NCBI GenBank assembly: GCA_945890755.1
Contig: CAMDDA010000001.1
Location: 7,656 to 71,655, forward strand
Length of the DNA stretch: 64,000 nucleotides
Direction: 5' to 3'
From: Candidatus Kuenenia stuttgartensis
Lineage (GTDB): Bacteria > Planctomycetota > Planctomycetia > Pirellulales > UBA1268
The notes under the pieces were generated by a model. That model did not search any database. It saw only the letters and a list, made by a program, of their open reading frames with translations, and had not been told where the DNA came from. The first letter of the stretch is position 1, and the number at the start of each line of letters is the position of its first letter. This document shows positions 1 through 64,000 of the stretch, in pieces. Made by a program: the position numbers and the translations under genes.

Positions 1-1196
1 AGCTGATCACGGGCGGCACCGCGCCCCGAGACAAGTTCCTGGCCTGGGCGGCGACGGTGCCCAACACACTCCGCAATCCGCTCTTCCACTGGACGCACCT
101 GGAGCTGCGGCGGCACTTCGGCATCGACGATCTGCTCGAGCCCGCCTCGGCGGTGCGGATCTGGGACGAGGCCAATCGTCAGCTCGCGACCGGAGATCTC
201 ACCGCCCGCGGCATCCTCGCCCGCATGCAGGTCGAGGTGGTGGGCACGACCGACGACCCGGCTGACAGCCTCGAGTGGCATGAGGCGATCGCCCGGTCGG
301 ACTGCCACACACGCGTGGTGCCGACCTTCCGCCCCGACGCCGCGCTCAAGCTGCACCTGCCGGACGTGCTCGGACGCTGGATCCGCCGGCTCTCCGATGC
401 GGCAGGGACCGGTGCCGACACGTTCGCCGGCCTCCAGACCGCTCTCGAGCGGCGGCACGACGCCTTCGCCGCCGCCGGCTGCCGCGCCACCGACCACGGC
501 CTCGAATACCTCCCCGACACCGACTGCACCGATGGCGAGGCCCGCACGATCTGGGAGCGGGCGAGCGCCGGCACGGCGGCATCACGCGCCGACGCGGAGA
601 AGTTCACCCTGTGGCTGATGCGATTCGTGGCCCGGCTCAACCATGCCAAGGGCTGGGTGACACAGCTCCACCTCGGCCCCTTCCGCGATCCCAACCCGCT
701 CCTGGCGGCTCGACTCGGAGCCGACGCCGGCTGCGACACGATCGGCGACGCGCGGCAGGGCCCTGGACTCGTCCGCTTCCTCGCTGGGCTCGCCCGCGAC
801 AATGCCCTCGGCCGGACGATCCTCTACAACATCAACCCGGCCGACAACGCCCTGTTCGCCGCCCTGCCCGGCTCGTTCCAAGACGGCATCACGCCCGGCA
901 GAATCCAGTGGGGCAGCGGCTGGTGGTTCATGGACCAGGAGCGGGGCATGCGCGACCAGATCAACATGCTCTCCGATCTCGGCCTGCTCTCCCGGTTCGT
1001 CGGCATGGTCACCGACTCGCGGTCGTTCCTCTCGTATCCGCGACACGAATACTTCCGCCGCATTCTCTGCGACCTCATCGGCACAGATGTGACCTCCGGC
1101 CGTCTCCCGGATCGCCGCGAATGGCTCGACCGGCTCGTGACCGACGTCTGTGCGGTCAACGCCCGCAGCCTGTTCGGCTTCCCGGTTCCCACATGA
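1..1196 (+). CDS. uxaC: glucuronate (uronate) isomerase, 5' end outside window
   Basis: Frame 3 is open from base 3 (LITGGTAPRDKFLAWAATVPNTLRNPLFHWTHLELRRHFGI...). The track 'M' at 57 is an internal GTG. UxaC-like motifs are GWVTQLHLGP, WWFMDQ and SYPRHEYFRR. Confidence 0.85.
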   Translation, partial: LITGGTAPRDKFLAWAATVPNTLRNPLFHWTHLELRRHFGIDDLLEPASAVRIWDEANRQLATGDLTARGILARMQVEVVGTTDDPADSLEWHEAIARSDCHTRVVPTFRPDAALKLHLPDVLGRWIRRLSDAAGTGADTFAGLQTALERRHDAFAAAGCRATDHGLEYLPDTDCTDGEARTIWERASAGTAASRADAEKFTLWLMRFVARLNHAKGWVTQLHLGPFRDPNPLLAARLGADAGCDTIGDARQGPGLVRFLAGLARDNALGRTILYNINPADNALFAALPGSFQDGITPGRIQWGSGWWFMDQERGMRDQINMLSDLGLLSRFVGMVTDSRSFLSYPRHEYFRRILCDLIGTDVTSGRLPDRREWLDRLVTDVCAVNARSLFGFPVPT

Positions 1197-2440
1197 CCAG
1201 CCCCGCCGGCGGGAGTTCGTTGTTTCGTCGGCTCGTCGCGCCGGTCGTTGGACTCGTGCTAGCCGCCGTGCTCGCCAACGTGGGCTTCGCCGCCTGGCTC
1301 GCGGCGCGACGGGCTTCCGAACGGGCCGAGGCCGGCCGCGACAAGGTTGCCGCCGCGCTGGCTGCGTCACGGGTGGCCATGGCGCAGCCGGTGCTCGACA
1401 CGCTGCATGAACTGACGGGCAGTCACTTCGTCGTGTGGGATGCAACCGCACGAGCCGCCGGCCTGACCACACTGCCACCAGCCACCCTGCTGCCGGACGT
1501 TGCCGCATCACTTGCCGATGCGGTTGGTGACGTGACCGTGCTCGAGGGCAGGCGGTATCGGATCGGCCGGGTGCGGAGCGCCGGCGTCCGGCCTGAAACG
1601 GTGCTCATGCTCACGCCCGAACGCTCGATCGCCAGCGCGACGCTGGAAGCGGCCTGGCCACTCCTGGCCGTCGCCGCGGCGACGCTTGCCCTGTTCGTGC
1701 CGGTCTTGCTGATGGCGCTCCGTAGCACGCTCATTGCCGGCGAACGGCAGCGGCTCCTCGGCCAGCTCGCCGCCGGCTTCGCCCACGAACTGCGGAACGC
1801 CGTCACCGGTGCACGGCTCGCGATCGACCTCCATCGCCGCCGCTGCGATGCCGGTCGCTCCGCCATGTCCCCAGCCGACGATAGCCTCGCCGTGGCGACC
1901 CGGCAGCTCGACATCGTTGAAGCGGAGGTCCGTGGGCTGCTCGCCCTCGGACGTCCGACCGAGGCCGCGGTCGAGCCCACCGATCTCGACCGACTCATCG
2001 ACGATGTGTGCTCGCTGACCGCGGCCCGCGCGAACCACACCGGCGTGACGCTCGACCGCGGACTCCCGGTGGGACTCACCATGCCTGCCCGCCGCGATTC
2101 GCTCCGCGCCGCCCTCGTCAATCTCGTCCTCAACGCGATCGATGCGGCGGGCCGCGGCGGAGCCGTGCGGCTCGATGTCATCGCTGAACCGGGTGCCGTC
2201 AGCCTGGTCGTCGAGGACACCGGCCCCGGCCCACCACCGGCCCTGTCCGCGACGATGCACGAGCCGTTCGTAACGGGCAAGCCGGAGGGGGTCGGCCTCG
2301 GTCTCGCCGTCGCCCAGGCCGTGGCCGCCGAGCATGGCGGCACGCTCTCGTGGAGCCGCCATGGCGACCGCACCCGGTTTGCGATCCGGCTGCCTGTGCC
2401 CACACTAAAGGCACCACCCGGCCGCGCGCAGCGCCACTGA
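1193..2440 (+). CDS. sensor histidine kinase (two TM helices, HisKA + HATPase_c)
   Basis: The in-frame ATG at 1193 overlaps the uxaC stop (ATGA). The N-terminus MTSPAGGSSLFRRLVAPVVGLVLAAVLANV looks like a TM helix. H-box FAHELRNAVTG; G-boxes VEDTGPG and GVGLGLAVAQ. The 611 start in the ORF track is an Arg/Pro-rich extension running through uxaC. Confidence 0.8.
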   Translation: MTSPAGGSSLFRRLVAPVVGLVLAAVLANVGFAAWLAARRASERAEAGRDKVAAALAASRVAMAQPVLDTLHELTGSHFVVWDATARAAGLTTLPPATLLPDVAASLADAVGDVTVLEGRRYRIGRVRSAGVRPETVLMLTPERSIASATLEAAWPLLAVAAATLALFVPVLLMALRSTLIAGERQRLLGQLAAGFAHELRNAVTGARLAIDLHRRRCDAGRSAMSPADDSLAVATRQLDIVEAEVRGLLALGRPTEAAVEPTDLDRLIDDVCSLTAARANHTGVTLDRGLPVGLTMPARRDSLRAALVNLVLNAIDAAGRGGAVRLDVIAEPGAVSLVVEDTGPGPPPALSATMHEPFVTGKPEGVGLGLAVAQAVAAEHGGTLSWSRHGDRTRFAIRLPVPTLKAPPGRAQRH

Positions 2441-2467
2441 CCTCACCTTCAGCCCCCGCTATTCGCC

Positions 2468-3892
2468 ATGAGCCGCATCCTCATCGTCGACGACGAGCAC
2501 GCCATCGGCTGGAGTCTGCGCGAACTGCTCTCCGACGACGGCCATTCCGTCGAGGTCGCAGCGGACATCGACACCGCCCTCGACGCCTGCGCACGGCTGC
2601 ACCCCGACGCGATTCTGCTCGACGTGCGGCTGGGCTCACGCGACGGCCTGGCAGCGCTGCCCGACCTCCGGAAGGTTGCCGGCGACGTGCCCTTCGTCGT
2701 GATGACCGCATTTGGCGACCTCGACACGGCCGTGCGGGCCGTCCAGGCCGGCGCCGTCGATTACCTGCTCAAGCCCTTCGACCTGGAGAAAGTTTCGGGG
2801 GTGGTGGCCCGCGTCCTCGCCGACCGGGCGGCGCCGGCAGCCACCGCTGCAACCGCGGCCCAGTCGCCCGGGCAGATCGTCGGCTCGGCGCCACCGATGC
2901 AGGAGGTGTTCAAACAGATCGCGCTCGTCGCTCCCACCGATCTGCCGGTCCTCATCACCGGCGCCACCGGCACGGGCAAGGAACTGGCGGCCCGCGCGAT
3001 CCATGCCCACGGCCCACGCCGGGACGGCCCATTCGTCGCCACGAACCTCGCGGCCCTCGCACCGGGTGTCGTGGAGAGCGAGCTCTTCGGCCACGTCCGC
3101 GGCGCCTTCACGGGGGCGGCCGCCGACCGGCCTGGACTCTTCGACATGGCTGCCGGCGGCACGCTCTTGCTCGACGAGATCGGAGAGGCACCGGCCGACG
3201 TGCAGGCCAAGCTCCTCCGGGTGCTTGAGACGCACGAAGTGACGCCCGTGGGATCGGCCGTTGGGCATCCCGTGGACGTGCGCGTGATTGCGGCCACCAA
3301 CCGTGATCTCACGGCGGCGTGCGCGGCCGGCTCGTTTCGCGTTGATCTTCATCATCGGCTCCGGGGATTTCCAATCACGATGCCGTCGCTCGTCGAGCGG
3401 ACGTCCGACATCGAGCCGCTCGCCCGGCACTTTCTCGCCGCATTCGTCGCCCGGCACGGCGGCACGCCCCGCGGCGAGCTTCTGTCGCCCGAGTTTCTCG
3501 ACGCGATCGCGAAGCGGCCGTGGCCGGGCAACGTGCGCGAACTCAAGCAGACAATCGAGTATGCGGCGGTGCAGGCTCGGGGCGGCGTGCTGCGGCCCGA
3601 GCATCTCCCGGCACGGGCAACCGATGCCGCCGCGGCGAGCGGCGCACCAATCGACGTGGCCGCCGCGTCGGTCTCGGTTGCCATCAAGGCCTGGTCGGCC
3701 GCCGCCCGCCTGGCGTTCGGCGACTTCCCTGAGCCCGATCTCCATCGCCGCGCCGTGGATCTGCTCGACGCCACGCTCGTGCGTGAGACGCTCGCCCACT
3801 GCGGCGGCAATCGCACCGCCGCCGCGAAGCTCCTCGGCCTCGACCGGGCCACCCTCCGCACCCGCCTGCGGCTCCTCGGCCTCGACGAGTGA
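2468..3892 (+). CDS. sigma-54-dependent response regulator (NtrC family bEBP)
   Basis: REC domain (ILIVDDE...ILLDVRLG). AAA+ domain with Walker A GATGTGKE and a GAFTGA loop (RGAFTGAAADRPG). C-terminal Fis-type HTH (GGNRTAAAKLLGLDRATLRTRL). Confidence 0.88.
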   Translation: MSRILIVDDEHAIGWSLRELLSDDGHSVEVAADIDTALDACARLHPDAILLDVRLGSRDGLAALPDLRKVAGDVPFVVMTAFGDLDTAVRAVQAGAVDYLLKPFDLEKVSGVVARVLADRAAPAATAATAAQSPGQIVGSAPPMQEVFKQIALVAPTDLPVLITGATGTGKELAARAIHAHGPRRDGPFVATNLAALAPGVVESELFGHVRGAFTGAAADRPGLFDMAAGGTLLLDEIGEAPADVQAKLLRVLETHEVTPVGSAVGHPVDVRVIAATNRDLTAACAAGSFRVDLHHRLRGFPITMPSLVERTSDIEPLARHFLAAFVARHGGTPRGELLSPEFLDAIAKRPWPGNVRELKQTIEYAAVQARGGVLRPEHLPARATDAAAASGAPIDVAAASVSVAIKAWSAAARLAFGDFPEPDLHRRAVDLLDATLVRETLAHCGGNRTAAAKLLGLDRATLRTRLRLLGLDE

Positions 3893-4000
3893 CCGCTGGC
3901 GCGGCGAACGGCGCCCCGCAGAGCGGGATTTTTCACCACCCGCCGCTTGGCCGGCGGGCTGCGAACCGCACGAAATCCGCCGCTGGCGCGACCCCTGCTC

Positions 4001-4016
4001 CGGCACACGGTTTGCG
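4001..4016 (+). promoter_or_regulatory. candidate sigma-54 (-24/-12) promoter for the DUF1559 gene
   Basis: cGGCACacggtTTGCg matches TGGCAC-N5-TTGC with exact spacing (GG 4002-4003, GC 4014-4015). It lies about 60 nt upstream of ATG 4075 and directly downstream of a sigma-54 activator gene. Confidence 0.6.
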
Positions 4017-4074
4017 TCCGACGGTTGGGAAGAGACGTTGATCCGCTTCGTTCGCCCGTGAGCTCCCCCCGCCC

Positions 4075-5133
4075 ATGTCGCTGCCGACCACACGAGTCAA
4101 TCCGGCAGCCTTCACGCTCGTCGAGCTTCTCGTGGTGATCGCGATCATCGGCACGCTCATCGGCCTGCTCCTGCCGGCGGTGCAGAGCGCGCGGGAGGCG
4201 GCCCGGCGGACCAGTTGCCAGAGCAACATCCGCCAGCTGGCGTTGGCGGTGCACAACTACGAGAGCGCCCGGCGGCACTTCCCGCCGAGCATGATCCACA
4301 CACCGGGCACGACGTTCACGTCCAACAACGGCTCATGGGGCATTCTTGGCAGGACGTTGCCGTATCTCGAGGAGGGGGCCGCCGCCGTCAAAGTCGACCT
4401 CGAAAAACCGTGGGATCAGCCGCCGAACAGCACGACGGGCGTGCCCACGACCCGCATTGCCGCGTTCATGTGCCCCACGGAAAAAAACGACACGGTACGG
4501 ACCAAGAACAATGCCGCGTTCGTCTACCCTTTCAACTACGGCTTCAACTTCGGGACGTGGTTCGTCTATGACGGCCTGACTGGCGCCGGTGGCAACGGGT
4601 CGTTCCACCCCAACTCGAAGTTCAGGGCCGGGATGTTCAGCGATGGCCTGAGCAAGACGCTCTGCGTGGCCGAGGTAAAGGCATTCACGCCCTACGTCCG
4701 CAACACGTCCGACCCCGGGGCGACCTATCCCCCTACGACGCCCCCCGATTTTCCGGCACAGATAGCCACGCTCGCCGGTGGCAGCCCATCCGATCCCAAA
4801 CTCGGAGCGACCACGAACGACTGCACCGGCCACACCGAATGGCCCGACGGTCGCGTGCATCACGCCGGCTTCACCACCGTGTTCACGCCTAACACGAAGG
4901 TGCCGCACACCGTCAACGGCATCGAGCACGACATCGACTACAACTCACGACAGGAGGGGAGCAGCACGACCGTGAAGACGTTCGCCGCGATCACCTCTCG
5001 GAGCCACCACAACGGTCTCGTCGGCGTGGCGATGATGGATGGCTCGGTTCGCACGGTCGGCGACGACGTGGACCGCACCGTCTGGCGAGCCTTGGCAACC
5101 CGTGCCGGTGGCGAGGCTGTTTCGCTCGACTGA
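4075..5133 (+). CDS. DUF1559 / H-X9-DG protein with prepilin-type N-terminal cleavage/methylation leader
   Basis: N-terminus [34 protein letters not shown] is a type IV pilin-like leader. C-terminal H-X9-DG motif ([12 protein letters not shown]). This family is expanded in planctomycetes. Confidence 0.88.
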
Positions 5134-5230
5134 GACCCACTGCTTTCCCCCGGCTCGGCCGAGCCGTAGACTGCCCGCACGCAGGATCGGCAACTGCCGA
5201 CGCGTTCGATCCCCCCTACGAAAGGCCAGC

Positions 5231-5659
5231 ATGGACATCCTCGGCGAAATCTTGAAGCAGGTGCTCGAAGGCGCGGCGCAGCAACAGCAGGCACCCCAGC
5301 GGGCCCCCCAGCCGCAGCAGCGGCCGGCACAGCCCCCTGCCGGCATGCCGTCTGCCAACGACCTCACCGACATCCTCGGCCAGATCTTCGGCGGCGGCAG
5401 CGCCCAGAAGCTGCCCGACGTGGTGAAGCAGTTCGAGGAAAAGGGCATGCGGGACCAGGTTGACTCGTGGGTCCGCACCGGCCCCAACAAGCCGGTCGAC
5501 CGTCGCCAGATCGAGGACGTCTTCGGCCAGAGGGAGCTCGACCAGCTCGCCCGCAACAAGGGCATCGACCGCGACCAGCTGGCTGAGGTGCTCAGCCGCT
5601 ACATTCCCAAGATCATCGACGAGTTGACCCCGCAGGGTCAGCTGCCAGGCCGCCGTTAG
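5231..5659 (+). CDS. YidB-family protein (DUF937)
   Basis: Internal ATG at 5231 (MDILGEILKQVL...). C-terminus LSRYIPKIIDELTPQGQLP resembles the YidB tail. Gln/Pro-rich linker. The upstream part of track ORF 5039 is Arg-rich and non-coding-like. Confidence 0.7.
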   Translation: MDILGEILKQVLEGAAQQQQAPQRAPQPQQRPAQPPAGMPSANDLTDILGQIFGGGSAQKLPDVVKQFEEKGMRDQVDSWVRTGPNKPVDRRQIEDVFGQRELDQLARNKGIDRDQLAEVLSRYIPKIIDELTPQGQLPGRR

Positions 5660-5724
5660 TTGGCAGGTATACTTCGGGGAGACCGTCGGCTGCCGGCGGT
5701 CTCCCTCGAGGAACCGGGCGGGCC

Positions 5725-6855
5725 ATGCGTCGACATCTTTGCCCGGCGCTCGTCGTCGCGATCCTGCTGGCAGCCGGCGTCAGCGATGACGCCCATGCGG
5801 CCGGCGATCCGCGACCGACTGCAGACCTGCCGAGCGAGGTCTCGACTCCCGTGGAACGGCGGCCGTCCCGCCGGGCCCTGCGCCGTGCGGCGCGCCGCGG
5901 GCTTCCGCTGGACATCCAGCCCCCTGCCCAGCCGCGCGACACCGCCAGCTCGGCGTGGCCGGCCGACCGGCGCGACGACCAGCCGGCGCCGATCTCGGTC
6001 GATGCCACCCTCCGTTCACCGTTCCAGCCTGAGGCGAACGAGCGGTCAACCGTGCACCGCGACCAGCCCTACGGCACGGCGGGGGATGCTCGGCAGCAAT
6101 TCGACATCTATCTGCCCGCGGGCTGTAGTGGCGGCAGCCTCCCGCTCGTCGTGTGGATTCCGGGCGACGAGTGGCAGGGAGGCCCGCGGTCAGGCTGTCC
6201 GGTGACGTGGCTGGTCGATCGCGGCTACATGGTGGCGTGCGTCGGCTACCGGCCGGCCGACGCGGCGGTGTTCCCCGCCCAGCTCGACGACTGCCGCACC
6301 GCCCTCGCCGCGCTGGTCCGCGATGCGGAGATCTGGGGCATCGATCGCTCCCGGATCTGCGTCATGGGTGCCGGTGGCGGTGGCCATCTCGCCGCGCTCG
6401 TCGGCAGCGCACGCAGTGGGCAGCCAGTCCCTGCCGACGCCGATCCGCCGCCAGCCGTGGCCGCCGTCTGCACCATCGCGGCGCCATGCCAGCTCACCAC
6501 GCTCGGCGCGAGCCACGACCGCGCCGCATCGGCGGCCAGTCGGCTCGTGGGTGGGCCACTCCCCGAGCTGCGCGAAGCTGCGCTCGCGGCCAGTCCGCTC
6601 ACACACGTCTCGCAAGACGATCCACCGACACTCATCATGCATGGCAGGCACGACGCAGTGATTGCATCCGAACAAGCCGTGAGGCTCGATCGCGCACTGG
6701 CTGCTGCGGGCGTCGATCACACGCTCGTGCTCCTCGACGCCGGCCACGCGGTTCCCCTCGGGCCAGCGACACCGGCGGCGACCGCCTTGCTCGCATTCCT
6801 CGACCGCGTGCTCGGCCCCGGCCGGCCCGTTGAGCCTGCCCTCGCCACGCCCTGA
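5725..6855 (+). CDS. secreted alpha/beta-hydrolase-fold protein (esterase-like, catalytic motifs degenerate)
   Basis: Signal-like N-terminus MRRHLCPALVVAILLAAGVSDDAHA. Esterase-type blocks are FDIYLP, YRPADAAVFPAQLDDC, GIDRSRICVMGAGGGGHLAALVG and LIMHGRHDAVI. The nucleophile position reads G-A-G-G-G rather than G-x-S-x-G. Confidence 0.7.
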   Translation: MRRHLCPALVVAILLAAGVSDDAHAAGDPRPTADLPSEVSTPVERRPSRRALRRAARRGLPLDIQPPAQPRDTASSAWPADRRDDQPAPISVDATLRSPFQPEANERSTVHRDQPYGTAGDARQQFDIYLPAGCSGGSLPLVVWIPGDEWQGGPRSGCPVTWLVDRGYMVACVGYRPADAAVFPAQLDDCRTALAALVRDAEIWGIDRSRICVMGAGGGGHLAALVGSARSGQPVPADADPPPAVAAVCTIAAPCQLTTLGASHDRAASAASRLVGGPLPELREAALAASPLTHVSQDDPPTLIMHGRHDAVIASEQAVRLDRALAAAGVDHTLVLLDAGHAVPLGPATPAATALLAFLDRVLGPGRPVEPALATP

Positions 6856-7099
6856 CCCCCGGACGCTCTGCAGGATTTTCGAGCGGCGTCATACGACCGC
6901 GTCAGCCCGCAGGGCCGCGATATGCGATTCGCCCCGCCTTCTCCGCGGGCTTTATGCAGTCCACGCCATACGCCGCCGATACCTTCCAGCGTGCCGGAAC
7001 GAGTCGCTCGTCCGGGCTGCGGCGGCCTTCTCCGCCGGTTCCGTGCCGTCATCGCATCATCCATCATTCACAGCCTCGCGCTCGGAGTCTCCACTCGCC

Positions 7100-7969
7100 A
7101 TGCCCTCACGTCGCCCCAAGCCATCTTCCGCCGTGCAGAACCCGCTCGAGACGTACCTGCGCGAGATCAACGAGACGTCGCTGCTCTCCGCCGACGACGA
7201 AAAGCGGCTCGCGCGGGCGATCGCCGACGGCGACGCTTCCGCCCGAGATCACATGGTGCGGGCGAATCTGCGGCTCGTGGTCAACATCGCCCGGGGATAT
7301 GCCAACCGCGGCCTGCCGCTGCCCGACCTCATCGAGGAAGGCAACCTCGGCCTGCTCCGCGCCGTAGAGGGCTTCGACCCCGAGATCGGCACCCGCTTCA
7401 GCACCTATGCGAGCTACTGGATCAAGCAGTCGATCAAGCGGGCCCTGATCAACTCGGGCAAGGCGATCCGGATTCCGGCGTACATGGTCGAACTGCTTTC
7501 GAAATGGCGGCGGGCCACAGCGCGGCTCACCGACGCGCTCAGCCGTGTGCCGACGCCCGAGGAAGTGGCTCGAAGCCTGGGCCTCGCCCGCAAGAAGCTG
7601 CCGATCATCAAGAAGGCGATCCACGTGCACCAGGCAGCTCCGCAGACCGAGCAGGCCGAGGGCAGTTGGTCGCTCGGCGAACTCATTCGCGATGAGAACG
7701 CGAAGTGTCCGGCGGAGGTGCTGCTCGACGCCGATACGCTGCGGCACGTGCTGCGGCGGATCGACACCCTCGATGACCGGGCGGCGACGATCATCCGCCT
7801 GCGGTTCGGCCTCGGGGGGGCCGAGCCGATGACGCTCAAGGAGATCGGCGGCGTGCTCGGACTGACGCGGGAACGGGTGCGGCAGATCGAGGCGGAGACG
7901 CTTGCGACGCTCGCCGCCGAGATCGACGGCGTTCCGCGGGCGACGATCCGGCTCCGGCGGGGTGCCTGA
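7100..7969 (+). CDS. sigma-70 family RNA polymerase sigma factor (RpoD-like, regions 2-4)
   Basis: Internal ATG at 7100 (MPSRRPKPSSAVQNPLETYLREI). Region 2: DLIEEGNLGLLRAVEGFDPEIGTRFSTYASYWIKQSI. Region 4 HTH: MTLKEIGGVLGLTRERVRQIE. Confidence 0.88.
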   Translation: MPSRRPKPSSAVQNPLETYLREINETSLLSADDEKRLARAIADGDASARDHMVRANLRLVVNIARGYANRGLPLPDLIEEGNLGLLRAVEGFDPEIGTRFSTYASYWIKQSIKRALINSGKAIRIPAYMVELLSKWRRATARLTDALSRVPTPEEVARSLGLARKKLPIIKKAIHVHQAAPQTEQAEGSWSLGELIRDENAKCPAEVLLDADTLRHVLRRIDTLDDRAATIIRLRFGLGGAEPMTLKEIGGVLGLTRERVRQIEAETLATLAAEIDGVPRATIRLRRGA

Positions 7970-7995
7970 CCACCCACCTCCCCAGGAGCCGCCCC

Positions 7996-8508
7996 ATGGA
8001 TCTCACCGCCCACATCCGCCCGATCCCCGACTTCCCCAAGCCGGGCATCCTGTTTCGCGACATCACCCCGCTCTTGGCCGACGCGGCCGCCTTCGCGGAG
8101 GCGATCGAACGGATGGCAGGGCCGTGGCGTGAGTCGAGGCTCGATGCGATCGCCGCGGTCGAGGCCCGCGGCTTTCTCTTCGCCGGCCCGCTGGCTCTCG
8201 CCCTCGACGTCGGCGTGATCCCGGTGCGGAAGCCGGGCAAACTGCCGGCCGACACGATCAGCCACGAGTACGAACTGGAGTACGGCCGCGACCGCCTGGA
8301 GATGCACGCCGGTGTGCTCCGGGCCGGCGCCCGCGTGCTCGTGGTGGACGACGTGCTGGCCACGGGAGGCACGGCGGCGGCGTGCATGCGGCTGGTCGCG
8401 GCCGGGGGCGGCGTCGTGGCGGGAGCAGCCTTCCTCGTCGAAATCGAGCCGCTCGGCGGCCGCCCGCGACTGGCGCCGCATCGGGTGGAGAGCGTGCTCG
8501 TATACTGA
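7996..8508 (+). CDS. apt: adenine phosphoribosyltransferase
   Basis: IRPIPDFPKPGILFRDITPLL and PRPP-binding loop VLVVDDVLATGGTAAA. Confidence 0.92.
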   Translation: MDLTAHIRPIPDFPKPGILFRDITPLLADAAAFAEAIERMAGPWRESRLDAIAAVEARGFLFAGPLALALDVGVIPVRKPGKLPADTISHEYELEYGRDRLEMHAGVLRAGARVLVVDDVLATGGTAAACMRLVAAGGGVVAGAAFLVEIEPLGGRPRLAPHRVESVLVY

Positions 8509-8515
8509 GTCGGCA

Positions 8516-9646
8516 ATGGCACGTTCCCGGATCGTCGTCGCGATGTCGGGGGGTGTCGATTCGAGCGTGGCGGCGGCCCTGCTCGTCGAGCAGGGGTACG
8601 ACTGCGTCGGTGTGTTCATGAGGCAGGGCCGGCCGGAAGAGGCCGAGGGGGGGCTGCCGATCGTGGAGCCCGCGCGGGCCGGCCATCAGGGCTGTTGCAG
8701 CGTGGCGGATGCGGTCGATGCCCGCCGGGTTGCGGATCGGCTCGGGATTCCCCTCTATCCGCTCGACCTGACCGCGGACTTTGGTCGCATCATCGACTAC
8801 TTCGCCACCGAATACGGCCGCGGAAGAACCCCGAACCCGTGTGTCCGCTGCAACTCGTGGCTGAAGTTCGGCCGGCTGTTCGACCATGCCGACGCGATCG
8901 GCGCGACCCACGTGGCTACAGGCCACTATTCGCGGCTGATCGTTGACGAAGCCGGCGGGCCCCGACTCCTCCGCGGACTCGAACGGGCCCGCGACCAGTC
9001 CTACGTGCTCTTCGAGGTGCCTCGGGACCGCCTCGCGCGGATGCTCCTACCGGTGGGTGGGCTGCCGAAAGCAGACGTCCGGGCGCGGGCCGCAACGCTG
9101 GGACTCGTGACCGCCGACAAGCCCGACAGTCAGGAGATCTGCTTCGTCGCGCCAGGCCAGCATGCGGCGCTCGTCGCCCGCCGGCTGGGTGGCTCGCGGA
9201 AGGGCGAGATCGTCGATTCGAGCGGTCGCCTGCTCGGAAGCCATGCAGGTATCGAGCACTTCACCGTCGGCCAGCGAGAAGGGCTCGGAATCGCGACCGG
9301 CGAACGGCTGTATGTCATCCAGATCGAAGCCGCCAGTTGCCGCGTGGTCGTGGGCCCGCGCGACGCCGTGCCGGAGGAGGAACTCGTGGCCGCCGAGGCC
9401 ACCTGGATCGGGCCGCCACCGACCGCCCCCTTCGAGTGCTTCGTGCAATGCCGCGCCCAGCGACCAGCGGCCCCGGCCGTCGTCACGCCCCTCCCCGGCA
9501 ACCGCTTCACGGCCCGGTTCACCGGCGGGCCCGACGCCTCCCCCGGCCCGATCTCCCCGGGCCAGCCCGCCGTCTGCTACCGCGATGATGACGAACTCCT
9601 CGGCGGCGGCTGGATCGAAGGGTACAAACACGCCGACGGCCCGTAA
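8516..9646 (+). CDS. mnmA: tRNA 2-thiouridine(34) synthase
   Basis: Internal ATG at 8516. PP-loop VAMSGGVDSSVAA. Also NPCVRCN, ATGHY and RDQSY motifs. Confidence 0.92.
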   Translation: MARSRIVVAMSGGVDSSVAAALLVEQGYDCVGVFMRQGRPEEAEGGLPIVEPARAGHQGCCSVADAVDARRVADRLGIPLYPLDLTADFGRIIDYFATEYGRGRTPNPCVRCNSWLKFGRLFDHADAIGATHVATGHYSRLIVDEAGGPRLLRGLERARDQSYVLFEVPRDRLARMLLPVGGLPKADVRARAATLGLVTADKPDSQEICFVAPGQHAALVARRLGGSRKGEIVDSSGRLLGSHAGIEHFTVGQREGLGIATGERLYVIQIEAASCRVVVGPRDAVPEEELVAAEATWIGPPPTAPFECFVQCRAQRPAAPAVVTPLPGNRFTARFTGGPDASPGPISPGQPAVCYRDDDELLGGGWIEGYKHADGP

Positions 9647-9647
9647 C

Positions 9648-9725
9648 GGGAGGCGAGGGGGTCGGCGACTGCTCGAGGAGCATTTGGACCGAGTCTTCGA
9701 GGTCCCGCGACGCGACAGTCGCCGC
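9648..9725. repeat. intergenic repeat, family C (reverse orientation relative to the copy at 45562-45625)
   Basis: gggaggcgagggggtcggcgactgctcgaggagcatttggaccgagtcttcgaggtcccgcg is about 90% identical by eye to the reverse complement of 45562-45625. It contains a GGACC-N10-GGTCC stem. Confidence 0.8.
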
Positions 9726-9838
9726 CCCCGAGCCGGCACCTTTCAATGTGGGCCGAAATTTGGACCGGCCGAAATCCCGAACTAGGCTTGCAGGGTCAGT
9801 CTCTCCCCCCCCCCCCCCGGTCCGTCCCGAGTCGCCGC

Positions 9839-10792
9839 ATGAACGACCCCGCGCTCCCGTTCCCCGCCCTCGTCGCCGCCGGCATTCTCCTGGGCGTCCT
9901 CGCCCTGTCGATGCTGCTGCTCATCTTCAACTACGGTCAGCTTTGGTTTCAGGCCTACTGGTCGAAGGCCCGCGTCGGCTTCCTCGAACTGCTCGGCATG
10001 AGCCTGCGGAAGGTGAATGCCCGCACGATCGTGCAGGCGCGAATCATGGCCATCCAAGCCGGCCTCGGCTCGGACATCTCCGGCCGGCGGCTCGAGGCAC
10101 ATTACCTCGCCGGTGGTGACGTGCCCCGCGTGATTCGGGCGCTCATCGCGGCCCAGCGGGCCGACCTCGATCTGGATTTCGACCGGGCCTGCGCGATCGA
10201 CCTCGCCGGCCGCGACGTGCTCGACGCCGTGCAGACGAGCGTCAATCCGAAGGTGATCGACTGCCCCGACACGGCCAGCGGCAAGTCGACGCTGTCGGCC
10301 GTCGCGAAGAACGGCGTCGAGCTCAAAATCCGGGCCCGCGTGACCGTGCGGACGAATCTCCAGCAGCTCATCGGCGGCGCGACCGAGGAGACGATCATCG
10401 CCCGCGTGGGCGAGGGAATCATCACGTCGATCGGCTCGGCCGGCAGCCACTTCGAAGTGATGGAGCACCCCGACACGATCTCGAAAGCGGTGCTGCAGCG
10501 GGGCCTCGACGCCCAGACGGCGTTTCAGATCGTGTCGATCGACATCGCCGACATCGAGGTGGGCGAGAACATCGGCGCTCGGCTCCAGGCCGATCAGGCC
10601 GAGGCCGACACGCGGGTGGCCCGGGCCAAGGCCGAGGAGCGGCGGAGCGTCGCCATCGCCCGGGAGCAGGAGATGAAGGCCGCCACTGCCGAGAACCGGG
10701 CCCGGCTCATCCAGGCGGAGGCCCTCGTGCCCAAGCGCATCGGCGACGCCTTCCGCGCCGGCCGCGGCACCGGGCCCGCCGGCGCAGCTTGA
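9839..10792 (+). CDS. floA: flotillin-like protein FloA (SPFH superfamily)
   Basis: Close colinear similarity to Bacillus FloA/YqfA as I recall it: [56 protein letters not shown] and [17 protein letters not shown]. Internal ATG at 9839 precedes the TM helix. Confidence 0.9.
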
Positions 10793-10992
10793 CGCACCAC
10801 TCCAGTTTGCCCGCCTTGCCAGCCGTTGGTGGCAAAACCCTCACGGCCCGGGAAATCGGTCAAACCTTGCCGTCAGCGGCTGCCGATGAAGATACGAGCA
10901 GGAGGCGCCGACCGTCATGAGGACGGTGCGGCCCAGTGGGCCGGCACGGTGGCCTCCCGCACGACAGGCCTCATGGCAAGGGAGTGTGCCCC

Positions 10993-11241
10993 ATGGCGAT
11001 CCGTCAACTGCGTGTTTACACCGGCCCGGAACTCGAAGGTGGCAGCCTCAAACTGATGGCCGGCCCGCCCGCCACGAGCAGCGTCCGGGTGTCGCTCGGC
11101 GAAGTGCTGCCGCTCTTGGCCGATGCCGTGTCGAGCAGCCGCACGTGGCTCTCCGATTTCGCCGATGACGAGATCGAGATCTCGGCCGATCTGCACGATG
11201 TGCTCCAGGCCTACCGACATTTCCGGCGGCCCGGCGCCTGA
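10993..11241 (+). CDS. small hypothetical protein (82 aa)
   Basis: ATG at 10993 (MAIRQLRVYTGPELEGGSLKL...). Non-biased composition with GC-rich third positions. No family recognised. Confidence 0.45.
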   Translation: MAIRQLRVYTGPELEGGSLKLMAGPPATSSVRVSLGEVLPLLADAVSSSRTWLSDFADDEIEISADLHDVLQAYRHFRRPGA

Positions 11242-11371
11242 CGACCGGCGAACGAACCCGGCTTGAAGCCCGAGCGGGGCTTCTGTCGAGGGAGCCATCC
11301 GCCCCCCACAAACCAGGGCGGATTGACCCCTCTTGTAGGTGTGTCACGTCGGAAGCATACTTGCTCCGACC

Positions 11372-12016
11372 ATGAGCCACGCCGTCAATCTCTCCGATCT
11401 CGGACGCCGCGTCCGCGAGGCCCGCATTGCCAGGCGGCTCACGCTCGAGGAGGTTGTTTCCCGCACCGACTTCACGGTCAGCTGGCTCTCGAAGCTGGAG
11501 AACGGCCAACTCGCTCCGTCGCTCGAAGGGCTCGTGCGGTTGGCCGCGGTGCTCGAATGTGGCGTTGATTCGCTGGTCGAGGGACTCTCCATCCCGCCGC
11601 AGTACGTGGTCGTAAAACGCGGCACCGGCGCGATCGTGCCGGCACGCGGCGGCATGGTGCGGGAGTCGCTGGCCGACCAGTGGCGGAACCGGCGGATGCA
11701 CCCGGTCATCCTGCACGTGCCAGGGAGCGGAAGCCGAAAACAGCCCGACAGTCACGACGGCGAGCGGTTCCTCCTGGTCCTCGAGGGGGATGTGCGGGTG
11801 ACCTACGGCGACGAGCAGATCCAGCTCGCCACCGGCGACAGCATCTACCTCCATGCAGCGATTCCGCACACCATCACTGCCGCCGGCCGGGGGGGAGCGC
11901 GGGTACTGAGCGTGGCATATGACCCGGCCTCGACCGACGCACCGCCGGCGCGACGCGGCCGACGGGCGGTGCCTGCAAATGGCTCCACGGCGAAGGCAAG
12001 CCGCGGCACACGCTGA
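11372..12016 (+). CDS. XRE-family HTH transcriptional regulator with C-terminal cupin domain
   Basis: HTH LGRRVREARIARRLTLEEVVSRTDFTVSWLSKLENGQ. Cupin block GERFLLVLEGDVRVTYGDEQIQLATGDSIYLHAAIPHT. Confidence 0.8.
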   Translation: MSHAVNLSDLGRRVREARIARRLTLEEVVSRTDFTVSWLSKLENGQLAPSLEGLVRLAAVLECGVDSLVEGLSIPPQYVVVKRGTGAIVPARGGMVRESLADQWRNRRMHPVILHVPGSGSRKQPDSHDGERFLLVLEGDVRVTYGDEQIQLATGDSIYLHAAIPHTITAAGRGGARVLSVAYDPASTDAPPARRGRRAVPANGSTAKASRGTR

Positions 12017-12148
12017 TTTCCGGCCCGAACGCCTCGCGGGGCGGCCGAGTGGCCGATGCGGTGAACCATGCCGCGGTGTAGGCTGGTGTGGTTGCGACCC
12101 GGTTCGCAACCACACCCAAAACCGCCTGAACATCGTGGAGGCTGTCGC

Positions 12149-13630
12149 GTGCTGAATCCGTCCCGTCGTGATTTTCTGGAACAGGCTCTGGCCGCGACGG
12201 GCGTCGCCCTCGCCGGCCTGCCGGCCGCCCACACCGCTGCCGCGGCCGAGTCGCAGCCCCAGGCAGTCACCCACCCAGGCGACAAGGTCCGCATGGCGGT
12301 GATCGGCGTCAACGGGCAGGGGCGTGGACACGTCGGCGAGCTCAAGCAACTCGCCGACGTCGATCTGGTCGCCATCTGCGACTGCGATCCGGCCGCCTAC
12401 GTGCGGCTCTGCGAACAGCAGTTCAAGAACGAACTGCGGCCGCCGGAATACGTCCAGGATGTCCGTCGCCTGCTCGACCGCCGCGACATCGACGCCGTCA
12501 CGATCGCCACGCCGAATCATTGGCACGCCCTGATGGCCGTGTGGGCGATGCAGTCCGGAAAGGACGTGTACGTCGAGAAGCCCTGCAGCCACAACGTCGA
12601 GGAAGGCCGCGTGATCACGCAGTGGGCGCGGAAGCTCGGCCGCATGTGCCAGATGGGCGTGCAAAGCCGCAGCATGAGCGGCATGCGACAGACACTCGAC
12701 TTCGTGAAGAGCGGCAAGCTCGGCGCGGTCAAGGCCGCCCGGGCCATCTGCTTCCGGCAGCGGAACAGCATCGGCCTGGTCGATACGCCCGCTCCGATTC
12801 CACCAGGACTCGACTTCGATCTCTGGGCAGGGCCGGCCCCGGCCGACGTGCCAAAGCGCAAGAAGCTTCACTACGACTGGCACTGGACGCACCTCACCGG
12901 CAACGGCGATCTCGGCAACCAGAACCCCCATGAGCTCGACAAGGCCCGCTGGGGGCTCGGCAAGCAGGAACTGCCCCGGCGGGTCGTGAGCCTCGGGGGC
13001 CGACTCGGCTACGTCGACAATGGTGACGTCGCCAACTGTCAGGTCACGATCTTCGAGTGGGACGACGCCCTGCTCATCTCCGACGTCCGCGGGCTGCCGC
13101 TCAAGACGCCCGTGACGTACGGGCTCAAAGGTCAAAAGGCTTTCGCCGGCGCCTGCAATGTCTGGTATGGAACGGAGGGCTTCGCGGTCGGCCCGAACTA
13201 CGCTTCGGGTGCGGCCTTCGCCTACGACGGCACGCCGCTGGGAGCCTGGTCGGGGGGCAGCTACCGCGACCACTTCGCGAACTTCGTGGCGGCCGTGAAG
13301 AGTCGCAACCACGCCGACCTCCACCTCGACATCGAGGACGGCCACCTGTCGAGCGCGCTGGCCCACCTCGGCAACGTCTCGTGGTCGCTCGGCGAGGATG
13401 TCGCGCCCGGCACCCGGCCGTCGCTCGCCGCCGCCGACCCGCACGTCGCAGCCACCTGGGAAAGCTTCGAGAGCTACCTCGCCGAGAACCCGATCGACTT
13501 CACCAGCACGAAGCTGAAGCTCGGCCGCGAACTCTCGATCGACCCGCGGACGGAGCGAGCGAGCGACGCCGACGCCAACCGCCTCTTCGGCCGCGAATAC
13601 CGCAAGGGCTTCGAACTGCCGCGGGTGTGA
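12149..13630 (+). CDS. Gfo/Idh/MocA-family oxidoreductase with twin-arginine (Tat) signal
   Basis: Tat motif SRRDFLEQALAATGVALAGLPAAHTAAA. Rossmann start RMAVIGVNGQGRGH. The probable GTG start (residue 28 of track ORF 12068) is inferred from the residue offset and the Tat motif position only, not confirmed against the nucleotide sequence. The ATG at 12068 is an alternative. Confidence 0.8.
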   Translation: MLNPSRRDFLEQALAATGVALAGLPAAHTAAAAESQPQAVTHPGDKVRMAVIGVNGQGRGHVGELKQLADVDLVAICDCDPAAYVRLCEQQFKNELRPPEYVQDVRRLLDRRDIDAVTIATPNHWHALMAVWAMQSGKDVYVEKPCSHNVEEGRVITQWARKLGRMCQMGVQSRSMSGMRQTLDFVKSGKLGAVKAARAICFRQRNSIGLVDTPAPIPPGLDFDLWAGPAPADVPKRKKLHYDWHWTHLTGNGDLGNQNPHELDKARWGLGKQELPRRVVSLGGRLGYVDNGDVANCQVTIFEWDDALLISDVRGLPLKTPVTYGLKGQKAFAGACNVWYGTEGFAVGPNYASGAAFAYDGTPLGAWSGGSYRDHFANFVAAVKSRNHADLHLDIEDGHLSSALAHLGNVSWSLGEDVAPGTRPSLAAADPHVAATWESFESYLAENPIDFTSTKLKLGRELSIDPRTERASDADANRLFGREYRKGFELPRV

Positions 13631-13633
13631 CAC

Positions 13634-14176
13634 TCAGCCGTCGACAGGCCGGGCCGGCGTCTCGAGCACGAGCTGCCAGAACTCGAGGTCGAGCCAGCGG
13701 CCGAACTTGAAACCGGCCTCGTAGACCGTGCCGCAGCAGGTGAAGCCGACCGCCCGATGCAGGGCGATGCTCGCGGTGTTGGAGGCGTCGATGCCGGCGA
13801 CGAGCGTGTGGAGGTCGCGGGCCCTGGCCTCGGCCACGATGGCCGCCAGCAGCAGCCTTCCGACTCCGCGGCCCCGAAACCGCTCGTCGACGTAGACCGA
13901 ATGTTCGACCGTGTATTTGTAGGCGGGCCGCAACCGGAACGGTCCCCAGGTCGCGAAGCCGGCGAGCACGCCAGGCTCCCATTCGATGCCCAGGATCGGC
14001 GTCTCGTCACGCATCCGCACCGCGAACCACTCCTGCATCACGGCATCGGTTCGCTCGTGATACTCGTAGAGCGACGTGGAGTGCAGGATCGCGTGGTTGT
14101 AGATCGCCTGAATCGCCGGCAGATGGGCGGCGGTGCAGGCGATGACGGGGCGGTCGGCGGCAGAAGGGCTGTGCAT
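13634..14176 (-). CDS. GNAT N-acetyltransferase (phosphinothricin acetyltransferase-like)
   Basis: IYNHAILHSTSLYEYHERT..., acetyl-CoA motif RFRGRGVGRLLL, and C-terminus GFKFGRWLDLEFWQL typical of the PAT subfamily. Confidence 0.78.
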   Translation of the reverse strand: MHSPSAADRPVIACTAAHLPAIQAIYNHAILHSTSLYEYHERTDAVMQEWFAVRMRDETPILGIEWEPGVLAGFATWGPFRLRPAYKYTVEHSVYVDERFRGRGVGRLLLAAIVAEARARDLHTLVAGIDASNTASIALHRAVGFTCCGTVYEAGFKFGRWLDLEFWQLVLETPARPVDG

Positions 14177-14186
14177 CGAGCGGGCG

Positions 14187-15938
14187 TCAGGGGCGGGCAG
14201 GGCGGGCGACGGGAGGCGGGGTCAGCAGCGACACGCCGACGAGCACCACGAAGCCCAGCGGAATCGTCACGAGTCCGGGCTGGCTGAAGGGCATCGGCGA
14301 CAGGTCGCGGGGCAGGCCGTAGACCTTTTCGAACGTGTCGGCCGACAGCAGGATCCAGGCCAGCGAGGAAAGCATACCCACCGTGACGGCCGCGACGATC
14401 CCCTGCTTCGTCGTCCGCGGCCAGAACAGCAGCATCACGAGGGCCGGCAGGTTGGCACTCGCCGCGATGTTGAACGCCCAGCCGACCAAGAAGCTCACGT
14501 TGAAGCTCTTGAAGAGGATGCCGAGGGCCATCGCGATCACCCCGAGGGCCACCGCCGCGATCTTGCCACACCGCACCTTCTCGTGGTCGGTCATCCGCAC
14601 GCCACAGACGTTCTCGACGAGATCGTGGGCCACGGCGCCGCTGCCGGCCATGATCAGCCCGCTCACGGTGCCGAGCACCGTCGTGAAGGCGATCGCGGAG
14701 ATGATCGCGAACAGCGTGGTGCTGAAGGATTTCGCCAGGAGCGGCGCGGCCATGTTGGTGTCGGTGGGGTCGAGGGCCCCGCTGGTCATCGCCCCCAGGC
14801 CGAGATAGAGCGTGAGCACGTAGAACACGCCGATCGCCGCGATCCCCACGACGGTGCTCTTCCGGGCTGCCGCGGCGTCCTTCACGGTGTAGTAGCGGAT
14901 CAAGATGTGAGGGAGCGAGGCGGTGCCGCAGAACAGGGCGAGCATGAGACTCGCGAAGTCGAGCCGGTCGGTGAGCTTGCCGGTCGTGAGCCCCTTGAAG
15001 AATCCCCCGGGCGTGAGCAGTTCCGATCCCTTGCGCTCCACGGGCGCATAGGTGACATGCGTGCCCTGCTCGTCGGTGTGCCGCTTCGCCGACCAGCTGA
15101 CGATCGTCGAATCCTCGAGGGCGGCCAGGTATTCCAGCGGCCGGAGCGGGCCGGTCGAGGTTCTGCCGGCGTATCGCTCGGGCAGCCGCAGGAGCGTGCC
15201 CACGGGTCGCAGGTCATGATCCTTCGTCTGCGGGACGCCATCGATGAGCACGGTGCCGTCGGGGCGGATCGTCTTCACCTGGGCCACGAGGATTTCCGTG
15301 CCGGGCCGGCCGGCGTTCACCTGGAGGCCCCGGCCCAGAATCAGCATCGTGAGCACGCCGCAGAAGAAGACCAGGAGCGAACCCTTGATGAATTGCACCC
15401 ACGTGGTCGAGACCATGCCGGCTGTGACCACGATCAGCGTGACCGCCACGCCCACCAAGACGACGCCCACGGCATGGGGGAGACCGAGCAGCGGCGTGAT
15501 CAGCGAGCCGGCGCCGACCATCTGCGGGATCAGGTAGAAGACGCTGACCACGAGCGTCGAGATGGCGACGGCCAGCTTGATCCCGCGGCTGTTGAACTTC
15601 GCGTCGAGCGCGTCGGCGAACGTGAACCGGCCGAGCGCCTTGATCGGCTCGGCGATCACGAACAGCGCCACCACCCACCCGGCGAGGAAGCCGATCGAAT
15701 AGAGGAAGCCGTCGTAGCCCGAGAAGGCGATCATCCCGCAGATGCCGAGAAACGATGCCGCCGAGAGATAGTCGCCGGCGAAGGCGATGCCGTTGACGAA
15801 CCAGTGCACCTGCCCGTGGGCGGCGTAGTACTCCTGGGCAGACTGCTTCTTGCGTCCCAGCCAGAAGGAGAGCCCGATCACGCCGACCACGAAGGTGGCG
15901 AAGATGAGCACGGCCAGCGGAGAGGTGTCGTGAAGCAT
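14187..15938 (-). CDS. actP: cation/acetate symporter (sodium:solute symporter family)
   Basis: 583 aa, multi-TM. GRKKQSAQEYYAAHGQVHWFVNGIAFAGDYLSAASFLG is typical of ActP. Preceded by a DUF485 gene, as in yjcH-actP. Confidence 0.82.
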   Translation of the reverse strand: MLHDTSPLAVLIFATFVVGVIGLSFWLGRKKQSAQEYYAAHGQVHWFVNGIAFAGDYLSAASFLGICGMIAFSGYDGFLYSIGFLAGWVVALFVIAEPIKALGRFTFADALDAKFNSRGIKLAVAISTLVVSVFYLIPQMVGAGSLITPLLGLPHAVGVVLVGVAVTLIVVTAGMVSTTWVQFIKGSLLVFFCGVLTMLILGRGLQVNAGRPGTEILVAQVKTIRPDGTVLIDGVPQTKDHDLRPVGTLLRLPERYAGRTSTGPLRPLEYLAALEDSTIVSWSAKRHTDEQGTHVTYAPVERKGSELLTPGGFFKGLTTGKLTDRLDFASLMLALFCGTASLPHILIRYYTVKDAAAARKSTVVGIAAIGVFYVLTLYLGLGAMTSGALDPTDTNMAAPLLAKSFSTTLFAIISAIAFTTVLGTVSGLIMAGSGAVAHDLVENVCGVRMTDHEKVRCGKIAAVALGVIAMALGILFKSFNVSFLVGWAFNIAASANLPALVMLLFWPRTTKQGIVAAVTVGMLSSLAWILLSADTFEKVYGLPRDLSPMPFSQPGLVTIPLGFVVLVGVSLLTPPPVARPARP

Positions 15939-15953
15939 CCTGCGCAGTTCCTC

Positions 15954-16178
15954 TCAGCGGCCTGCCCGGGCGACCATGTAGACGACGGCGAGGATGAAGG
16001 CGGATGCGATCAGGCCCATGCCGGCCGCGATCGCCAGATTCACGCCGCCGAACGGTCGCCACGAAAGCAGGTCGGGGCGGGCCAGTACCAGCGCCATGAA
16101 GCCGCCGTAGAGCAGCACGTACAGCCAGAAGAGCGCCAGACCGAGGCGGCTGCCGGTGGGCTGTTCGTCCGTGGCCAT
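15954..16178 (-). CDS. DUF485 (YjcH-like) small membrane protein
   Basis: 74 aa with two TM helices, 15 nt upstream of actP. This is the conserved yjcH-actP pairing. Confidence 0.6.
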   Translation of the reverse strand: MATDEQPTGSRLGLALFWLYVLLYGGFMALVLARPDLLSWRPFGGVNLAIAAGMGLIASAFILAVVYMVARAGR

Positions 16179-16370
16179 GAGGTGTTCCCGGGGGTGCGGC
16201 AGTCTACACCCTCATGAGAATTGAAGAATCCGGTCATGGGTCAGGCCCAAGAGGCCCTGAGCGGAAGCGACGTGACCTGCGGAACGGGAATATTCAAAGC
16301 TCAATACAGGTGATCATCGGATGAAACCGGGTCAACGGGACTCAACGGTGTTTCCTGTGCCCGCGGGCCG

Positions 16371-19300
16371 TCACGAACCGAACTGCTTCTCGTAGGCGGC
16401 CTTGAACGGATTCTCGGCCGGACCGTCGAGGTTTTCGTTCACGAGGTCCGGCTGCACGCTCCGCCACCAGGCAGCGTAGGTGGCGGCCAGCCGCTGCACG
16501 ACGTCGGGCTGTGCTGCGGCGAGGTCATGCTGCTCGGCCGGATCGGTCGCGATGTCGTAGAGCTCCCAGGCGTCGGGGCGGTTCTTCGTGTTCACGAGGC
16601 TCCAGCGGCCTTCCCGGATCCGGCAGTTGCGATAGGCACTCCTTGCCGCCTCGCCACGATCCCAACGGCCGACGTGCGTGACGAGCGGCCGATCGGGCCA
16701 GGCGGCCGAGGCATCGGTAAGGAGCGGCACGAGGCTCCGGCCTTCGGCCTTCTCGGCGACGGCGGGCGGGAGGGCGACGCCGGCGAGTTCGCAGAGCGTG
16801 GGCAACACGTCGATGTGCGCCGTGACGGCCGGCACGTCGACCCCGGCGGGCAGCCGACCGGGCCACCGCCAGAAGGCCGGCACCCGCGTGCCACCGCGAT
16901 ACGGCGACACTTTTTGCCCGCGCATGCCGTCATTGCTGACGGCCGCTCCATTGGCGGTGCCATTATCCGTCGTGAAGACGACGAGCGTGTCCTCGGCGAG
17001 CCCCCATTCGTCGAGCTTCGCGAACAGTCGTCCCATGTTGGCGTCGATGTTCTCGATCATGCCGTAGAACTTCGCGATCTTCTCCCGCTGTTTCGAGTCG
17101 GCGATCCCGGCGGCCTCCAGCTTGGCAAGCCAGGGTGCGTCGGAGCCGGGCGGGCAGTCGAGTGGATCATGGGGCGCGTTGGGCGTGAGATAACAGAAGA
17201 AGGGTGTGTCGGTCTTCCGTTGGCCATCGATCCAGGTGAGGGCCGCGTCGAAGAAGACGTCTGTGCAGTAGCCCGTGGTCTTCACGAACGTTCCGTCGCT
17301 ACGGATCACCGGGTCGAAGTAGCGGTTGCCTGGGGCGTCGCCGCAGCTACCGGGATACGACTGGCCGATCCCGCCGCCCCCGTGGATGAAGACCCGGTCG
17401 AAGCCCCGCTTGCCCGGCTGATACTCGTCCTCATCGCCGAGATGCCATTTGCCGAAGATGCCGGTCGCATAGCCGCCGCCACGCCGCAACAGCTGCGGCA
17501 GCGTGACCGCGGAGAGGGCCAGCCGTTCCCGCTCGAAGATCGTGTGGGTGACTCCCGAGCGGAACTCATGCCGACCGGTGAGCAGGGCCGCTCGGGTCGG
17601 GGCACACGTGGGACTCGCATGAAACTCCGTGAAGTGCAGGCTCTCCCGGTGCATGCGGTCGAGGTGCGGCGTCGCGAGCACCGGGTTCCCCAGGGCTGCG
17701 ACGTCGCCGTAGCCCTGGTCGTCGGTCATCACGTAGATGATGTTCGGGCGGCGGGGTCGGGCCGCACGCCCCACCGTCGACTGCGCAGCGGCGAGTCGGC
17801 GGCAGTCGGTGGCGATCTCCTCCCACGCCTGCTCGAGTTGGGCCACCCGGGCGGGCTCGCGATCCGCCAGGTTCACGATTTCGGTGCGATCGCCAGCAAG
17901 GTCGTAGAGCTCCCACGGGGTGCCCTTGGCCGCGACGAGCTTCCAATCGCCGACGCGGACGGCGCGGTTACCCTCATGACACCACCAGAGCGTGTCGCGC
18001 GGCGGCGGAGCGGTCGGCTCGGAGAGGCACGCAGCAAAGCTCCGGCCCTGCATCGGGGGCACTGGGCCGCCGGCGTGCTCCCGCGGTGCCGCGACTCCCG
18101 CCAGTTCGAGCACCGTCGGCACGACGTCGATCACATGCACCGGCTGGGTGCGGAGACCGCTCTCCGGGACGACACCCTTCGGCCAGTGGACGATCCAGGG
18201 CGTGGCGATGCCCCCCTCGTGCACCCAGGTCTTGTGGCGGCGAAAGGGCGTGTTGGCGCAGCTCGACCAGCCCGGGCCAAGGCAGGGAAACGTACCCGCC
18301 GAGCCCAACGGCACCACCGGATCGTGCCCCTTGCCACGGATCAGGATCTCGGCCGACGCGCCGTTGTCGCTCAGGAACAGGATCAGCGTGTCGTCGAGGG
18401 CCTGCATCGCCTCGAGCTGCCCGATGATCCGACCTACCGCGCGATCCATCATCTCGACCATGGCGGCATGAATCGCCATCTTCGTGGCCTGGAACTCCCG
18501 CTGCTCGGGCGAGAGGCTGGCCCAGGGCAGCGGCCGGTCGATCTCCCCGGGTCCGAACCGGGCGAGGATGTCGGGCTTCGGCTGATACGGTGGGCCGACC
18601 TGTGGCTCGAGCGGCGCGAGGGGCGAGGTGACGATCTGGCCGGCGGTGAGCCGCTCGAAGCGGGCGGTCCGCACGGCGTCCCAGCCGACGCGGTAGCGGT
18701 CTTTGTATTTCGCGATCAGATCCTGGGGCGCCTGGAGCGGGAAGTGGGGTGACGTGAAGGCGACGTAGCTGAAGAACGGCACGCCGGCGTGCTCGGCCGC
18801 ATGATGGCGGAGGCACTCCGCGGCGTGCTCGCCGATCGCCGTCGTCACGTAGTAGTCGGCACCGGCCTCGATCGGCTTGCCGTCGACGGTGACGCCTTCC
18901 GGATCGAAGTAGTCGTTTTGCCCTCCTTCGACCTGGAGCGAGCGGACGAACCCCTGCTGCCGCGGATCACCGTCGATATGCCACTTGCCCGAGTGGTAGG
19001 TGCGGTAGCCCGCCGGCACGAGAAGCTCCGGCAGCAGCCGGGCCCATGCCGGCCGCCGGTTCCCAGTGCCCCCCTTGCCGCCCGGCAGGGCATCGCGGTT
19101 GACAGTCTGGGCGTAATAGCCGGTCAGGAGTGCGGCACGGGTCGGCCAGCAGCGGGCCGTGTTGTAGCCCTGCGTGAACCGGAGGCCGCCGGCCGCGAGG
19201 CGGTCGAGGTGCGGCGTGTCGATCTCGCCGCCGTACGAGCCGAGATCGGAGAACCCGAGATCGTCCGCGAGGATCACGACGACGTTCGGCGGCGCGGCAG

Positions 19301-19385
19301 CCACGCGGCCCGTGCAGGCGAGGCCGCTCCACGCCGCCGTCACCGCCAGACAGAGAGCCACCGGGTGCGAGACGCTCCGTTGCAT
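16371..19385 (-). CDS. tandem double arylsulfatase (two complete sulfatase domains in one 1004-aa protein)
   Basis: Signal peptide. Domain 1: [21 protein letters not shown]...[11 protein letters not shown]. Domain 2: [16 protein letters not shown]...[11 protein letters not shown]. Both have intact C-x-P-x-R formylglycine motifs. Confidence 0.88.
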
Positions 19386-19437
19386 GCCCTTCCTCCTGTT
19401 CCAGGTCAGTGGTTGGGCTCGAGCCCGCCCCCGCTCG

Positions 19438-20586
19438 TCACGGCTTCTCGATTTCGGTCACCAACTGCGTGAGCACCGCCGCGCGATCAGCCGGTGCGGG
19501 CCCGCGAATCCCCAAGAGCAGCGGCCGCTGGGAGGCTGCCCAGGCCGGGTTCGCCGCGATCTTGGCATTCGCCTTGGCGAGCAGATCGTCGGCGTTCTTA
19601 TTGACCACGACTGCGGCCGCCGCCACGGCGCTGCGGACGTATTCGGCCGCCTGCACGTCGGGGTTCGGCTCGGCAGGGGCGTCGAAGCGGCCCAGGGCCC
19701 AGGCGATCCCCTGCTGCATGTGTTTTTGAAACATCGGCTCCTTCCACGTGGCGTCGTTGTGGCCGAAGTTCGTGTTGAACACGCGGCCCTTGCCATACTC
19801 GCGGACCCAGGCCACCGGCACGTGCCACGGCTCCTTGGGCGAACTGGCCGGCATGTCGAGGCTGACGAGCACCCGGAGGTTCTCCGGTTTGTACCGCAGG
19901 TCGTACTGGTAGATCTCGTCCTTCCAGCGAAAGCGGTCCGCAAACATGCTCGTGACCGGATGGCCGGGCTCATGCACGACGAACCCGTGTTCGCCCCCTG
20001 CGTTCCACGGATGGCCGGCGAAGTGGCCGCCGATCATGTCGACGTAGGCGTCCGACGACTTGAGCGTGTCGGTGGCCGCGTGCATGCCGATGAAGGCCTT
20101 GCCCGACTTGATCCAGGTCAGGAATCCATCGAGGTCGGGCAGAGGCAGGTTCCCGGTCGTGCTCGCGAAGATCACGCCGTCGAACTGGGCCAGCGACTCC
20201 GGCGCGAAGGCCTTGGCGAACTGCTCCCGGAGCCCCTGCTGCCAGACGGCATCAGCCTTCTGAAACGCTTCCTGTGCCGCCTTGAACGCCGCCTGCTCCC
20301 GAGCCCAGGCCTCGTCGGTCGTGCCCTCGGCCCGCTTTGGAGCCTTGGGCGCCGCCGCACGGCCCGGGGGCATCCGCAGGAAATCGACATGAAAGAGGCC
20401 GCTCTCCCGTCCCAGTTCCTCGAGCACTGGCTCCGCCGTCGCGATCGACGCATGCCGAAAGCCGGTCGTGACCGTGACCACCAGCAGGCGGGCAGGCTTC
20501 ACGGGCTCGGCGGCCCGGGCGGCCTCCCGACCGTAGCCGGCGATGATGACAACCGCGAAACACAACGACGCACGGAACGATCGCAT
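19438..20586 (-). CDS. secreted ThuA-domain protein with C-terminal extension
   Basis: Signal-like N-terminus. ThuA-like blocks [54 protein letters not shown]. Confidence 0.6.
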
Positions 20587-20772
20587 GAGAAGGCCTCTGC
20601 AGCTAAGGACGGGGGCGGGAGTAGGGATCGCAGGCAGGGCACCGGAAAACCACTTCCCGGAAGTCTAACGCACCCCGTGGACCTGTGCCCTTCGGTCCGC
20701 AAAGACCTGATTACAATGCCCCCGCATCCGCCCGACCATTTTCCACCGACTCCCCAAGGAGAGCCCGCAGCC

Positions 20773-21978
20773 ATGGCCAAGCAGTCTGTCGCCGACATCG
20801 ATCCCCAGGGCAAGACCGTCCTCGTCCGCGTCGATTTCAACGTGCCGCAGGACGACTCCGGGGTGATCACCGACGATCGGCGGATCCGCATGGCGCTGCC
20901 GACGATCCGGTCGATCCTCGACCGCGGCGGCAAGGCGGTGCTGATGTCGCACCTCGGCCGGCCTGCCGGCAAGGGGCACGAGCCCGCCTTCTCGCTCGCA
21001 CCGGTCGCCAACCGGCTCGGCGAACTTCTCGGCACGCCCGTCGTGCTGGCTGCCGACACGGGCGGCGCTGATTCGCAGGCCAAGGCCGCGGCACTCCCCG
21101 CCGGCGGCGTGCTCGTGCTGGAGAACGTGCGGTTCAACAAGGGGGAGAAAAAGGGGGACGATGCGGCCTATGTCGCCGGTCTGGCCGCGCTCGCCGACGC
21201 CTACGTCAACGACGCCTTCGGCACCTGCCATCGCACCGAGGCCAGCATGCACGCGGTCCCCGTGGCCATGAAGGCCGCCGGCAAGCCGGCCGTGTCGGGC
21301 TTCCTCGTCGAGAAGGAGATCCGGTACCTCTCGGACGCGATCGCGAAGCCCAAGCGGCCATTCGTGGCAATCCTCGGCGGCAAGAAAGTGTCGGACAAGA
21401 TCGCCGTGATCACGAACCTGCTCTCGATCTGCGATCACGTGCTCATCGGCGGTGCCATGGCCTACACCTTTTCGCTGGCCCAGGGGGGCAAGACGGGCAA
21501 GTCGCTCGTCGAGCCTGACAAGGTCGAACTCGCCCGCGAGCTGGTGGCCAAGGGGGGCTCGAAGCTCGTGCTCCCCGTCGATACACACTGCGCCGACGCC
21601 TTTTCGGCCGCGGCGAACAAGCAGGTCGTGAAAGCCGGCGCGATTCCCGAGGGCTTTGAAGGTCTCGATATCGGGCCGGAGACGGCACGCCGCTATGCCG
21701 ACATCATCCGCGGCGCCGGCACCGTCGTCTGGAACGGTCCCATGGGCGTGTTCGAACTGCCGCCGTTCGACGCCGGCACCAAGGCCGTGGCCGACGCCGT
21801 CGCGGAGGCGACCGCCAAGGGGGCGATCACGATCATCGGCGGCGGCGACTCGGCGGCGGCCGTCGAGCAGCTCGGCTATGCCGACAAGGTGAGCCACGTC
21901 TCCACCGGCGGCGGCGCGTCGCTGGAGTTGCTCGAAGGCAAGGCCTTCGAGACCGTGGCCGCTCTCGACGAAAAATGA
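20773..21978 (+). CDS. pgk: phosphoglycerate kinase
   Basis: ATG at 20773 preceded by [50 protein letters not shown]. The 5' 1.6 kb of track ORF 19174 is a shadow of the ThuA gene. Confidence 0.96.
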
Positions 21979-21981
21979 TGA

Positions 21982-23226
21982 TCAGAGCCCGACTGTCTCT
22001 CGGGACGACGGCGCACGATCCGCGGTCAGCCGAGCCTCGGCATCGGCGGCGTAGGCCCGGTCGTGCTCACTGAGCCGACCGAGCGGCACGATCACCGTAC
22101 GGCCGTTGGGCTTGCGGATCTCGACGCCTTCGGCCCGCACCTCTACGAGCATGCCCACGGTCGCGTAGCTACCCGTGTCGTCGACCCACCGCCGCAGCGG
22201 CTCGCGGCTGGCATCGCTGAACGGATCGGCTTCCAAGGTGGGCTCCTCGGCAGCCGGCTCCTCGGCAGCCGGAGCGGGAGCGTCATCGGCAGCCGGCTCA
22301 GTCACAGGCTCCGCAGTCGGCTCACTCGCATCGGCCGCTGGCTCGAGTTCCGGCTCGGCTGCTGACGGCTCAGCCAGCGGATCGGCGACCGGCTCCGCAG
22401 CCGGTTCCGTTACGGCCGCCGGCTCCCCAAACAGGTTGTCGGCGCTCGGCTCGGTGGAAGGCTCGCTCGGCGCAACTGCAGGCTCGGTGGGACCGGGTGC
22501 GAGGAGCGCGGCGTCGGCGGCCGACTCGACCTCCTCGAAAATGTTGGGTTCGGCCGGGGGAGCCGCCGGCTCGACGACGGCCGCTGGCTCCGGCTGCGGC
22601 GGCTGGAACGCGGGTTCGGCCGGAGTCGCAGGCTCAGCCACGGGCTCTTGCGTCGCTGGCTCGGCCGGTGGTGCCACGGCCGGCTCGACCGCGGGTTCAC
22701 CAGGCGCCGGTGCAGTCGCCGGCTCCACGGGAGCAGGCTCGAGCGCCACCACTGGTTCGACGGCCGGCGTGGGATCGACCGCCGGCTTCAGTTCCGGCAC
22801 GGCGGGGGCCACGGCGGCAATGCCATTCAGGGGCACGACACTCGACTCCGCCGGTGCAGGTGCCGGCTCAACGGCGATGGTCGGCTCACTCGGAGCCACG
22901 ACCGATTCGGCTCCGGTGACCGCCTCAGTCGCATCGACGACCACCTCACCAACGACGCTGTCGGACGCACCCCCACAGCAGACGTCGTCCCGCCAGCCAT
23001 CGACGACCACGACCGTGCCGGAGACGACCTCGCCGCAGCAATCGGCGCCGTGCATCACCCCCTCGTGACATCCCGGCCATGTCTCCACCGGCGGGCATGC
23101 CGGCTGCCAACAACCGCGGGCCGCACGGGCATGCGCGTGGCGGAGATACCAGCAGGCCTTCGCCGTATCGACCGATAGCGAACAGGTGAGCACACCGATC
23201 AGCAGGCAGTTGAAACAGCGACGCAC
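21982..23226 (-). CDS. secreted Cys-rich / Pro-Glu-Ala-rich protein with C-terminal SHD1-like domain
   Basis: GTG at 23226 (residue 82 of the track ORF) is preceded by CCCCGAGG and opens a signal-like VRRCFNCLLIGVLTCSLSV. The low-complexity EPA repeat region includes a 15-bp tandem duplication at about 22241-22272. C-terminus RRWVDDTGSYATVGMLVEVRAEGVEIRKPNGRTVIVPLGRLS resembles the SLA1 homology domain 1. Confidence 0.5.
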   Translation of the reverse strand: MRRCFNCLLIGVLTCSLSVDTAKACWYLRHAHARAARGCWQPACPPVETWPGCHEGVMHGADCCGEVVSGTVVVVDGWRDDVCCGGASDSVVGEVVVDATEAVTGAESVVAPSEPTIAVEPAPAPAESSVVPLNGIAAVAPAVPELKPAVDPTPAVEPVVALEPAPVEPATAPAPGEPAVEPAVAPPAEPATQEPVAEPATPAEPAFQPPQPEPAAVVEPAAPPAEPNIFEEVESAADAALLAPGPTEPAVAPSEPSTEPSADNLFGEPAAVTEPAAEPVADPLAEPSAAEPELEPAADASEPTAEPVTEPAADDAPAPAAEEPAAEEPTLEADPFSDASREPLRRWVDDTGSYATVGMLVEVRAEGVEIRKPNGRTVIVPLGRLSEHDRAYAADAEARLTADRAPSSRETVGL

Positions 23227-23382
23227 AGGGCACCTCGGGGGAAACGAATACGGACAAATTCTGCCACGAAAAAACGGCGCAGGCGGATCCGAGCCGCGGC
23301 AGCCATCTGCAGATGCTACTTGCCCGAAAATGCCGCCGCAAACGGGGTCCGGACAGGACAAAGAGCGACGACCACGGCGGCG

Positions 23383-23423
23383 GGAAAAGAGCGGGGCCGC
23401 GGAAGCGTATGCCACCGCGGCCC
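23383..23423 (-). terminator. candidate intrinsic terminator downstream of nrdJ
   Basis: On the minus strand, GGGCCGCGG-N12-CCGCGGCCC (23394-23423) is followed by GCTCTTTTCCC. The U-tract is short and interrupted, and the site lies about 240 nt after the stop codon. Confidence 0.3.
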
Positions 23424-23663
23424 TGCCGTGAATCGAACCTGTCAACCGCCTGCGAACGGGGTAGATCAAAGCGAGACTGATGCGGACCGGGCCGGAGACA
23501 CGGGGCCACCGGCTTTCAGGGGATCCGGATCAACGCAAAGGGGTTGGCACCTCCGACGGAACGCGGCGACAGGTCGAATGCGATGCCAGTAGCTTCGGCC
23601 GCCACCTGGCACCGCCTCCATCCCGTCCACCACGCCCTCCTACAACCGTCACCGTCTCTTCAT

Positions 23664-26600
23664 TCAGCTACACCCCATGCTGTTGCCACAGTTATGGCAG
23701 AGGTAGCAATTTCCGTTGCGGACCGTGATCGAGCCGCAGTTGTCACAGGCCGGGGCGTCGATCTGGAACTTGGCGAACTGGGTTTGCCGGTCGGCCACGC
23801 TGGCCGTGGGATCGACGGCCATCTTGAGGCCGGCCCGCTCCAGGAGCGTGGCCGTCGTGGCCTTCGTCGCCGCAGCCTTCGTCGCGGCCTGTCCGTTGCC
23901 GCCGGCCGGGTGCTTGCCGCGGCTGCCGGTCACTTCGCCGTTCGTCCGGGCCTTTCCTTGGCCATCAGCCAGCCCGCTCGCCGTCGTGGCGGCGGGCTTG
24001 CGCTCTGTTTCCGTGTCGCCCCCGGCAGCGGCCTCCCCGCCGCTGCTCTCGCCGCCATAGCCACCGGGCCGGTTGGCCTCGCGATAGCCGGGAATGAACT
24101 CCGTGCCCATCCAGCGGAAGAGATAGTCCACCAAGCTCTTCGCGACCGGGATGTCGGGATTCTTGGTGTAGCCCCAGGGCTCGAAGCGGGTGTGTGAGAA
24201 CTTCTTCACATACACCTCGAGCGGCACGCCGTACTGCAGGCTCATCGACACCGCCGTGCCGAAGGCGTCCATCAGGCCGCCGATCGTGCTCCCTTCCTTC
24301 GCCATGGTGATGAAGAGCTCGCCCGGACGGCCGTCGTCGTAGAGGCCCACGGTGATGTAGCCCTCGTGGCCGCCGACATTGAACTTGTGGGTCACGCTCC
24401 GGCGGGTGTCCGGAAGCCGCTCCCGCCGCGGGGCCGCGGTCGCCTTCGCGGCCACCTTGTCGCTCTCCGAGCTCGTGTTGAGCGGCTGGCTCTCCTTCGA
24501 GCCGTCGCGGTAGATCGCGAGGGCCTTGAGACCCATCCGCCAGCCCTCCATGTAGGCGCCGGAAATGTCTTCAGGCGTGGTCTCCCGCGGCATGTTCACC
24601 GTCTTGGAGATCGCGCCGGAGATGAAGGGCTGGGCCGCCGCCATCATCTTCACGTGCGCCTCCCAGGCGATGCTCCGCTTGCCGAGCCGGGGCTTGAAGG
24701 CACAGTCGAAGACCGACAGGTGCTGGTCCTTGAGACCCGGCGCCCCTTCGATCGTGTCGTTCTTGTCGATGAACGACAAAATCGCCTCGACCGCGGGCTC
24801 GTCATAGCCGAGCGTCCGCAGGGCGAGCGGCACAGTCTGATTGACGATCTTGAGCATGCCGCCGCCGGCGAGCTGCTTGTATTTCACGAGCGCGATGTCG
24901 GGCTCGATGCCGGTCGTGTCGCAGTCCATGAGGAAGCTGATCGTGCCGGTCGGGGCGAGCACCGTCGCCTGGGCATTGCGGTAGCCATGCCGCCGGCCGC
25001 CGGCGAGCACGTCGTCCCAGATCGTCCGCGCCGCATCGTGCAGATACTTCGGACACGACGGGTGGATCTTCTCCACCGCGTCGCGGTGCATCTGCATCAC
25101 GTTGAGCATCGGCTCCCGGTTGGCGGCAAAACCCTCGAACGGCCCCACCGCTCCGGCCATCTCCGCACTCGTCCGATTGGCCGTACCGTGAAGGATCGCG
25201 GTGAGCGCCCCGCACAGCCCGCGGCCCTCGTCGCTGTCGTAGGCGAGGCCGTCGGCCATCAGCAGGCTGCCGAGGTTCGAGTAGCCGAGGCCCAGCGGCC
25301 GGAACATGTGGCTGTTGCGGGCGATCCTCGCCGTCGGATAGCTGGCGTGGTCGACCAGGATCTCCTGGGCGACGAAGAAGATCCGACAGGCCGCCGCAAA
25401 CCGCTCGACGTCGAAGGCGCCGTCGGGCTTGCGGAACTTCATCAAATTGATGCTCGCGAGATTGCAGGCCGTATCGTCCAAAAACATGTACTCTGAGCAC
25501 GGATTCGACGCGTTGATCCGGCCGGAGTTGGGGCAGGTGTGCCAGCGGTTGATCGTCGTGTCGTATTGCACGCCCGGATCACCACACTGCCAGGCGCACT
25601 CCGACATCCGGTGCATGACCTCGCGGGCCTTGTAGCTCGGGCCGGCCTTCGTCGAGTCGGTCACCCAGCGGGTCGTCCAGGTGTCGTCACGGTCGACGGC
25701 CTCCATGAAGTCGTCGGTCAGGCGGACCGACAGGTTGGCGTTCTGGAACAGGATCGAGCTGTAGGCCTCGCCGTTGAAGTTGGAGTCGTAGCCCCCCTTC
25801 TCGATCAGGATCCGGGCCTTCTTCTCTTCCTTGCTCTTGCACTCGATGAATTCCATGATGTCCGGATGGAAGACCTTGAGCGACTGCATCTTGGCGGCGC
25901 GGCGGGTCTTGCCGCCGCTCTTCACCACGGCCGCCACCTGGTCGTAGACCCGCATGAATGAGAGCGGGCCCGACGGCTTGCCGCCGCCGGCCAGCTTTTC
26001 CCGCTGGCTGCGGAGCGTGGAGAGGTCGGTGCCGGTGCCGGAGCCAAATTTGAAGAGCATGGCCTCGCTCCGGGCGAGTTCCATGATGTCTTCCATCGTG
26101 TCCTTCACGCTCTGGATGAAGCAGGCGCTGCCCTGCGGATACTCGTAGGGGTTGTCGGGCATCACGACATCCCGCTTCGCCTCGTCCCACCGCCAGTTGC
26201 ACGGCGCACCCTTCACGCCGTATTGGTTGTAGAGACCCACGTTGAACCAGACCGGCGAGTTGAAGGCGCCATGCTGATGGACGCAGAGCCAGGCGAGGTC
26301 GCGATAGAAGTTCTCGCCATCCTGCTTCGACTTGAAGTAGCCGTCCTTGATCCCCCAGTCGGCGATCGTGCGGGCGACGCGATGCACCAACTGCTTGACG
26401 GAGTGCTCCCGCTCGGGGGTGTGGATCTCCCCGTAGAAATATTTGCTCACGACCACGTTGGTGGCCAACTGGCTCCAGGCCGCCGGAATCTCACAGGCCG
26501 GCTGCTCGAAGAGCACCTTGCCGTCCTCCCCCTTGATCGCGGCCGTGCGGAGCTCCCCTGCGGTGGTGTCGAACGGGCTGTCGACCTCGGTCGGGCAGAA

Positions 26601-26714
26601 GGTCGGGTGAACCTCGAGGGCATTCCGCGGGGCCGAAGGGGCCGCCGACCGGGTGGGATCGGCCGCGGCAGTGGTGCTGCCGACGAGCGTCGCGGACGGT
26701 TCGAAATTCGCCAT
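23664..26714 (-). CDS. nrdJ: adenosylcobalamin-dependent (class II) ribonucleotide reductase
   Basis: 1016 aa. Class II RNR blocks: VVSKYFYG, FNSPVWFN, CFIQSV.DTMEDI, GSGTG..LS.LR, NPCSEY. C-terminal Zn-ribbon tail CDNCGS...CYLCHNCG. AAGGAG lies 9 nt before the ATG. Confidence 0.92.
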   Translation of the reverse strand: MANFEPSATLVGSTTAAADPTRSAAPSAPRNALEVHPTFCPTEVDSPFDTTAGELRTAAIKGEDGKVLFEQPACEIPAAWSQLATNVVVSKYFYGEIHTPEREHSVKQLVHRVARTIADWGIKDGYFKSKQDGENFYRDLAWLCVHQHGAFNSPVWFNVGLYNQYGVKGAPCNWRWDEAKRDVVMPDNPYEYPQGSACFIQSVKDTMEDIMELARSEAMLFKFGSGTGTDLSTLRSQREKLAGGGKPSGPLSFMRVYDQVAAVVKSGGKTRRAAKMQSLKVFHPDIMEFIECKSKEEKKARILIEKGGYDSNFNGEAYSSILFQNANLSVRLTDDFMEAVDRDDTWTTRWVTDSTKAGPSYKAREVMHRMSECAWQCGDPGVQYDTTINRWHTCPNSGRINASNPCSEYMFLDDTACNLASINLMKFRKPDGAFDVERFAAACRIFFVAQEILVDHASYPTARIARNSHMFRPLGLGYSNLGSLLMADGLAYDSDEGRGLCGALTAILHGTANRTSAEMAGAVGPFEGFAANREPMLNVMQMHRDAVEKIHPSCPKYLHDAARTIWDDVLAGGRRHGYRNAQATVLAPTGTISFLMDCDTTGIEPDIALVKYKQLAGGGMLKIVNQTVPLALRTLGYDEPAVEAILSFIDKNDTIEGAPGLKDQHLSVFDCAFKPRLGKRSIAWEAHVKMMAAAQPFISGAISKTVNMPRETTPEDISGAYMEGWRMGLKALAIYRDGSKESQPLNTSSESDKVAAKATAAPRRERLPDTRRSVTHKFNVGGHEGYITVGLYDDGRPGELFITMAKEGSTIGGLMDAFGTAVSMSLQYGVPLEVYVKKFSHTRFEPWGYTKNPDIPVAKSLVDYLFRWMGTEFIPGYREANRPGGYGGESSGGEAAAGGDTETERKPAATTASGLADGQGKARTNGEVTGSRGKHPAGGNGQAATKAAATKATTATLLERAGLKMAVDPTASVADRQTQFAKFQIDAPACDNCGSITVRNGNCYLCHNCGNSMGCS

Positions 26715-26793
26715 GGTTCTGTGCTCCTTGCTGGGGACGTGGCTGGGTGGGGCTCGAAACGACGATCCCCGGGGGGCAAAGACCGACCACTAA

Positions 26794-26821
26794 AGTATAC
26801 TGGCGTATAGCATCGACTCAA
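26794..26821 (-). promoter_or_regulatory. candidate sigma-70-type promoter of nrdJ
   Basis: Minus strand: TTGAGT (26821-26816), 16-nt spacer, TATACT (26799-26794), inside a local AT-rich patch. The predicted leader to ATG 26714 is about 75 nt. Confidence 0.4.
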
Positions 26822-27252
26822 CTCTCATCGGGTCGGCGACAGGCTGGCGATGAATCGTTCAGCCGGGCGGGACCGGGAATCAAACGCGAAGTCGAGAAAG
26901 CAGTTCCGTCTGCGAGCTATCGCAAGATATTGTGGCCGGCCGCTGCCGGACCCCTTCCTATGGGCCGGGGCGTGAATGTAGCGAGCCCGATTGGGGCGTC
27001 AAGTGTCGCCTGGGACGGCGTCGAAATTGCCCGCAGAAACGCCCTCGCAGCCGCCGCGGGCGGCCGTGGGGGCCGATAGCGGACCCCCTCCCAGCGATGG
27101 GTTTCTGCTCCGGACTCGCCCGGCGGGGGATCGACTGCGACAATGTGGTTCATCATGTTTCAGCGTGATGCTGCCGGCCAAAGGTGCCGGCAGGGTCGGC
27201 ACCGCGGACGCCGGCTTTGATCTGCACCCCTTTCGCCCCGGAGTTCGCTGCC

Positions 27253-27807
27253 ATGCCCCCTTTTTTCCCGCCGCGTCCGCTCGACGGTATCCGCATCCTC
27301 GCCCTCGTCGGCGACGACTACGAAGACCTCGAACTCTGGTATCCGAAACTCCGCCTGGAAGAGGCGGGCGCCCATGTCACGGTGGCCGGCCTGATGCAGG
27401 GCCGCACCTATGCCGGCAAGCACGGGTATCCCTGCACGAGCGATGCGGCGATCACCGACATGGAGGCCGCCGACTTTCATGGCATTCTGCTCCCCGGCGG
27501 CTGGATGCCCGACAAACTTCGTCGCGATGAAAAGGTGCTCGATCTGGTCCGCGAGTTCGCCGCCCACGGCAAGCTCGTCGCGGCGATCTGCCACGGCGGC
27601 TGGATTCCGATTTCGGCGGGTGTCTATCGGGGAGTGCGGGTCACCGGCAGCCCGGGCATCAAGGACGACCTCATGAACGCCGGTGCGATCTGGGAAGACA
27701 CGCAGGTCGTCGTCGACCGCCATTTCGTGTCGAGTCGCAAGCCGGCCGACCTGCCGGCATTCATGGGGGCGATCGTGGAACTCCTGGCGGCCGTGCCGGT
27801 GCCATGA
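27253..27807 (+). CDS. DJ-1/PfpI-family intracellular protease/deglycase
   Basis: ILALVGDDYEDLELWYP...LLPGGW...VAAICHGGWIPISAG contains the nucleophile elbow C-H. ATG at 27253 (residue 24 of the track ORF). Confidence 0.82.
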   Translation: MPPFFPPRPLDGIRILALVGDDYEDLELWYPKLRLEEAGAHVTVAGLMQGRTYAGKHGYPCTSDAAITDMEAADFHGILLPGGWMPDKLRRDEKVLDLVREFAAHGKLVAAICHGGWIPISAGVYRGVRVTGSPGIKDDLMNAGAIWEDTQVVVDRHFVSSRKPADLPAFMGAIVELLAAVPVP

Positions 27808-28316
27808 CGCCCGATCGCGGTGCTAGACTCGCGGCCGTGAGCACCACCTCTGAGCCGCCGCTCGACGCCGCCAGGGTCCGCCTCCGTGAGGCGGGCCTGC
27901 GGTGCACGGCCGCGCGGCTGGCAGTTCTCGCCCACCTGATGGAGGCAACAGGACCCAAGACCCACGCCGAGGTGTCGGATGCGCTCACCGACCGGGGCTT
28001 CGACCGGGCCACGATCTATCGCAACCTCACCGAACTCACCGAGGCTTCGATCGTCTCACGCGTCGAACTGGGTGACCACGTCTGGAGGTTCGAGATGCGC
28101 CGCGTGGGGGCCCACGGCCAGGACCATCCGCATTTTCTCTGTACGACCTGCGGCGAGGTGTCGTGTCTCGACGACGTGCACGTGGCGATCACGCCCAAGC
28201 CGGCGGCCGCCACGCCGAAGTCAAAGTCCCGACGCGGCGGGCCGAGCGGCGGTCAGGTGACGATCGGCACGGTGACCGAGGTGCTCCTCAAGGGCCGCTG
28301 CGACAACTGCGGCTGA
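27804..28316 (+). CDS. Fur-family metalloregulator (Zur/PerR-like)
   Basis: The start overlaps the pfpI-like stop (ATGA). Winged helix TAARLAVLAHL...ATIYRNLTELTEASIV. Structural Zn pairs CTTCG and CDNCG. Confidence 0.78.
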   Translation: MTPDRGARLAAVSTTSEPPLDAARVRLREAGLRCTAARLAVLAHLMEATGPKTHAEVSDALTDRGFDRATIYRNLTELTEASIVSRVELGDHVWRFEMRRVGAHGQDHPHFLCTTCGEVSCLDDVHVAITPKPAAATPKSKSRRGGPSGGQVTIGTVTEVLLKGRCDNCG

Positions 28317-28318
28317 GG

Positions 28319-29353
28319 CTAATACCAGACCCCAGCCCGCACGAGAAACGTGTCGCTCGGTCGATAGTCGGCCGTGTCGGTCACGTAGTATTCCACGAGC
28401 CGTCCGGTCACCCAGCCGGCTTCGAACCGCCAGTTCACGCCCAGATCGGCCGGCCTGCGCTCCCAGCCCGCCAGCAGTCGGTAGTCGTGGTAGACCACCA
28501 CGTCGTCGACGCCGGTTTCGCGACGGACGGCCCACTGGTTGCCGCCGAACTCGCCGGCGAGATACAGCCAGTGGGCCGCGCGGTCGTCCGCGGCGACCCG
28601 CCAGGCCAGCCGCGGCCGCGGGAAGATCAGCTCGAACCGGCGGTCGTCGGCAGGCGTCCAGAGCAGCCCGCCGGCGGGCAGCATGTTGACGTCGTACCGA
28701 TCGAGGTAGATGACGCCCGCCACGATGCGCAGGTTCTCGCGGGCCTCGTACGCGCCGAACCCATGACCGGTGATCCGCAGGGCCTGGGACGTGTCGTTGA
28801 CGAAATCGCTATACCATCCCGGCGCGACGGCGAGGTCGACACCGAACCGGTCGCCGAGTTTCGTGAGCCACCGCACCTGCAGCCAGGCATCGTAGAGCTG
28901 CGCGGGCAGCCCCGGGTCGGTCGGTCCCGACACCTCGTCCACGAAGCTCGTGCCGAAGCCGGGCGTGAGCAACACCGGTGAGTTCACCGTCGGCGCCGGG
29001 AGGCCGATCGTGAGGCTCGTATCGAGCGTGAGCAGCCCCAGGCCGGCGTTCCCCAGCCGGGGCAATTCAGTGACGGTGACGATGGCCTGCTGCAACGGGC
29101 CCGGCTTCGCGCCCGGCGGCAGCTTGCGACCGGCCGGCGGCTCGAACTCCTGCCGCGGCTGCCCCGGCGGCGCGACGTCGTCGGGCAGCAGCGGCTCCGT
29201 GAGATCCTGCGGGTCGCCGAGGGCCGCCAGGCGGATGCGGCTGAAGAAGTCGTGGTCGACCGGCGGGAGCGGCTCGACGCCCCCGTCCGTCGCCAGGGCC
29301 GACACCGCGAACGCGCTCGAAACCATCACGGTGGCCAGCAGCAGCTTCGTCAT
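28319..29353 (-). CDS. putative outer-membrane beta-barrel protein (paralog 1)
   Basis: Internal ATG at 29353 opens signal peptide MTKLLLATVMVSSAFAVSALA. Pro-rich linker, alternating beta-strand-like C-terminal region, aromatic C-terminus (...RAGVWY). Paralogous to 29385-30605. Confidence 0.5.
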   Translation of the reverse strand: MTKLLLATVMVSSAFAVSALATDGGVEPLPPVDHDFFSRIRLAALGDPQDLTEPLLPDDVAPPGQPRQEFEPPAGRKLPPGAKPGPLQQAIVTVTELPRLGNAGLGLLTLDTSLTIGLPAPTVNSPVLLTPGFGTSFVDEVSGPTDPGLPAQLYDAWLQVRWLTKLGDRFGVDLAVAPGWYSDFVNDTSQALRITGHGFGAYEARENLRIVAGVIYLDRYDVNMLPAGGLLWTPADDRRFELIFPRPRLAWRVAADDRAAHWLYLAGEFGGNQWAVRRETGVDDVVVYHDYRLLAGWERRPADLGVNWRFEAGWVTGRLVEYYVTDTADYRPSDTFLVRAGVWY

Positions 29354-29384
29354 GGACCGCCTCGCGACCGACCCCGCGGGCCGT

Positions 29385-30605
29385 TCAGTACCCCAACCCC
29401 AGCCGCAGCATGAGCGTGTCGTCGAGATCCTGCCGCCGCGGCTGACCGACGACGAAGAACAGCTGCCGCGCGAACACGTAGCCCACCTCGAAGTTGCCCG
29501 TGAGTCCCGTGCGGGTCGTCGGCACGGCTTCCACGCCGAGCGCCACGCGGATGTCGTTGTAGTCGAACGGCGAGATCGCGCCGGTGTCGCGGCGGAACGT
29601 CCAGGCGCCGCCGCCGTACTCGCCATAGAGATAGCCCCACCACGACCGCTTCGGCCCGGTGGAGAACTTCCGCGAGAGCTTCGGCGCGGGGAAGAAAAAG
29701 TCGTAGCGGGCGTCGGCGTTGGGCGTCCAGGTGAGCCCGACCGCAGGCAGGAGCTTGATGTCGTTGCGGTCGATGTAGACGATGCCCGCCTTCCCCTGCA
29801 TCGTGGGCGTGAGCTGGAGCGTGCCGATGGCCCGGCCCATGATGCGCCAGCTGTCGGTGACGAAGACGTTCCAGTTGGTGTAGATGCCGGTACGAATGCC
29901 GAGTTCGGCGCCGAACAGCGGAGTGAACTGCGGGTTCCAGGCGGCATCGATGAACACGTCGTAGGTGTTGGGCGGAAGATCCGCGAGCATCGTGGCCGTC
30001 GTCTGAGGGCCATCCCAGAGCTGGAGGCCAAAACCGGGTGTGAGCAGGAGCGGGGCGTGGTTGAGGTTCGCCGGGGAGTTGTGGAAGAACGGCAGCGCGA
30101 ACGTGGCCGTCGTGTCGAGTTCGTTCACGCCGACGCTCGTACCGTCGCCGTCGCCGAAGAGATAGGCCCAGCTGCCACGCGCGCCCTGATAGACGTGCAT
30201 CGTCTGGGAATAGGCCTGCTGAAACTGCGTCGGCCCCTGCGGCGGCGCATACGGATTCGCCAGCTGCCCGGTGCCCTGCGTCGGCACCAGCGACGGTGCC
30301 GCCGTTGAATAACCCGGATAGCCCGGCTGACCCGAGATCGCCGACGGCGCCCAGGTCGAAGGCGGCGGCGCGGCGTTCGCCGGAAAGAGCTGTGGAGCCT
30401 GCGGCCCGTAGGGATCCCAGCCACCGGGAGGCGGCGGCAGCGACACGCCCGGGGGCGGCGCCTGGGCGATCCGGTCGAGCGACGATGCCGCCGGCGGCGG
30501 GAGCGACACCGTCTGGCCGGCCGCCGGCCAGGCCGCGGCCAAGGCCGCGGCGATCGCCAGCGTCGACAGAAGTGAAGGCCGCATATCGCGCACGCTCCGG
30601 CTCAT
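29385..30605 (-). CDS. putative outer-membrane beta-barrel protein (paralog 2)
   Basis: Signal peptide ...STLAIAAALAAAWPAAGQ and a long Pro/Gln-rich region. Shares blocks with paralog 1 (LLTPGFG; IVYIDRNDIKLLPAVGLTWTP vs VIYLDRYDVNMLPAGGLLWTP). C-terminus LRLGLGY. Confidence 0.5.
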   Translation of the reverse strand: MSRSVRDMRPSLLSTLAIAAALAAAWPAAGQTVSLPPPAASSLDRIAQAPPPGVSLPPPPGGWDPYGPQAPQLFPANAAPPPSTWAPSAISGQPGYPGYSTAAPSLVPTQGTGQLANPYAPPQGPTQFQQAYSQTMHVYQGARGSWAYLFGDGDGTSVGVNELDTTATFALPFFHNSPANLNHAPLLLTPGFGLQLWDGPQTTATMLADLPPNTYDVFIDAAWNPQFTPLFGAELGIRTGIYTNWNVFVTDSWRIMGRAIGTLQLTPTMQGKAGIVYIDRNDIKLLPAVGLTWTPNADARYDFFFPAPKLSRKFSTGPKRSWWGYLYGEYGGGAWTFRRDTGAISPFDYNDIRVALGVEAVPTTRTGLTGNFEVGYVFARQLFFVVGQPRRQDLDDTLMLRLGLGY

Positions 30606-30609
30606 CCAG

Positions 30610-30667
30610 CTCGGGATCTACACAACTCGGGATCTACGGGGAGACCAGCCGGACGGAGACCAGCCGG
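30610..30667. repeat. two adjacent short tandem direct repeats in the 5' region of OM-barrel paralog 2
   Basis: CTCGGGATCTAC at 30610-30621 and 30626-30637. GGAGACCAGCCGG at 30640-30652 and 30655-30667. Confidence 0.85.
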
Positions 30668-30833
30668 CGACCAAGAAGGAGGGGGCTCCGCCGGCGCAGC
30701 CGACCGCGGCGACGACCCGACGGCGGGGGGTACCGCGCGGCGACCGGCAGGGTCAAGATCGCGGCGTTGCGGCACGATGTCGCCGACGCAACGATTCACG
30801 AGCCCGGGCGGCCCGATACCGGCAGGCCATATG

Positions 30834-30861
30834 TGATGTGCCTCGTTTGATGTGCCTCGTT
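30834..30861. repeat. perfect 14-bp tandem duplication at the birA start
   Basis: TGATGTGCCTCGTT occurs twice (30834-30847, 30848-30861). Copy 1 encodes ATG-TGC-CTC-GTT-TGA (MCLV*), whose TGA overlaps ATG 30850. Confidence 0.9.
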
Positions 30862-31698
30862 CGCGCAGACCATCCCGTGCCTACCTTTCCACCGCAGCTT
30901 GCCTCACACGCCGAGCCTCTCGATGCCGCCGCGCTCGCCGCGGCGGGCTACGCCACGGTCGTGCACCTGCCTGTCGCCGACTCGACGATGGTGGAGGCGC
31001 GGCGGCTGGCGGCCGATCCAGCGACGCGGCTGCCGGCGGTCGTGATCGCCGACCGGCAGCTGAGCGGCCGCGGCCGGCGCGGGGCCGGCTGGTGGCAGGC
31101 CGACGGCAGCCTCGCCGCGAGCATCGTGGCTGACGGGCCGGCATTCGGCCTGACCACTGCGAGCCCGCAGCCGGTCTGGTCGTTGGCCTGCGGCGTCGTG
31201 CTCGCGGAGACGATCCGCGCGTGCGAACCCGAAACCGACGTGCGGATCAAATGGCCGAATGACCTCGAGGTGGCGGGCCGCAAACTCGCCGGCATCATCG
31301 TCGAGGCCCACGCCTCGGGCCGCACGATCTTCGGGATCGGCGTCAACACGGCCGGCTCGGGGACCGCCGCCCCCGCTGGGCTCCGCGACCGAATCGTCAC
31401 GCTGCCGGACCTCGTGGGCCACGCGCTGTCGCGGTCACGGCTTCTCGCCGCCTGGCTGCAGCGGCTCCAACTTCTGCTCCGCGAGATGGATGCCGACCCG
31501 GCCGCCCTGGCGCGGCGGTATCTTCCCCTGTGCTGCCTCACGGGGCGGGTCGTGACGATTCACGTCGGCACGCAGCAGCACTCAGGCCTCTGCCACGGCA
31601 TCGCAGGCGACGGCGGCCTCGTCATCGACACGCCCGCCGGCCCGCGGACATTCGCCTCCGGCAGCCTCACGCCACCAGGGAGCGAGTGGCATCAATAA
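30838..31698 (+). CDS. birA: biotin--[acetyl-CoA-carboxylase] ligase (group I, no HTH)
   Basis: ADRQLSGRGRRGAGWWQADGSLAASIV and IKWPNDLEVAGRKLAGIIVE. The start is either GTG 30838 or ATG 30850. Confidence 0.82.
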   Translation: MPRLMCLVRADHPVPTFPPQLASHAEPLDAAALAAAGYATVVHLPVADSTMVEARRLAADPATRLPAVVIADRQLSGRGRRGAGWWQADGSLAASIVADGPAFGLTTASPQPVWSLACGVVLAETIRACEPETDVRIKWPNDLEVAGRKLAGIIVEAHASGRTIFGIGVNTAGSGTAAPAGLRDRIVTLPDLVGHALSRSRLLAAWLQRLQLLLREMDADPAALARRYLPLCCLTGRVVTIHVGTQQHSGLCHGIAGDGGLVIDTPAGPRTFASGSLTPPGSEWHQ

Positions 31699-31823
31699 AA
31701 GCCCCCAGGCGCAAGCCGGGGGATCGCGTTACAGGTGGGCGATATCGTGTCCATAAAAGCCCCCAGGCGCAAGCCGGGGGATCGCGCCACGTCATCCCCT
31801 CGCTCGCGCTCAGGGCTTGGATG
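31693..31823. repeat. composite palindromic intergenic repeat (two A units + one B unit)
   Basis: A units (c)AATAAAAGCCCCCAGGCGCAAGCCGGGGGATCGCG at 31693-31728 and 31751-31786. B unit (reverse) ATCCCCTCGCTCGCGCTCAGGGCTTGGATG at 31794-31823. The same units recur at 40.5, 43.0 and 45.5 kb. Confidence 0.9.
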
Positions 31824-32850
31824 CGCGGGCGACGACGCACACTTCTCGGCCGCCGGTCGAAAGCTGGCGGGCCTGAGGCCGAAAACCCCAGCCCCGAAAC
31901 GACGCCAGCCAGTCCGGCAAAGCCGCCGCCCGCGACCATTCCGGCAGCTTGAGCGTGGCGATGATCCCCCGCGGCCGCACGCCGGGAGCCGTGACGATCC
32001 GGCCCAGCGACTCCATCGTGCTCACCGGGTCGATGTTCATGTCGCACACGAGCCAGTCGAAGCCGCGAAACTCCCGCAGCTTCACGTCGCGGGCTCGCTT
32101 CCGCCACTGCATGAACCGCGGATGGGCGGCGACGACGGGATCGACGAGGGCCGGATCGATGCCCACCACGTCGAGCCCCGCCTCCAGGAGCCGCTGACAC
32201 GCCCCACCCGGCGCGGCGCCCAGTTCGACGGCCCGCTGTCCGGGGTCGAGGGCCGGCTCGAAGGTCGCGATCGCCTCGTCGAGCTTGAGCCAGGCGCGGC
32301 TCACAGCGCTCGGCGGCAGCGTGCCCGGGTAGATGCCGCCGGGCCAGCGACTCGGCGGCGTGGCCGCCCGATGCCAACCCACCCACCACCGCTCGGCTGA
32401 ATCGAGCACGCAATCGAGCACGCGATCGCCCGGTGCGGCGATCGTCGTCGTCGCCGTGATGCCGGCGGCCGCCAGCAGTCGGGAGCGGATCGCCTCGACC
32501 GACGCCTCGAGGGCAGGATCCCGGGCCCAGACGTGGACGTTCTGCCATGGCCCCGCGGCCATCGCGAGTGCCGCCGCCACCCGCGCGGCATCGTCATCGC
32601 CTGCCACCTGGCCGAGCGAGTGGACGCACGTGCGGGCGAAGACGAGATCGGTCCAGAAGTCGCGGGGCGGATCGAACGGCGGATGACCCGGCGGGTCGAG
32701 CCGAAACGTGACGACCCCACGCCGCCAGGCCGCCTTGCGAACCTGCGGTACGACCGCCTCTTGCCGACGGACGAGTTCCGCCTCCGCCCCGCCCCGGCAG
32801 GCGACGAGCAGAAACTGGCCGGAGGTTGCGGGAGCAGGCGTGGAGTCCAT
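31810..32850 (-). CDS. rlmM: 23S rRNA (cytidine-2'-O)-methyltransferase RlmM-like
   Basis: Internal ATG at 32850. Colinear with E. coli RlmM motifs as I recall them: SRAWLKLDEA (APSRSTLKLEEA), ELGAAPGG (DLGACPGG), WLVCDM (WMVCDM), ATLKLP (FNLKLP), ARQLSTGGREV. Confidence 0.75.
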   Translation of the reverse strand: MDSTPAPATSGQFLLVACRGGAEAELVRRQEAVVPQVRKAAWRRGVVTFRLDPPGHPPFDPPRDFWTDLVFARTCVHSLGQVAGDDDAARVAAALAMAAGPWQNVHVWARDPALEASVEAIRSRLLAAAGITATTTIAAPGDRVLDCVLDSAERWWVGWHRAATPPSRWPGGIYPGTLPPSAVSRAWLKLDEAIATFEPALDPGQRAVELGAAPGGACQRLLEAGLDVVGIDPALVDPVVAAHPRFMQWRKRARDVKLREFRGFDWLVCDMNIDPVSTMESLGRIVTAPGVRPRGIIATLKLPEWSRAAALPDWLASFRGWGFRPQARQLSTGGREVCVVARASKP

Positions 32851-32880
32851 CCCCAGAAGAGTATCCCGCAGAGGACCTGC

Positions 32881-32925
32881 CAAAAAATCAGGCCGGCCCG
32901 GGCGCCCAAGGGCCCGGGCCGGCCT
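32881..32925 (-). terminator. rho-independent terminator about 30 nt upstream of the rlmM-like start
   Basis: Minus strand: GGCCGGCCCGGGC-CCTTGG-GCGCCCGGGCCGGCC (32924-32891) followed by TGATTTTTTG (T-run = A-run 32882-32887 on plus). Confidence 0.8.
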
Positions 32926-33120
32926 TTCTCGTCTGAACGCTGACTCCCCGGATTCACTCCCGTCCGCGGGCGAACCCGGGAGGACGGACGAACCGGAGAC
33001 CAAGGACCGCGAGGCTCCCGAAGGAAACCTCGGGGGCAGAAGCGACCGTGGCCGAAGCCACGAGACTCCCCTGCCGAGGCTTTGTCGAGTCACCCGTTGC
33101 CGGGCCACTCAACGGATGCC

Positions 33121-33183
33121 TCAGCCGTGGCCCTTCTTCTTCTTGGCGACCTTCTTGGCAGCCTTCTTCTTCTTCTTGGCCAT
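33121..33183 (-). CDS. 20-codon Lys-rich micro-ORF (candidate leader peptide or small basic peptide)
   Basis: AGGAG (plus-strand CTCCT 33192-33196) lies 8 nt before ATG 33183. It encodes MAKKKKKAAKKVAKKKKGHG, with 11 Lys, all AAG. TGA at 33121-33123. It is shorter than any ORF listed in the track. Confidence 0.45.
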   Translation of the reverse strand: MAKKKKKAAKKVAKKKKGHG

Positions 33184-33527
33184 CGATCTGGCTCCTTCCA
33201 AACGAGCACCCGAACTAGGCTCACGTCCGCTCCCCGGGGCGCTCACACGACGGGAACGAACGACGTCATCGGCATGTGGAAGACCGCGATTGCTCGTGAT
33301 CCCCGCACGTCGATATGCACGTTGTGAAGGATGCTCCGGAAAACTGTCAAGAGAAATTCTCGAAAAATTTCAGGTTTTTTCCTGTTCCGAACCAGCGAGT
33401 GGCCTTCCAACCCCACCCGCGCATGCGGCGGCGACGACGCATCGGCTTGGTATCATCCGTGATTGAATCTCGCACGCTCCGTCGCGCGGCCCACGTTCTT
33501 CTTTCACTCTTCGCTCTGTTCAACACG

Positions 33528-34730
33528 ATGCAAAACTCATCCTGTTTGCGGCTCGCAAGCCGCATGAACGCTCTGGAACCATCCGCCACGCTGGCCATGG
33601 CGGCGCGGGCGCAGGCGCTCGCCGCAGCCGGCGCCGACGTCGTCGATCTCTCGGTCGGTGAACCCGACTTCCCGACGCCGGCCCACATCTGCCGGGCCGC
33701 CGAGGCCGCCATCGCCGCCGGCAAGACGAAGTACACGCCGGCCGCCGGCATCCCCGATCTCCGCAAGGCTGTCGCCGCCGACTTCACCCGCCGCACCGGC
33801 CTGCCGGCCACTCCCGCCCAGGTCGTCGTCTCCAACGGCGCCAAGCACTCCTTGCACAACGCCTTCACGGCGCTCCTCGACGCCGGGGACGAGGTGATCG
33901 TGCCCACGCCCTATTGGGTGAGCTATGCCGAGCTGATCAAGCTGGCCGGCGCGAAGCCCGTGCTCATCGAGACGAAGATCGAGGACGACTTCAAGCTCCG
34001 CCCGGAGGCCCTGCAGGCCGCCCTCACGCCGCGCACCAGGATGCTCCTGCTCTGCTCACCGAGCAATCCCACCGGGGTCGTCTATTCGGCGGCCGAGCTG
34101 ACGGCCCTGGCCGACATCGCGATCGAGGCCGACATCGCCGTGGTGGCCGACGAGATCTACGACCAGCTCGTGTTCGACGGCCGACCTGAAATCTCGTTTC
34201 CCACGCTCCGTCCGGGGCTCGCCGACCGCACGGTCGTCGTGGCCGGCGTGAGCAAGACCTACTCCATGACCGGCTGGCGAATCGGCTGGACGATCGCCCC
34301 CGAACCCCTTTCCAAGGCGATCGCCAACCTCCAGAGCCAGGAGACGAGCAACCCCTGCAGCGTGAGCCAACACGCGGCCCTGGCGGCCCTCACCGGGCCG
34401 CAGGAGTGCGTGGCCGAGATGCGCCGCGAGTTCCAACAGCGGCGTGACCTCGTCGCCGGGCGGCTGCGGGCGATGCCGGGCGTGCAACTGCCAGAGATCG
34501 GCGGTGCCTTTTACGCGTTCTTCGACATCCGCACGCCGCTCGCCCGCTCGGCAGCGCGTGGCATCGCCACCAGCCTGCAGTGGTGCGAGGCTCTGCTGGA
34601 ACACGAGAAGGTCGCGCTCGTCGCCGGCAGCGCCTTCGGTGCCGAGGGACATGTGCGGATGTCGTTCGCGGCCTCTACCGAGAAGCTCACCCAAGGCCTC
34701 GACCGGATCGAGCGATTTCTTACAGGCTGA
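33528..34730 (+). CDS. pyridoxal-phosphate-dependent aminotransferase (aspartate aminotransferase-like, class I)
   Basis: Internal ATG at 33528. LEPSATLAMAARAQALAAAGADVVDLSVGEPDFPTP, NPTG and SKTYSMTGWRIGW (PLP lysine). Confidence 0.85.
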   Translation: MQNSSCLRLASRMNALEPSATLAMAARAQALAAAGADVVDLSVGEPDFPTPAHICRAAEAAIAAGKTKYTPAAGIPDLRKAVAADFTRRTGLPATPAQVVVSNGAKHSLHNAFTALLDAGDEVIVPTPYWVSYAELIKLAGAKPVLIETKIEDDFKLRPEALQAALTPRTRMLLLCSPSNPTGVVYSAAELTALADIAIEADIAVVADEIYDQLVFDGRPEISFPTLRPGLADRTVVVAGVSKTYSMTGWRIGWTIAPEPLSKAIANLQSQETSNPCSVSQHAALAALTGPQECVAEMRREFQQRRDLVAGRLRAMPGVQLPEIGGAFYAFFDIRTPLARSAARGIATSLQWCEALLEHEKVALVAGSAFGAEGHVRMSFAASTEKLTQGLDRIERFLTG

Positions 34731-34731
34731 C

Positions 34732-35934
34732 ATGACGGGCTCCAGAGCGGCCGCCACGATCTACCTCGACCACGCCGCAACCACACCCCTGCGGGACGAG
34801 GTGCGGCAGGCGATCGCCGCCGCCGAAACGACCGGCTTCGCCAATCCGTCGAGCCCACACGCGCTCGGCAGACAGGCACGCCGGCTGCTCGACGACGCCC
34901 GCGAGCGCATCCTCGCCCTGCTCGGGGCCCGCACGACCGGCCGCGACCGCGACCGGCTCGTCTTCACGGGCGGCGCCACCGAGGCCAACCGGCTCGCCCT
35001 CCTCGGCATGGCAGGAAGAGACCCAGTCGTCTGCCGATATTCCGCCCGCGACCACGGCAGCGTCGTGGCCGCAGCTCGGCAACTGGCAGACCGCGGGTGC
35101 GACGTCGCCTCCGTGCCGCTCCTGTCCTCGGGGCGGCTCGACTGCAGTGGGCTCGACTGGCCGGCGGCCGCTCCCCGGAGGATTCTTTGCACCACGCTCG
35201 TCTGCGGCCAAACGGGCAGCGTCGAAGACCTGGCCGCCGGCCGCGCTGCCGCCGGCGACTGCCTCATCCACGTCGATGCCACTCAGGCGGTCGCCGTGGA
35301 GCCCATCGCGTTTGCCACGCTCGGGGTGCACACGCTCGCCTTCGCACCGCACAAGTTCGGTGGGCCGCGGGGCATCGGCTGTCTCGTCCTCCGCGGTGAC
35401 ACGGCCATCGCCGCCGTGACACCGGGACCACAAGAGGCTGGACTGCGCGGGGGCACGGAGCCCGTACCGCTCGCCGTCGGCTGTGCTGTCGCATTGGAGT
35501 CGGCTGTTGCCGCCCGCGAGCAGGAAGCCCGCCGGCTGCTTGAACTCCGTGACCGTTTGGAGGCGGGGCTCGTGGCGACAGCAGTCGCAGCGGGACGTGC
35601 AGCGATCGTGATCGCAGCGGAGGCATCCCGGGCAGCACACATCACGACGATCGCCTTTCCTGGCATCGACCGCCAGGCCTTCGTGATGGCTGCCGATCTC
35701 GAGGGCGTATGCTGCGCGACCGGCACTGCCTGCGCCAGTGGCTCGAGCCTTCCTGCGCCGGCGGTCGAGGCATGCGTCCCGCCGGAAGTCGCGGCCGCGG
35801 CGGTGCGGTTCAGCCTGGGCTGGACGACGACAAGCAGTGATGTCGATGAAGCGATCGCACGGCTGAGCGGTATATTGATGCGAGGTGCTGCGCAGACTGC
35901 CAGCGGTCGCCCCCGAAGTGCATCAGCTTCGTAG
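34732..35934 (+). CDS. cysteine desulfurase (class V aminotransferase, IscS/NifS-like)
   Basis: ATG at 34732, one nt after the aminotransferase stop. IYLDHAATTP, NPSSPHALG, HKFGGPRGIG (PLP lysine), and the catalytic-Cys loop ATGTACASGS. Confidence 0.78.
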   Translation: MTGSRAAATIYLDHAATTPLRDEVRQAIAAAETTGFANPSSPHALGRQARRLLDDARERILALLGARTTGRDRDRLVFTGGATEANRLALLGMAGRDPVVCRYSARDHGSVVAAARQLADRGCDVASVPLLSSGRLDCSGLDWPAAAPRRILCTTLVCGQTGSVEDLAAGRAAAGDCLIHVDATQAVAVEPIAFATLGVHTLAFAPHKFGGPRGIGCLVLRGDTAIAAVTPGPQEAGLRGGTEPVPLAVGCAVALESAVAAREQEARRLLELRDRLEAGLVATAVAAGRAAIVIAAEASRAAHITTIAFPGIDRQAFVMAADLEGVCCATGTACASGSSLPAPAVEACVPPEVAAAAVRFSLGWTTTSSDVDEAIARLSGILMRGAAQTASGRPRSASAS

Positions 35935-36308
35935 ACCAGTCAGTCGGTGACGGGCAGCCCGCTGCTCCGCAACGGGCCTACGCGCTTCCCGGTCCGCCCT
36001 GGGTGGCGGCAGGCCGTTCATTGGATGTTGATTCGGGTGCGAATGGCCCGTGCCACACGAGCCGACATCCCCGACGACGACGAAGCCAGCGGCGTCAGGC
36101 GACGAGCCACCTGCGTTCCGGCGGGAACTGAACCTTGCAGTCCTGACCTGGCGGCAGCCGACAGACTGCGAACCGACACGTTCTCAACAGCTCGGGCGAC
36201 ATGATTTCGACAATCCAGTTCCGAAGTGCCAGCGTGATCAGCTGCTGAAATCATGGTCCCCGAGCCGTCTGGGATCACCCTGAGCGTCCCCGACCGGTAT
36301 TCCTGTCG

Positions 36309-36392
36309 GTTTGTGTTCTTATTCCTATTACCTCCTTATTCATTCCTATTTTCTTTTCTTCAAAAGACTCAAAAAGACAGGAAAAACCTTCC
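36309..36392. other. AT-rich island with short direct repeats upstream of dnaN (candidate DUE/oriC element or dnaN promoter)
   Basis: gtttgtgttcttattcctattacctccttattcattcctattttcttttcttcaaaagactcaaaaagacaggaaaaacc in an otherwise roughly 70% GC context. Repeats are CTTATTC..TCCTATT (x2) and AAAAGAC (x2). Only weak DnaA-box-like sites are present (TGTGGAgcc at about 36393-36401). Confidence 0.35.
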
Positions 36393-36491
36393 TGTGGAGC
36401 CCATTCAAGAGCCCGCCCGGAACGGGTAAACTCTCCAGTTCTTCCGTGACGGATCCCCGTCGCCGCCCTCCGCGAGGAACACCTTCGGACC

Positions 36492-37604
36492 ATGAATATC
36501 CGCTGCACCCGCGAACCGTTGCTGGCCGCCCTGCAGAGCGCCTCGGCCGTCGTCCCGGCCCGCTCCCCCAAGCCCGTGCTTGCAAACGTGAAGTTCGAGG
36601 CGGGGCGGGAAGGCGCCGTGCTGTCGGCGACCGACCTGGAGGTGGGCATCCGCATCGAGGTCGAGGGGGTCGAAACATCAGCTCCTGGCAGCGTGCTCCT
36701 GCCGAGCGGACGGCTGATGGCGATCGTGCGCGAGAGCAGCCCGGGCACGGTGTTCGACATCCACACCGACGGCACGGCCGCGGTGGTGAAGGCACCCCGG
36801 AGCGAGTTTCGCCTGCCCGCCGAGGATCCGCTCGAGTTCCCGTCGGTCGCCGCGTTTCCCGACGAGGCCTGCTTCGAGGTGGCGACGCCGCTCGTCCGTG
36901 AACTCGTCCGCCGCACGGTGTTCGCCACCGACAACGAGTCGAGCCGCTACGCCCTCGGCGGCGTGCTGGTCGAGCTGTCGCCGCAGGGTGTGATTGCGGT
37001 CGGCACGGACGGCCGGCGGCTGGCGAAGATGGAGGGGCCGGCGACCGGCGGCGAGACCACGCTCACCGATGTGCAGCCGATCGTGCCGGCGCGAGCAATG
37101 CAGCTCATCGAGCGGTGCCTTGGTGCCGCCGACGTGCCGGTGCGGATCGCCGCCCGGGCCAGCGAGATCATGGTGAAGAGCGGCGGCACGACGATCTCCG
37201 CCCGGCTGGTGGATGGCCGGTTCCCACGCTGGCGAGACGTGTTTCCCGATCGGCCCGACGCGATTCGGGTGCCGCTCGTGGCCGGCCCGTTTCTGGCCGC
37301 CGTGCGGCAGGCGGCGATCGTCACGAGCGAGCAGTCGAAGGGGGTCGATTTCTCGTTCGAGCCCGGCCAGCTCGTGCTCTCCGGCCGGTCGGCCGAAAGC
37401 GGCGAGAGCCGCGTCGAACTGCCGATCGACCATGCGGGGGCCGCCGTCCGGATCAAGCTCGACCCGCGGTTCATGAGCGACTTCCTTCGCGTGCTCGACG
37501 GGGCCGCCGCGGTGACGGTCGAACTGACCGATCCCCAGAGTGCCTGCGTCTGCCGGACCGACGATGGCTATGCCTATGTCATCATGCCCTTGGCGGCCGA
37601 CTGA
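36492..37604 (+). CDS. dnaN: DNA polymerase III subunit beta (sliding clamp)
   Basis: 370 aa. REPLLAALQSASAVVPARSPKPVLANVKFEA...LSATDLEVGI, and a three-domain length. Confidence 0.92.
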   Translation: MNIRCTREPLLAALQSASAVVPARSPKPVLANVKFEAGREGAVLSATDLEVGIRIEVEGVETSAPGSVLLPSGRLMAIVRESSPGTVFDIHTDGTAAVVKAPRSEFRLPAEDPLEFPSVAAFPDEACFEVATPLVRELVRRTVFATDNESSRYALGGVLVELSPQGVIAVGTDGRRLAKMEGPATGGETTLTDVQPIVPARAMQLIERCLGAADVPVRIAARASEIMVKSGGTTISARLVDGRFPRWRDVFPDRPDAIRVPLVAGPFLAAVRQAAIVTSEQSKGVDFSFEPGQLVLSGRSAESGESRVELPIDHAGAAVRIKLDPRFMSDFLRVLDGAAAVTVELTDPQSACVCRTDDGYAYVIMPLAAD

Positions 37605-37948
37605 TGGCCATGGCCCACCCCTCACGACGCAGTGATGCCCCTGGTCCGCTGTCGATCGGCAGCGTGATGTCGCGGCTGATGGCGCGGGCGGGATATGACC
37701 GCGAGCAGGCCTCGTCCGGGCTCGAGTCGGCCTGGCGGGAGGCCGTGCCGGAGAGCCTGCGGGCAGCCTCGCGTCCGGGGCTCGTGCGGCGAGGCGTGCT
37801 CGAAGTGTTCGTGAGCCATTCGGCCCATGTACAGGAACTCGCCTTCCAGAAGCGGGCCGTGGTAGCGAGGCTGCAAACCCTTCTGCCCGCCGAGGGTATC
37901 ACCGATATTCGCTGCCGGCTCATGGCCGATGCCGGTGGCTCCACCTGA
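37604..37948 (+). CDS. DUF721-domain protein (DciA-like)
   Basis: ATG at 37604 overlaps the dnaN stop (TGATG). 114 aa. VRRGVLEVFVSHSAHVQELAFQKRAVVARLQ is typical of DUF721. It sits in the position usually held by recF/DUF721 between dnaN and gyrB. Confidence 0.62.
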   Translation: MAMAHPSRRSDAPGPLSIGSVMSRLMARAGYDREQASSGLESAWREAVPESLRAASRPGLVRRGVLEVFVSHSAHVQELAFQKRAVVARLQTLLPAEGITDIRCRLMADAGGST

Positions 37949-40486
<2,538 letters not shown>

Positions 40487-40516
40487 TCGGCCTGTGCACG
40501 CCGCCACCGGCCCTCG

Positions 40517-40761
40517 TCCCCGCTCGCGTCCATAGAAGCCCCCAGGCGCAAGCCGGGGGATCGCGTTATGGGTGGGGTGATCTTGTCACTCGCACGATCC
40601 CCTCGCTCGCGCTCAGGGCTTGTATGAGACCGACGCGCATAGAACGCGAACCGGGGGATCACCCCGCACCCAATAAAAGCCCCCAGGCGCAAGCCGGGGG
40701 ATCGTGGCTCTGTACGGCACCGCCCGCGCGATCCGCTCGCTCGTGCTCGGGGGTCGTAGAA
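40517..40761. repeat. cluster of composite palindromic repeats (A->B orientation) downstream of gyrB
   Basis: Full 97-bp element at 40530-40626 (CCATAGAAGCCCCCAGGCGCAAGCCGGGGGATCGCG...GATCCCCTCGCTCGCGCTCAGGGCTTGTATG). Truncated A unit at 40638-40662. Second, more diverged element at 40671-40761. Confidence 0.9.
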
Positions 40762-40775
40762 GACCCTCGAGTTGC

Positions 40776-41690
40776 TCACCGACCCAGCAGCCGCCCCGGG
40801 GACATGCCGGAGACGCGTTTGAAGGCGCGGGAGAACTGGTACTGGTCGGCGAAGCCCAGGTGTGCCGCGACCTGCTTCACCAGCAGCCGGTCGTGCGTGA
40901 GCAGGTCGGCTGCGAGGTTCATCCGCTGCCGGAGCAGGTATTGATAGGGGCTCGCCGTGTCGAACCGCCGAAAGAGGCGGCAGGCGTAGGCGGACGAGAT
41001 GCCGAACTCCCGTGCGGCCTGATCCACCGACGTGAGCCGCTGCCGGTGGGCCGCGAGAAACTCGCGAAACCGCTCGTAGGAGGCGAAGGCCTGTGCGTCG
41101 CCGCCATCAGCCGGCACCGCCCGCTCCGCGATCTTCGTCAATAGCACGCCGAGCAGCTGTGTGCACAGCAACTGGCTGTGCCGCGACTGGGCGAGCCCGC
41201 ACTGCTGCAGGAGATCGAAGACCTCCTCGATTTCGGCCGGCCGGCCGACTGTCAGGTGGCCGCCCGGCGCGAGCCGCGCGGCCCGCAGCCGAGCCGGCGC
41301 CTCGCGGCCGACGAAGTCGATGTAATACTTCCGCAGCCGGCGGCGGCGGTCGGTGCGAATCACGTGCGGCAGGCCCGGGCCGTAGGCAAAGACGCTGCCC
41401 CCCGCGAGCGGGAAGTCGCGACCGCGGAGCGACACGGCGCCCCGTCCCGCCGCCACGAATTCGACACAGCAATACGGAAAGTCCTCTCGCGCGACCACGT
41501 AATCCGCCCGCACCCGCTCCATGCCACCGCACACGACGGCGAGCGGTCTGTCGGCGGCGGGCCGCAGGTCGAGAAAGTAGCGATCGGCCGCCACCACCTG
41601 GCGGGACACGAAGGCAGGCAGCGGACGAATGCGACGGGACGGCGCGGGCATGCGGTCAAGAATAGCCATCCCCGGGTCAAGAATCATCAT
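40776..41690 (-). CDS. AraC-family transcriptional regulator
   Basis: N-terminal cupin-like sensor and C-terminal double HTH (AAREFGISSAYACRLFRR...VKQVAAHLGFADQYQFSRAFKRVSGMSP). The start may be 41651 (MPAPSRR). Confidence 0.82.
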   Translation of the reverse strand: MMILDPGMAILDRMPAPSRRIRPLPAFVSRQVVAADRYFLDLRPAADRPLAVVCGGMERVRADYVVAREDFPYCCVEFVAAGRGAVSLRGRDFPLAGGSVFAYGPGLPHVIRTDRRRRLRKYYIDFVGREAPARLRAARLAPGGHLTVGRPAEIEEVFDLLQQCGLAQSRHSQLLCTQLLGVLLTKIAERAVPADGGDAQAFASYERFREFLAAHRQRLTSVDQAAREFGISSAYACRLFRRFDTASPYQYLLRQRMNLAADLLTHDRLLVKQVAAHLGFADQYQFSRAFKRVSGMSPGRLLGR

Positions 41691-41726
41691 TCCGCGCCCG
41701 GCCCATGACCCATAGACTCAAAAACC

Positions 41727-42980
41727 ATGAAAGCCCTGCCCCGTCTCTCCTTCGGTGTCGGCGACCGGTTCGCCCACGAGGCCGAGGCCCAACTCGCGGC
41801 CTTCGAGAAGCTGGCAGCGGCCGGCGTCGTCGTCGCGCCGGTGTGGAACAAGTCGAACCGCGAGCACTCGTTCATCGGCAGCGAGCCGGCGAGCGTGCGC
41901 GACGCGGCGGCCCGCGCGGTGGCCGCCCGAGGCTGGCCGCATCCCTGGTTCGTCGATGCCGACCACATCCGCCTCGAGACGGTGGACCGCTTTCTGGCGG
42001 CGAGCGACTTCTTCACGATCGACGTGGCCGACTCGATCGGCGTGCCGGCTGATGCCGGGGCCGTGGCGGCGTTCAGCGACCGGCACCCCGAGTTTTCGGC
42101 GCCGCTGGTGATCCCCGGAATCGCCGAGCCGATCCGGCTCACGGCCGACGCCCTGGCGGCGATCGTGCGGACGTATCAAGCCGCCTGCCGCGAGGCGGGG
42201 GTCATCTGGCGACACATCCAGGCAGCCCGTGGTGACGACGTCGTCATCGAGGTCAGCATGGACGAGACCGACGCGCCGCAGACGCCGCCTGAATTGCTCG
42301 TGATCCTCGCCCTGCTCGCCGAGGAAGGTGTGCCGCTGCAGACGATCGCCCCGAAGTTCACCGGCCGGTTCAACAAGGGCGTGGACTACGTGGGCGACCT
42401 GGCCCAGTTCGAGCGGGAGTTTGCCGCCGACGTCGCCGTGTGCGGCTTTGCCTCACGGCAGTACGGCCTGCCCGCCACGCTCAAGCTCTCTGTGCATTCG
42501 GGGAGCGACAAGTTTTCGCTCTACCCCGTGATCCGCCGCACGCTCGCGAGCACCGGCGCCGGCGTTCACCTGAAGACTGCCGGCACGACCTGGCTCGAGG
42601 AGGTGATCGGTCTGGCCGAGGCGGGGGGCGACGGCCTCGCCCTCGCCCGGGAGATCTATGCCTACGCCCTCGACCATGTCGAAGAGTTCTGCGCTCCGTA
42701 CGCGTCGGTGATCGACATCGATCGCGGGCGGTTGCCGCCGGCTGCCGAGGTGAACAGCTGGAGCGGCCCGCGACTCGCGGCGGCGATCCGCCACGTGCCG
42801 GGCTGCCCGGAGTTCAACGCCGACATGCGGCAATTGCTCCACGTGTCGTTCAAGGTGGCGGCGAAGCATGGCCGCCGTTACACCGACCTGCTCGTGGCCA
42901 ACCGTGAGATCGTGGCCCGGCAGGTCACCGACAACCTCTTCGAGCGGCACATGCGGCCGTTGTTTGTGGAGACGGCATGA
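41727..42980 (+). CDS. uxaE: tagaturonate/fructuronate epimerase family protein
   Basis: Colinear blocks with Thermotoga UxaE as I recall it: DADHIR, FFTIDV, EVSMDETD.PQTP, KG.DY.GDLAQFEREF, LSVHSGSDKFS.YP, HLKTAGT.WLE. Confidence 0.7.
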   Translation: MKALPRLSFGVGDRFAHEAEAQLAAFEKLAAAGVVVAPVWNKSNREHSFIGSEPASVRDAAARAVAARGWPHPWFVDADHIRLETVDRFLAASDFFTIDVADSIGVPADAGAVAAFSDRHPEFSAPLVIPGIAEPIRLTADALAAIVRTYQAACREAGVIWRHIQAARGDDVVIEVSMDETDAPQTPPELLVILALLAEEGVPLQTIAPKFTGRFNKGVDYVGDLAQFEREFAADVAVCGFASRQYGLPATLKLSVHSGSDKFSLYPVIRRTLASTGAGVHLKTAGTTWLEEVIGLAEAGGDGLALAREIYAYALDHVEEFCAPYASVIDIDRGRLPPAAEVNSWSGPRLAAAIRHVPGCPEFNADMRQLLHVSFKVAAKHGRRYTDLLVANREIVARQVTDNLFERHMRPLFVETA

Positions 42981-42987
42981 AGGATCT

Positions 42988-43163
42988 CCATTCAAGCCCT
43001 GAGCGCGAGCGAGGAGATCGAGTGCGGGCGTCGTCCCACCGATCGCGATCCCCCGGCTTGCGCCTGGGGGCTTCTATGGTGAGCCGCGGTTCGTCCCATT
43101 CAAGCCCTGAGCGCGAGCGAGGGGATCGAGTGCGGGCGTCGTCCCACCGATCGCGATCTATGG
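42988..43163. repeat. composite palindromic repeats (B->A orientation), tandem pair
   Basis: 42988-43079 is a full 92-bp element, the reverse complement of the 40530-40626 type. 43096-43163 is the same element with a precise loss of the 24-nt A-hairpin core. Period is 108 bp. Confidence 0.9.
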
Positions 43164-43194
43164 TGAGGCGCGGTTCGGGATGGGGTATCGGCGC

Positions 43195-44019
43195 ATGAAG
43201 TCAGCCGTGACGATCTGTCTCGTGCCCGAGGCTCGGCAGGGGCCGTTCGTGTTTCACGACGGTCTCGAGGCGGGCTGCCTGGCTGCCGCCGAACTGGGCT
43301 TCGACGCCGTGGAGGTGTTTCCCGCGTCGGCGGCCGACCTCCCGCTCGAGCAACTCCGCGGGCTCCTGGTGACGCATGGCCTGACACTCGCCGCCGTCGG
43401 CACCGGCGCCGGCTGGGTGAAGCACGGCCTGCACCTCTGCCATGCCGACCCCGTGATCCGCGGCCGGGCCAGGGAATTCATCGCCGCGATCGTGGATGTG
43501 GCCGGGCTGCTCGGTGCCCCCGCGATCATCGGCTCGATGCAGGGACGCAGCGACGCCACGATGCCGCGCGAAATGGCGCTCGATCACCTTGCAGACGCCC
43601 TCCACGAGCTTGGCAGAGTGGCCGCGGCCCACGGGCAGGCGCTCCTCTACGAACCCCTCAATCGCTACGAGACGAACCTGTTCAACCGTCAGGTCGACGC
43701 CGCGGAGTGGCTGCGGTTGCGGGGCATCCGGCACGTGAAGCTGCTCTGTGATCTCTTCCATATGAATATCGAAGAGCCTGATCTGGCCGCGGCCCTCGTC
43801 ACCTGCGGCGACCTCGTGGGTCACGTCCACTGGGCCGACTCCAACCGGCAGGCCGTCGGATTCGGCCATGCCGACATCCCGCCCGTCGTCGCCGCGCTCG
43901 AGTCGATCGGCTATCGCGGCTTTCTCTCGGCGGAGGTGTTTCCGCTGCCCACGCCGCAGGACGCCGCCCGGCAATCGCAAGCCAGCTTCCGCCATCACGT
44001 CGCCCGTCTCGCTTCCTGA
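43195..44019 (+). CDS. sugar phosphate isomerase/epimerase (xylose isomerase-like TIM barrel)
   Basis: GFDAVEVF, GAPAIIGSMQG, LLYEPLNRYETNL and LCDLFHMNIEE are typical of the family. Start ATG 43195 (MKSAVTI); track start is 43180. Confidence 0.72.
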   Translation: MKSAVTICLVPEARQGPFVFHDGLEAGCLAAAELGFDAVEVFPASAADLPLEQLRGLLVTHGLTLAAVGTGAGWVKHGLHLCHADPVIRGRAREFIAAIVDVAGLLGAPAIIGSMQGRSDATMPREMALDHLADALHELGRVAAAHGQALLYEPLNRYETNLFNRQVDAAEWLRLRGIRHVKLLCDLFHMNIEEPDLAAALVTCGDLVGHVHWADSNRQAVGFGHADIPPVVAALESIGYRGFLSAEVFPLPTPQDAARQSQASFRHHVARLAS

Positions 44020-44031
44020 AGGTACCTCGAC

Positions 44032-44484
44032 ATGCTCAACGGTCCCCTGCTCCACCCCGACATTCTCCGAATCCTCGCCCGCTCGGGGCACCACTCGAAG
44101 GTGCTGATCGCCGACGGCAATTATCCCGCCGCCAACAAGCGGGGCCCCCGGGCGGAGCTCGTGTCGCTCCAACTCGTGCCCGGCGTGCCCACCGTCGCAC
44201 AGGTGTTGGAGGCGATCCTCGGCGCCGTGCGGATCGACGAGGTGAACACGATGGGCGTGGATCGCACCGACTCCTACGCCGCCGCCACGCCGGGCGACCC
44301 ACCCGTGTGGGCCGACTACCGGCGGATTCTCGCGGCCGCGGAGTCGCCGTGCGAGCTTCTGCCGATCGTGAAGTGGGACTTCTACGCCGCCGTCGCCTCC
44401 GACGACCACGTGCTCACGATCCAGACCGCCGACACCCAGCCCTGGGCCAACCTCCTTCTCTCCCTCGGCTGCAGGACGTTTTGA
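44032..44484 (+). CDS. fucU: RbsD/FucU-family mutarotase (L-fucose mutarotase-like)
   Basis: 150 aa. HPDILRILARSGHHSKVLIADGNYP matches the RbsD/FucU active-site block. Confidence 0.7.
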   Translation: MLNGPLLHPDILRILARSGHHSKVLIADGNYPAANKRGPRAELVSLQLVPGVPTVAQVLEAILGAVRIDEVNTMGVDRTDSYAAATPGDPPVWADYRRILAAAESPCELLPIVKWDFYAAVASDDHVLTIQTADTQPWANLLLSLGCRTF

Positions 44485-44487
44485 ACC

Positions 44488-45420
44488 ATGCAGACACGCC
44501 CGCTCGGCTCCACCGGCCTCCAGGTTCCGATCCTCTCCTTCGGCGCGAGCTCGCTCGGCGCCGAGTTTCGCTCGATCACGCTCGAGGAGGCCGTCGCCAG
44601 TGTGCACGCGGCGGTCGAATGCGGCCTGAACCTGATCGACACGAGCCCCTTCTACGGCCGCGGCATGAGCGAGGTGCTGCTCGGCGTGGCGCTTGCCATA
44701 CCTCGGGATACGTACCTGCTGTGCACGAAGCTCGGCCGCTACGACCTGGGCCACTTCGATTTCTCGGCCCGGCGGGTGGCCGAGAGCATCGACGTGTCGC
44801 TGCATCGGCTGCGGACCGACCATCTCGACATCGTGCTCTGTCACGACATCGAGTTCGTACCCATGCAGCAGATCGTGGATGAGACGCTGCCGGCGCTCGA
44901 GCGGGCCCGGCAGGCGGGCAAGCTGCGGTTCATCGGGTTCAGCGGGTATCCGCAGAAGATTTTCCGGTACATCTGCGACCAGGCCCGTGTCGACTGCGTG
45001 CTCAACTACAACCAATACACGCTGCAGAATACGCGGTTCGCCGACGAGACGATTCCGTATCTCAAGGCCAAGGGTGTCGGCGTGATGAATGCCGGGCCGT
45101 TCAGTGCGCGGCTGCTCACCGACGCCCCGCTGCCGGCCTGGCTCAAGGAACCGGAGAGCGTGAAGCAGGCGGCGCGGCAGGCGGCGGATCTCTGCCGGGC
45201 TCGCGGCAGTTCGATCGCGAAGCTGGCGCTGCAGTTCGCGATCGCCAATCCCGACATCGCCACCACGGTGGCCGGCAGCGCGAATCCCGCCAACGTGCGG
45301 GCCTGGGCCGCCTGGGCCGCCGAGCCGATCGACCTGGATCTCGTTCGCGATGTGCAGGCGATCTTCGCTCCGGTGAGGAATGTCGGGCATGTGGAAGGTT
45401 TGCCGGAGAACAACCATTGA
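44488..45420 (+). CDS. aldo/keto reductase (aldose 1-dehydrogenase-like)
   Basis: LGSTGLQVPILSFGASSLG, IDTSPFYGRGMSE, CHDIEF. Starts 3 nt after the fucU-like stop. Confidence 0.8.
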   Translation: MQTRPLGSTGLQVPILSFGASSLGAEFRSITLEEAVASVHAAVECGLNLIDTSPFYGRGMSEVLLGVALAIPRDTYLLCTKLGRYDLGHFDFSARRVAESIDVSLHRLRTDHLDIVLCHDIEFVPMQQIVDETLPALERARQAGKLRFIGFSGYPQKIFRYICDQARVDCVLNYNQYTLQNTRFADETIPYLKAKGVGVMNAGPFSARLLTDAPLPAWLKEPESVKQAARQAADLCRARGSSIAKLALQFAIANPDIATTVAGSANPANVRAWAAWAAEPIDLDLVRDVQAIFAPVRNVGHVEGLPENNH

Positions 45421-45450
45421 GAAGCGAGGAATCGGGTCATGCTTCAGGCC

Positions 45451-45730
45451 CATGAAGCCCTCAGCGCCAGCAAGGGGATTTGCCGTGCGGACATGGAAGC
45501 CCTGAGCGCCAGCGAGGGGATCGTTTGGGTGGGCCGGCTCGGGAGCGGCAACTGTCTCGTCGCGGGACCTCGAAGACTCGGTCCACATGCTCCTCGAGCA
45601 GTCGCCGACTCCCTCGCCTCCTCGGATGGCTCGACGCAAAAAAGCCCTGAGCGCAAGCGAGGGGATAGTGCCGAGAACAGCGGTAACATCGAAGACTCGG
45701 TCCACATGCTCCTCAAGCTCGCCTCCTGTT
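45451..45730. repeat. mosaic of B-type half elements (x3) and C-type repeats (x2) inside the sugar cluster
   Basis: AAGCCCT(G/C)AGCGC(C/A)AGC(G/A)AGGGGAT occurs at about 45455, 45497 and 45642. C units are at 45562-45625 and 45688-45728 (TCGAAGACTCGGTCCACATGCTCCTC). Confidence 0.88.
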
Positions 45731-45765
45731 ACCGCTTCGCCTCGTGTGATGGGTAGGGTAGATCG

Positions 45766-46614
45766 ATGCACATTGACTCACATCAGCACTTGTGGCGGTA
45801 TACGCAGGCGGAGTATCCGTGGATCGGCGCCGGCATGGAGCGGATCGCGCGGGACTTTCTGCCGGGTGATCTGGCAGGGGTGGCGCAGTCGCAGGGCATC
45901 GGCGGCAGTGTGGCCGTGCAGGCGCGGCAGTCGCTGGCGGAGAGTCGCTGGCTCTTGGAGCTGGCCGACGCCGATCCGTTCGTGCGGGGCGTGGTGGGCT
46001 GGGTCGATCTGCAGAGTCCCGACGTCGTGTGGCAACTCGAACCACTCGCGGCGCATCCGCGGTTCGTGGGCGTGCGGCACGTCGTGCAGGACGAGCCCGA
46101 TCCGCGGTTCCTGCTCGGCGAGGCGTTCGTCCGCGGGCTCGAGCAGCTCCGGCGGTTCGATCTCACCTACGATCTCCTGCTCTATCCCGAGCAGCTGCCC
46201 GCGGCGGTCGAGCTTGTGGGTCTGCTGCCCGAACAGCCGTTCGTGCTCGACCACCTGGCGAAGCCGAGGATCGCGGCGGGGGGTGCGTGGGATGGCTTTG
46301 CCGGCTGGCGGCGGAACATCGAATCCCTCGCGGCACACGGCAACGTCACGTGCAAGGTGTCGGGTATGGTGACCGAGGCGGCGTGGCGGGGCTGGAAACC
46401 GGCCGACTTCGTGCCCTGCCTCGACGTCGTGCTCGCGGCCTTCGGCCCCGAGCGGCTCATGTTCGGCAGCGATTGGCCCGTGTGCCTCGTGGCGGCCGAG
46501 TACGCCGACGTGGTGGGGATCGTGCGGGACTATTTCAGTCAGGCGGCGGCCGGTGAGCAGGCACAGATCTTCGGCGACACTGCCACCCGGTTTTACGGAC
46601 TCACAGAGGAGTGA
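45766..46614 (+). CDS. amidohydrolase-2 family lactonase (L-fucono-1,5-lactonase-like)
   Basis: MHIDSHQHLWRY..YPWI metal-binding start, DLTYDLL and VLDHLAKP blocks. Confidence 0.65.
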   Translation: MHIDSHQHLWRYTQAEYPWIGAGMERIARDFLPGDLAGVAQSQGIGGSVAVQARQSLAESRWLLELADADPFVRGVVGWVDLQSPDVVWQLEPLAAHPRFVGVRHVVQDEPDPRFLLGEAFVRGLEQLRRFDLTYDLLLYPEQLPAAVELVGLLPEQPFVLDHLAKPRIAAGGAWDGFAGWRRNIESLAAHGNVTCKVSGMVTEAAWRGWKPADFVPCLDVVLAAFGPERLMFGSDWPVCLVAAEYADVVGIVRDYFSQAAAGEQAQIFGDTATRFYGLTEE

Positions 46615-46617
46615 CCC

Positions 46618-47649
46618 ATGCAGGCCCTATTGCTCGAACAGCCCAAGGCGTTTCGGTTCATCGACATCCCCGAGCCGCCGGCGCCGGCCGCAGGCGAGGC
46701 CGTGGTGCGGGTGCACGCCGTGGGCATCTGCGGCACCGACTACGGTGGCTATCTCGGGAAGATGCCGTTCTTCAGCTACCCGCGGATTCCGGGGCACGAA
46801 CTCGGCGTCGAGGTGGTGGCCGTCGGACCGGACGTCACGAACGTGAAGGTCGGCGACCGCTGTTGCGTCGAGCCCTACATCAACTGCCAGGAGTGCCCGT
46901 CGTGCCGCCGCGGGCTTACCAACTGCTGCGAGCATCATCAGACGCTCGGCGTGCACTGCGACGGCGGCCTGCGGCCCCTGTTCACGGTGCCGGCCCGCAA
47001 GCTTCATCCGTCGCCCCGGCTCTCGCATGCCCAAAACGCCCTGGTGGAGACGCTCGCCATCGGCTGCCATGCAGTCGATCGCGGTGCTCCCGGGCCGAGC
47101 GACACGGTGCTCGTGATCGGCGCCGGTCCGATCGGCCTCTCGGTCGTGGAGTTCGCGAAGCTCGCGGCAGGTCGCGTGATCGTGATGGACATGACCGAGT
47201 CACGCCTCGCATTCGTTCGCGAGCGGATGGGCGTGGCTGACACGCTCCTGGCGACCGGCACCGCCGCCGACGAAGCCGCCGTGGGCAAACTGACTGGTGG
47301 ACGGATGGCCGACGTGGTGGTCGATGCCACCGGGAGTGCCGCCAGCATGGCCGGGGCCCTGAATTTCTGCTCGTTCGGCGGCCGGCTCGTCTACGTGGGG
47401 ATCACGCAGGCCGATCTCGTGTTTCCGCACGCGCCGGTGATGCACCGCCGGGAACTCACGCTCTTGGCCAGCCGCAACGCCCTCTCCCGCGACTTCGGGC
47501 GGATCATCGGCCTCATCGAGGCGGGCACGATCGACACCCGGCCCTGGATCACCCACCACGTGCCGTTCGGCGACACGATCACGGCGTTTCCGGGCCTCAT
47601 GGAGCCGGCCGCCGGCACGCTCAAGGCCGTGATCGACTTGCCGGTGTGA
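46618..47649 (+). CDS. zinc-dependent medium-chain alcohol/sugar dehydrogenase
   Basis: GICGTDY, GHELGVEVV, structural Zn Cys cluster CQECPSCRRGLTNCC, and Rossmann VIGAGPIG. Confidence 0.82.
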   Translation: MQALLLEQPKAFRFIDIPEPPAPAAGEAVVRVHAVGICGTDYGGYLGKMPFFSYPRIPGHELGVEVVAVGPDVTNVKVGDRCCVEPYINCQECPSCRRGLTNCCEHHQTLGVHCDGGLRPLFTVPARKLHPSPRLSHAQNALVETLAIGCHAVDRGAPGPSDTVLVIGAGPIGLSVVEFAKLAAGRVIVMDMTESRLAFVRERMGVADTLLATGTAADEAAVGKLTGGRMADVVVDATGSAASMAGALNFCSFGGRLVYVGITQADLVFPHAPVMHRRELTLLASRNALSRDFGRIIGLIEAGTIDTRPWITHHVPFGDTITAFPGLMEPAAGTLKAVIDLPV

Positions 47650-47654
47650 CCGGG

Positions 47655-49643
47655 CTACGAACCCGTCGGCTCGTCTGTCTTGGGCTTCTCCTCGACGTAG
47701 CCCTTGGGCATCGGGAAGGCCCGGGCCGGGTCGAGGCCGGCAGCCGTGGCCTGCTCGGCGAGCGAGTCCTTGAGCTTGGGCCAGGCCCGGAGCTTGAGTT
47801 CGTCGGGCGCCCAGGCCCAGATCCGGGCCCGCATCAGCGTCGGACTCTTACCCTGCTTCATCATAAGTTCAAAACTTGCATCCACGAGTTCGGGGAACGA
47901 GCCGATGTCTACCTGCTTTTGCACGCGGATCTTTGTCGGGTCGCTGACGGAGTATTTCTTGTCGTAGACCTTGTAGGCCATCCGCAGGAACCGGTTGAAG
48001 ACGTCCATCCGGCCCTGGGCGAGCCCGTCCACGAGCGCCCGGTTCAGCATGCCGTCCACGAACTGCCGGGTGTTGTTGAGGTCGAGCTTCATCACCTCGC
48101 CGAGCCTGAGCGTCACGAACGTCTGGAGCGACTCACGGTAGATCGGCTGGTCGCCCATCCCCTGTTCCTGGGCCAGTTTCACCAGTTTCTGGAAGCACTC
48201 GTTCGCCTTGGGCTCGTCGCCGTAGACGTAGGCCATGATCGTGGCCTCGTTTAGAAACCTTTCCCAGCCCTTCATGAGATCGTCGACCTCGGCCCGGCCC
48301 CAATACTGCGTCGTCACGCCCGCCTCAGACTGGATCGTGGCAATCGCCTCGGTGAGGGCGGCTTCATAGGCCGGGATGAAGCGTGGGTCGGGCAGCAGAT
48401 CGATCCGGTCGGAGACGGCGTCGTAGTTGATTCGGCCGGTTCGCATCAGCTCGGCAATCATGTTGAGCCGGCGGCGGATCACAAGCAATTCGTTGCGGCC
48501 CTCGCGATTGCGGCTCTCGAGTGATTTCGCGTAGCCCTCTTCCATCCAGTAGATGCCCTGGGCACTCGGGTGCCGCCAATCCATGGGCCCGTATTTTTCC
48601 ATCAGCGCGACCATCTTTTTCGGATCCATCCGGTAGCGATCGAGTAACACCCGCTTCTGCAGGTGTGGGATCAGGAGTTCGAAGCAGGGCGTGCCGAGTT
48701 CTGGGGTGTTCTGCAGCGTGCCGACGAGCGGCTTGTTGGTTCCCTCGGGAACACCGCGGCCCGTCATCACGGCGGCGTCGCCGGATGCGTTCACCATAAC
48801 GACCAGGCCAAGCATCCTGAGTAAGTCTTCATTGGGCTGGGCGCCGAGGTTCCGGATCGTGTCGAGCACTGGTTGAATCTCAGGATGTGCAGCGACCAAT
48901 TCCTCCAGAGTGTCGAGGGCGTTGGCAACCCTCTCGAATGCTTGCACCACTTCCACTGCTGAGCGGCCGTAATTCTTGTCGCCGAGCACCTCCTGCATGT
49001 CGCTCACGAGCCGCTGCTTCAAAAACCAGTGCTCGCGGTCCCGGTCGCCTCCCACCTTGTCCATCAGGATCCAGCCGAGTTCCTCGTAGAGCTTGGGCGC
49101 GTTGGGATTGAGCGGAATTCCTTTCGACCGCAACATTTCGATCCCGCGACTCACCCAACCCCAGCGGTCGAGTGGCTCCTCCGCCATTACGGAGATGTTG
49201 TAGGCCATGTTGATCGCCTGGAAGCCCCAGACGTTCACGAAGTGGGGCTGCAGCGACGTGATCCACTCGGCGAGCGTCTGGGCCTCGAAATACTGTCCCT
49301 TGGCTTGGAGCTCGTCGGCCCGGATCCAGAGCACGTCGGTGGCTAGGCCGCGGAATGTGCCGAGCGCAGCCGTCGCGAGGGCCACGTGCGGCGGCATCCC
49401 CTGCGTACCCTCGACCGCCATCACGAGTTGCAGGTCGGTCCGCTGCCTGCCGATCGACTTGAGCAGAAAGCCGGCCCCAATGAGGCAGCAGATGATGATT
49501 CCGCCGCAAATTGCTTCGACGATCCAGTCGCGGCTGCCGATCGGCTGGGCGGCCGTCGGCGTGCCTGGATCGTGTTCCAGCCCGTCGCGAGATCGGGCGC
49601 TAGCGGTGCTTGGACGACGGGGCTGGGCGATGGCGGTGCTCAT
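47655..49643 (-). CDS. membrane-anchored hypothetical protein (662 aa, helical-repeat-like), last gene of the SPFH-ABC operon
   Basis: ATG at 49643 is preceded by GGAGG, 16 nt after the permease stop. One N-terminal TM helix (IVEAICGGIIICCLIGAGFLL). Long ORF with unbiased composition. No family recognised. Confidence 0.6.
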   Translation of the reverse strand: MSTAIAQPRRPSTASARSRDGLEHDPGTPTAAQPIGSRDWIVEAICGGIIICCLIGAGFLLKSIGRQRTDLQLVMAVEGTQGMPPHVALATAALGTFRGLATDVLWIRADELQAKGQYFEAQTLAEWITSLQPHFVNVWGFQAINMAYNISVMAEEPLDRWGWVSRGIEMLRSKGIPLNPNAPKLYEELGWILMDKVGGDRDREHWFLKQRLVSDMQEVLGDKNYGRSAVEVVQAFERVANALDTLEELVAAHPEIQPVLDTIRNLGAQPNEDLLRMLGLVVMVNASGDAAVMTGRGVPEGTNKPLVGTLQNTPELGTPCFELLIPHLQKRVLLDRYRMDPKKMVALMEKYGPMDWRHPSAQGIYWMEEGYAKSLESRNREGRNELLVIRRRLNMIAELMRTGRINYDAVSDRIDLLPDPRFIPAYEAALTEAIATIQSEAGVTTQYWGRAEVDDLMKGWERFLNEATIMAYVYGDEPKANECFQKLVKLAQEQGMGDQPIYRESLQTFVTLRLGEVMKLDLNNTRQFVDGMLNRALVDGLAQGRMDVFNRFLRMAYKVYDKKYSVSDPTKIRVQKQVDIGSFPELVDASFELMMKQGKSPTLMRARIWAWAPDELKLRAWPKLKDSLAEQATAAGLDPARAFPMPKGYVEEKPKTDEPTGS

Positions 49644-49659
49644 GCGGTGCCTCCGGTGA

Positions 49660-51705
49660 TCACGTGTTGGAGCGGACCAGATCCCGCTGCTCGAAACAGA
49701 ACCAGGCGAGGAGGCCGAGCACGACCGGGGCGAGGAGGCCAACGCGGAGGACGCACTCGAGGACGGTCCAGACGCTCACGTTCATGCCGGTCGCGACAGC
49801 CGTGACCGCATCGTAGCGATCGAACGACGGGATCACCTTCACGAATAGCTCGCCGACCACCGCCATGATCACCTTGAAGGCCTCCCAGTACTCTCCCTTT
49901 TTCAAGAAGTCATAGAAGGAATAATATCGAAGTTCAGCCATGTCTCTCACCGTGGCGCTTGCACTGTCCATGCCGGTATAGAGTTCGAGCGAGTCTCCCA
50001 CGAACCCGCTGCCGAAGGCTGAGACAAAAATCATCAAGCTCAGGAGCACGGCCATCGGAAAGCCGAGAAACGTTGCCGACGTTATGGCGACCGCCGCGAT
50101 CATCGCCAGTTTGAGCCAGACGACGAACAAGCACTTCAGATAGTTTTGGCCGAAAGAACCGATCCGCTCGAGGAGTTCGAGCCCCTTGCCGGGTACGAGG
50201 GCGATCGTCGTAGGTCGCGTCGCTCCAGGGAGTACGAGGTTCTTGTTTGCGATCGTCAGCCGCAGCACGCCCTTGTCGTCTATGGCTTCCGTCGGAATGT
50301 CGATCGTGTGCGTGGTTTGTCCGGCAAGGGTGTAGGGGAGGTGTTCGCCATCACGATACGGGAATGGCCTGCCGTTCACCCACAGTGCGAAGCTTACGTC
50401 GGCCCGGTCATAGCCGGATCCCTCGCCGTAGGGCCGGATACGGAAATGCACGATTGGAGACGTCTTTTTGGCGTGCCCGAGGCCGGAGAAGACATACTCG
50501 CTCACCTTATCGGGGGTGATCGTGTGCCATTTGCGAAAGTACTGTTCACGGATGTTCTGTCGGGTGCCTTGCCGATCTCTTGTGAACGCGTCGGGCAAGT
50601 CCTTCTCCAACTCATCGATCACCGTTTCCACTTCCCGCGCGTACGCGTCGCCGCTGGGATGTGTGGGCCGCACACTTTGTCGGGCCGTTAGCACCTGTTC
50701 GTCGACCGCATAGCGGTCGCCCTGGCTCGTGGGCTCGGACAGGGCCAAAAGCCGCGTGAACGAATAGATCCCGATTCCGGCGACGACCACGAGCAGCGCA
50801 TTCACGGCCACGAGGCCGGCCCATTTGCCCAGCAGATACTCAGGGCGGCCGAGCGGCTTGGTGAGCGTCATGTGGATGCGGTTGGAGTCGATGTCACCTG
50901 AGAGGCTGCCGCAGCCGAGAAACACGTTCAGGAGGCCTAGTAGAAGCGTCGTCGAGCCGATTGCCCACGTGAGCAGAAACTGCACCCGGTATTCAAGTCG
51001 CTCGCCTGAGTCGAGCAGCAAGGGGAGGAGTGGCAGCGAGAGCACGAGCAAGATCAGGAGCACGAGCGCCGCCCGCATCCGGATCGCCTCGTCCACCACC
51101 GTACGGGCCACGGCCGCCCAGCCGCTGCCCGAGAGGATCGCTCGCAAGAGCGACAGACCTGCAAGAAATGCCGCGGTGATCGCGACGACGGCGCCGATCG
51201 TGATCGCCGCCGCCGAGAGCCCCTGCCGGGCAAGAAACCAGACGAGGAACCCTGTGCCAGCCAAGCCTCCCACGGCAGTGGCGAGCCAGCGGTGCTGGGG
51301 CGCTGCCTTGAACGCCCGCCAGAAGAGGAGCCCGGGTGCAGCGGCGGCGGCGAGTTGCAGCACGACGCCCAGCGGAAGCGACAGCTTTTGAGCGGCGAGT
51401 TCCGCGAGGCCGCTGCCGCCGGCAAGCAGTGCTGAGAGCAAGGCGGCGCGGGTGGCCGGGCCGACGTCCGTCGCGAGGCGCGACCCAAGCAGCGTCGAAA
51501 CGCCGAAAAACGTCCAGCCGATCGCGGCGACGAGGCCGGCCAGTCGAACGGCCGTGGCGACTGTCGGTGCGGCCTGCGCGTCGAGTAGCCAGCCGGCGGC
51601 CACCGAGGCGGCGATGATCCCGGCGAGCACGCCGGCAAAAAACACCGCCGGCCGCCATGAGCTGCCGCCGTCAAGCGCGCCTGAAGTGTGTCGGTTCGCT
51701 GCCAT
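49660..51705 (-). CDS. large ABC-2-type transporter permease-like membrane protein with extracytoplasmic domain
   Basis: ATG at 51705, 4 nt after the ATPase stop. Multiple N-terminal TM helices. ABC-2 signature ...SNRIHMTLTKPLGRPEYLLGKW. Soluble insert of about 230 aa, then C-terminal TM helices. Confidence 0.6.
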   Translation of the reverse strand: MAANRHTSGALDGGSSWRPAVFFAGVLAGIIAASVAAGWLLDAQAAPTVATAVRLAGLVAAIGWTFFGVSTLLGSRLATDVGPATRAALLSALLAGGSGLAELAAQKLSLPLGVVLQLAAAAAPGLLFWRAFKAAPQHRWLATAVGGLAGTGFLVWFLARQGLSAAAITIGAVVAITAAFLAGLSLLRAILSGSGWAAVARTVVDEAIRMRAALVLLILLVLSLPLLPLLLDSGERLEYRVQFLLTWAIGSTTLLLGLLNVFLGCGSLSGDIDSNRIHMTLTKPLGRPEYLLGKWAGLVAVNALLVVVAGIGIYSFTRLLALSEPTSQGDRYAVDEQVLTARQSVRPTHPSGDAYAREVETVIDELEKDLPDAFTRDRQGTRQNIREQYFRKWHTITPDKVSEYVFSGLGHAKKTSPIVHFRIRPYGEGSGYDRADVSFALWVNGRPFPYRDGEHLPYTLAGQTTHTIDIPTEAIDDKGVLRLTIANKNLVLPGATRPTTIALVPGKGLELLERIGSFGQNYLKCLFVVWLKLAMIAAVAITSATFLGFPMAVLLSLMIFVSAFGSGFVGDSLELYTGMDSASATVRDMAELRYYSFYDFLKKGEYWEAFKVIMAVVGELFVKVIPSFDRYDAVTAVATGMNVSVWTVLECVLRVGLLAPVVLGLLAWFCFEQRDLVRSNT

Positions 51706-51709
51706 CGGT

Positions 51710-52939
51710 TCACCGCCGGGTGAGGGAGGCGAGCACGTCGTCGTCGGGATCGTCGTCGGGACCGGTGTCGGCCTCGACCGCCCGCGGAGCCTGTGCTGGG
51801 TGAGCTGCTCCTGGTGGGGGCGTCGGGCGGGCGACGAGTTCGGCAAGGGTGTCATCTTCACGGGTTGCGGCCGGCGCGGTCGTAGCTGGCGCAGGCTGCG
51901 GGGCGGCAGCCTTGGCGGCGAGCGAGTCCAGGATCTCAACGCCGTCGGCCTCGGTATCGCCGGCCACTTCGGTAGCACCCGCACGGAGGAAGTCGGCGAT
52001 CTGGCCGCCGCTCCGGGCGCCGCTCGTGTGCGTGCCTTCCTTGCGGGCGGTATCCACGATCTCGAGGAAGAGCGATTCGAGCCGCCGCCGCGGCTGTTCG
52101 ACGCTGCGCAGACCGAGGCCCCTCTTGGCGAGCACCGCCTGAATCTCGGCCACCGCATCTGCCGGTAGCCGGTCGGTCTGAAGGTTGGTCAGTTCCTGCT
52201 GCTCGAGCAGTTCGCCACAGGTGCCCTCGGCCCGCACCTTGCCGCCGAACATGATCGCCACGCGTTCGCAAAGGTCTTCGACGTCGGAAAGAAGATGCGT
52301 GCAGAGGAGAATCGTCTTACCCCGCTCGGCAAGCTTCTCGATCACGTCCTTGATCTGCCGCGCGCCCACCGGATCCATGCCACTCGTCGGCTCGTCGAGG
52401 ATCAAAAGCTGCGGGTCGTTGATCAGAGTCTGGGCGAGTCCGACCCGCCGTTGCATGCCTTTGGAAAACTCCCCTACGGGCCGGTGCTCGACCGCCTCGA
52501 GGCCCACCATCTCCAGGAGCTTGCTCACCCGCTCGCGGCGGATCGGTGCGGGAATCCGGAACAGCCGGCCGTAGTAGTCGAGCGTCTCGCGGGCGGAGAG
52601 GAACCGGTAGAGATAGCTTTCCTCCGGCAGGTAGCCGATCTCCTTCTTCGTATCCACGTGGCGGGGCCGCTTGCCCATCACGGCGATCCGGCCGGCCGTC
52701 GGGGTGAGCAGGCCGAGGAGCATCTTGATCGTGGTGCTCTTGCCCGAGCCGTTCGGGCCGAGCAGGCCGCACACCTGCCCGCGGCGAACCTCCAGATCGA
52801 CGCCGTCCACTGCGCGGACCCGCGGTCGCATCCAGAAGTCGCGAAAGATCTTCGTGACCCCGACGCACTTGATGTCCACGGGTCGTGAGTCGTCCGCCTG
52901 AGGAAAATAGGGACGGGAGCTATTTTTCTCTGCAATCAT
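51710..52939 (-). CDS. ABC transporter ATP-binding protein with acidic disordered C-terminal tail
   Basis: Walker A GPNGSGKST, signature FSKGMQRR, Walker B LLILDEPTSG, H-loop CTHLL. The tail of about 130 aa is rich in A/P/D/E. Confidence 0.9.
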   Translation of the reverse strand: MIAEKNSSRPYFPQADDSRPVDIKCVGVTKIFRDFWMRPRVRAVDGVDLEVRRGQVCGLLGPNGSGKSTTIKMLLGLLTPTAGRIAVMGKRPRHVDTKKEIGYLPEESYLYRFLSARETLDYYGRLFRIPAPIRRERVSKLLEMVGLEAVEHRPVGEFSKGMQRRVGLAQTLINDPQLLILDEPTSGMDPVGARQIKDVIEKLAERGKTILLCTHLLSDVEDLCERVAIMFGGKVRAEGTCGELLEQQELTNLQTDRLPADAVAEIQAVLAKRGLGLRSVEQPRRRLESLFLEIVDTARKEGTHTSGARSGGQIADFLRAGATEVAGDTEADGVEILDSLAAKAAAPQPAPATTAPAATREDDTLAELVARPTPPPGAAHPAQAPRAVEADTGPDDDPDDDVLASLTRR

Positions 52940-52987
52940 CGTGCGCTGCCTTCCGTGTGGGAAAAATAGCTCCCGTCCCTATTTTCC
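52902..52987. repeat. perfect 27-bp inverted repeat with 32-nt spacer spanning the SPFH-gene stop and ABC-ATPase start
   Basis: GGAAAATAGGGACGGGAGCTATTTTTC (52902-52928) is the exact reverse complement of 52961-52987. The spacer holds GGAAGG and ATG 52939. The right arm holds stop TAG (52979-52981). Each arm also self-folds (AAAATAG-N9-CTATTTT). Confidence 0.95.
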
Positions 52988-54292
52988 GGTCTGCAGCTGG
53001 CGGGCCCGCTGCATCTCCTTCTGCTCAGTCTTCAGGTTCTTGAGCTGCTCCCGCTGCTTCATCTTCTGGATTTCGGGATCACGATTGAGTTGGAGCTGAA
53101 GCTGGCCCGGGACGGTGTAGAACGTCTCCACGTCGCCGGTGAGGATCTGCTCGCGAGCATCCTCCCACAGCCGTGAGAGAATGATCCGCGGATTTTGCCG
53201 GAACTGCGGCAGGAGTCGCTCGAACATTTCCCGCTCCGATTTCACCCGTTCAACGACCTGGGTGCGATATGTGTTGGCCGCATTGATCACCTTCGCGGCC
53301 TCGCCACCGACCATCGCGCTCTCCACCTTGAGTTCAGCGAACGCCTGGTCGATCTGTGCCTCCGCTTCGGCTGCCTCGGCGTCAGTGCCCGCCTCCACGG
53401 CCTGTTCGTAATTGGTCACGAGGGCCACGAGCTTTTCGGCTGCCTCTCCGGCGGCCTCGGCCAGAATCCGCGTGCGATCCTGCTGGGCCGCCACGATCCG
53501 CTGCGAACGATCGGCCTCGGCGGTGGTCACGTCGTCGAAGCTCTTTACCACGGCCATCGGCGCCGTCACCTGGTCGAGATTGAGCTGGTCGATCTTCAGG
53601 CCCGTCTTCATCTCGTCGAGCCGTCGCTGGGCGATGCCGATCGCGAGCTCGCGGTTCACGACCCCCTTGAGGAAATCTTCAGCGGGCAGTTGCGCCGTCG
53701 CCTGCACGATCCCCTGTTGGATCGCGCACCGCACGATCTCTTCGCCGAGCGCGGGCTTGCCGACGTTGGTGATGTAGTCCTCCGGGTCGGCTACGCGGTA
53801 GGTGAGCGACCAGCGGGCGTGGGCGATGTTGAAGTCGCCCGTGAGGAGCGAGCCGTCCTTGATTGGATTCAGAGGCCTGGCCTGGCCCGACCGGAACGAT
53901 TCCTTCGAATCACCGCCGCCGGTGATCTCGTACCAGAACTCACGGTCGAGATCGATGGTCGTGGGCCGCGTATCAACTTTGATCACCTGCTCGATCGGGA
54001 ACGGCGCCGCGAGATACGTGCCCCGCTCGAGTACCCGCTGCCCGGGTGCGCCCACGTAGTCGCCGAACCGCAGCCGAAGGGCCACTTCGTTGGAGCCCAC
54101 GCTGAACGTGCCGCTCAGGCAGTAGGCCACGAGCAGGCCGAACATGGCGAACTTGAGAATCCCGAAGCTCACCTTGAGAGCCTCGGCGAGCGACTGCTGC
54201 GCCGGATCGAAGACGTCACCCACATCCTCGGCCTGCGCCGGGGGCGGGGCGGACTGCGGCGGGGTGAGTTCGTTGATCGTGGGGTCGCTCAT
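52979..54292 (-). CDS. SPFH/band-7 protein (HflK-like)
   Basis: N-terminal TM helix (FAMFGLLVAYCLSG), an SPFH core (EVALRLRFGDYVG...) and a long coiled-coil C-terminus. Confidence 0.75.
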   Translation of the reverse strand: MSDPTINELTPPQSAPPPAQAEDVGDVFDPAQQSLAEALKVSFGILKFAMFGLLVAYCLSGTFSVGSNEVALRLRFGDYVGAPGQRVLERGTYLAAPFPIEQVIKVDTRPTTIDLDREFWYEITGGGDSKESFRSGQARPLNPIKDGSLLTGDFNIAHARWSLTYRVADPEDYITNVGKPALGEEIVRCAIQQGIVQATAQLPAEDFLKGVVNRELAIGIAQRRLDEMKTGLKIDQLNLDQVTAPMAVVKSFDDVTTAEADRSQRIVAAQQDRTRILAEAAGEAAEKLVALVTNYEQAVEAGTDAEAAEAEAQIDQAFAELKVESAMVGGEAAKVINAANTYRTQVVERVKSEREMFERLLPQFRQNPRIILSRLWEDAREQILTGDVETFYTVPGQLQLQLNRDPEIQKMKQREQLKNLKTEQKEMQRARQLQTGK

Positions 54293-54314
54293 GTGGGCAT
54301 GTATTCCGGGAACG

Positions 54315-55253
54315 TCACTGCGGCAGCGGCCGAGACTGCGGAGCCCGCGGTTGGGCCGGGGCGGCTTGGCCAGGATCGCGGTTGAACCAGTCGAGGATGC
54401 CGAGGCTGTCGGCCGAGAGCACGAACGTCGTATTGTGGTCGAGCATCTTCTTCAGGGCCTCGACCTTGCGGAGGAACACGGCAAAGTCTTCGTTGGCCGC
54501 GAAGCTCTCGTATTCCTTGCTGGCCTCGCGGTCCCCCTTGGAGCGGATCGTCTGGGCCCGCCGCTCGGCGAAGGCGAGGATCCGCTCGCGGGCGCTCTCG
54601 GCCTCGCTACGGATCGCGGAGGCCTGGGCCTGTCCCTCCTGGAGGGCGTTTTCGCTGAGCCGCTCGCGGGTGGTGATCATCGTCTCGAACACCTTCTGCG
54701 TGGTCGATTCGGGGAGCACGATCTTGTAGATCCCCACGCTCTCCACCTTGAGGCCGTAGCCCGACTGGGCGAGCGACTTCTCGAGCGTCGCCTTGGCCTG
54801 GTCCTCGATCTCGGCGAGCTTGATTGCGTTCTTGTCGAGGTTCACCAGCTCGTCGAGCCGGTAGCGGCTGATGAGGCCGCGAATCTCGCGGAGCCGGCTG
54901 GAGAGCTGCCGCTGGGCTTCGGCCGGATCCTTGAGCGTGACGTAGAAGTCGAGCGGGTTCTCGATCCGCCAGGTGAGATACGTCTTCACGATCACGCTCT
55001 TGCCGTCGGCCGTCTGCAGTTCCTCGACGGTGTCTTCGAGCAGCTGCAGCCGCTTCGAGTAGTGCGTCACTTTGTGAATCGGCCACGGAAGGCGGAACTT
55101 GAGCCCCGGATCGGTCTGCACGCTCCCGGCGTCGGCCTTGTCGAACGTCGTGCGGACGGCCACCTGGTCGTACCGCACCTGATAGAGAAACATGTACGAA
55201 AGCAGGGCCGCGGCGATCACCGCGCCCATCAGGATCGTGAAGGAGTTTTTCAT
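54315..55253 (-). CDS. SPFH/band-7 protein (HflC-like)
   Basis: N-terminal TM helix, YQVRYDQVAVRTTFDKA...GLKFRLPWPIHKV...IVKTYLTWRI, and a coiled-coil tail. Confidence 0.8.
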   Translation of the reverse strand: MKNSFTILMGAVIAAALLSYMFLYQVRYDQVAVRTTFDKADAGSVQTDPGLKFRLPWPIHKVTHYSKRLQLLEDTVEELQTADGKSVIVKTYLTWRIENPLDFYVTLKDPAEAQRQLSSRLREIRGLISRYRLDELVNLDKNAIKLAEIEDQAKATLEKSLAQSGYGLKVESVGIYKIVLPESTTQKVFETMITTRERLSENALQEGQAQASAIRSEAESARERILAFAERRAQTIRSKGDREASKEYESFAANEDFAVFLRKVEALKKMLDHNTTFVLSADSLGILDWFNRDPGQAAPAQPRAPQSRPLPQ

Positions 55254-55265
55254 GTCGTTGCCGTT

Positions 55266-57368
55266 CTATTCACCGATGAGCGTGTCGATGGCGTTGGTCG
55301 GGTCGCTGAAGTCGAGGTTGAGCACGGGGAGGTCCCCCTTGTCGCCGGCGATCACCACCTTGCGGCGGTCCACCAACGAGTTGGCGAGCACCTCCAGATA
55401 CTGTTTCGTGCGGAAATAGGCGGGGGCGGCCTGGTAGGCGAGCAGCTGCCCGGCGAATCGCTCCAGGGCCGACCGCTCGCCGATCGTCTTTTTCCAGCGG
55501 TCGGAGCGGGCCTTATGGATGATCTCCGCCGCCTCGCCACGGGCCTCGCCGAGCAGGTCCTCGATCTCAAGCTCCTGCTTGGCGAGCTGCTGGGCGGTGA
55601 GCGGAAGGATCTCGCGGGCCCCGATCTTCGCGGCGGCCTCGGCAGCGGCGGTGCGGGAATCGTCGAGCCGGATGATCGCATCGTTGATCTTGCGACTGCG
55701 GTCCACGGAGCCGGCCACCTTGGCGAGCGTCTTGATCGCGTCCTTGTTGGCCAGCTGCACGAGCGTCTCCCGCTCCTGTTGCGCGCCGATCTGGCGGTGG
55801 AATTCGCGGGCCACCTTGCCCGGCGGCGGCTGGAGCGTCGTCACGCCCACGTCCACGATCTCGAACCCGAGGCCGAGGGCGTCGACGCGGGCCTGGATCC
55901 GCTTCTGCAGTTCCGGCCCCCCTTCCGTGCGGCCCCTGGAGAGCAGTTCCTCGAGCGTCTTGCCGGCAAAATAGGTGCTCGCCTCCTGCTGGGTCACCAG
56001 TTCGATCGATTCGCGGGCCGAGGTCGAGCCCTCGAGAAACTTCACGAGATCGCCGATCCGGTATTGCACGATCACGTCGGCCACGAGCAGCGAGAGCGAG
56101 CTGCCGCTGCCCTCGCCGGTCTCGGAGGCGCAGAGGAAGAACTCGAGGCCCATCTTCGCTGCGTCGTCGTCGCCGCCCGTCCAGAGGAGCCCTTCCCGCT
56201 TCTTCTCAAACCGGCCGAGCTTGTCGCTCGAAATCGTGAGCTGGAGCACCTTGCCTGTCGGGTAGATCTCCGAGGTTTCGAGGGGCCAGGGAGCCTTCAA
56301 GTGCATGCCGGGCCCAAGTGGGCCGCGGGCGAGCGCCCCGAACCGCAGCACCGTGCCTTGCTCGTCGGGGCCGACGATCACGAGCGTGCTCAGGGCGAAC
56401 AGCACGGCCCCGGCGAAGATGGTCAGCGGCGTCACGGCGCGGCCGAGCATCTGATAGAACCAGCTTCGCGAGACTTCGACGCCGAACTGATAGTTGATCA
56501 GTTCGCCCACCACCTGCCCGAGCGACTCAGGCGCCGTGAGCAGGCCGAGGAACCGGCTGTCGAAAGCCGGCCGCGGAATCTCGCCCGGCCGCTTCGGGCG
56601 GTAGGCGGCCAGGAGCGCCGTGAGCAAGATCTCGCCGCCGACCAGGATCATCATCCAGGGCACGAGCCGGGCAAGCCACTCGAAGAACGTCGTCTCCTTG
56701 ACGATCGCCACCGCCGCCGCCCCCGCGAAGAGCAGCGCGGCCACGAGGAACGTGCTCATCAGGTAGCTCGCGCCGCCGCGGAGCAGCTGCCACTCCCGCA
56801 CCCGCGTGTAGCCGCTGATCCAGCGGGCGGCGATAAAGGCCACGAAGGCCACGCCCGCGGTCGCGAACATCAGGCCGACGGGATTGCAGTCCTTGGCGAG
56901 CGACAGGGCGACCCGGTCGGTGCCGAGGCCCGCGGCTCGGTAGAGCATCGCCGCCCCGGCAGCGATCAAATAGATGGCCACGGCAAAGCTCACGGCCGGC
57001 AGGCCGTATGCATAGAGCCGGTCGAGTCGGTTGCGAGCCAGCTGCAGTTCGTCGCTCGTCTCGCCGAAGATCGCGGCGCTGGTCGCATCCTGCGTGGCGA
57101 GCTTCTCGGCGGCCAGCGACTCCGTCCGCTCCACGCGGTGCTGCTGATAGATGATCGCGAGGATGATCCAGATCGGGATGCCGCCGGCGATGTGCCAGGT
57201 GGCGGCCTGGATCGCAGGGCTTTGCGCCCAGGCCCCGATCAGTCCCGTGGCCACGCAGAGCACGATCTGGACGGCGAGCCCGGCAAGGGCGGCTGTCGTC
57301 GCCCGACTGTACGTCAATTCGTCGCGATTCATGCGGTTGATCCTGCCATCCCCATCATGCAGCCGCAT
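55266..57368 (-). CDS. polytopic membrane domain fused to an SPFH/band-7 domain
   Basis: Start ATG 57368 (MRLHDG) or 57332 (MNRDEL). About 330 aa with multiple TM helices, then an SPFH core (VIVGPDEQGTVLRFGALARGPLGPGMHLKAPWPLE...) and a coiled coil. Confidence 0.7.
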   Translation of the reverse strand: MRLHDGDGRINRMNRDELTYSRATTAALAGLAVQIVLCVATGLIGAWAQSPAIQAATWHIAGGIPIWIILAIIYQQHRVERTESLAAEKLATQDATSAAIFGETSDELQLARNRLDRLYAYGLPAVSFAVAIYLIAAGAAMLYRAAGLGTDRVALSLAKDCNPVGLMFATAGVAFVAFIAARWISGYTRVREWQLLRGGASYLMSTFLVAALLFAGAAAVAIVKETTFFEWLARLVPWMMILVGGEILLTALLAAYRPKRPGEIPRPAFDSRFLGLLTAPESLGQVVGELINYQFGVEVSRSWFYQMLGRAVTPLTIFAGAVLFALSTLVIVGPDEQGTVLRFGALARGPLGPGMHLKAPWPLETSEIYPTGKVLQLTISSDKLGRFEKKREGLLWTGGDDDAAKMGLEFFLCASETGEGSGSSLSLLVADVIVQYRIGDLVKFLEGSTSARESIELVTQQEASTYFAGKTLEELLSRGRTEGGPELQKRIQARVDALGLGFEIVDVGVTTLQPPPGKVAREFHRQIGAQQERETLVQLANKDAIKTLAKVAGSVDRSRKINDAIIRLDDSRTAAAEAAAKIGAREILPLTAQQLAKQELEIEDLLGEARGEAAEIIHKARSDRWKKTIGERSALERFAGQLLAYQAAPAYFRTKQYLEVLANSLVDRRKVVIAGDKGDLPVLNLDFSDPTNAIDTLIGE

Positions 57369-57410
57369 ATGAGATTTCGATGAGGGCGATTTACCCGGTA
57401 TCCTGTCTGC

Positions 57411-58394
57411 ATGCCGCCGATTTTCTCCATTGCCCGCAATGCCTTTTTGGAGGCGATTCGCCAGCCGATCTTCATCGTGCTCGTGCTCGTGGGCCTCTTG
57501 GCGATGGTCTGCAACGTCAACCTCGCCGCGTTCACGATGGGGGAGGACGAAAAACTCCTGATCGATCTCTGCCTGAGCACCCTGCTCATCGTAGGCCTCT
57601 TGTTGGCGGCCTTCACAGCCTCGAGTGTGCTCTCCAAGGAGATCGAAAACAAGACGGTACTCACGGTCGTCAGCAAGCCGGTCACGCGGGCCGCCGTGAT
57701 CGTGGGCAAGTTTCTCGGCGTGGCGGGGGCCCTGGGCGTTGGCTACTACATCCTCACGCTCGCCTGCCTCCTGGCGGTGCGACACAAGCCGCAGATGGGG
57801 ATGGGCCGCGGCGAGATCTATGACGGACCCGTGCTCACGTTCAGCCTGCTCTTCGGCCTGCTCGCGCTCCTGACAGCCGGGCTGTTGAACTATCTCTACC
57901 GCCGGCCGTTCCCCTCCACGCTCACCGCCTGCCTCGCCGGCATGCTCACGATCGCCGTCGGGATCTGCTCCATCCTGGCCCGCGACTGGTGGCTGCAGGG
58001 CCCGCTCACCGACTACAACCCGCAGTTGATGTATGCGATCGGGATGGTGTTCCTCGCGATCCTCGTACTCTCGGCGGCGGCGATCGCGGCCTCCACGCGG
58101 GTCAATCAGGTGATCACGCTCCTGATCTGCTGCGGGGTTTTTCTCTTTGGGCTCGTGAGCGAGTTTTTCCTGGGGCGGTCGCTGGCCGAGGGCGCCAGCC
58201 CGCTCGTGCGATTGCTAGCGCCGCTCTACGTCGCGGTGCCGAACCTGCAGGTCTTCTGGGCGGCGGATGCACTCTCGCAGGGGCACGCAATCAGCCCGGA
58301 GTATTTCGCGAGCGTGGCGGCGTATGCGGCCGTGCTGATCACGGCGCTATTGTCACTGGCCGTGCTGCTCTTTCAGCGGCGGGACGTGGGGTGA
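57411..58394 (+). CDS. ABC-2-type transporter permease (no adjacent ATPase on the same strand)
   Basis: Six or more TM helices. Signature SKEIENKTVLTVVSKPVTRAAVIVGKF. Divergent from the SPFH-ABC operon across a 42-nt gap. Confidence 0.65.
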   Translation: MPPIFSIARNAFLEAIRQPIFIVLVLVGLLAMVCNVNLAAFTMGEDEKLLIDLCLSTLLIVGLLLAAFTASSVLSKEIENKTVLTVVSKPVTRAAVIVGKFLGVAGALGVGYYILTLACLLAVRHKPQMGMGRGEIYDGPVLTFSLLFGLLALLTAGLLNYLYRRPFPSTLTACLAGMLTIAVGICSILARDWWLQGPLTDYNPQLMYAIGMVFLAILVLSAAAIAASTRVNQVITLLICCGVFLFGLVSEFFLGRSLAEGASPLVRLLAPLYVAVPNLQVFWAADALSQGHAISPEYFASVAAYAAVLITALLSLAVLLFQRRDVG

Positions 58395-58398
58395 GTCG

Positions 58399-59616
58399 GT
58401 GGCGCAGCCCGCGGTCATGAACGCCGAACTGAGCGTGGCGGGCACGACCGAGTTCGACGTCACGATCCTGATGCCCTGCCTTGACGAGCGGATCACGCTG
58501 CCGGCCTGCATCGACACCGCGGAGGAGGCGGTGCGTCGGCTGGCCGAGCAGGGGCTCTCCGCGGAGATCCTGATTTCCGACAATGGCAGCCTGGATGGCA
58601 GCCAGGCCTATGCCCGCTCGCGGGGCTGCCGCGTCACGGAGTGCCCGACGCGGGGCTACGGGGCGGCGCTCATCCACGGCATCCGCGCGGCCCGCGGCCG
58701 GTTCATCGTGATGGGGGATTCCGACGCCTCGTACGACTTCCGCGAGGGCGTGCCGATGGTGGCGAAACTCACCGAGGGCTACGACCTCTGCATGGGGAAT
58801 CGGTTCACCGGAAGGATCATTCCCGGAGCGATGCCCCCGATGAACCGCTACCTGGGCAACCCCGCGCTCTCGGGCGTGCTCAATCTTTTTTTCCGCTCGG
58901 GCGTCGGCGACGCCCACAGCGGCCTGCGGGCGTTTCGCCGCGATGCGGCCCTCGGCCTGCAGCTCGTCTCGCCGGGGATGGAGTTTGCGAGCGAACTCGT
59001 CGTGAAGGCGGCCCTCAAGGGCCTGAAGATGACGGAGCTGCCGATCACGCTCCATCCCGACGGCCGCGATCGCAAGCCGCACCTGCGGCCCTGGCGGGAC
59101 GGTTGGCGGCATCTGCGGTTTCTGCTCGCGCTCTCGCCGCGCTGGCTATTCATCATTCCGTCGCTGGTGCTCGTCGCAATGGCCACGCTGATCGCTGTCG
59201 TGCTCTTTCAAACGCCTCCTGAGGAGGTCGCCCACTTTGGCCGATTTTGGATCGGCGACCATTGGCTGATCGCGGCTGGTGCGATGTTTCAGCTCGGCAT
59301 CTCGGGCATCACGCTTGGCACCATCGCCCGCGTCTGGGCGACGAAGCGTGGGTTTGTCCGGCGTTCGCAGCGGCTTGAGAGGTGGGTGGGCGCGATCCGC
59401 GACGACAAGGCGGTGCTCGCGGGCGGTGTGCTGACGGCGATCGGCGGTGTCGTGCTGGCGGGCGTTGCGTTCGACTTCCTCCGCGGCGGTTTTGGGCCGG
59501 GCGGCCGAATCCGGGAAATGGTGGTTGGTACATCGCTCGTCGTGGGTGGTATTCAGCTGATCTTTGCGTCGTTCGTGGTTTCACTTATCGACGACGAGTT
59601 GCCACCGCGGGCCTGA
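58399..59616 (+). CDS. family 2 glycosyltransferase with C-terminal membrane domain (polyprenyl-phosphate sugar synthase-like)
   Basis: VTILMPCLDE, ILISDNGSLDGS, GYGAAL, MGDSDASYD (DxD), then four TM helices. The start may be ATG 58417. Confidence 0.8.
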   Translation: MAQPAVMNAELSVAGTTEFDVTILMPCLDERITLPACIDTAEEAVRRLAEQGLSAEILISDNGSLDGSQAYARSRGCRVTECPTRGYGAALIHGIRAARGRFIVMGDSDASYDFREGVPMVAKLTEGYDLCMGNRFTGRIIPGAMPPMNRYLGNPALSGVLNLFFRSGVGDAHSGLRAFRRDAALGLQLVSPGMEFASELVVKAALKGLKMTELPITLHPDGRDRKPHLRPWRDGWRHLRFLLALSPRWLFIIPSLVLVAMATLIAVVLFQTPPEEVAHFGRFWIGDHWLIAAGAMFQLGISGITLGTIARVWATKRGFVRRSQRLERWVGAIRDDKAVLAGGVLTAIGGVVLAGVAFDFLRGGFGPGGRIREMVVGTSLVVGGIQLIFASFVVSLIDDELPPRA

Positions 59617-59647
59617 GAGGCCCATGGGGTCGCGGCGAGACGAATCC

Positions 59648-60772
59648 ATGCCCCAGACACTCCTCGCCCATCATTGGTTTTTCCAGCCGCGCGGGGGCGA
59701 GCGCGTGCTCGTTGAATTAGCCGCGTTGTTTCCCGCCGCTCCGATCCTCACGGCATTCGCGGCTGATGACGTCGCCGGCTGGCCCGCGGCGATAGCGGCC
59801 CTTCGGCCACGGGTACGGCCGAGCCGGCTGCAGAGGCTGTTTTGCGCCGCCGAGCGGATGCCGGCTCTCATGCCGCTGCTGTTGCCGCTGCTGCCCTGGG
59901 GCATGCGCAGATCTTTCAGTCGCGACCTCACCGGCGCTGGCCGTGTCATCGTGTCCGATGCGGGGCTTGCAAAGTCGCTCGCGCTCGAGACGACTGCGCC
60001 GGTGAGTGTCTACCTCCACAGCCCGATGCGGCACATCTGGCACGACGCTGAGCAGACGCTGTCAAAAGTGCCTGCAGCCGCCCGCCCGGCGGCGGACCGC
60101 ATGCTCGCGCGGCTGCGGCGGATCGATAGGGAGAGTGCGACTCGCGTGACGCACTGGGCGGTGAACTCGTGCACGACCGCCGAGCGGGCTGCGACCGCCT
60201 ATGGCCTGCCGCGTGAGCGATTCTCGGTGATCCATCCGCCGGTGGCCGTGCCGGATGAGCCAGCGGGTGATCTTCCGCGGTCCGGCCTGCTCGTCGTGTC
60301 AGGGATGGAGCCCTACAAAAAAGATCTGCTTGCGGTGCAGGCGGCGGCGCGTCTCGATCGGCCGCTCACGGTGGTGGGCGACGGGCCAGAGCGGCGGCGG
60401 CTCGAACGGGCCGCCGGTCCGAAGGCCCGGTTCATCGGCAAGGTCAGTGATGTAGACCTCGACCGCCTCTACCGCACGCATGCGATGCTGCTCTTCTGCG
60501 GCGTCGAGGATTTCGGGATCGTGCCGGTCGAGGCGATCGCCCGCGGTTGCCCGGTCGTGGCGCTCGGCAGCGGCGGCGCGACGGAGACGGTCGAGCCGGG
60601 CAAGACGGGTGTGTTGTTCTCGGAGCCCACGGTCGATGCAGTCGTTGCTGCGATAGAGGCCTGTGATGATACGGCGTGGGACCTCGGCCTGATGCACGCC
60701 CGTGCCGCACGGTTCGCCCCGGAGCAGTTTCGCGTTGCGATGAGCCGCTGGCTCGCGGAGGCGTTGTCGTGA
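59648..60772 (+). CDS. GT4/GT1-family glycosyltransferase
   Basis: Internal ATG at 59648. C-terminal E-x7-E block EDFGIVPVEAIARGCPVVALGSGGATETV. Confidence 0.75.
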   Translation: MPQTLLAHHWFFQPRGGERVLVELAALFPAAPILTAFAADDVAGWPAAIAALRPRVRPSRLQRLFCAAERMPALMPLLLPLLPWGMRRSFSRDLTGAGRVIVSDAGLAKSLALETTAPVSVYLHSPMRHIWHDAEQTLSKVPAAARPAADRMLARLRRIDRESATRVTHWAVNSCTTAERAATAYGLPRERFSVIHPPVAVPDEPAGDLPRSGLLVVSGMEPYKKDLLAVQAAARLDRPLTVVGDGPERRRLERAAGPKARFIGKVSDVDLDRLYRTHAMLLFCGVEDFGIVPVEAIARGCPVVALGSGGATETVEPGKTGVLFSEPTVDAVVAAIEACDDTAWDLGLMHARAARFAPEQFRVAMSRWLAEALS

Positions 60773-62949
60773 AACCATCGTCAACAGCGCCCGCGGTTCA
60801 TGGCACGCCCGTGGTGCTTGCTTTGATCGTCGTAGCGGGGCTTTTGGCTTACGCGAATGTGTTCTCCGGGCAGTTCGTTCTCGACGACCCGATCGAGATC
60901 GTCGCCAATCCGGCCCTCCGTACGCTCTGGCCGCCATGGATTGCCATGATGGGGGGCAACCAGGTCGCTGCGCGGCCGCTGCCCTATCTCAGCTTTGCGA
61001 TCGATCTGGCGATCTGGGGCCCGTCACCCGCCGGGTTTCATCTCACGAATCTGCTCGTCCACCTGGCCACCGCCTGCGGCCTCTTTCTGCTGACGGAGGC
61101 CACGCTCGCCCGCAGGGCAGAAACCCAGAAGCTGCGGGCCCAGGCCACGCCGATCGCTACTGCCGCCGCCGCCATCTGGGTCGCGCATCCGCTCACGACG
61201 GCGGCCGTGACATATGTCTATCAGCGGATCGAGGCGATCGCGGCCTGCCTCATCGTCTGGAGCCTTTATTGCGCCGCGCGGTCGTTCTCAATCGCCATCA
61301 ATGATCCCGGTCAGTCAGGCCAGCGGCGGCGGTGGCAGGCGGTGGCGATCGGCCTAGCGGTGGCTGCGATGCTCTCCAAGGAGACCGCGGTCGTCCTGCC
61401 GGTGCTCGTCGTTCTCTATTGGTGGATCTTCGCGACCGAGCGCAATGCCCGGCCGCGCCTGCCGTTTTTCGCCGGGATTGCCGCAACTTGGGGCGTCCTC
61501 GCGATCATGCTGCGAAGCGCCAGAGGAGCCTACGCGGAGCTCGGGCAGGCGGTCCATCCGCCGTTGCTCTACCTCCTCACCCAGACGCAAGTGATCCTGC
61601 ATTACCTGCGGCTGGCCATCTGGCCGGTCGGCCTCTGTCTCGACTACGACTGGCCACTGGTCGATGGCATCCGGGCGGCCGCGGGCTCGCTTGCCGTGGT
61701 GCTCGTCGCGTTCGTCGCGGCGGGGCTCGCGGCATTCCGCCGCCGTGTGTGGGCGTTTCCGGGCCTTGCGCTTTTCATCCTGCTCGCTCCCACCAGCAGC
61801 GTGATGCCTGTCGCCGATGTGGCTTTCGACCACCGGATGTATCTGCCGCTCTTCTGCGTGGTGGTGCTGGTCGCCGGGAGCGGTTGGTGGGCCCTCGGCC
61901 GATATGCAGACTGGTTTTCGCACGGCGGGCCCGCGGGGCGGGGCACGGAGCGAGAGCACGACGGGCCGCGGTGGGCCGCAGTTGCAACAGCGGCCGGCAT
62001 CGTGCTGGCCTTGGCGTGGGCAACCCACCTTCGAAACCGTGACTTTCACGATCCGCGGATCCTCTGGAGCCAGGCCCTGCAAAACAACCCGCAGGCGTTC
62101 CGTGCGAACTGGTGGGCGGCCGTCAATGCCGCGGCAGGGGGCGACGTCGATCGGGCAATCGATCATGCGGCCCGCTCGACGCGGCGGATGCCCAACGGGC
62201 TGGCGTTTCACGAGGTGGCCAAGCTGTTTTATCAGGCCGGCGATCTACCCGCCTGGGAGCGGACCTGCCGGGTGGGCATCGCGACGCTCGACGAAAACCG
62301 CTGGAGTGGCAGGCCGACGTGGTTCGACCTCCACGCGCTCCTGGCTGAATCGCTGCTCGCCCGCGGCGACACGGCGGCCGCGGCGGAGGTCTGTCGCTCG
62401 GTCCTGCCGCGAGCGCACACCGCCCTCCCCGAGCATCACGCGATCACGATCGGCCTGCGGCTGACGCTCCTACGGTGTCGGCTGGCCGAGATTCCCGTGG
62501 CCGTGAGCGTGGCGGAGGCCGAAGACCTGCTCCGCGACGCGATCGCGGGGCTGGGGCCCGGCCATCCCAAGGCGCTCGCGGTGCGGTCGGCGCTCGCGGT
62601 ATTGCTCGACAGGGCGGGTGACGCTGCTGCGGCCGAGCAGGCGCTGCGGGAGGTGATCCGGCTGCAGCGCGCGTCGGCCGGCAGCGCTGCCGAGGCCGGC
62701 GCAGCACTGGAGACGCTAGCGAGTTTTCTGGCATCGCACGGGCGTCATGCGGAGACCGTCCCGCTCTGGAGCGAGATCTGGCAGATTCGTGGTCGGTCTC
62801 TCGGGGCCGGCCATCCGCGGTCTCGCGCCGCGGGTGGCCAACTCGTCAAGGCCCTCGAGGCGAGCGGTCAGGCGGCGGAGGCCCGTGCGGTCGGTCGCCT
62901 GCTCGAGCAGGCTACTCGGTCCGAGCCGGCGGTTCCGCCTCACGACTAA
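60769..62949 (+). CDS. GT-C-fold polytopic glycosyltransferase with C-terminal TPR domain (PMT/TMTC-like)
   Basis: GTG at 60769 overlaps the upstream stop (GTGA). About 11 TM helices with an early DD motif loop (FVLDDPIEIVANP). TPR-like helical repeats fill the last ~300 aa. Confidence 0.6.
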   Translation: MKPSSTAPAVHGTPVVLALIVVAGLLAYANVFSGQFVLDDPIEIVANPALRTLWPPWIAMMGGNQVAARPLPYLSFAIDLAIWGPSPAGFHLTNLLVHLATACGLFLLTEATLARRAETQKLRAQATPIATAAAAIWVAHPLTTAAVTYVYQRIEAIAACLIVWSLYCAARSFSIAINDPGQSGQRRRWQAVAIGLAVAAMLSKETAVVLPVLVVLYWWIFATERNARPRLPFFAGIAATWGVLAIMLRSARGAYAELGQAVHPPLLYLLTQTQVILHYLRLAIWPVGLCLDYDWPLVDGIRAAAGSLAVVLVAFVAAGLAAFRRRVWAFPGLALFILLAPTSSVMPVADVAFDHRMYLPLFCVVVLVAGSGWWALGRYADWFSHGGPAGRGTEREHDGPRWAAVATAAGIVLALAWATHLRNRDFHDPRILWSQALQNNPQAFRANWWAAVNAAAGGDVDRAIDHAARSTRRMPNGLAFHEVAKLFYQAGDLPAWERTCRVGIATLDENRWSGRPTWFDLHALLAESLLARGDTAAAAEVCRSVLPRAHTALPEHHAITIGLRLTLLRCRLAEIPVAVSVAEAEDLLRDAIAGLGPGHPKALAVRSALAVLLDRAGDAAAAEQALREVIRLQRASAGSAAEAGAALETLASFLASHGRHAETVPLWSEIWQIRGRSLGAGHPRSRAAGGQLVKALEASGQAAEARAVGRLLEQATRSEPAVPPHD

Positions 62950-64000
62950 CGCCGCACGATGACGAGCGTCACCAGCGCGGCGCCGAGAGCGATCGGGAGG
63001 CCGAGCGTGAAGCCGGCGGGGCGATATGTGATCGTGAGCCGGCCGGCGGCATTCGGTGGCACGACGGCAGCAATGGCAACGTTTTTGTAGGCAGTCGTCG
63101 CGAGGGGTCGGCCGTCGAGCGTGGCCTGCCAGCCGGCGTACCAGGGCCGCGGGAAGACGACGAGTCGTGGGGCTTCGGCGGCGGGCAGGTCGATCGCGGC
63201 GCGGTGACGGCCGTCGATCACGAGCGGCGTGCGCTGCAGGCCTTGCTCGGCCGGTGCGTCAGGCGGAAGAACCGCGGCGGAGCGGCCCGCCACGCCGCGG
63301 CGGTGGTAGACATCGGCTTCCTCCCCCGACCACACCTGCTCCCACTCGGCATCGGGGAGCCTGCCGAGCCGGGCGGCGTGTTTCGAGATCACGAGCGAAT
63401 CGACGCCGATCGTGGCTAGCACGTCGTTTGGCCCCGCCCCTTCGGCAAACACCCAGCGCACCGCCTCGGGGAACATCTGCCCGTGGGTCTCGAAGGGGAG
63501 CATCGTGCCGATGCCCCGCGGATGGATCGGGCTGTAGCCGTTGATCATCCGGACGCCGGCGAGCATGGCGGAATTGCCAGGCCGAAACGCCTGGCCGAGG
63601 CTGCCCGGCGGGAGCCGCGACGTGGGCAGGTCTTCTTCGAGATAGAGGCTCATGTGGAGCCGATCGCGGTCGAGCGGCGCGGCGGCGAGGAATGACTCGT
63701 CGAACGGAAAAACTGGCACGGCGAGATTCGGCGGCACCCGCAGAAAGAGCGAGACGATTGCGGCTGCGACAACACCCGCAGGCAGCCAGGGCTCAATCGC
63801 GGCGAGGGCCGGGATCCCGGGGCGGAGCGTCGCGGCCAGGCCGATCGCGGCCCACGCGGCGGCGATGATGGCAAGATCGAGCATGTGCAGATCGAACTGC
63901 GGCAGTGACCAGCCGCAGGTGGCGAGATAGCCGAGGCCGATCGCGACGGCGACAAGGCCGCCGGCATGTCGCCAGCGGAGCCAGCGCGACTGAGTGCTGG
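62946..64000 (-). CDS. polytopic membrane protein, YfhO-like (5' end outside window)
   Basis: The frame stays open upstream of the track M at 63884 to the window edge (…GLVAVAIGLGYLATCGWSLPQFDLHMLDLAII…). It has a periplasmic-domain-like middle and a terminal TM helix (LGLPIALGAALVTLVIV). The family call is tentative. Confidence 0.4.
   Translation of the reverse strand, partial: STQSRWLRWRHAGGLVAVAIGLGYLATCGWSLPQFDLHMLDLAIIAAAWAAIGLAATLRPGIPALAAIEPWLPAGVVAAAIVSLFLRVPPNLAVPVFPFDESFLAAAPLDRDRLHMSLYLEEDLPTSRLPPGSLGQAFRPGNSAMLAGVRMINGYSPIHPRGIGTMLPFETHGQMFPEAVRWVFAEGAGPNDVLATIGVDSLVISKHAARLGRLPDAEWEQVWSGEEADVYHRRGVAGRSAAVLPPDAPAEQGLQRTPLVIDGRHRAAIDLPAAEAPRLVVFPRPWYAGWQATLDGRPLATTAYKNVAIAAVVPPNAAGRLTITYRPAGFTLGLPIALGAALVTLVIVRR

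Follow-up and report, generated by a model that had tools for sequence, protein, structure and literature searches.

A tiny, very highly conserved locus upstream of rlmM in planctomycetes looks like a self-contained gene for a polycationic peptide

In Candidatus Kuenenia stuttgartensis, a very short Lys-rich ORF followed by several GC-rich stems and a terminator precedes an rlmM-like gene. The layout raises the question of whether this locus is a leader that controls the gene behind it, by ribosome-mediated attenuation keyed to Lys-tRNA or to poly-Lys stalling as the original prediction proposed, or whether it is a gene in its own right. We analysed it in its window, i.e. the whole stretch of 64,000 nucleotides taken from contig CAMDDA010000001.1. 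The minus-strand locus has the appearance of a tiny gene, complete in itself and very highly conserved, whose product is a polycationic peptide. Thus, the evidence favours an alternative that had already been put forward, namely an independent small transcript for a highly basic peptide. The features of the unit are collected in Table 1.

Table 1. Positions in the window of the elements of the unit and of the gene downstream
Feature	Positions	Strand	Description
Promoter-like block	33321..33380	-	Near-invariant across the main clade
A/T-rich upstream stretch of the block	33380-33351	-	
Consensus -35 of the block	33350-33345	-	TTGACA
Downstream part of the block	ends at 33321	-	CATCCTTCACAAC; -10 non-canonical
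Predicted H-type pseudoknot, 5' leader	33204..33262	-	Compensatory covariation
P1	33262-33251 paired with 33235-33224	-	
P2	33244-33237 paired with 33211-33204	-	
Ribosome-binding region	33184..33200	-	SD AAGGAG 33197-33192, 8-nt spacer, ATG
Micro-ORF	33121..33183	-	MAKKKKKAAKKVAKKKKGHG + TGA; ATG 33183-33181, TGA 33123-33121
Variable 3' UTR	32937..33120	-	In the window, five stable hairpins in a stack; strong folding
Invariant 3' block	32882..32936	-	Single-stranded UCAGACGAGAAA; hairpin GGCCGGCCCGGGCC / CUUGGGCG / CCCGGGCCGGCC; then UGAUUUUUU
rlmM-like 23S rRNA C2498 2'-O-methyltransferase gene	31810..32850	-	346 aa; Pfam FtsJ, E = 3.4e-11

The predicted start of the micro-ORF, an AGGAG motif 8 nt before an ATG, was borne out, and so were its 20 codons, 11 of them AAG, and its stop. 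It is the only Lys-rich small ORF of the 64-kb window, and its product has a net charge of about +11. The unit is present in more than 180 related loci: the genome scan placed it in at least 73 species-level Planctomycetota genomes and the metagenome scan on at least 105 contigs. This recurrence of the ORF, the SD and the hairpin is decisive evidence against a chance arrangement. The listed loci have in common the leader pseudoknot, the SD with its ATG, the Lys-rich ORF and the 3' block, and the promoter-like block is shared within the main clade only. Searching again from the most divergent rlmM returned the same uncultured clade, and the hosts look like uncultured freshwater planctomycetes; MAGs from Lake Mendota are among those with the unit.

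Other readings of the region as a whole were discarded. The three matches on viral contigs all correspond to the N-termini of long unrelated proteins. An ORF of 252 aa on the opposite strand was dismissed as a gene because it has no domain and the indels of the region are out of frame in it. A scan for tRNA and tmRNA genes found none, Rfam gave no match for the whole window at gathering threshold and nothing in a search of the region, and we found no mention of the peptide or of an rlmM leader in the literature.

Several conservation patterns bear on the coding status of the micro-ORF. Its SD, ATG and stop codon (TGA or TAG) are conserved across relatives. The 56 distinct nucleotide versions of the ORF fall into 18 length classes from 33 to 180 nt, all of them multiples of three, but in-frame indels weigh less as coding evidence because trinucleotide-repeat mechanics partly produce them. 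High-frequency variation is concentrated at the third positions of Ala, Val and Gly codons, with a third-position excess that is not significant by column count alone (p = 0.13), and AAA and AAG codons are swapped in a lower-GC relative. The peptide variants are 10–59 aa long, draw on a residue set restricted to K, A, V, T and G and differ among relatives in their C-termini (GHG, GHK, GKK, KKK, AKL or AKI). The non-Lys residues (Ala, Val, Gly and His) are as conserved as Lys. Within the main clade the sequence is fixed, and the peptide is nearly identical among loci whose rlmM shares just 45–85% identity. We infer from these patterns that the micro-ORF is probably coding. N-terminally extended versions of 26–41 aa, starting at upstream GTG or TTG codons, were rejected, since relatives do not conserve the added N-terminal part and, in many of them, an in-frame stop occurs right before the ORF. 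A type I toxin–antitoxin peptide was rejected as well: the peptide is devoid of a hydrophobic stretch, and no antisense feature is conserved.

The 20-aa peptide has no match in Pfam or NCBIfam, nor among PDB chains at E<=10. The long variants gave non-significant matches to Pfam HC2 (E = 2.8; 8.4 bits for a cut-off of 40) and NCBIfam hist_H1_lk_Burk (E = 2.9–7.5), and the 58-aa variant gave a single chance-level match in the PDB, a GCN4 fusion (E = 0.56). A protein-database search with this same variant scored 8000 candidates, none of which passed, and none of five called or predicted versions of the peptide was found by exact look-up in a collection of 15 billion proteins. Judged from the sequence, the similarity to the H1-like family is one of composition only.

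The leader upstream of the ORF is predicted to fold into a pseudoknot in which P2a adjoins P1b and the end of P2b is 6 nt from the SD. In an alignment of 72 leader sequences (A3), 96.5% of the cells of the pseudoknot pairing are paired, compared with 38–54% in slid controls, and none of 500 shuffles matched the observed value. Two-sided changes were found for 14 of the 20 pairs (10 of 12 in P1 and 4 of 8 in P2), and a wider set of 142 distinct leaders, 95.6% paired, confirmed the pseudoknot. The P1 and P2 helices cross and are each backed by compensatory change, which assigns the predicted fold to the H type. A covariance model of the leader (R1) gave one match per unit and zero elsewhere in 1.44 Mb, and an Rfam search with the leader alone gave no match at E<=10. 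The pseudoknot lies just outside the region covered by the original prediction, which made no mention of it.

Between the pseudoknot and the ORF, AAGGAGCC is invariant in alignment A3. The exceptions to the SD are L051, a relative with a premature stop in the ORF, in which it is mutated, and L154, which has TAGGAGG. The SD can occupy the loop of a short UGG/CCA stem; the short stems of this region are nearly invariant and therefore uninformative for covariation. A CsrA sponge was also envisaged and rejected upon reading of the sequence, which contains a single GGA motif, located in the SD.

Farther upstream, the TTGACA-N-CACAA(C) signature of the promoter-like block occurs once in the window, compared with 0.01 expected occurrences, and once per family locus, each time at the unit. 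In the most divergent clades, no such block was found within 300 nt of the ATG, and a scan for the sigma-70 consensus did not call it in the window. This block was not part of the initial description of the locus.

On the 3' side of the ORF, the region 32875–33225 folds strongly (z = -5.5), and the stems initially described are present, i.e. CCGTTG/CAACGG (33115–33094), GTGGC-TTCG-GCCAC (33061–48) and the CGTCCG/CGGACG region (32990–57). Thus, the strong folding ascribed to a structured RNA of about 195 nt was confirmed, but its hairpins are not conserved in sequence, number or length. Between the stop codon and the terminator, relatives have a spacer of 63–217 nt with 2–5 unrelated hairpins, whose sole conserved part is the hairpin right after the stop codon, and that weakly. 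Accordingly, the expectation that the micro-ORF and the stems would be kept in relatives held for the micro-ORF and the terminator hairpin and failed for the competing spacer stems. Rfam searches with the 3' part alone returned only noise.

The spacer is followed by a block of 55 nt composed of single-stranded CAGACGAGAAA, a 16-bp GC hairpin and a U-run. The GC hairpin and its six-U run had been correctly recognized: the terminator scan gives the stem (32925–32890) 14 bp, of which 13 are GC pairs, and the MFE fold gives it 16 bp and a bulge; six T follow at 32887–32882. With its GC-rich hairpin and U-run, the block has the form of an intrinsic terminator, and termination is predicted to occur there. 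The terminator scan alone proves nothing, with one site found and 1.1 expected, because shuffled sequence yields as many sites. The loop, the 3' arm and the 5' flank of the block are almost always identical, in at least 66 genome and at least 109 metagenome loci. Exceptions are limited to a handful of single-base changes, one of which, in L123, abolishes the modelled stem; a minority of relatives have a degenerate U-run. Among the matches listed, the block is seen only behind a K-rich ORF (105 of 105 testable contigs). The most conserved element of the unit is this RNA or DNA hairpin, above the peptide, and its invariance is left unaccounted for if the unit is simply an autonomous gene. Terminators normally evolve freely; therefore, an invariant terminator hairpin points to a sequence-specific reader. 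We rejected a second ORF or a coding constraint inside the hairpin, which has no start codon and whose distance from rlmM does not stay in frame. A hammerhead-like reading of GAAA-stem-CUGA, which found no Rfam support, was rejected as well, and so was a pairing of the 3' flank with the leader or the promoter block, since reading of the sequence showed only 5–6 bp.

The start of the rlmM-like gene agrees with that of 346-aa homologues with 85–90% identity, named 23S rRNA (cytidine2498-2'-O)-methyltransferase, and a longer ORF of 432 aa running through the terminator was considered an over-call. The predicted distance of 31 nt between the T-run and the ATG was right, and the ATG itself, at 32850–32848, is one base away from the position initially assigned to it (32851). 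The micro-ORF was, as suggested, looked for upstream of rlmM in relatives: among the matches listed, almost all loci long enough to show it have rlmM downstream in the same orientation. The hairpin is usually separated from the rlmM start by 25–110 nt, with no conserved sequence in the interval. In L135, the unit occurs without rlmM and is followed by a convergent unrelated gene instead. Because rlmM has hardly any space, if any, for a promoter of its own, the terminator probably throttles rlmM expression, and the short distance makes dependence on read-through probable. The near-universal linkage hints at a functional tie, which the autonomous-gene model treats as piggy-backing.

We then weighed the possible explanations of this unit. 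If it were a transcription attenuator of rlmM, the progress of the ribosome over the Lys codons would select between competing stems and the terminator. The short ORF rich in one candidate regulatory codon, with its conserved SD and ATG, the hairpin a few nucleotides past the stop, the strong terminator and a same-strand gene that almost always comes next with scant room for its own promoter all agree with this idea, which is nevertheless the least probable of those considered here. The spacer is not conserved, no conserved segment is complementary to the invariant terminator arm, and no competing antiterminator was found. Constrained folding was run for four states: no ribosome, a ribosome at the stop codon, one stalled in the Lys run and one over the entire ORF. 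In each of them the terminator stem has a probability of ~0.98 in the modelled loci, except for the variant hairpin of L123 (0 in every state) and for L121 (0.37 with the ribosome at the stop). The conservation of the Ala, Val, Gly and His residues, the separate structured leader and the promoter-like block upstream of the ORF, a downstream FtsJ/RlmM-type rRNA methyltransferase gene devoid of a link with lysine, and the occurrence of L135 also argue against attenuation keyed to Lys-tRNA or poly-Lys stalling. Alternatively, translation of the polylysine ORF might report on the state of the peptidyl-transferase centre or the exit tunnel, such as the lack of Cm2498, and adjust rlmM. The linkage between the micro-ORF and rlmM is indeed tight and widespread, and the peptide is short enough to stay inside the exit tunnel. 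Short leader peptides control the rRNA methyltransferase genes ermB and ermC (PMC8274638). However, no alternative pairing reaches the terminator, relatives do not conserve the stretch that separates the terminator from rlmM, and L135 has no rlmM to adjust. The sequence and length of arrest peptides are fixed, whereas this peptide ranges from 10 to 59 aa with a changing C-terminus, and we regard such a sensor as very improbable.

The RNA might be the main product, acting in regulation or with a dual function: its pseudoknot and 3' block would bind a protein or base-pair with targets, the ORF being secondary. A structured RNA with a 5' micro-ORF, one of the initial suggestions, remains a candidate because the most conserved parts of the unit are at the RNA level: the 3' block outranks the ORF and is invariant in sequence, beyond what conservation of structure would require, and covariation in the leader is strong. 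The single strand next to the terminator hairpin is reminiscent of 3'-UTR-derived sRNAs, and L051 retains the leader and the hairpin despite its premature stop, although this could be a MAG assembly error. The constraint on the ORF at the peptide level, seen in its SD, ATG, stop, restricted residues and synonymous changes, together with the lack of a target, partner or Rfam match in our searches, makes this explanation unlikely. Somewhat more doubtful still is a lineage-specific tiny ribosomal protein of the bL37 or bS22 type with an autoregulatory leader that mimics rRNA, kept by rlmM since both would act at the peptidyl-transferase centre. A pseudoknot in the leader, close to the ribosome-binding site, is a typical feature of ribosomal-protein autoregulation, the gene linked to the unit encodes a 23S C2498 methyltransferase, and the sequence is fixed within the main clade. 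There is a precedent in bL37, a basic protein of 24 aa restricted to one phylum and buried next to H89 at the peptidyl-transferase centre (PMC5876184). In contrast, sister clades differ in repeat number, giving lengths of 10–59 aa that are hard to reconcile with a defined rRNA pocket, Arg and aromatic residues are missing from the composition, and there is no sequence match to PDB chains, ribosomal peptides included. A brief look at the literature found no planctomycete ribosome structure.

The explanation that we favour, and hold to be likely, is an autonomous, probably highly expressed and feedback-controlled micro-gene for a histone-H1-tail-like polycationic micro-protein, with read-through feeding rlmM. 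Its autonomy is suggested by its own promoter-like block, its own terminator and the occurrence of L135. Transcription would start from the promoter-like block, and the leader would fold into the pseudoknot, a fold backed by covariation, just upstream of a strong SD. Translation of the ORF would then yield the peptide of 20 aa with 11 lysines. The variable hairpin stack and the invariant GC hairpin with its U-run may serve to end and protect the transcript. Given its composition, the peptide most likely acts as an H1-tail-like polycation on a polyanion, DNA, rRNA or polyphosphate, and its differences in length between relatives would reflect repeat number, as in chlamydial Hc2. More speculatively, the pseudoknot most likely provides feedback control of translation: the product, or the polycation balance, might stabilize this densely charged fold beside the ribosome-binding site, with a logic comparable to that of the T4 gene 32 and ribosomal protein S15 leaders. 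Judging from the spacing, rlmM is probably fed by a small read-through fraction, the terminator acting as a fixed valve and not as a lysine sensor.

A bolder version of this autonomous micro-gene, which we consider rather unlikely, is a charge-sensing RNP circuit, in which the micro-protein would bind its own leader pseudoknot, the 3' hairpin or both and thereby adjust both its own production and the extent of read-through into rlmM. If true, it would represent a new class of riboregulators that sense a polycationic peptide or the polycation/polyanion balance, and it would add a new family of planctomycete micro-proteins of 20 aa, associated with the nucleoid or the ribosome. With 11 lysines among its 20 residues, essentially unchanged across dozens of species, the peptide appears to define an overlooked micro-protein family in an under-studied phylum, and the covariation-supported pseudoknot, absent from Rfam, a new RNA motif. 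They raise the questions of how a polycation that may be toxic is kept at the right level in the cell and whether the peptide acts at the nucleoid, the ribosome or polyphosphate. The locus also illustrates how a layout that resembles a textbook amino-acid attenuator can suggest a reading that is, in our judgement, wrong.

Among known systems, the low-complexity K/A/V repeats of the peptide are like those of Chlamydia Hc1/Hc2, Pseudomonas AlgP and the Burkholderia/Bordetella H1-like proteins; Chlamydiae and Planctomycetes belong to the same superphylum. As with Hc2, close relatives have different numbers of repeats and hence peptides of different lengths. The size of Hc2 varies through the number of its lysine-rich pentamers (PMC2848022), and AlgP, which is H1-like, is found at polyphosphate granules (PMC9239181). 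By analogy with AlgP and the other H1-like proteins, the peptide might be expected to bind polyanions. In contrast to them, the peptide, with its 20 aa in the window, is shorter by a factor of 3 to 10 and its HMM matches are not significant, and the unit has a dedicated pseudoknot leader, an invariant terminator and a fixed place upstream of rlmM. The tiny ribosomal proteins bL37, bS22, Thx and eL41 are similarly 20–30 aa long, extremely basic, overlooked in annotation and restricted to one lineage. The contacts of bL37 with H89 are near the residue modified by RlmM (PMC5876184). Unlike these proteins, with which it shares no sequence similarity, the peptide is variable in length and owes its charge to Lys only.

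The leader resembles those of E. coli rpsO/S15, the alpha operon/S4 and T4 gene 32 in having an H-type pseudoknot directly upstream of the ribosome-binding site of its own gene, whose product binds nucleic acids in these systems and would do so here. The T4 gene 32 pseudoknot nucleates the binding of a non-specific binder. However, the S15 and S4 pseudoknots include the SD or AUG, whereas that of the unit ends before the SD; in addition, its leader has no homology with any of the three, and its binding by the product is a hypothesis only. With the trp, his and pheA attenuators and the erm leaders, the unit shares the succession of a short one-codon-rich ORF, hairpins, a terminator and a gene, which, as in erm, is an rRNA methyltransferase gene. 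It differs from them by the lack of an antiterminator or other alternative fold, its long unconserved spacer, the conservation of the peptide beyond the Lys codons and its own regulated leader, and it can occur without the downstream gene. Finally, its organization is like that of rpsU-dnaG-rpoD and rpsO-pnp, with a likely strong promoter, a gene for a small basic protein, a strong terminator and an enzyme gene without room for a promoter. Unlike in these operons, the first gene has only 20 codons, and the sequence of the terminator is invariant across an order-level clade.

The elements of the original prediction are present on the minus strand as listed, which confirms the observation: a Shine-Dalgarno (SD) sequence, AAGGAG, 8 nt before an ATG, a 20-codon micro-ORF with 11 AAG codons ending in TGA, the stems that follow it, a GC hairpin with six T and a 31-nt distance from the T-run to the methyltransferase start. 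The downstream gene codes for an FtsJ/RlmM-type methyltransferase (rlmM) of 346 aa; its start agrees with 346-aa homologues of 85-90% identity, and several close homologues carry the name 23S rRNA (cytidine2498-2'-O)-methyltransferase. No other Lys-rich small ORF occurs in the 64-kb window, region 32875-33225 has a folding z of -5.5, and tRNA, tmRNA and Rfam searches of the region and window matched no family. A 432-aa ORF (31810-33108, minus strand) running through the terminator hairpin was rejected as an over-extended call, since the 346-aa start fits the closest homologues. Database rlmM calls in several relatives, e.g. the 405-aa call of P0072/L008 (2501-3718 of L008; L-numbers denote relatives' loci in genome MAGs or metagenome contigs), are also over-extended through the hairpin. 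Such calls are typical of high-GC DNA.

Features of the polylysine unit and its neighbours (window coordinates)
Feature	Position	Strand	Basis
Aminotransferase gene, class I/II, divergent from the unit	from 33564	plus	
Promoter-like block: A/T-rich stretch + TCTCTTGACAGTTTTC + CATCCTTCACAAC	33380-33321	minus	alignments
Near-invariant leader segments: AACGUCGU entering P1; GUGAG leaving P1	33266-33258; 33224-33218	minus	
Leader helix P1	33262-33251 with 33235-33224	minus	alignment + covariation
Leader helix P2	33244-33237 with 33211-33204	minus	alignment + covariation
Ribosome-binding region, part (c): AAGGAGCC + spacer + ATG	SD 33197-33192; ATG 33183	minus	alignments
Micro-ORF: MAKKKKKAAKKVAKKKKGHG	33183 to TGA end at 33121	minus	
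Invariant 3' block, part (f): UCAGACGAGAAA + 16-bp GC hairpin + UGAUU(U)n	32936-32882	minus	alignments
GC hairpin; six T	32925-32890; 32887-32882	minus	terminator scan
rlmM	ATG 32850	minus	
Biotin/lipoate ligase gene, downstream of rlmM	30838-31698	plus	

We scanned one genome per species for the pattern KKKK[G/A]HG-stop, and at least 73 of at least 119 matching stretches proved to be the polylysine unit. All come from Planctomycetota MAGs labelled Pirellulales, Planctomycetaceae, Planctomycetia or Candidatus Kuenenia, many of whose names indicate lake sampling. The proposed recurrence of the micro-ORF in relatives therefore holds in at least 73 species-level genomes, and the micro-ORF also lies upstream of rlmM in all contigs examined with rlmM homologues of 63-85% identity. 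Among the matches listed, rlmM directly follows the unit on the same strand in essentially all genome loci with room; its identity to the window copy drops to ~50% with the peptide unchanged. A metagenome scan with the 3' block alone as bait gave at least 120 contigs, 105 of them testable, and a Lys/Ala/Val ORF precedes the block in 105/105 (among the matches listed), with a GTG start in one contig, L154. Candidatus Kuenenia are anammox bacteria. The names of lake MAGs deposited as such (L015, L017, L019, L050, L068, L072, L075, L078, L085) or as Planctomicrobium piriforme (L023, L062) look unreliable, because the gene content of their loci matches that of Pirellulales-labelled MAGs.

The surroundings of the unit vary. 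The aminotransferase gene lies ~1.6-1.8 kb upstream in about half of the genome loci, instead of ~0.4 kb. In L008 an inositol-1-phosphate synthase gene (894-2129; Pfam NAD_binding_5/Inos-1-P_synth) separates it from the unit; many further loci have an extra 1.2-1.4 kb there, the gene content having been read in L008 alone. The unit stays with rlmM where this insert is present. In one sub-clade (L005 4743-6008, L006, L007), the place of the window's biotin/lipoate ligase gene downstream of rlmM is taken by a gene of the baeRF family (bacterial eRF1-like) and another aminotransferase gene. The 58% GC metagenome contig Ga0209284_10000694 (L135) harbours a complete unit (3147-3360) between an inositol-1-phosphate-synthase-like gene upstream and a convergent 1200-aa gene downstream; rlmM is absent within 10 kb. 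Its hairpin sits between convergent genes, as expected of a bidirectional terminator.

The micro-ORF occurs in 56 distinct nucleotide versions and 18 length classes of 33-180 nt, all multiples of three. Common multi-allelic variation falls on the third positions of the Ala2, Ala8, Val12 and Gly codons, and first- or second-position changes are singletons except for Val/Ala at residue 12; counted simply by column, the third-position excess does not reach significance (p = 0.13). In L135, AAG codons are swapped for AAA with the peptide kept. Apart from a terminal H, L or I, the residues are limited to K, A, V, T and G. Trinucleotide-repeat slippage alone yields in-frame indels. With these patterns, the invariant SD, the ATG and a stop codon that is conserved as TGA or TAG all considered, the ORF is very likely translated.

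Alignments divide the unit into six parts: promoter-like block, leader, SD with ATG, ORF, spacer and invariant 3' block. The promoter-like block is unique within the window, and each family locus has one copy; within 300 nt of the ATG, none was found in the most divergent clades. A consensus promoter scan made no call there, and its -10 is not canonical. The distal leader is variable, and the proximal 60 nt fold into two helices that cross, P1 and P2, which the original prediction missed just outside its coordinates. Across 72 distinct leaders, 96.5% of cells are standard pairs and 14/20 pairs change on both sides, values reached by 0/500 shuffles; sliding the partner by 1-3 columns lowers pairing to 38-54%. 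With metagenome variants included (142 distinct leaders), 95.6% are paired, and single positions show as many as six pair types. The helix order (P1a, P2a, P1b, P2b; P2a-P1b gap 0 nt, loops of ~7 and 14-18 nt) is the one that defines a classical H-type pseudoknot. A leader covariance model found exactly one strong match per unit and none elsewhere in 1.44 Mb (window and loci); among the units listed, only that of L154 is devoid of the pseudoknot. Two near-invariant segments, one entering and one leaving P1, may resemble 23S rRNA helix 93 (GAACGUCGUGAGAC), a likeness short enough for chance. At 33199-33178 (minus strand), GCCA after the SD may pair with the preceding UGG(C), leaving the SD in a loop, or instead with the start-codon AUGGC, leaving the AUG paired; these short hairpins are mutually exclusive, and their near-invariant columns are beyond the reach of covariation.

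Ribosome-mediated attenuation of rlmM keyed to Lys had been the favoured reading. A leader-peptide attenuator requires a segment competing with the terminator 5' arm and, as this arm is invariant, the competitor should be conserved; alignments and spacer folds revealed no such block in the spacer. The spacer (63-217 nt) always forms 2-5 stable hairpins differing in sequence and number, so the expected conservation in relatives fails for the spacer stems. In equilibrium partition-function folding of the modelled units, terminator stem probability has a median of 0.98 without a ribosome, with one at the stop codon or in the first Lys run, and with the whole ORF covered. The outliers are L121 (0.37, with the ribosome at the stop only) and L123, whose variant hairpin gives 0 in all four states. 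The hairpin is local and extremely stable. As rlmM is also unrelated to lysine and L135 lacks it, attenuation is not supported, and the alternative of an independent small transcript encoding a highly basic peptide is. In most genomes rlmM starts 25-110 nt past the hairpin, a short spacing which suggests that rlmM is fed by read-through, the terminator acting as a putative fixed valve. The RNA itself may be a functional product. The terminator loop, 3' arm and 5' flank, which lie outside both baits, are near-identical across 66 loci from genomes and 109 from metagenomes (among the matches listed), the exceptions being two single changes within the hairpin, a change in the 5' flank and a loop change; all three are identical in L135, and the L123 change breaks the modelled stem. 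At these same loci, the two sides of the leader helices covary without restriction. Stability, rather than a particular sequence, is what a terminator requires; something therefore appears to read the 3' block, in RNA or DNA. The L051 locus also keeps promoter block, pseudoknot and 3' block intact despite an interrupted micro-ORF (1165-1227; ATG GCG AAG TAG) and an SD changed to AAGGTGCC, but it could be a pseudogene or a MAG assembly error.

For the encoded peptide, a role as a tiny basic ribosomal protein adjoining the peptidyl-transferase centre would fit the rlmM linkage, by analogy with the 24-aa bL37, which adjoins H89 there (PMC5876184). However, a PDB search gave no sequence match, and variable peptide length sits poorly with a fixed rRNA pocket; length variation also argues against an arrest peptide. 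In the main clade, L014 (523-555) codes for the 10-aa MAKKKKKGHG through an in-frame 30-nt deletion between AAG runs, and L068 (3400-3489) and L078 code for 29 aa through an in-frame internal duplication. Sister peptides retrieved with the 3'-block bait include MAKKKKKAAKKVAKKKGKK and MAKKKKAAAKKVAKKKKK, a 50-aa AKKK-repeat form, and forms of 45-59 aa that consist of nine-residue VAKKAAKKK repeats and have AKL or AKI at the end. A repeat number that varies at fixed K/A/V composition is the hallmark of tails of the histone-H1 type. In chlamydial Hc2, size depends on the number of lysine-rich pentamers (PMC2848022), and H1-like AlgP is located at polyphosphate granules (PMC9239181). Neither the HC2 profile nor that of the Burkholderia H1-like family is matched above chance level, so the likeness would be one of functional analogy, not membership.

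Sequence comparison establishes the parts, their conservation, the pseudoknot and the terminator form. Transcription would start from the promoter-like block, translation would yield a polycation binding DNA, rRNA or polyphosphate, and the hairpin would protect the 3' end and throttle rlmM. More speculatively, feedback could act through the pseudoknot, whose high negative charge density beside the ribosome-binding site might let the peptide or the cell's polycation balance stabilize the fold. Leader pseudoknots serve T4 gene 32 protein and ribosomal protein S15 in a similar manner. The unit and peptide have no match in Rfam, Pfam, NCBIfam or PDB, none of five called or predicted peptide versions is in the protein collection, and neither the peptide nor a leader of rlmM is mentioned in the literature searched. 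Small basic proteins, leader pseudoknots and intrinsic terminators are known kinds of element; the novelty lies in their combination, in how extremely a 20-aa polylysine peptide is conserved and in the invariance of the hairpin.

Follow-up and report, generated by a model that had tools for sequence, protein, structure and literature searches.

The described systems closest to the locus reported here are the HflK/HflC-FtsH assembly of E. coli (PDB 7vhp, 7wi3, 9cz1), the NosDFYL copper-delivery machine (PDB 7znq, 7o0y), the SPFH-NfeD operons (Hinderhofer et al. 2009, PMC2636767), the PaFlo5-PaFlo6-PaFlo7 operon of P. aeruginosa, which is patchily distributed and has no known function (PMC13086221), and the S. 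aureus FloA microdomains with the FhuC/Isd ABC system (PMC10147376). The locus that we describe, found in a 64-kb stretch of planctomycete DNA (the window), joins three HflK/HflC-like SPFH genes to the genes of a predicted ABC-2 machine. In agreement with the earlier note on this DNA, which knew of no characterised system of this kind, a literature search found no published description of an SPFH-trio/ABC-2 architecture. The cluster also includes two undescribed protein families, the N-domain of P1 and the protein P6, and it offers a rare, testable lead on roles of bacterial SPFH cages besides control of the FtsH protease.

Layout of the locus

Re-checking open reading frames and domains across the window confirmed all six minus-strand genes, P1 to P6 (Table 1), and reproduced the domains and the intergenic gaps (12, 22, 39, 4 and 16 nt from P1 to P6) given for them in the earlier note. 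Its description of a six-gene operon holds for these genes but is too narrow, since the conserved unit also takes in the divergent permease gene U1; by comparison of loci, the whole system comprises seven genes and spans 47655-58394. P1 had been described as a polytopic membrane-SPFH fusion, and its seven transmembrane (TM) segments and Band_7 domain were both recovered, but translation probably starts at Met13, as close homologues are mostly 688 aa long and a conserved non-coding repeat overlaps the start codon first called. This repeat, ATGAG-N6-ATGAG, has a single match in the entire window; of 43 intergenic regions from full clusters, 27 carry it (2.99/kb against a background of 0.027/kb). 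The pattern was chosen post hoc and was hence re-tested on new loci, where 29 of 65 regions carried it (2.23/kb against 0.054/kb). Paralogues that lack SPFH genes do not have it, nor do lineages in which P1 identity is about 41% or lower. We regard the repeat as a probable regulator-binding site.

Table 1. Features of the seven-gene locus, in window coordinates
Feature	Position	Strand	Description or basis
U1	57411-58394	plus	327 aa, ABC-2 permease, divergent from P1
Direct repeat ATGAG-N6-ATGAG	57369-57384	plus	11-bp register, divergent U1/P1 intergenic region
P1, as first called	55266-57368	minus	ORF, 700 aa
P1, probable corrected start	55266-57332	minus	688-aa fusion from Met13
P1 N-domain	56379-57332	minus	7 TM segments (hydropathy scan)
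P1 Band_7/SPFH domain	55737-56378	minus	Pfam
P1 HflK-like coiled-coil and C-terminus	55311-55598	minus	Alignment to E. coli HflK/HflC
P2	54315-55253	minus	ORF, 312 aa, HflC-like SPFH
P3	52979-54292	minus	ORF, 437 aa, HflK-like SPFH
P4	51710-52939	minus	ORF, 409 aa, ABC ATPase
P4 NBD	about 52166-52807	minus	ABC_tran
P4 tail, Ala/Pro/Thr-rich, net-acidic	about 51713-52042	minus	Composition
P5	49660-51705	minus	ORF, 681 aa, large ABC-2 permease
P5 beta-sandwich domain, predicted periplasmic	50155-50724	minus	AlphaFold2 and Foldseek
P6	47655-49643	minus	ORF, 662 aa, unnamed family
P6 single clear TM segment	49467-49523	minus	Hydropathy scan
P6 highly conserved, weakly hydrophobic helix	49302-49391	minus	Sequence
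P6 motif DWRHP..(A/Q)..YW	48546-48581	minus	Fully or nearly invariant to 25% identity

Gene order across Planctomycetota

Conservation was tested from two anchors, P6 in genome loci and P1 in metagenome loci. The full order, U1 divergent from P1, P2, P3, P4, P5 and P6, was present in 43 of the 49 P6-anchored loci that reach the boundary, and none of these 49 carried a partial trio. From the P1 anchor, P2 to P6 followed in order in 34 of 38 loci with enough flank, and U1 adjoined P1 in 58 of 59. Well over 80 independent contigs have this same order, which argues that the arrangement is not due to chance. The neighbourhood conservation on which the earlier note had made its proposal depend is thus found, with the order persisting at 27-63% protein identity in both Pirellulales and Phycisphaerales (distant loci L082-L085, L087 of Phycisphaerales JB039, and L088). 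Among these distant loci, P3 and the ATPase gene share 1 nt in L088, and a 4-nt overlap joins the ATPase gene to P5 in L083, L084, L087 and L088, which fits the single transcription unit proposed earlier.

Three variants of the cluster share an invariant core of U1, P5 and P6, and the SPFH trio is either whole or missing, being gained or lost only as a block. The ABC module stands without an adjacent trio in 6 of the 49 P6-anchored loci, sometimes in a MAG that also has a full cluster, so a dedicated scaffold in cis is not strictly needed. The trio is rarely found without any P4-P6 ABC module (L155), and L159 and L160 carry, after the trio and U1 and in place of P4-P6, genes for COG0523, ZnuA, a ZnuC-like ATPase and a ZnuB-like permease; the trio is therefore not exclusive to this ABC machine. 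Domain content, gene order, the all-or-none trio and the stop/start overlaps together show a genetic link between SPFH and ABC genes. Every locus belongs to a single phylum, and many are from related freshwater MAGs, as would be expected if the linkage were inherited synteny of no functional meaning. We regard this as very improbable, given that conservation does not extend to the flanking genes, whereas the seven keep order and orientation to 27-30% identity, that the gaps are tiny or negative, and that the trio moves only as a block.

The SPFH trio, the ABC module and their neighbours

Pfam detects Band_7 in P1 (E 3e-17), P2 (6e-24) and P3 (7e-18), and all three proteins align with E. coli HflK/HflC over the SPFH, coiled-coil and C-terminal regions. 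P2, with one N-terminal TM segment by hydropathy scan, is alignable to HflC residues 8-320 and matches TIGR01932 hflC at E 1.7e-34 (119 bits, cut-off 134); P3, likewise with one TM segment, is alignable to the SPFH2/coiled-coil and C-terminal regions of HflK and matches TIGR01933 hflK at E 7e-34 (117 bits, cut-off 159). The best NCBIfam match of P1 is also hflK, so that all three fall under the equivalog cut-offs. Of the three, P2 is conserved best: its identity is 70-100% in Pirellulales-type loci, where P1 reaches about 50% or more, and drops to 33-54% in distant loci. BLASTP comparison of the trio members with one another gives barely detectable matches or none, P3 and the C-terminal part of P1 (residues 301-700) giving none, yet each protein is kept across the phylum. 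In our reading, the trio consists of three ancient HflK/HflC-like paralogues, P1 and P3 being K-like and P2 C-like.

The 7-TM N-domain of P1 is covered by no Pfam or NCBIfam model, and we know of no description of a conserved 7-TM domain for HflK or HflC. Used alone as a query, it retrieved no fewer than 825 clusters at 50% identity, with 311 of them reaching E<=1e-30. Nearly all the clusters are 660-750-aa fusions, and across 311 of them or more this architecture holds. In TM6 E234 is invariant, as is YRPxxPGExxRPxFxSR...YQFG in the final cytoplasmic loop. Loops 2, 4 and 6 contain 17 K/R against 4 on the opposite side, a charge bias that supports placing the SPFH domain on the periplasmic side.

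One alternative is that the trio serves only as an FtsH modulator in this lineage, a planctomycete HflK/HflC forming the usual FtsH cage, with the ABC link reflecting co-regulation or FtsH clients. We consider this possible but doubtful. Homology to HflK and HflC over the whole length is consistent with it, as is the occurrence of ABC modules without the trio and of the trio without the ABC module. No ftsH was found in 1.39 Mb of loci, and the earlier note had argued from its absence at this one; hflKC is unlinked to ftsH in E. coli as well, so the missing gene is uninformative and carries no weight against an FtsH cage. The sub-cut-off scores, the presence of three paralogues rather than two, one with a conserved 7-TM domain, and the tight packing of the trio with the ABC genes in about 90% of loci across two taxonomic classes all argue the other way.

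In the ABC module, U1 has about 8 hydrophobic segments and matches Pfam ABC2_membrane_2 at 33.9 bits (cut-off 27.2); P5 matches it weakly (26.7 bits), and its homologues carry PF12679. Both share the NosY-type loop motif E..K....SKP..R.....GK, and the P5 profile matches NosY, its sole PDB sequence match, at the TLTKPL.R.EYLLGKW loop. P5 has about 12 TM segments and a soluble insert at residues 317-522 by hydropathy scan. It combines a NosY-like core with a beta-sandwich domain and with an N-terminal 6-TM extension that is variable. In its AlphaFold2 model (pLDDT 81, pTM 0.75), part of the TM region resembles NosY (7znq_Y, 25% identity, Foldseek prob 1.0), the only ABC-transporter permease among the 50 fold matches listed. 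The insert is modelled as a beta-sandwich on the membrane side opposite the NBD-coupling loop, in line with the large external domain described earlier, and sequence features support its facing the periplasm. P4 matches ABC_tran at E 1e-33, with Walker A, Walker B with its catalytic Glu, and the H-loop legible, and keeps 56-69% identity in distant loci. Its nearest solved sequences are the NBDs of ABCA3/4/7/1 (about 1e-66 to 1e-59) and NosF (3e-47), and its best NCBIfam subfamilies are drrA and GldA, both under their cut-offs. The acidic tail of about 130 aa noted earlier was recovered, the last 134 residues having 24 D/E against 14 K/R and abundant Ala, Pro and Thr.

P6, always preceded by P5, returned no match in Pfam, NCBIfam or PDB sequence searches, as expected of a protein that had been said to lack a recognisable family. 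Its AlphaFold2 model is all-helical and of low confidence (pLDDT 68, pTM 0.39), with only weak Foldseek matches to TPR scaffolds. The motifs ALG.FRG..LW.RA, LQPRFP, NMAYNIS and ERW.W are fully or nearly invariant to 25% identity, and a single His is invariant. Topology is ambiguous, the TM flank on the C-terminal side being the more basic one. P6 and the P1 7-TM N-domain are thus two families with no Pfam or NCBIfam model. A ManC-like gene lies convergent to P6 in SPFH-less paralogues.

Beyond the seven genes, a heavy-metal P1B ATPase gene (TIGR01525, 569 bits) usually adjoins the cluster, lying tail-to-tail with U1 and in many cases touching or overlapping it. The gene was present in 34 of 39 full loci and in none of the 5 that lack SPFH genes (Fisher p = 2e-4) and in 32 of 46 P1-anchored loci, including the distant L084, L088, L135 and L164. 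This association, the COG0523 and ZnuABC set in L159 and L160, and the NosY matches of P5 would fit envelope metal trafficking or homeostasis, in which a NosFY-like mechanotransducer would drive the P5 insert and P6, alongside the P1B ATPase, and pump no solute. We nevertheless consider this unlikely: the P1B ATPase gene is convergent and hence transcribed separately, it and U1 could have stayed adjacent because their 3' ends overlap, without any function in common, and the window does not contain it. The Znu association comes from one lineage, no NosD- or NosL-like partner was found, P5 has no conserved Cys, His or Met cluster, and P6 offers only its one invariant His.

The earlier note had instead suggested a role in envelope assembly or export; read in this way, the ABC-2 machine would export or assemble a glycan or lipid of the envelope, in a lipid microdomain organised by the SPFH proteins, which we find improbable. 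U1 is here the first gene of a tightly packed run, U1-GT2-GT1-TPR, the P5 insert resembles the beta-sandwiches of CBM36, BcsB and PorU (Foldseek prob 0.99-1.0, E 0.05-0.1), and the ABCA lipid-exporter similarity of P4 and the ManC-like gene point the same way. However, glycosyltransferase neighbours occur only in the nearest relatives, L091 (98% identity) and, in part, L093; they are gone at 91% identity (L134) and beyond, the P1B ATPase being found there elsewhere, which leaves the envelope-glycan inference without comparative support. The P5 fold matches are weak and generic, and the similarity of P4 probably reflects the broader ABC-2 ATPase group (drrA, GldA) rather than a lipid substrate. 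Comparative evidence points weakly towards envelope metal handling, and none of it towards glycan export.

A proposed two-module machine and its relation to known systems

Our best reading, of moderate confidence, is a periplasm-facing HflK/C-type scaffold dedicated to the ABC-2 machine, the whole forming one chromosomally encoded envelope machine of two modules. The first would be a type-V (ABC-2, NosY-like) ABC machine of P4, U1, P5 and an obligatory partner, the membrane-anchored and putatively all-alpha P6. The membrane core beneath a P4 dimer is most likely a heterodimer of U1 and P5; their shared loop motif and invariant-core status count in favour of two permeases. In the second module, by analogy with the solved HflK/C assemblies, P1, P2 and P3 would co-assemble as a hetero-oligomeric ring or cage, on the periplasmic face of the cytoplasmic membrane, where it would corral or scaffold the ABC machine. 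The cage may thus be physically built around the transporter, as the earlier note had suggested.

As in E. coli HflK/HflC, K-like and C-like SPFH genes are adjacent, an N-terminal membrane anchor precedes alignable SPFH, coiled-coil and C-terminal regions, and the SPFH domain is probably periplasmic. Unlike that pair, the planctomycete cluster has three ancient paralogues, all below the hflK/hflC equivalog cut-offs, a conserved 7-TM N-domain in P1, and an operon shared with an ABC-2 machine. NosDFYL likewise has an ABC2_membrane_2/NosY permease with the common coupling-loop motif, its NosF is among the nearest solved relatives of P4, and both machines would act through periplasmic domains. In contrast to NosDFYL, the planctomycete cluster is without the NosD beta-helix, NosL and NosZ, has two different permeases, of which P5 carries a 6-TM extension and the beta-sandwich insert, and includes P6, which is unrelated to any Nos protein. 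In the SPFH-NfeD operons, too, an SPFH gene and the gene of a membrane partner form a conserved operon, but the SPFH proteins there are of the stomatin/flotillin type, unlike the HflK/C-type trio, and the planctomycete cluster has neither an NfeD gene nor space for one in gaps that do not exceed 39 nt. PaFlo5-PaFlo6-PaFlo7, compared by description only, also comprises three SPFH genes in one predicted operon, for which no ABC protein or transporter is mentioned. The available part of the FloA account links an SPFH scaffold in function with an ABC transporter ATPase, as proposed here, but that scaffold is of the flotillin type and the same part gives no sign of an operon link; set against it, the SPFH-ABC link of the planctomycete cluster is hard-wired in gene order.

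Organization and conservation of the seven-gene cluster

The window has a GC content of ~68%, and its housekeeping genes (gyrB, a class II ribonucleotide reductase and a sigma-70 factor) together with sugar-acid catabolism genes mark it as chromosomal; uncultured freshwater Pirellulales are the closest relatives. The earlier note had described a system of six minus-strand genes, in order a membrane–SPFH fusion (P1), an HflC-like protein (P2), an HflK-like protein (P3), an ABC ATPase (P4), a large ABC-2 permease (P5) and a TM-anchored helical protein (P6). The six ORFs and the gaps of 12, 22, 39, 4 and 16 nt between them were reproduced and all six genes belong to the system, but its extent had been drawn too narrowly, since the divergent ABC-2 permease U1 is also a member. 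For P1 the most likely start is Met13 (57332) and not the codon first assigned, given the length of 688 aa in most close homologues. Beyond P6 lies a convergent gene for a zinc-type alcohol dehydrogenase, whose end is 5 nt from the P6 stop codon (47649–47655), so there is no space for a terminator after P6; the block that follows (43180–47649) resembles a sugar catabolism set, with FucU/RbsD, an aldo-keto reductase, an amidohydrolase_2 protein and a xylose-isomerase-like TIM barrel. The window contains no Rfam families or tRNAs, and promoter and terminator scans gave matches no commoner than in shuffled sequence.

Positions of the cluster genes, the intergenic direct repeat and example P1B ATPase neighbours
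Feature	Position	Strand	Description
P1	55266–57368 (start as first assigned)	minus	700 aa; Band_7; best NCBIfam match hflK, 94 bits (cut-off 159); 7 TM
P2	54315–55253	minus	312 aa; Band_7; best NCBIfam match hflC, 119 bits (cut-off 134); 1 TM
P3	52979–54292	minus	437 aa; Band_7; best NCBIfam match hflK, 117 bits (cut-off 159); 1 TM
P4	51710–52939	minus	409 aa; ABC_tran (1e-33); net-acidic, Ala/Pro/Thr-rich tail
P5	49660–51705	minus	681 aa; weak ABC2_membrane_2, 26.7 bits (cut-off 27.2); ~12 TM; 200-residue soluble insert
P6	47655–49643	minus	662 aa; no family; 1 TM
U1	57411–58394	plus	327 aa; ABC-2 permease; Pfam 33.9 bits (cut-off 27.2)
Direct repeat	57369–57384		ATGAGATTTCGATGAG; sole match to the pattern in 64 kb
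P1B ATPase	L084:1197–3191; L088:6945–8921; 66 further loci		convergent to U1

A scan anchored on P6, with one genome per species, yielded 80 loci, all from Planctomycetota-type MAGs and at 46–94% identity. Gene order, assigned by tblastn with the window's proteins, was U1 on one strand and P1 through P6 in succession on the other. Of 49 such loci that reach U1, 43 were complete, four lacked the three SPFH genes (U1, P4, P5 and P6 in L035, L039, L041 and L069) and two lacked both these and the ATPase (U1, P5 and P6 in L027 and L043); a partial SPFH trio occurred in 0/49. Some MAGs contain a full cluster and an SPFH-less copy together. The SPFH-less paralogues are flanked by housekeeping genes, which say little (ManC-like, MetK and SecA in L041, MetK and SecA in L039, MetK in L069). 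The arrangement of U1 and P1–P6 recurs around distant P5 homologues (28–38% identity) in L082, L083, L084 and L085, the Phycisphaeraceae contig L081 shows ATPase–P5–P6 alone, and two loci with distant members of the P1 N-domain family (L087 and L088) keep the full seven-gene order. In a P1-anchored metagenome scan, which found at least 474 relatives and from which 80 loci were kept, P2–P6 followed in order in 34/38 loci with at least 7.8 kb downstream, and U1 was present in 58 of the 59 with sufficient upstream sequence. The exceptions were L155 with the trio alone, L159 and L160 with other genes after the trio, and L151, in which P6 was undetected.

The distant loci have stop/start codon overlaps of 1 or 4 nt at the P2/P3, P3/P4 and P4/P5 junctions, and the genes flanking the cluster are otherwise variable. 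That the order is kept, the junctions overlap and the flanks vary argues that linkage of the seven genes is selected. The earlier note had proposed examining neighbourhood conservation, which is borne out by both scans (43/49 and 34/38 loci), and its single transcription unit gains support from the codon overlaps across the SPFH–ABC junction, which make the two parts look co-transcribed. The cluster thus comprises two genetically fused modules, in which the trio behaves as a unit and U1, P5 and P6 form an invariant core.

Several individual loci are worth recording. The solitary trio of L155 (10001–14729) lies on a 428-kb contig without U1 or the ABC module within 10 kb, and is surrounded by genes for a thioredoxin-like protein, ALAD, a sodium:solute symporter, PlsX and FabH. 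In L135 (6901–19398; P1 41% identity) U1 is on the strand of P1, and a P1B ATPase, U1 and P1–P6 are all co-directional. MAGs labelled ‘Candidatus Kuenenia’ or ‘Chitinophagaceae’ (L004, L008, L015, L016, L032, L035, L041, L042, L050, L059, L062, L066, L072 and L076) carry P6 homologues, 46–88% identical to those of Pirellulales, with gene order unchanged; the labels on those records look wrong, which we attribute to mis-binning.

Features of the SPFH proteins, the ABC module and P6

All three trio members match PF01145 (SPFH/Band_7; E 3e-17 for P1, 6e-24 for P2 and 7e-18 for P3) and fall below the equivalog cut-offs for HflK (TIGR01933; P1 and P3) and HflC (TIGR01932; P2). P2 aligns with E. coli HflC residues 8–320, and P1 and P3 align with E. 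coli HflK residues 268–356 and 278–337, in the SPFH2/coiled-coil and C-terminal regions, so that the regions building the solved HflK/C assemblies are all recognizable in the trio. P1, P2 and P3 are almost undetectable to one another by BLASTP and each is kept across the phylum, indicating ancient paralogues. By hand count, loops 2, 4 and 6 of P1 contain 17 Lys/Arg versus 4 on the opposite side, a bias that predicts an N-terminus on the inside and a periplasmic SPFH domain, the orientation of HflK; the flanks of the single P3 TM are ambiguous in charge. Sequence features support a periplasmic orientation for the SPFH domains and the P5 insert.

When the seven-TM N-domain of P1 was searched alone against 1.84 billion representatives, it recruited at least 825 clusters at 50% identity (at least 311 at E ≤ 1e-30). 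Almost all matches were proteins of 660–750 aa with the domain at residues 1–320, and named members came from Phycisphaerales, Phycisphaeraceae and unclassified Planctomycetota MAGs; the clusters examined contained no cultured strains, all members being MAG-derived. The family has an invariant Glu (E234) within TM6 and a strongly conserved cytoplasmic loop before the last TM (YRPxxPGExxRPxFxSR...YQFG). A common origin of the extra TM bundles in P1 and P5 found no support (hhalign probability 0.3%).

What the earlier note had read from the other translations was found again: the acidic tail of P4 is net-acidic and rich in Ala, Pro and Thr, the large extra domain of P5 is a soluble insert of ~200 residues between TM segments, and P6, for which the note recognized no family, matches nothing in Pfam or NCBIfam. 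The catalytic motifs of P4 are readable in translation (Walker A GPNGSGKST, Walker B with the catalytic Glu LLILDEPT, and the H-loop His), and among solved structures it is closest to ABCA-type NBDs and NosF. The predicted model of P5 (pLDDT 81, pTM 0.75) has a variable six-helix N-terminal bundle, a NosY-like core and a beta-sandwich insert that weakly resembles the CBM36, BcsB and PorU sandwiches (E 0.05–0.1). NosY was the only ABC-transporter permease among its 50 listed fold matches (25% identity, prob 1.0) and the only PDB sequence match of the P5 profile, at the loop TLTKPL.R.EYLLGKW; homologues of P5 carry PF12679, and P5 itself is just below the cut-off for ABC2_membrane_2. Because the loop motif is also found in U1, both permeases should be able to dock an NBD, and we infer that U1 and P5 may form a heterodimeric core.

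The P6 family has at least 482 clusters at 90% identity. Its predicted model is all-helical and of low confidence (pLDDT 68, pTM 0.39), with only weak fold matches to TPR scaffolds. Attempts to name P6 and the N-domain of P1 failed: Pfam scans of their alignment members at relaxed thresholds gave only noise, and PDB sequence and profile searches returned nothing significant. Neither has a Pfam or NCBIfam model, and the two are sizeable families defined here. Motifs fully or nearly invariant down to 25% identity in P6 include ALG.FRG..LW.RA, in a weakly hydrophobic helix right after the TM, and DWRHP..(A/Q)..YW. Conservation peaks in residues 85–114 (window 49302–49391), a helix of weak hydrophobicity in which Arg98 is invariant. 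The flank C-terminal to the P6 TM is more basic than the N-terminal one, and the topology is ambiguous.

The divergent promoter region and neighbouring genes

The divergent intergenic region between U1 and P1 contains a direct repeat, RTGAG-N6-RTGAG, in an 11-bp register, which in the window overlaps the P1 start codon as first assigned. The pattern was chosen post hoc, after inspecting sequences, and was hence tested on two sets. In the first it occurred in 27/43 intergenic regions of full clusters and 0/6 of SPFH-less ones (2.99/kb versus 0.027/kb elsewhere), and among new loci in 29/65 regions (2.23/kb versus 0.054/kb), a 40- to 110-fold enrichment in this divergent promoter region (U1–P1 regions of L004–L146). 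The repeat is confined to Pirellulales-type lineages, with P1 at ~50% identity or above, and its direction reverses from clade to clade. A register of 11 bp suggests a site for a winged-helix response regulator, perhaps of the OmpR/PhoB type.

An unexpected link is to heavy-metal transport genes. A heavy-metal P1B ATPase of ~660 aa (TIGR01525, 569 bits) faces U1 tail-to-tail, in many cases directly adjoining or overlapping its 3′ end, in 34/39 full loci versus 0/5 SPFH-less ones (Fisher p = 2e-4) and in 32/46 P1-anchored loci, distant lineages included; it is absent from the window. The SPFH-less paralogues thus have neither the repeat nor this neighbour. The ATPase has a CPC or CPS TM motif, its domains on record are only E1-E2_ATPase and Hydrolase, with no HMA, and its TM6 reads HxxSS; Cu(I) pumps have MxxSS in TM6. 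In one marine lineage (L159:8616–19072, and the same in L160) U1 and the trio are followed, in place of P4–P6, by a COG0523 (CobW) GTPase, ZnuA, a ZnuC-like ATPase and an ABC-3 ZnuB-like permease. That the cluster serves metal handling is a modest, context-based lead and rather unlikely, to which the conserved P1B ATPase, the Znu/COG0523 genes and the NosY-type permeases U1 and P5 all contribute; however, the P1B ATPase is convergent and therefore not co-transcribed, the Znu case is limited to this single lineage, and no conserved metal-ligand cluster was seen. As general neighbours, metal-uptake genes were rejected, COG0523 and Znu homologues being confined to L159 and L160 among the loci.

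The earlier note had taken an adjoining ABC-2 permease and glycosylation cluster to indicate a role in envelope assembly or export. U1, a GT2, a GT1 and a TPR protein (57411–62949), separated by a 4-nt gap and then by overlaps, look like an operon; the GT2-GT1-TPR genes follow U1 in L091 (98% identity) and partly in L093, the nearest relatives, and are gone at 91% identity (L134) and beyond, so they are not a conserved partner and comparison lends that argument no support. Export of glycan or lipid, for which the fold-based support is weaker than that for metal, is improbable.

A candidate mechanism and its relation to known systems

Clients of SPFH/HflK-C-type proteins have usually been found by proteomics, not from the genome, and little is known of the machinery behind the unusual envelope of the Planctomycetota. 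Here a candidate client, the ABC-2 machine, is joined in an operon to a three-member SPFH set across the whole phylum, which bears on the open question of bacterial SPFH/HflK-C-type roles besides FtsH regulation and makes the client question directly testable through a defined seven-protein candidate complex. We consider the chances evenly balanced that the trio and the ABC machine form a dedicated functional and physical partnership. The trio would assemble into an HflK/C-like hetero-oligomer, P2 alternating with P1 and P3, and serve as a scaffold or enclosure for the ABC-2 machine within a membrane patch; this machine may, in the manner of NosFY, spend ATP on moving periplasmic domains rather than pumping solute. 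More tentatively, and with the balance against it, P1–P3 could build a periplasm-facing nano-compartment around a NosY-type ABC-2 mechanotransducer and P6, the first SPFH cage with a non-protease client in its own operon. The seven-TM domain of P1 would then be its wall or adaptor, and it might cooperate with the abutting P1B ATPase on metal or other envelope cargo in a secluded membrane patch; that the buried conserved charges, E234 of P1 and the R98 helix of P6, would be contact points within the membrane is pure speculation.

The main rival, that the trio is merely the lineage's FtsH modulator, we regard as unlikely. The earlier note had stressed that no ftsH is present, and a search for ORFs with Walker A and HExGH motifs found none, either in the window or across 1.39 Mb of loci. 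As an argument this absence is uninformative, because hflKC and ftsH lie apart in E. coli too.

Full-text literature searches found no description of an SPFH–ABC-2 operon, in line with the earlier note, which was aware of no characterized system with this architecture. On comparative evidence, the novelty would lie in a combination of SPFH and ABC-2 components of known kinds with two undescribed families, the P1 N-domain and P6. The nearest precedents are a three-SPFH operon of P. aeruginosa, for which a transporter is not mentioned (PMC13086221), and the FloA–FhuC link of S. aureus (PMC10147376).

Three known systems were tried and rejected. For the GldAFG gliding-motility transporter, P4 scores 199 bits versus a GldA cut-off of 403, and no GldG-type auxiliary matched, P5 and P6 having no Pfam matches save the weak one of P5. 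For the SPFH–NfeD operon there is no NfeD match by Pfam, and the intergenic gaps are at most 39 nt. For anti-phage defence, PADLOC gives generic ABC-ATPase similarity for P4 and nothing for the other six proteins. Although its ABC module belongs to the NosY family, the cluster is not a Nos (NosDFYL) system, for it lacks NosD, NosL and NosZ: neither the cluster nor the annotated neighbours of seven distant loci include a NosD beta-helix, a NosL lipoprotein or a nosZ context. The trio differs from HflK/HflC in number and architecture and in failing the equivalog cut-offs, and resembles it in the SPFH, coiled-coil and C-terminal regions and in having adjacent K-type and C-type genes. With ABC-2/type V ABC transporters the cluster shares both an ATPase with catalytically intact motifs, P4, and an ABC-2 Pfam permease, U1.

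Follow-up and report, generated by a model that had tools for sequence, protein, structure and literature searches.

Enzymes of the RAYT-like HUH/Y1 transposase class recognize and cut REP hairpins in single-stranded DNA. REP-dependent differential expression is known within operons, as in mRNA stabilization of the malE-malF type, and REPs near stop codons affect upstream translation. Hairpins that sequester ribosome-binding sites enforce translational coupling, e.g. in the coat/replicase genes of RNA phages. REP and REPIN elements with their RAYT (TnpArep) transposases have been described in E. coli and Pseudomonas (Bertels & Rainey 2011, PMC3116915; Di Nocera et al. 2013, PMC3733652; Quentin et al. 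2018, PMC6006769). Palindromes within genes include the Rickettsia palindromic elements (RPE) and the intragenic REPs of Opitutus terrae, which are considered here as summarized in PMC3733652.

Here we analyze a palindrome at the junction between an SPFH gene and an ABC-transporter ATPase gene in a 64-kb stretch of DNA (the window). The repeat at 52902-52987 is best read, with a probability of about 0.8, as an inverted, REPIN-like REP doublet of a Planctomycetota REP family, whose existence is owed to mobile-element history and not to a need of the operon. The kind of element is known, and its position around a start codon is unusual. Genes and repeat are read on the minus strand, and the features are as follows:

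51710..52939, minus strand: downstream gene, ABC-transporter ATPase (ABC_tran domain at residues 45-186), start ATG 52939
52902..52928, minus strand: mRNA 3' arm, assigned as an antisense-orientation REP unit, GAAAAATAG-CTCCCGTCC-CTATTTTCC
52929..52960, minus strand: 32-nt spacer, loop of the long hairpin
52955..52978, minus strand: 24 nt directly 3' of TAG, GGACGGGAGCTATTTTTC plus CCACAC, specific to filled alleles in the alignment with empty alleles
52961..52987, minus strand: mRNA 5' arm, assigned as a sense-orientation REP unit, GGAAAATAG-GGACGGGAG-CTATTTTTC
52979..54292, minus strand: upstream gene, 437-aa SPFH/Band_7 (HflK-like) protein, ending ...GGA AAA TAG in the REP stem
55254..55265, minus strand: 12-nt junction between an 839-aa SPFH gene and the HflC-like gene, empty in the window

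A repeat search found the arms to be complementary at 27/27 positions around the 32-nt spacer, giving a palindrome of 86 nt. This is the top inverted repeat of the 64 kb, all other pairs being at most 94% complementary, and the 27-mer occurs at only two sites in the window with three mismatches allowed (0 expected from 100 shuffles). The first 9 nt of the 52961..52987 arm are the final two codons and TAG (52981-52979) of the SPFH/HflK-like gene. The spacer then carries, in order, CCACAC, an SD-like GGAAGG (52954-52949), ATG (52939-52937) and ATPase codons 2-4, while the mRNA 3' arm runs from the last base of ATPase codon 4 to the second base of codon 13, encoding the peptide (E)KNSSRPYF(P). 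The ATPase N-terminal extension, which is length-variable, contains 10 REP-derived codons. The initial annotation, made from the sequence alone, had thus described the anatomy correctly: a perfect 27-bp inverted repeat whose loop holds the RBS and ATG, one arm carrying a stop codon and the other being translated. Its remark that each arm can also fold on itself is borne out by the sub-palindrome AAAATAG-N9-CTATTTT present in both, and its finding of no second copy in the window holds at three mismatches and with a covariance model.

Both arms are units of a dispersed family of hairpins, AAATAG-GGACGGGAG-CTATTT, in which an A-rich/T-rich stem encloses a conserved 9-nt loop. The covariance model of this family matches the 52961..52987 unit with 45.2 bits (E 2.7e-7) and the 52902..52928 unit with 49.4 bits (E 2.9e-8). 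A look-up of the 27-mer in the genome had been suggested; its 21-nt core recurs as exact matches in 46 stretches of DNA from about a dozen MAGs (Planctomycetota and two labelled as Acidobacteria), including 33 matches in one Tepidisphaeraceae MAG and 14 in one Tepidisphaerales MAG. The copies are found as singletons, inverted pairs and tandem copies, and the 64-kb window holds one doublet. Sense units are co-directional with adjacent coding regions at ~3:1, a ratio from a crude frame-plot classifier that is indicative only. A scan of viral contigs gave 0 matches to the core, leaving a phage vehicle without support. The window contains no Rfam match at gathering score, and at the E-value threshold only sub-threshold matches to generic miRNA hairpins; a full-text literature search for the loop sequence returned nothing relevant. 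The Planctomycetota REP/RAYT family with the AAATAG-GGACGGGAG-CTATTT hairpin is previously uncatalogued.

An alignment of 83 hairpin copies was used to examine covariation. The stem is AT-rich and the loop is the most conserved part. Stem variants (AAACAG/CTGTTT, AAACCG/CGGTTT and AATTAG/CTAATT) coexist within single genomes, with the loop fixed. Double changes in the stem occupy 100 cells, versus 55 in shuffles, none of 500 shuffles reaching the observed value, and sliding the register lowers the paired fraction from 78% to 47-55%. These data bear on the idea that the palindrome is an operator for a dimeric DNA-binding protein with half-sites AAATAG / CTATTT. Its dyad symmetry and conserved half-sites would fit such a site, but the half-sites change together within one genome (L002, with AAACCG/CGGTTT beside AAATAG/CTATTT), the outer stem is extended by unrelated sequences, the conserved center is asymmetric, and G-T pairs (92) exceed A-C pairs (67) on the sense strand. 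Together, the half-site covariation, unrelated outer stems, asymmetric center and G-T excess indicate a folded single strand, and an operator is hardly credible. An integron attC site, a CsrA-binding loop and a dimeric operator were rejected, on missing defining motifs or on the within-genome covariation of the stem.

The placement of the copies relative to genes raises the possibility of transcription terminators or attenuators, which would here part the SPFH genes from the transporter genes. Copies often lie directly 3' of stop codons, the motif's own TAG being the stop of a long ORF in six copies and a TGA lying at -8 in three more, and A and T runs flank the stem. Against termination, the single-unit stem is AU-rich and weak (-5.8 kcal/mol), the long helix is not followed by a T-run, a consensus scan of the mRNA strand was negative, the conserved 9-nt loop is not required for termination, and one unit here lies inside coding sequence. 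We regard this explanation as very improbable.

Unsupervised ORF clustering of the 46 hairpin loci yielded one recurrent neighbor family, which belongs to Pfam Y1_Tnp (E 1e-7 to 1e-11). Its sole NCBIfam match is REP_Tyr_transpos ("REP-associated tyrosine transposase"), at 47-61 bits against a curated cutoff of 80 bits. These transposases carry HUH (NHWH) and Y-x3-N motifs, and a profile of 34 relatives matches E. coli TnpArep (4ER8) with E 1.4e-8, versus 0.05 for IS200-type transposases. The hairpins flank the Y1/HUH transposase at five loci, in inverted orientation in L009, L023, L027 and L062. Two relatives with 59% and 58% identity, P0119 (L059) and P0109 (L060), and the paralogues beside P0109 have different hairpins in the same architecture (GAAAAGG-TGTCAGGAA-CCTTTTC and GAAAAGGGGACATTCTACTTTTTC). 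Hairpin type tracks transposase lineage, which is cognate REP/RAYT co-variation. Because the hairpins flank TnpArep-like transposases, and related transposases carry different cognate hairpins, the architecture is that of REP/RAYT systems. The gene of this domesticated transposase is single-copy in hairpin-rich genomes, and most of its clusters occur on one contig only. The 64-kb window and ~160 kb of related contigs contain neither a RAYT gene nor a further REP copy, and the pairing with a cognate transposase is seen in related genomes.

The planctomycete family resembles described REP/RAYT systems, whose hairpin repeats are 20-40 nt long and lie mostly outside genes, in its short dispersed hairpins, in units that are often paired head to head as inverted doublets and can then fold into one long hairpin, and in its low-copy transposase of the Y1/HUH type, which has the class-2 Y-x3-N(P) motif and, in related genomes, cognate hairpins on its flanks; different transposase relatives again have different hairpins, and intragenic in-frame copies occasionally occur at protein termini. 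Unlike classical REPs (GTAG superfamily), it lacks the unpaired 5' GTAG (GT[AG]G) or CGTC tag, an ATAG instead lying within the stem beside the loop. It differs further in having the loop as its most conserved part, an AT-rich stem and HWH as its HUH motif, and in that no RAYT is seen in the window. REPs are usually lineage-specific, whereas one and the same core is here shared by Pirellulales, Tepidisphaerales and Phycisphaerales and by contigs that carry Brocadiales and Acidobacteriota labels. As in a REPIN, two inverted REPs (27 + 32 + 27 nt) can fold into one long hairpin, but the spacers of the planctomycete doublets differ between copies, whereas REPINs copied as whole doublets would share them.

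The alignment of orthologous junctions, which had also been suggested, showed the doublet to be intact in 4 of 12, decayed in 2 and absent from 6. The empty alleles retain the GGAAAATAG stop and an SD-ATGAT[TC] start, and the SD-ATGAT block of the filled spacer aligns with their native junction. Relative to these alleles, the 3' arm belongs to an in-frame insertion of 30 nt (10 codons) at ~52898-52927, after ATPase codons 3-4. Among the three interpretations offered earlier, the footprint of an inserted palindromic element comes closest. The inserted nature is upheld by the dispersed REP-type units and their presence/absence polymorphism among close relatives; the further suggestion that the element donated both a stop and a start fails, because the empty alleles already hold GGAAAATAG and SD-ATGAT[TC]. 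Neighbor-joining trees of the flanking genes intersperse filled and empty alleles, and insertion versus loss could not be polarized.

The same comparison bears on a TIR-type MITE, inserted in one piece with 27-bp terminal inverted repeats and supplying the upstream stop and downstream start. Such an element would account for the TIR-like architecture and for arms that are AT-rich in a context of ~65% GC. However, the stop and start that it would supply are native; other doublets of the family enclose unrelated spacers of 19-58 nt with no conserved interior; single and tandem units exist as well; the junction shows no target-site duplication; and the associated enzyme is of the Y1/HUH type, not a DDE transposase. 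A MITE is extremely improbable. In the REP doublet reading, two units flank the native SD-ATG of the ABC ATPase in the window's lineage, probably Pirellulales, the first following the native GGA AAA TAG of the SPFH gene, with 9 nt in common, and the second being an in-frame insertion in the variable ATPase N-terminal extension. The REP reading does not account for the 9-nt identity between the native SPFH gene end (GGA AAA TAG) and the REP 5' half-stem.

A second doublet is found in relatives at the preceding junction (55254..55265), where the same REP family is intact in L054 and L058, decayed in L051 and missing from the ~95%-identical L053. Its spacers share only ~7 nt with those of the SPFH/ATPase-junction doublets. 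The two junctions contrast in that a whole unit is inserted at 55254..55265, while at the SPFH/ATPase junction GGAAAATAG is present in the empty alleles.

The conservation of SD-ATGAT[TC] in 12/12 orthologous junctions supports ATG 52939 as the ATPase start. A start downstream of the 3' arm, at a GTG near 52880, had been named as an alternative; it is ruled out, the codon being GTA or GTC in four relatives, substitutions upstream of it being mostly synonymous, and the SD and ATG being universal among alleles. Translation of the 3' arm is supported because decayed 3' arms retain their length and reading frame and, in the window compared with L015, most substitutions 3' of the arm are synonymous. 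Like the RPE and the Opitutus terrae REPs (as summarized in PMC3733652), the arm is an in-frame palindrome that adds a short peptide to a protein where this is tolerated; unlike them, it is the sole coding unit of its pair, as a 10-codon insert, its partner being intergenic across the start codon and overlapping the upstream stop. In the window, TAG and ATG share a frame, 42 nt apart, and a stop-codon readthrough fusion or PYLIS-like signal was considered; the shared frame was judged a coincidence because L056 and L015 have a 33-nt spacer.

The RNA of the 86-nt doublet is predicted to fold with -57.5 kcal/mol (z = -5.7), in contrast to only -5.8 and -1.7 kcal/mol for the single-arm hairpins, and predicted junction stabilities are -66 to -81 kcal/mol for filled versus -27 to -35 kcal/mol for empty alleles. 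The predicted helix has 27 bp; an RNase III processing site is defined by ~20 bp or more of uninterrupted dsRNA together with cleavage in vivo. The arms show 0/54 differences in comparisons in which the spacer shows 7/33 (window vs L056, p = 7e-4) and 8/33 (window vs L015, p = 2e-4), a spacer divergence of 21-24% across three lineages. Perfect arms in three diverged lineages suggest that selection has later acted on their structure or sequence. The same frozen-arm pattern occurs in an unrelated doublet (L026 vs L046).

These properties could point to a dedicated cis-regulatory helix that evolved for the operon, gating ATPase translation or providing an RNase III site that sets SPFH:transporter stoichiometry. 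The SD and AUG are enclosed by a predicted duplex of great stability, and the arms stay perfect in three lineages while the spacer diverges. Yet these units of 21-27 nt are also found at unrelated loci, and in other genomes they lie on either side of transposase genes; the repeat is absent from 6/12 orthologous operons and decayed without compensation in two; pairing alone would allow G-U or compensatory changes, yet the sequence is frozen. An origin of this kind is improbable. The RNase III and translation-gating ideas follow plausibly from the predicted 27-bp helix, and the existence of the repeat can be explained without them.

As a helix, a REP doublet may nevertheless have been co-opted (exapted) for translational coupling or processing. 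By pairing on the polycistronic mRNA, the REP units would build a 27-bp helix over a 32-nt loop in which the SD and AUG lie, and this helix would hinder independent 30S loading at the ATPase start. A ribosome terminating at the UAG in the 5' arm would melt the helix, making ATPase translation dependent on SPFH translation, and the helix would also be a possible RNase III target. This predicted coupling or processing role around the ATPase start is put forward tentatively, the odds being somewhat against it. The arrangement is like the malE-malF type in that a REP structure lies between cistrons of one mRNA, right at a stop codon, but the helix here also encloses the SD and AUG of the next gene, so that the expected effect, by prediction, is on downstream initiation (coupling). 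It is like the RNA-phage hairpins in that an initiation region would be closed by long-range pairing and opened by an upstream translating or terminating ribosome; unlike in those hairpins, it is two copies of a mobile repeat that would pair here.

A broader proposal, which we consider rather unlikely, is that in several Pirellulales lineages REP units have been exapted as a nucleotide-perfect helix, either tying ATPase translation to SPFH termination or acting as an RNase III mark, and that the REP core is recognized by a conserved or horizontally mobile RAYT or by a host factor. If true, exaptation would account for the 0/54 arm changes across ~20% flank divergence, and shared-core recognition would depart from the usual lineage-specific, vertically co-evolving REP/RAYT pairs.

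The analysis assigns what looked like a purpose-built regulatory palindrome to an identifiable class, the REP doublet, and carries a warning for annotation, that a perfect palindrome at an RBS is not always an evolved riboregulator. The case also illustrates how REP repeats can lie across a stop codon and, without harm, contribute translated codons to a protein N-terminus. The fixed loop and wide taxonomic spread of the family make it a good substrate for testing RAYT hairpin recognition, and the related operons with intact, decayed and absent doublets at two junctions are a natural experiment, in which it can be measured directly whether a REP helix around a start codon is a burden or an advantage.

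The repeat search returned a perfect 27-nt inverted repeat (52902-52928 and 52961-52987, spacer 32 nt) which, as the initial annotation had described, lies around the ribosome-binding site and start codon of an ABC ATPase gene and takes in the stop of the gene upstream. The ORFs bear this out:

52979..54292, minus strand: SPFH/Band_7 protein, third of three consecutive SPFH/Band_7 genes
51710..52939, minus strand: ABC ATPase, with an ABC-2 membrane protein gene next
52987-52961, minus strand: mRNA 5' arm, GGA AAA TAG GGACGGGAGCTATTTTTC, including the SPFH stop
Between the arms, minus strand: spacer, with GGAAGG (52954-52949) and ATG (52939)
52928-52902, minus strand: mRNA 3' arm, coding for (E)KNSSRPYF(P)

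The predicted RNA fold of the long helix has an energy of -57.5 kcal/mol (z = -5.7). Either arm by itself is also a sub-palindrome (AAAATAG-N9-CTATTTT), as previously noted, and the predicted single-arm hairpins are weak (-5.8 and -1.7 kcal/mol). The statement that the window holds no second copy of the 27-mer holds even at three mismatches, and none occurs in 100 shuffles. Nothing elsewhere in the 64 kb approaches the 27-nt pair in the window-wide repeat search, and the terminator scan found no terminator-like site on the mRNA strand. Past its ABC domain the ATPase continues into a long, Ala/Pro-rich C-terminal tail, and the 3' end of its ORF is overlapped for ~450 nt (51710-52158) by an ORF with a weak ABC2_membrane_2 match (49660..52158, minus strand).

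In other genomes (one per species), exact matches to the 21-nt core AAATAGGGACGGGAGCTATTT occur in 46 stretches of DNA. There are 33 matches in one Tepidisphaeraceae MAG, 14 in one Tepidisphaerales MAG, and one to three each in MAGs labelled Pirellulales, Planctomycetia, Planctomycetaceae, Phycisphaerales, Kuenenia and Acidobacteria. The identical core is carried by contigs assigned to distant taxa (L005, L010 and L024, labelled Kuenenia; L006 and L014, labelled Acidobacteria). The GC-rich flanks of these "Kuenenia" contigs look atypical and mis-binning is possible, so the cross-phylum spread is provisional.

Units at these loci are single, inverted pairs or tandem. The loop GGACGGGAG is virtually unchanged over 83 distinct copies; changes in the stem occur in compensated form (AAACAG/CTGTTT, AAACCG/CGGTTT, AATTAG/CTAATT), in some cases within one genome, and the stem is frequently lengthened to 9-13 bp by unrelated sequences. 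Paired cells make up 78% on the named structure (72.8% in shuffles) and double-change cells number 100 (55 in shuffles, a level reached by 0/500 of them), with pairing dropping to 47-55% in slid registers; this inner-stem statistic is partly circular, because copies were chosen for at least 6 contiguous pairs. The real evidence for the hairpin is the compensated stem variants. On the GGGACGGGAG strand G-T pairs are more frequent than A-C, so the hairpin forms best on that strand. No Rfam family corresponds to it.

Stuttered partial copies, with GAAATAGGGACGGGC repeated ahead of a full unit, occur at L034:4560-4710, and units cap long perfect palindromes of GGATGAA-type repeats at L003:2440-2530, L004:5070-5160, L033:1030-1120 and L037:2570-2660. 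Both features hint that units are amplified locally or insert preferentially into palindromes. At an orthologous NfeD-FloA locus, four MAGs (L007, L010, L024, L044; e.g. L024:3720-3880) carry two or three clustered units that have a conserved spacer (CCTCCGACGTCGCyCTCTTCCG). The locus is a further SPFH-family operon, so the hairpin family recurs beside SPFH genes, possibly by chance.

When the long ORFs of all 46 loci were clustered without prior expectation, one recurrent family (Pfam Y1_Tnp) directly adjoined the hairpins, in four different MAGs. Its sole NCBIfam match is REP_Tyr_transpos, at 47-61 bits, under the 80-bit equivalog cutoff. The proteins carry the motifs NHWH (HUH) and RYVERNA/P; a Y-x3-N(P) context is what defines class 2 (TnpArep/RAYT) in Quentin et al. 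2018 (PMC6006769). The profile built from 34 relatives matches E. coli TnpArep (4ER8) over the entire catalytic domain (E 1.4e-8), against only 0.05 for IS200/IS605-type transposases. Sense hairpins (oriented as the mRNA 5' arm) lie upstream and antisense hairpins downstream of the Y1 gene in L009, L023 and L062; the gene has hairpin pairs on either side in L027 and sense copies on either side in L017. Two relatives, P0119 (from L059, 59% identical) and P0109 (L060, 58%), have flanking hairpins that share this build but differ in sequence, as do paralogues adjacent to P0109: GAAAAGG-TGTCAGGAA-CCTTTTC and GAAAAGGGGACATTCTACTTTTTC. Paralogous Y1/RAYT-like genes, two or three together, stand side by side at L059:9950-12260 and L060:9950-13900, each with its own flanking hairpin type (GAAAAGGTGTCAGGAACCTTTTC or GAAAAGGGGACATTCTACTTTTTC), unlike the GGGACGGGAG type. 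The protein family has >7,900 relatives, annotated only as "transposase", most clusters being on one contig. No Y1/RAYT-like gene was found in the window or on the relatives' contigs.

The arrangement is that described for REPs and RAYTs (Bertels & Rainey, PMC3116915; Di Nocera et al., PMC3733652). The second of these papers also reports that head-to-head dimers predominate and that intragenic REPs occur at protein termini. The element thus belongs to the known REP/RAYT kind and has three unusual traits: the GTAG tag is absent, the loop is fixed and the core is common to several orders. The suggested inserted palindromic element was therefore the closest reading, with its kind corrected to REP/RAYT-type. 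RAYT-type single-strand processing may have created the units or may maintain them.

The repeat is a REP doublet that is polymorphic in presence. Searching metagenomes with the SPFH protein yielded eleven orthologous junctions; L015 (a Pirellulales MAG) brings the number to twelve, the window included:

Doublet states at the SPFH-ATPase junction
Intact doublet: window, L047, L056, L015
Decayed doublet, uncompensated: L051 and L052 (arm changes 6/54 and 19/54)
Empty junction: L048, L049, L050, L053, L054, L057

The sequence at empty junctions is GGAAAATAG-(c)gcaGGGAGGAncgac-ATGAT[CT]-nCG-CAG-GCG. The stop with its two preceding codons, the SD and the Met-Ile start are all present there and are therefore native, contrary to the idea that the element donated stop and start. 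The SPFH end of a more distant relative is GGG AAA TAA. Relative to empty alleles, filled ones have +24 nt after TAG and an in-frame +30 nt (ten codons) following codons 3-4. Length and reading frame are preserved in the decayed 3' arms, substitutions downstream of the arm between the window and L015 are mostly synonymous (with one 21-nt indel), and four relatives have GTA or GTC in place of the GTG near 52880, once considered as the true ATPase start; the 3' arm is thus translated from ATG 52939. That TAG and ATG share a frame in the window is accidental, since the spacer of both L056 and L015 measures 33 nt.

In 9/81 copies, at two fixed offsets, the hairpin's A-rich 5' half provides a long upstream ORF with its stop or coincides with that stop: the motif's TAG (L006, L015, L023, L037, L044, window) or TGA within TGAAAATAG (L007, L026, L046). 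In the window the stop-containing 9 nt are already native in empty alleles. In L009 it is an antisense unit (5075-5084) that contains the stop of the RAYT gene itself.

A second doublet of the same family occupies the preceding junction (839-aa SPFH stop to HflC-like ATG), intact at L054:2828-2916 and L058:2828-2916 and decayed at L051:2867-2954. It is missing in ~95%-identical L053 and in the window, where the site is 12 nt (55254-55265). These units sit wholly between stop and start and leave the start codon outside, so the "caging" in the window is one outcome of where units came to lie in a 16-nt junction, not a design common to all copies.

In the neighbour-joining trees, made for each of the two flanking genes, filled alleles are mixed with empty ones, implying either inter-lineage recombination or repeated gain and loss. 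Compared with L056 or L015, the intact arms of the window are unchanged (0/54 differences), against spacer differences of 7/33 and 8/33 (p = 7e-4 and 2e-4) and flank divergence of 14-20%. Comparing L026 with L046, which have an unrelated doublet lying between convergent genes, shows arms frozen in the same way. In some lineages the unit sequence is therefore under selection or homogenisation, which has lapsed in others.

The operon functions without the doublet in half of the sampled relatives. Predicted junction stabilities, in kcal/mol, run from -66 to -81 in filled alleles, from -51 to -61 in decayed ones and from -27 to -35 in empty ones. The placement across a stop, an RBS/start and the next gene's first codons is unusual. 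On the mRNA, the 27-bp helix would enclose the SD and AUG in a 32-nt loop, with the 3' arm starting at +12 from the A of AUG, and would be expected to impair free 30S binding. Were a ribosome to terminate at the UAG, which occupies positions 7-9 of the 5' arm, it would open most of the arm and make the site accessible. Strict translational coupling of the ATPase would then be expected, with RNase III cleavage as an alternative or additional outcome.
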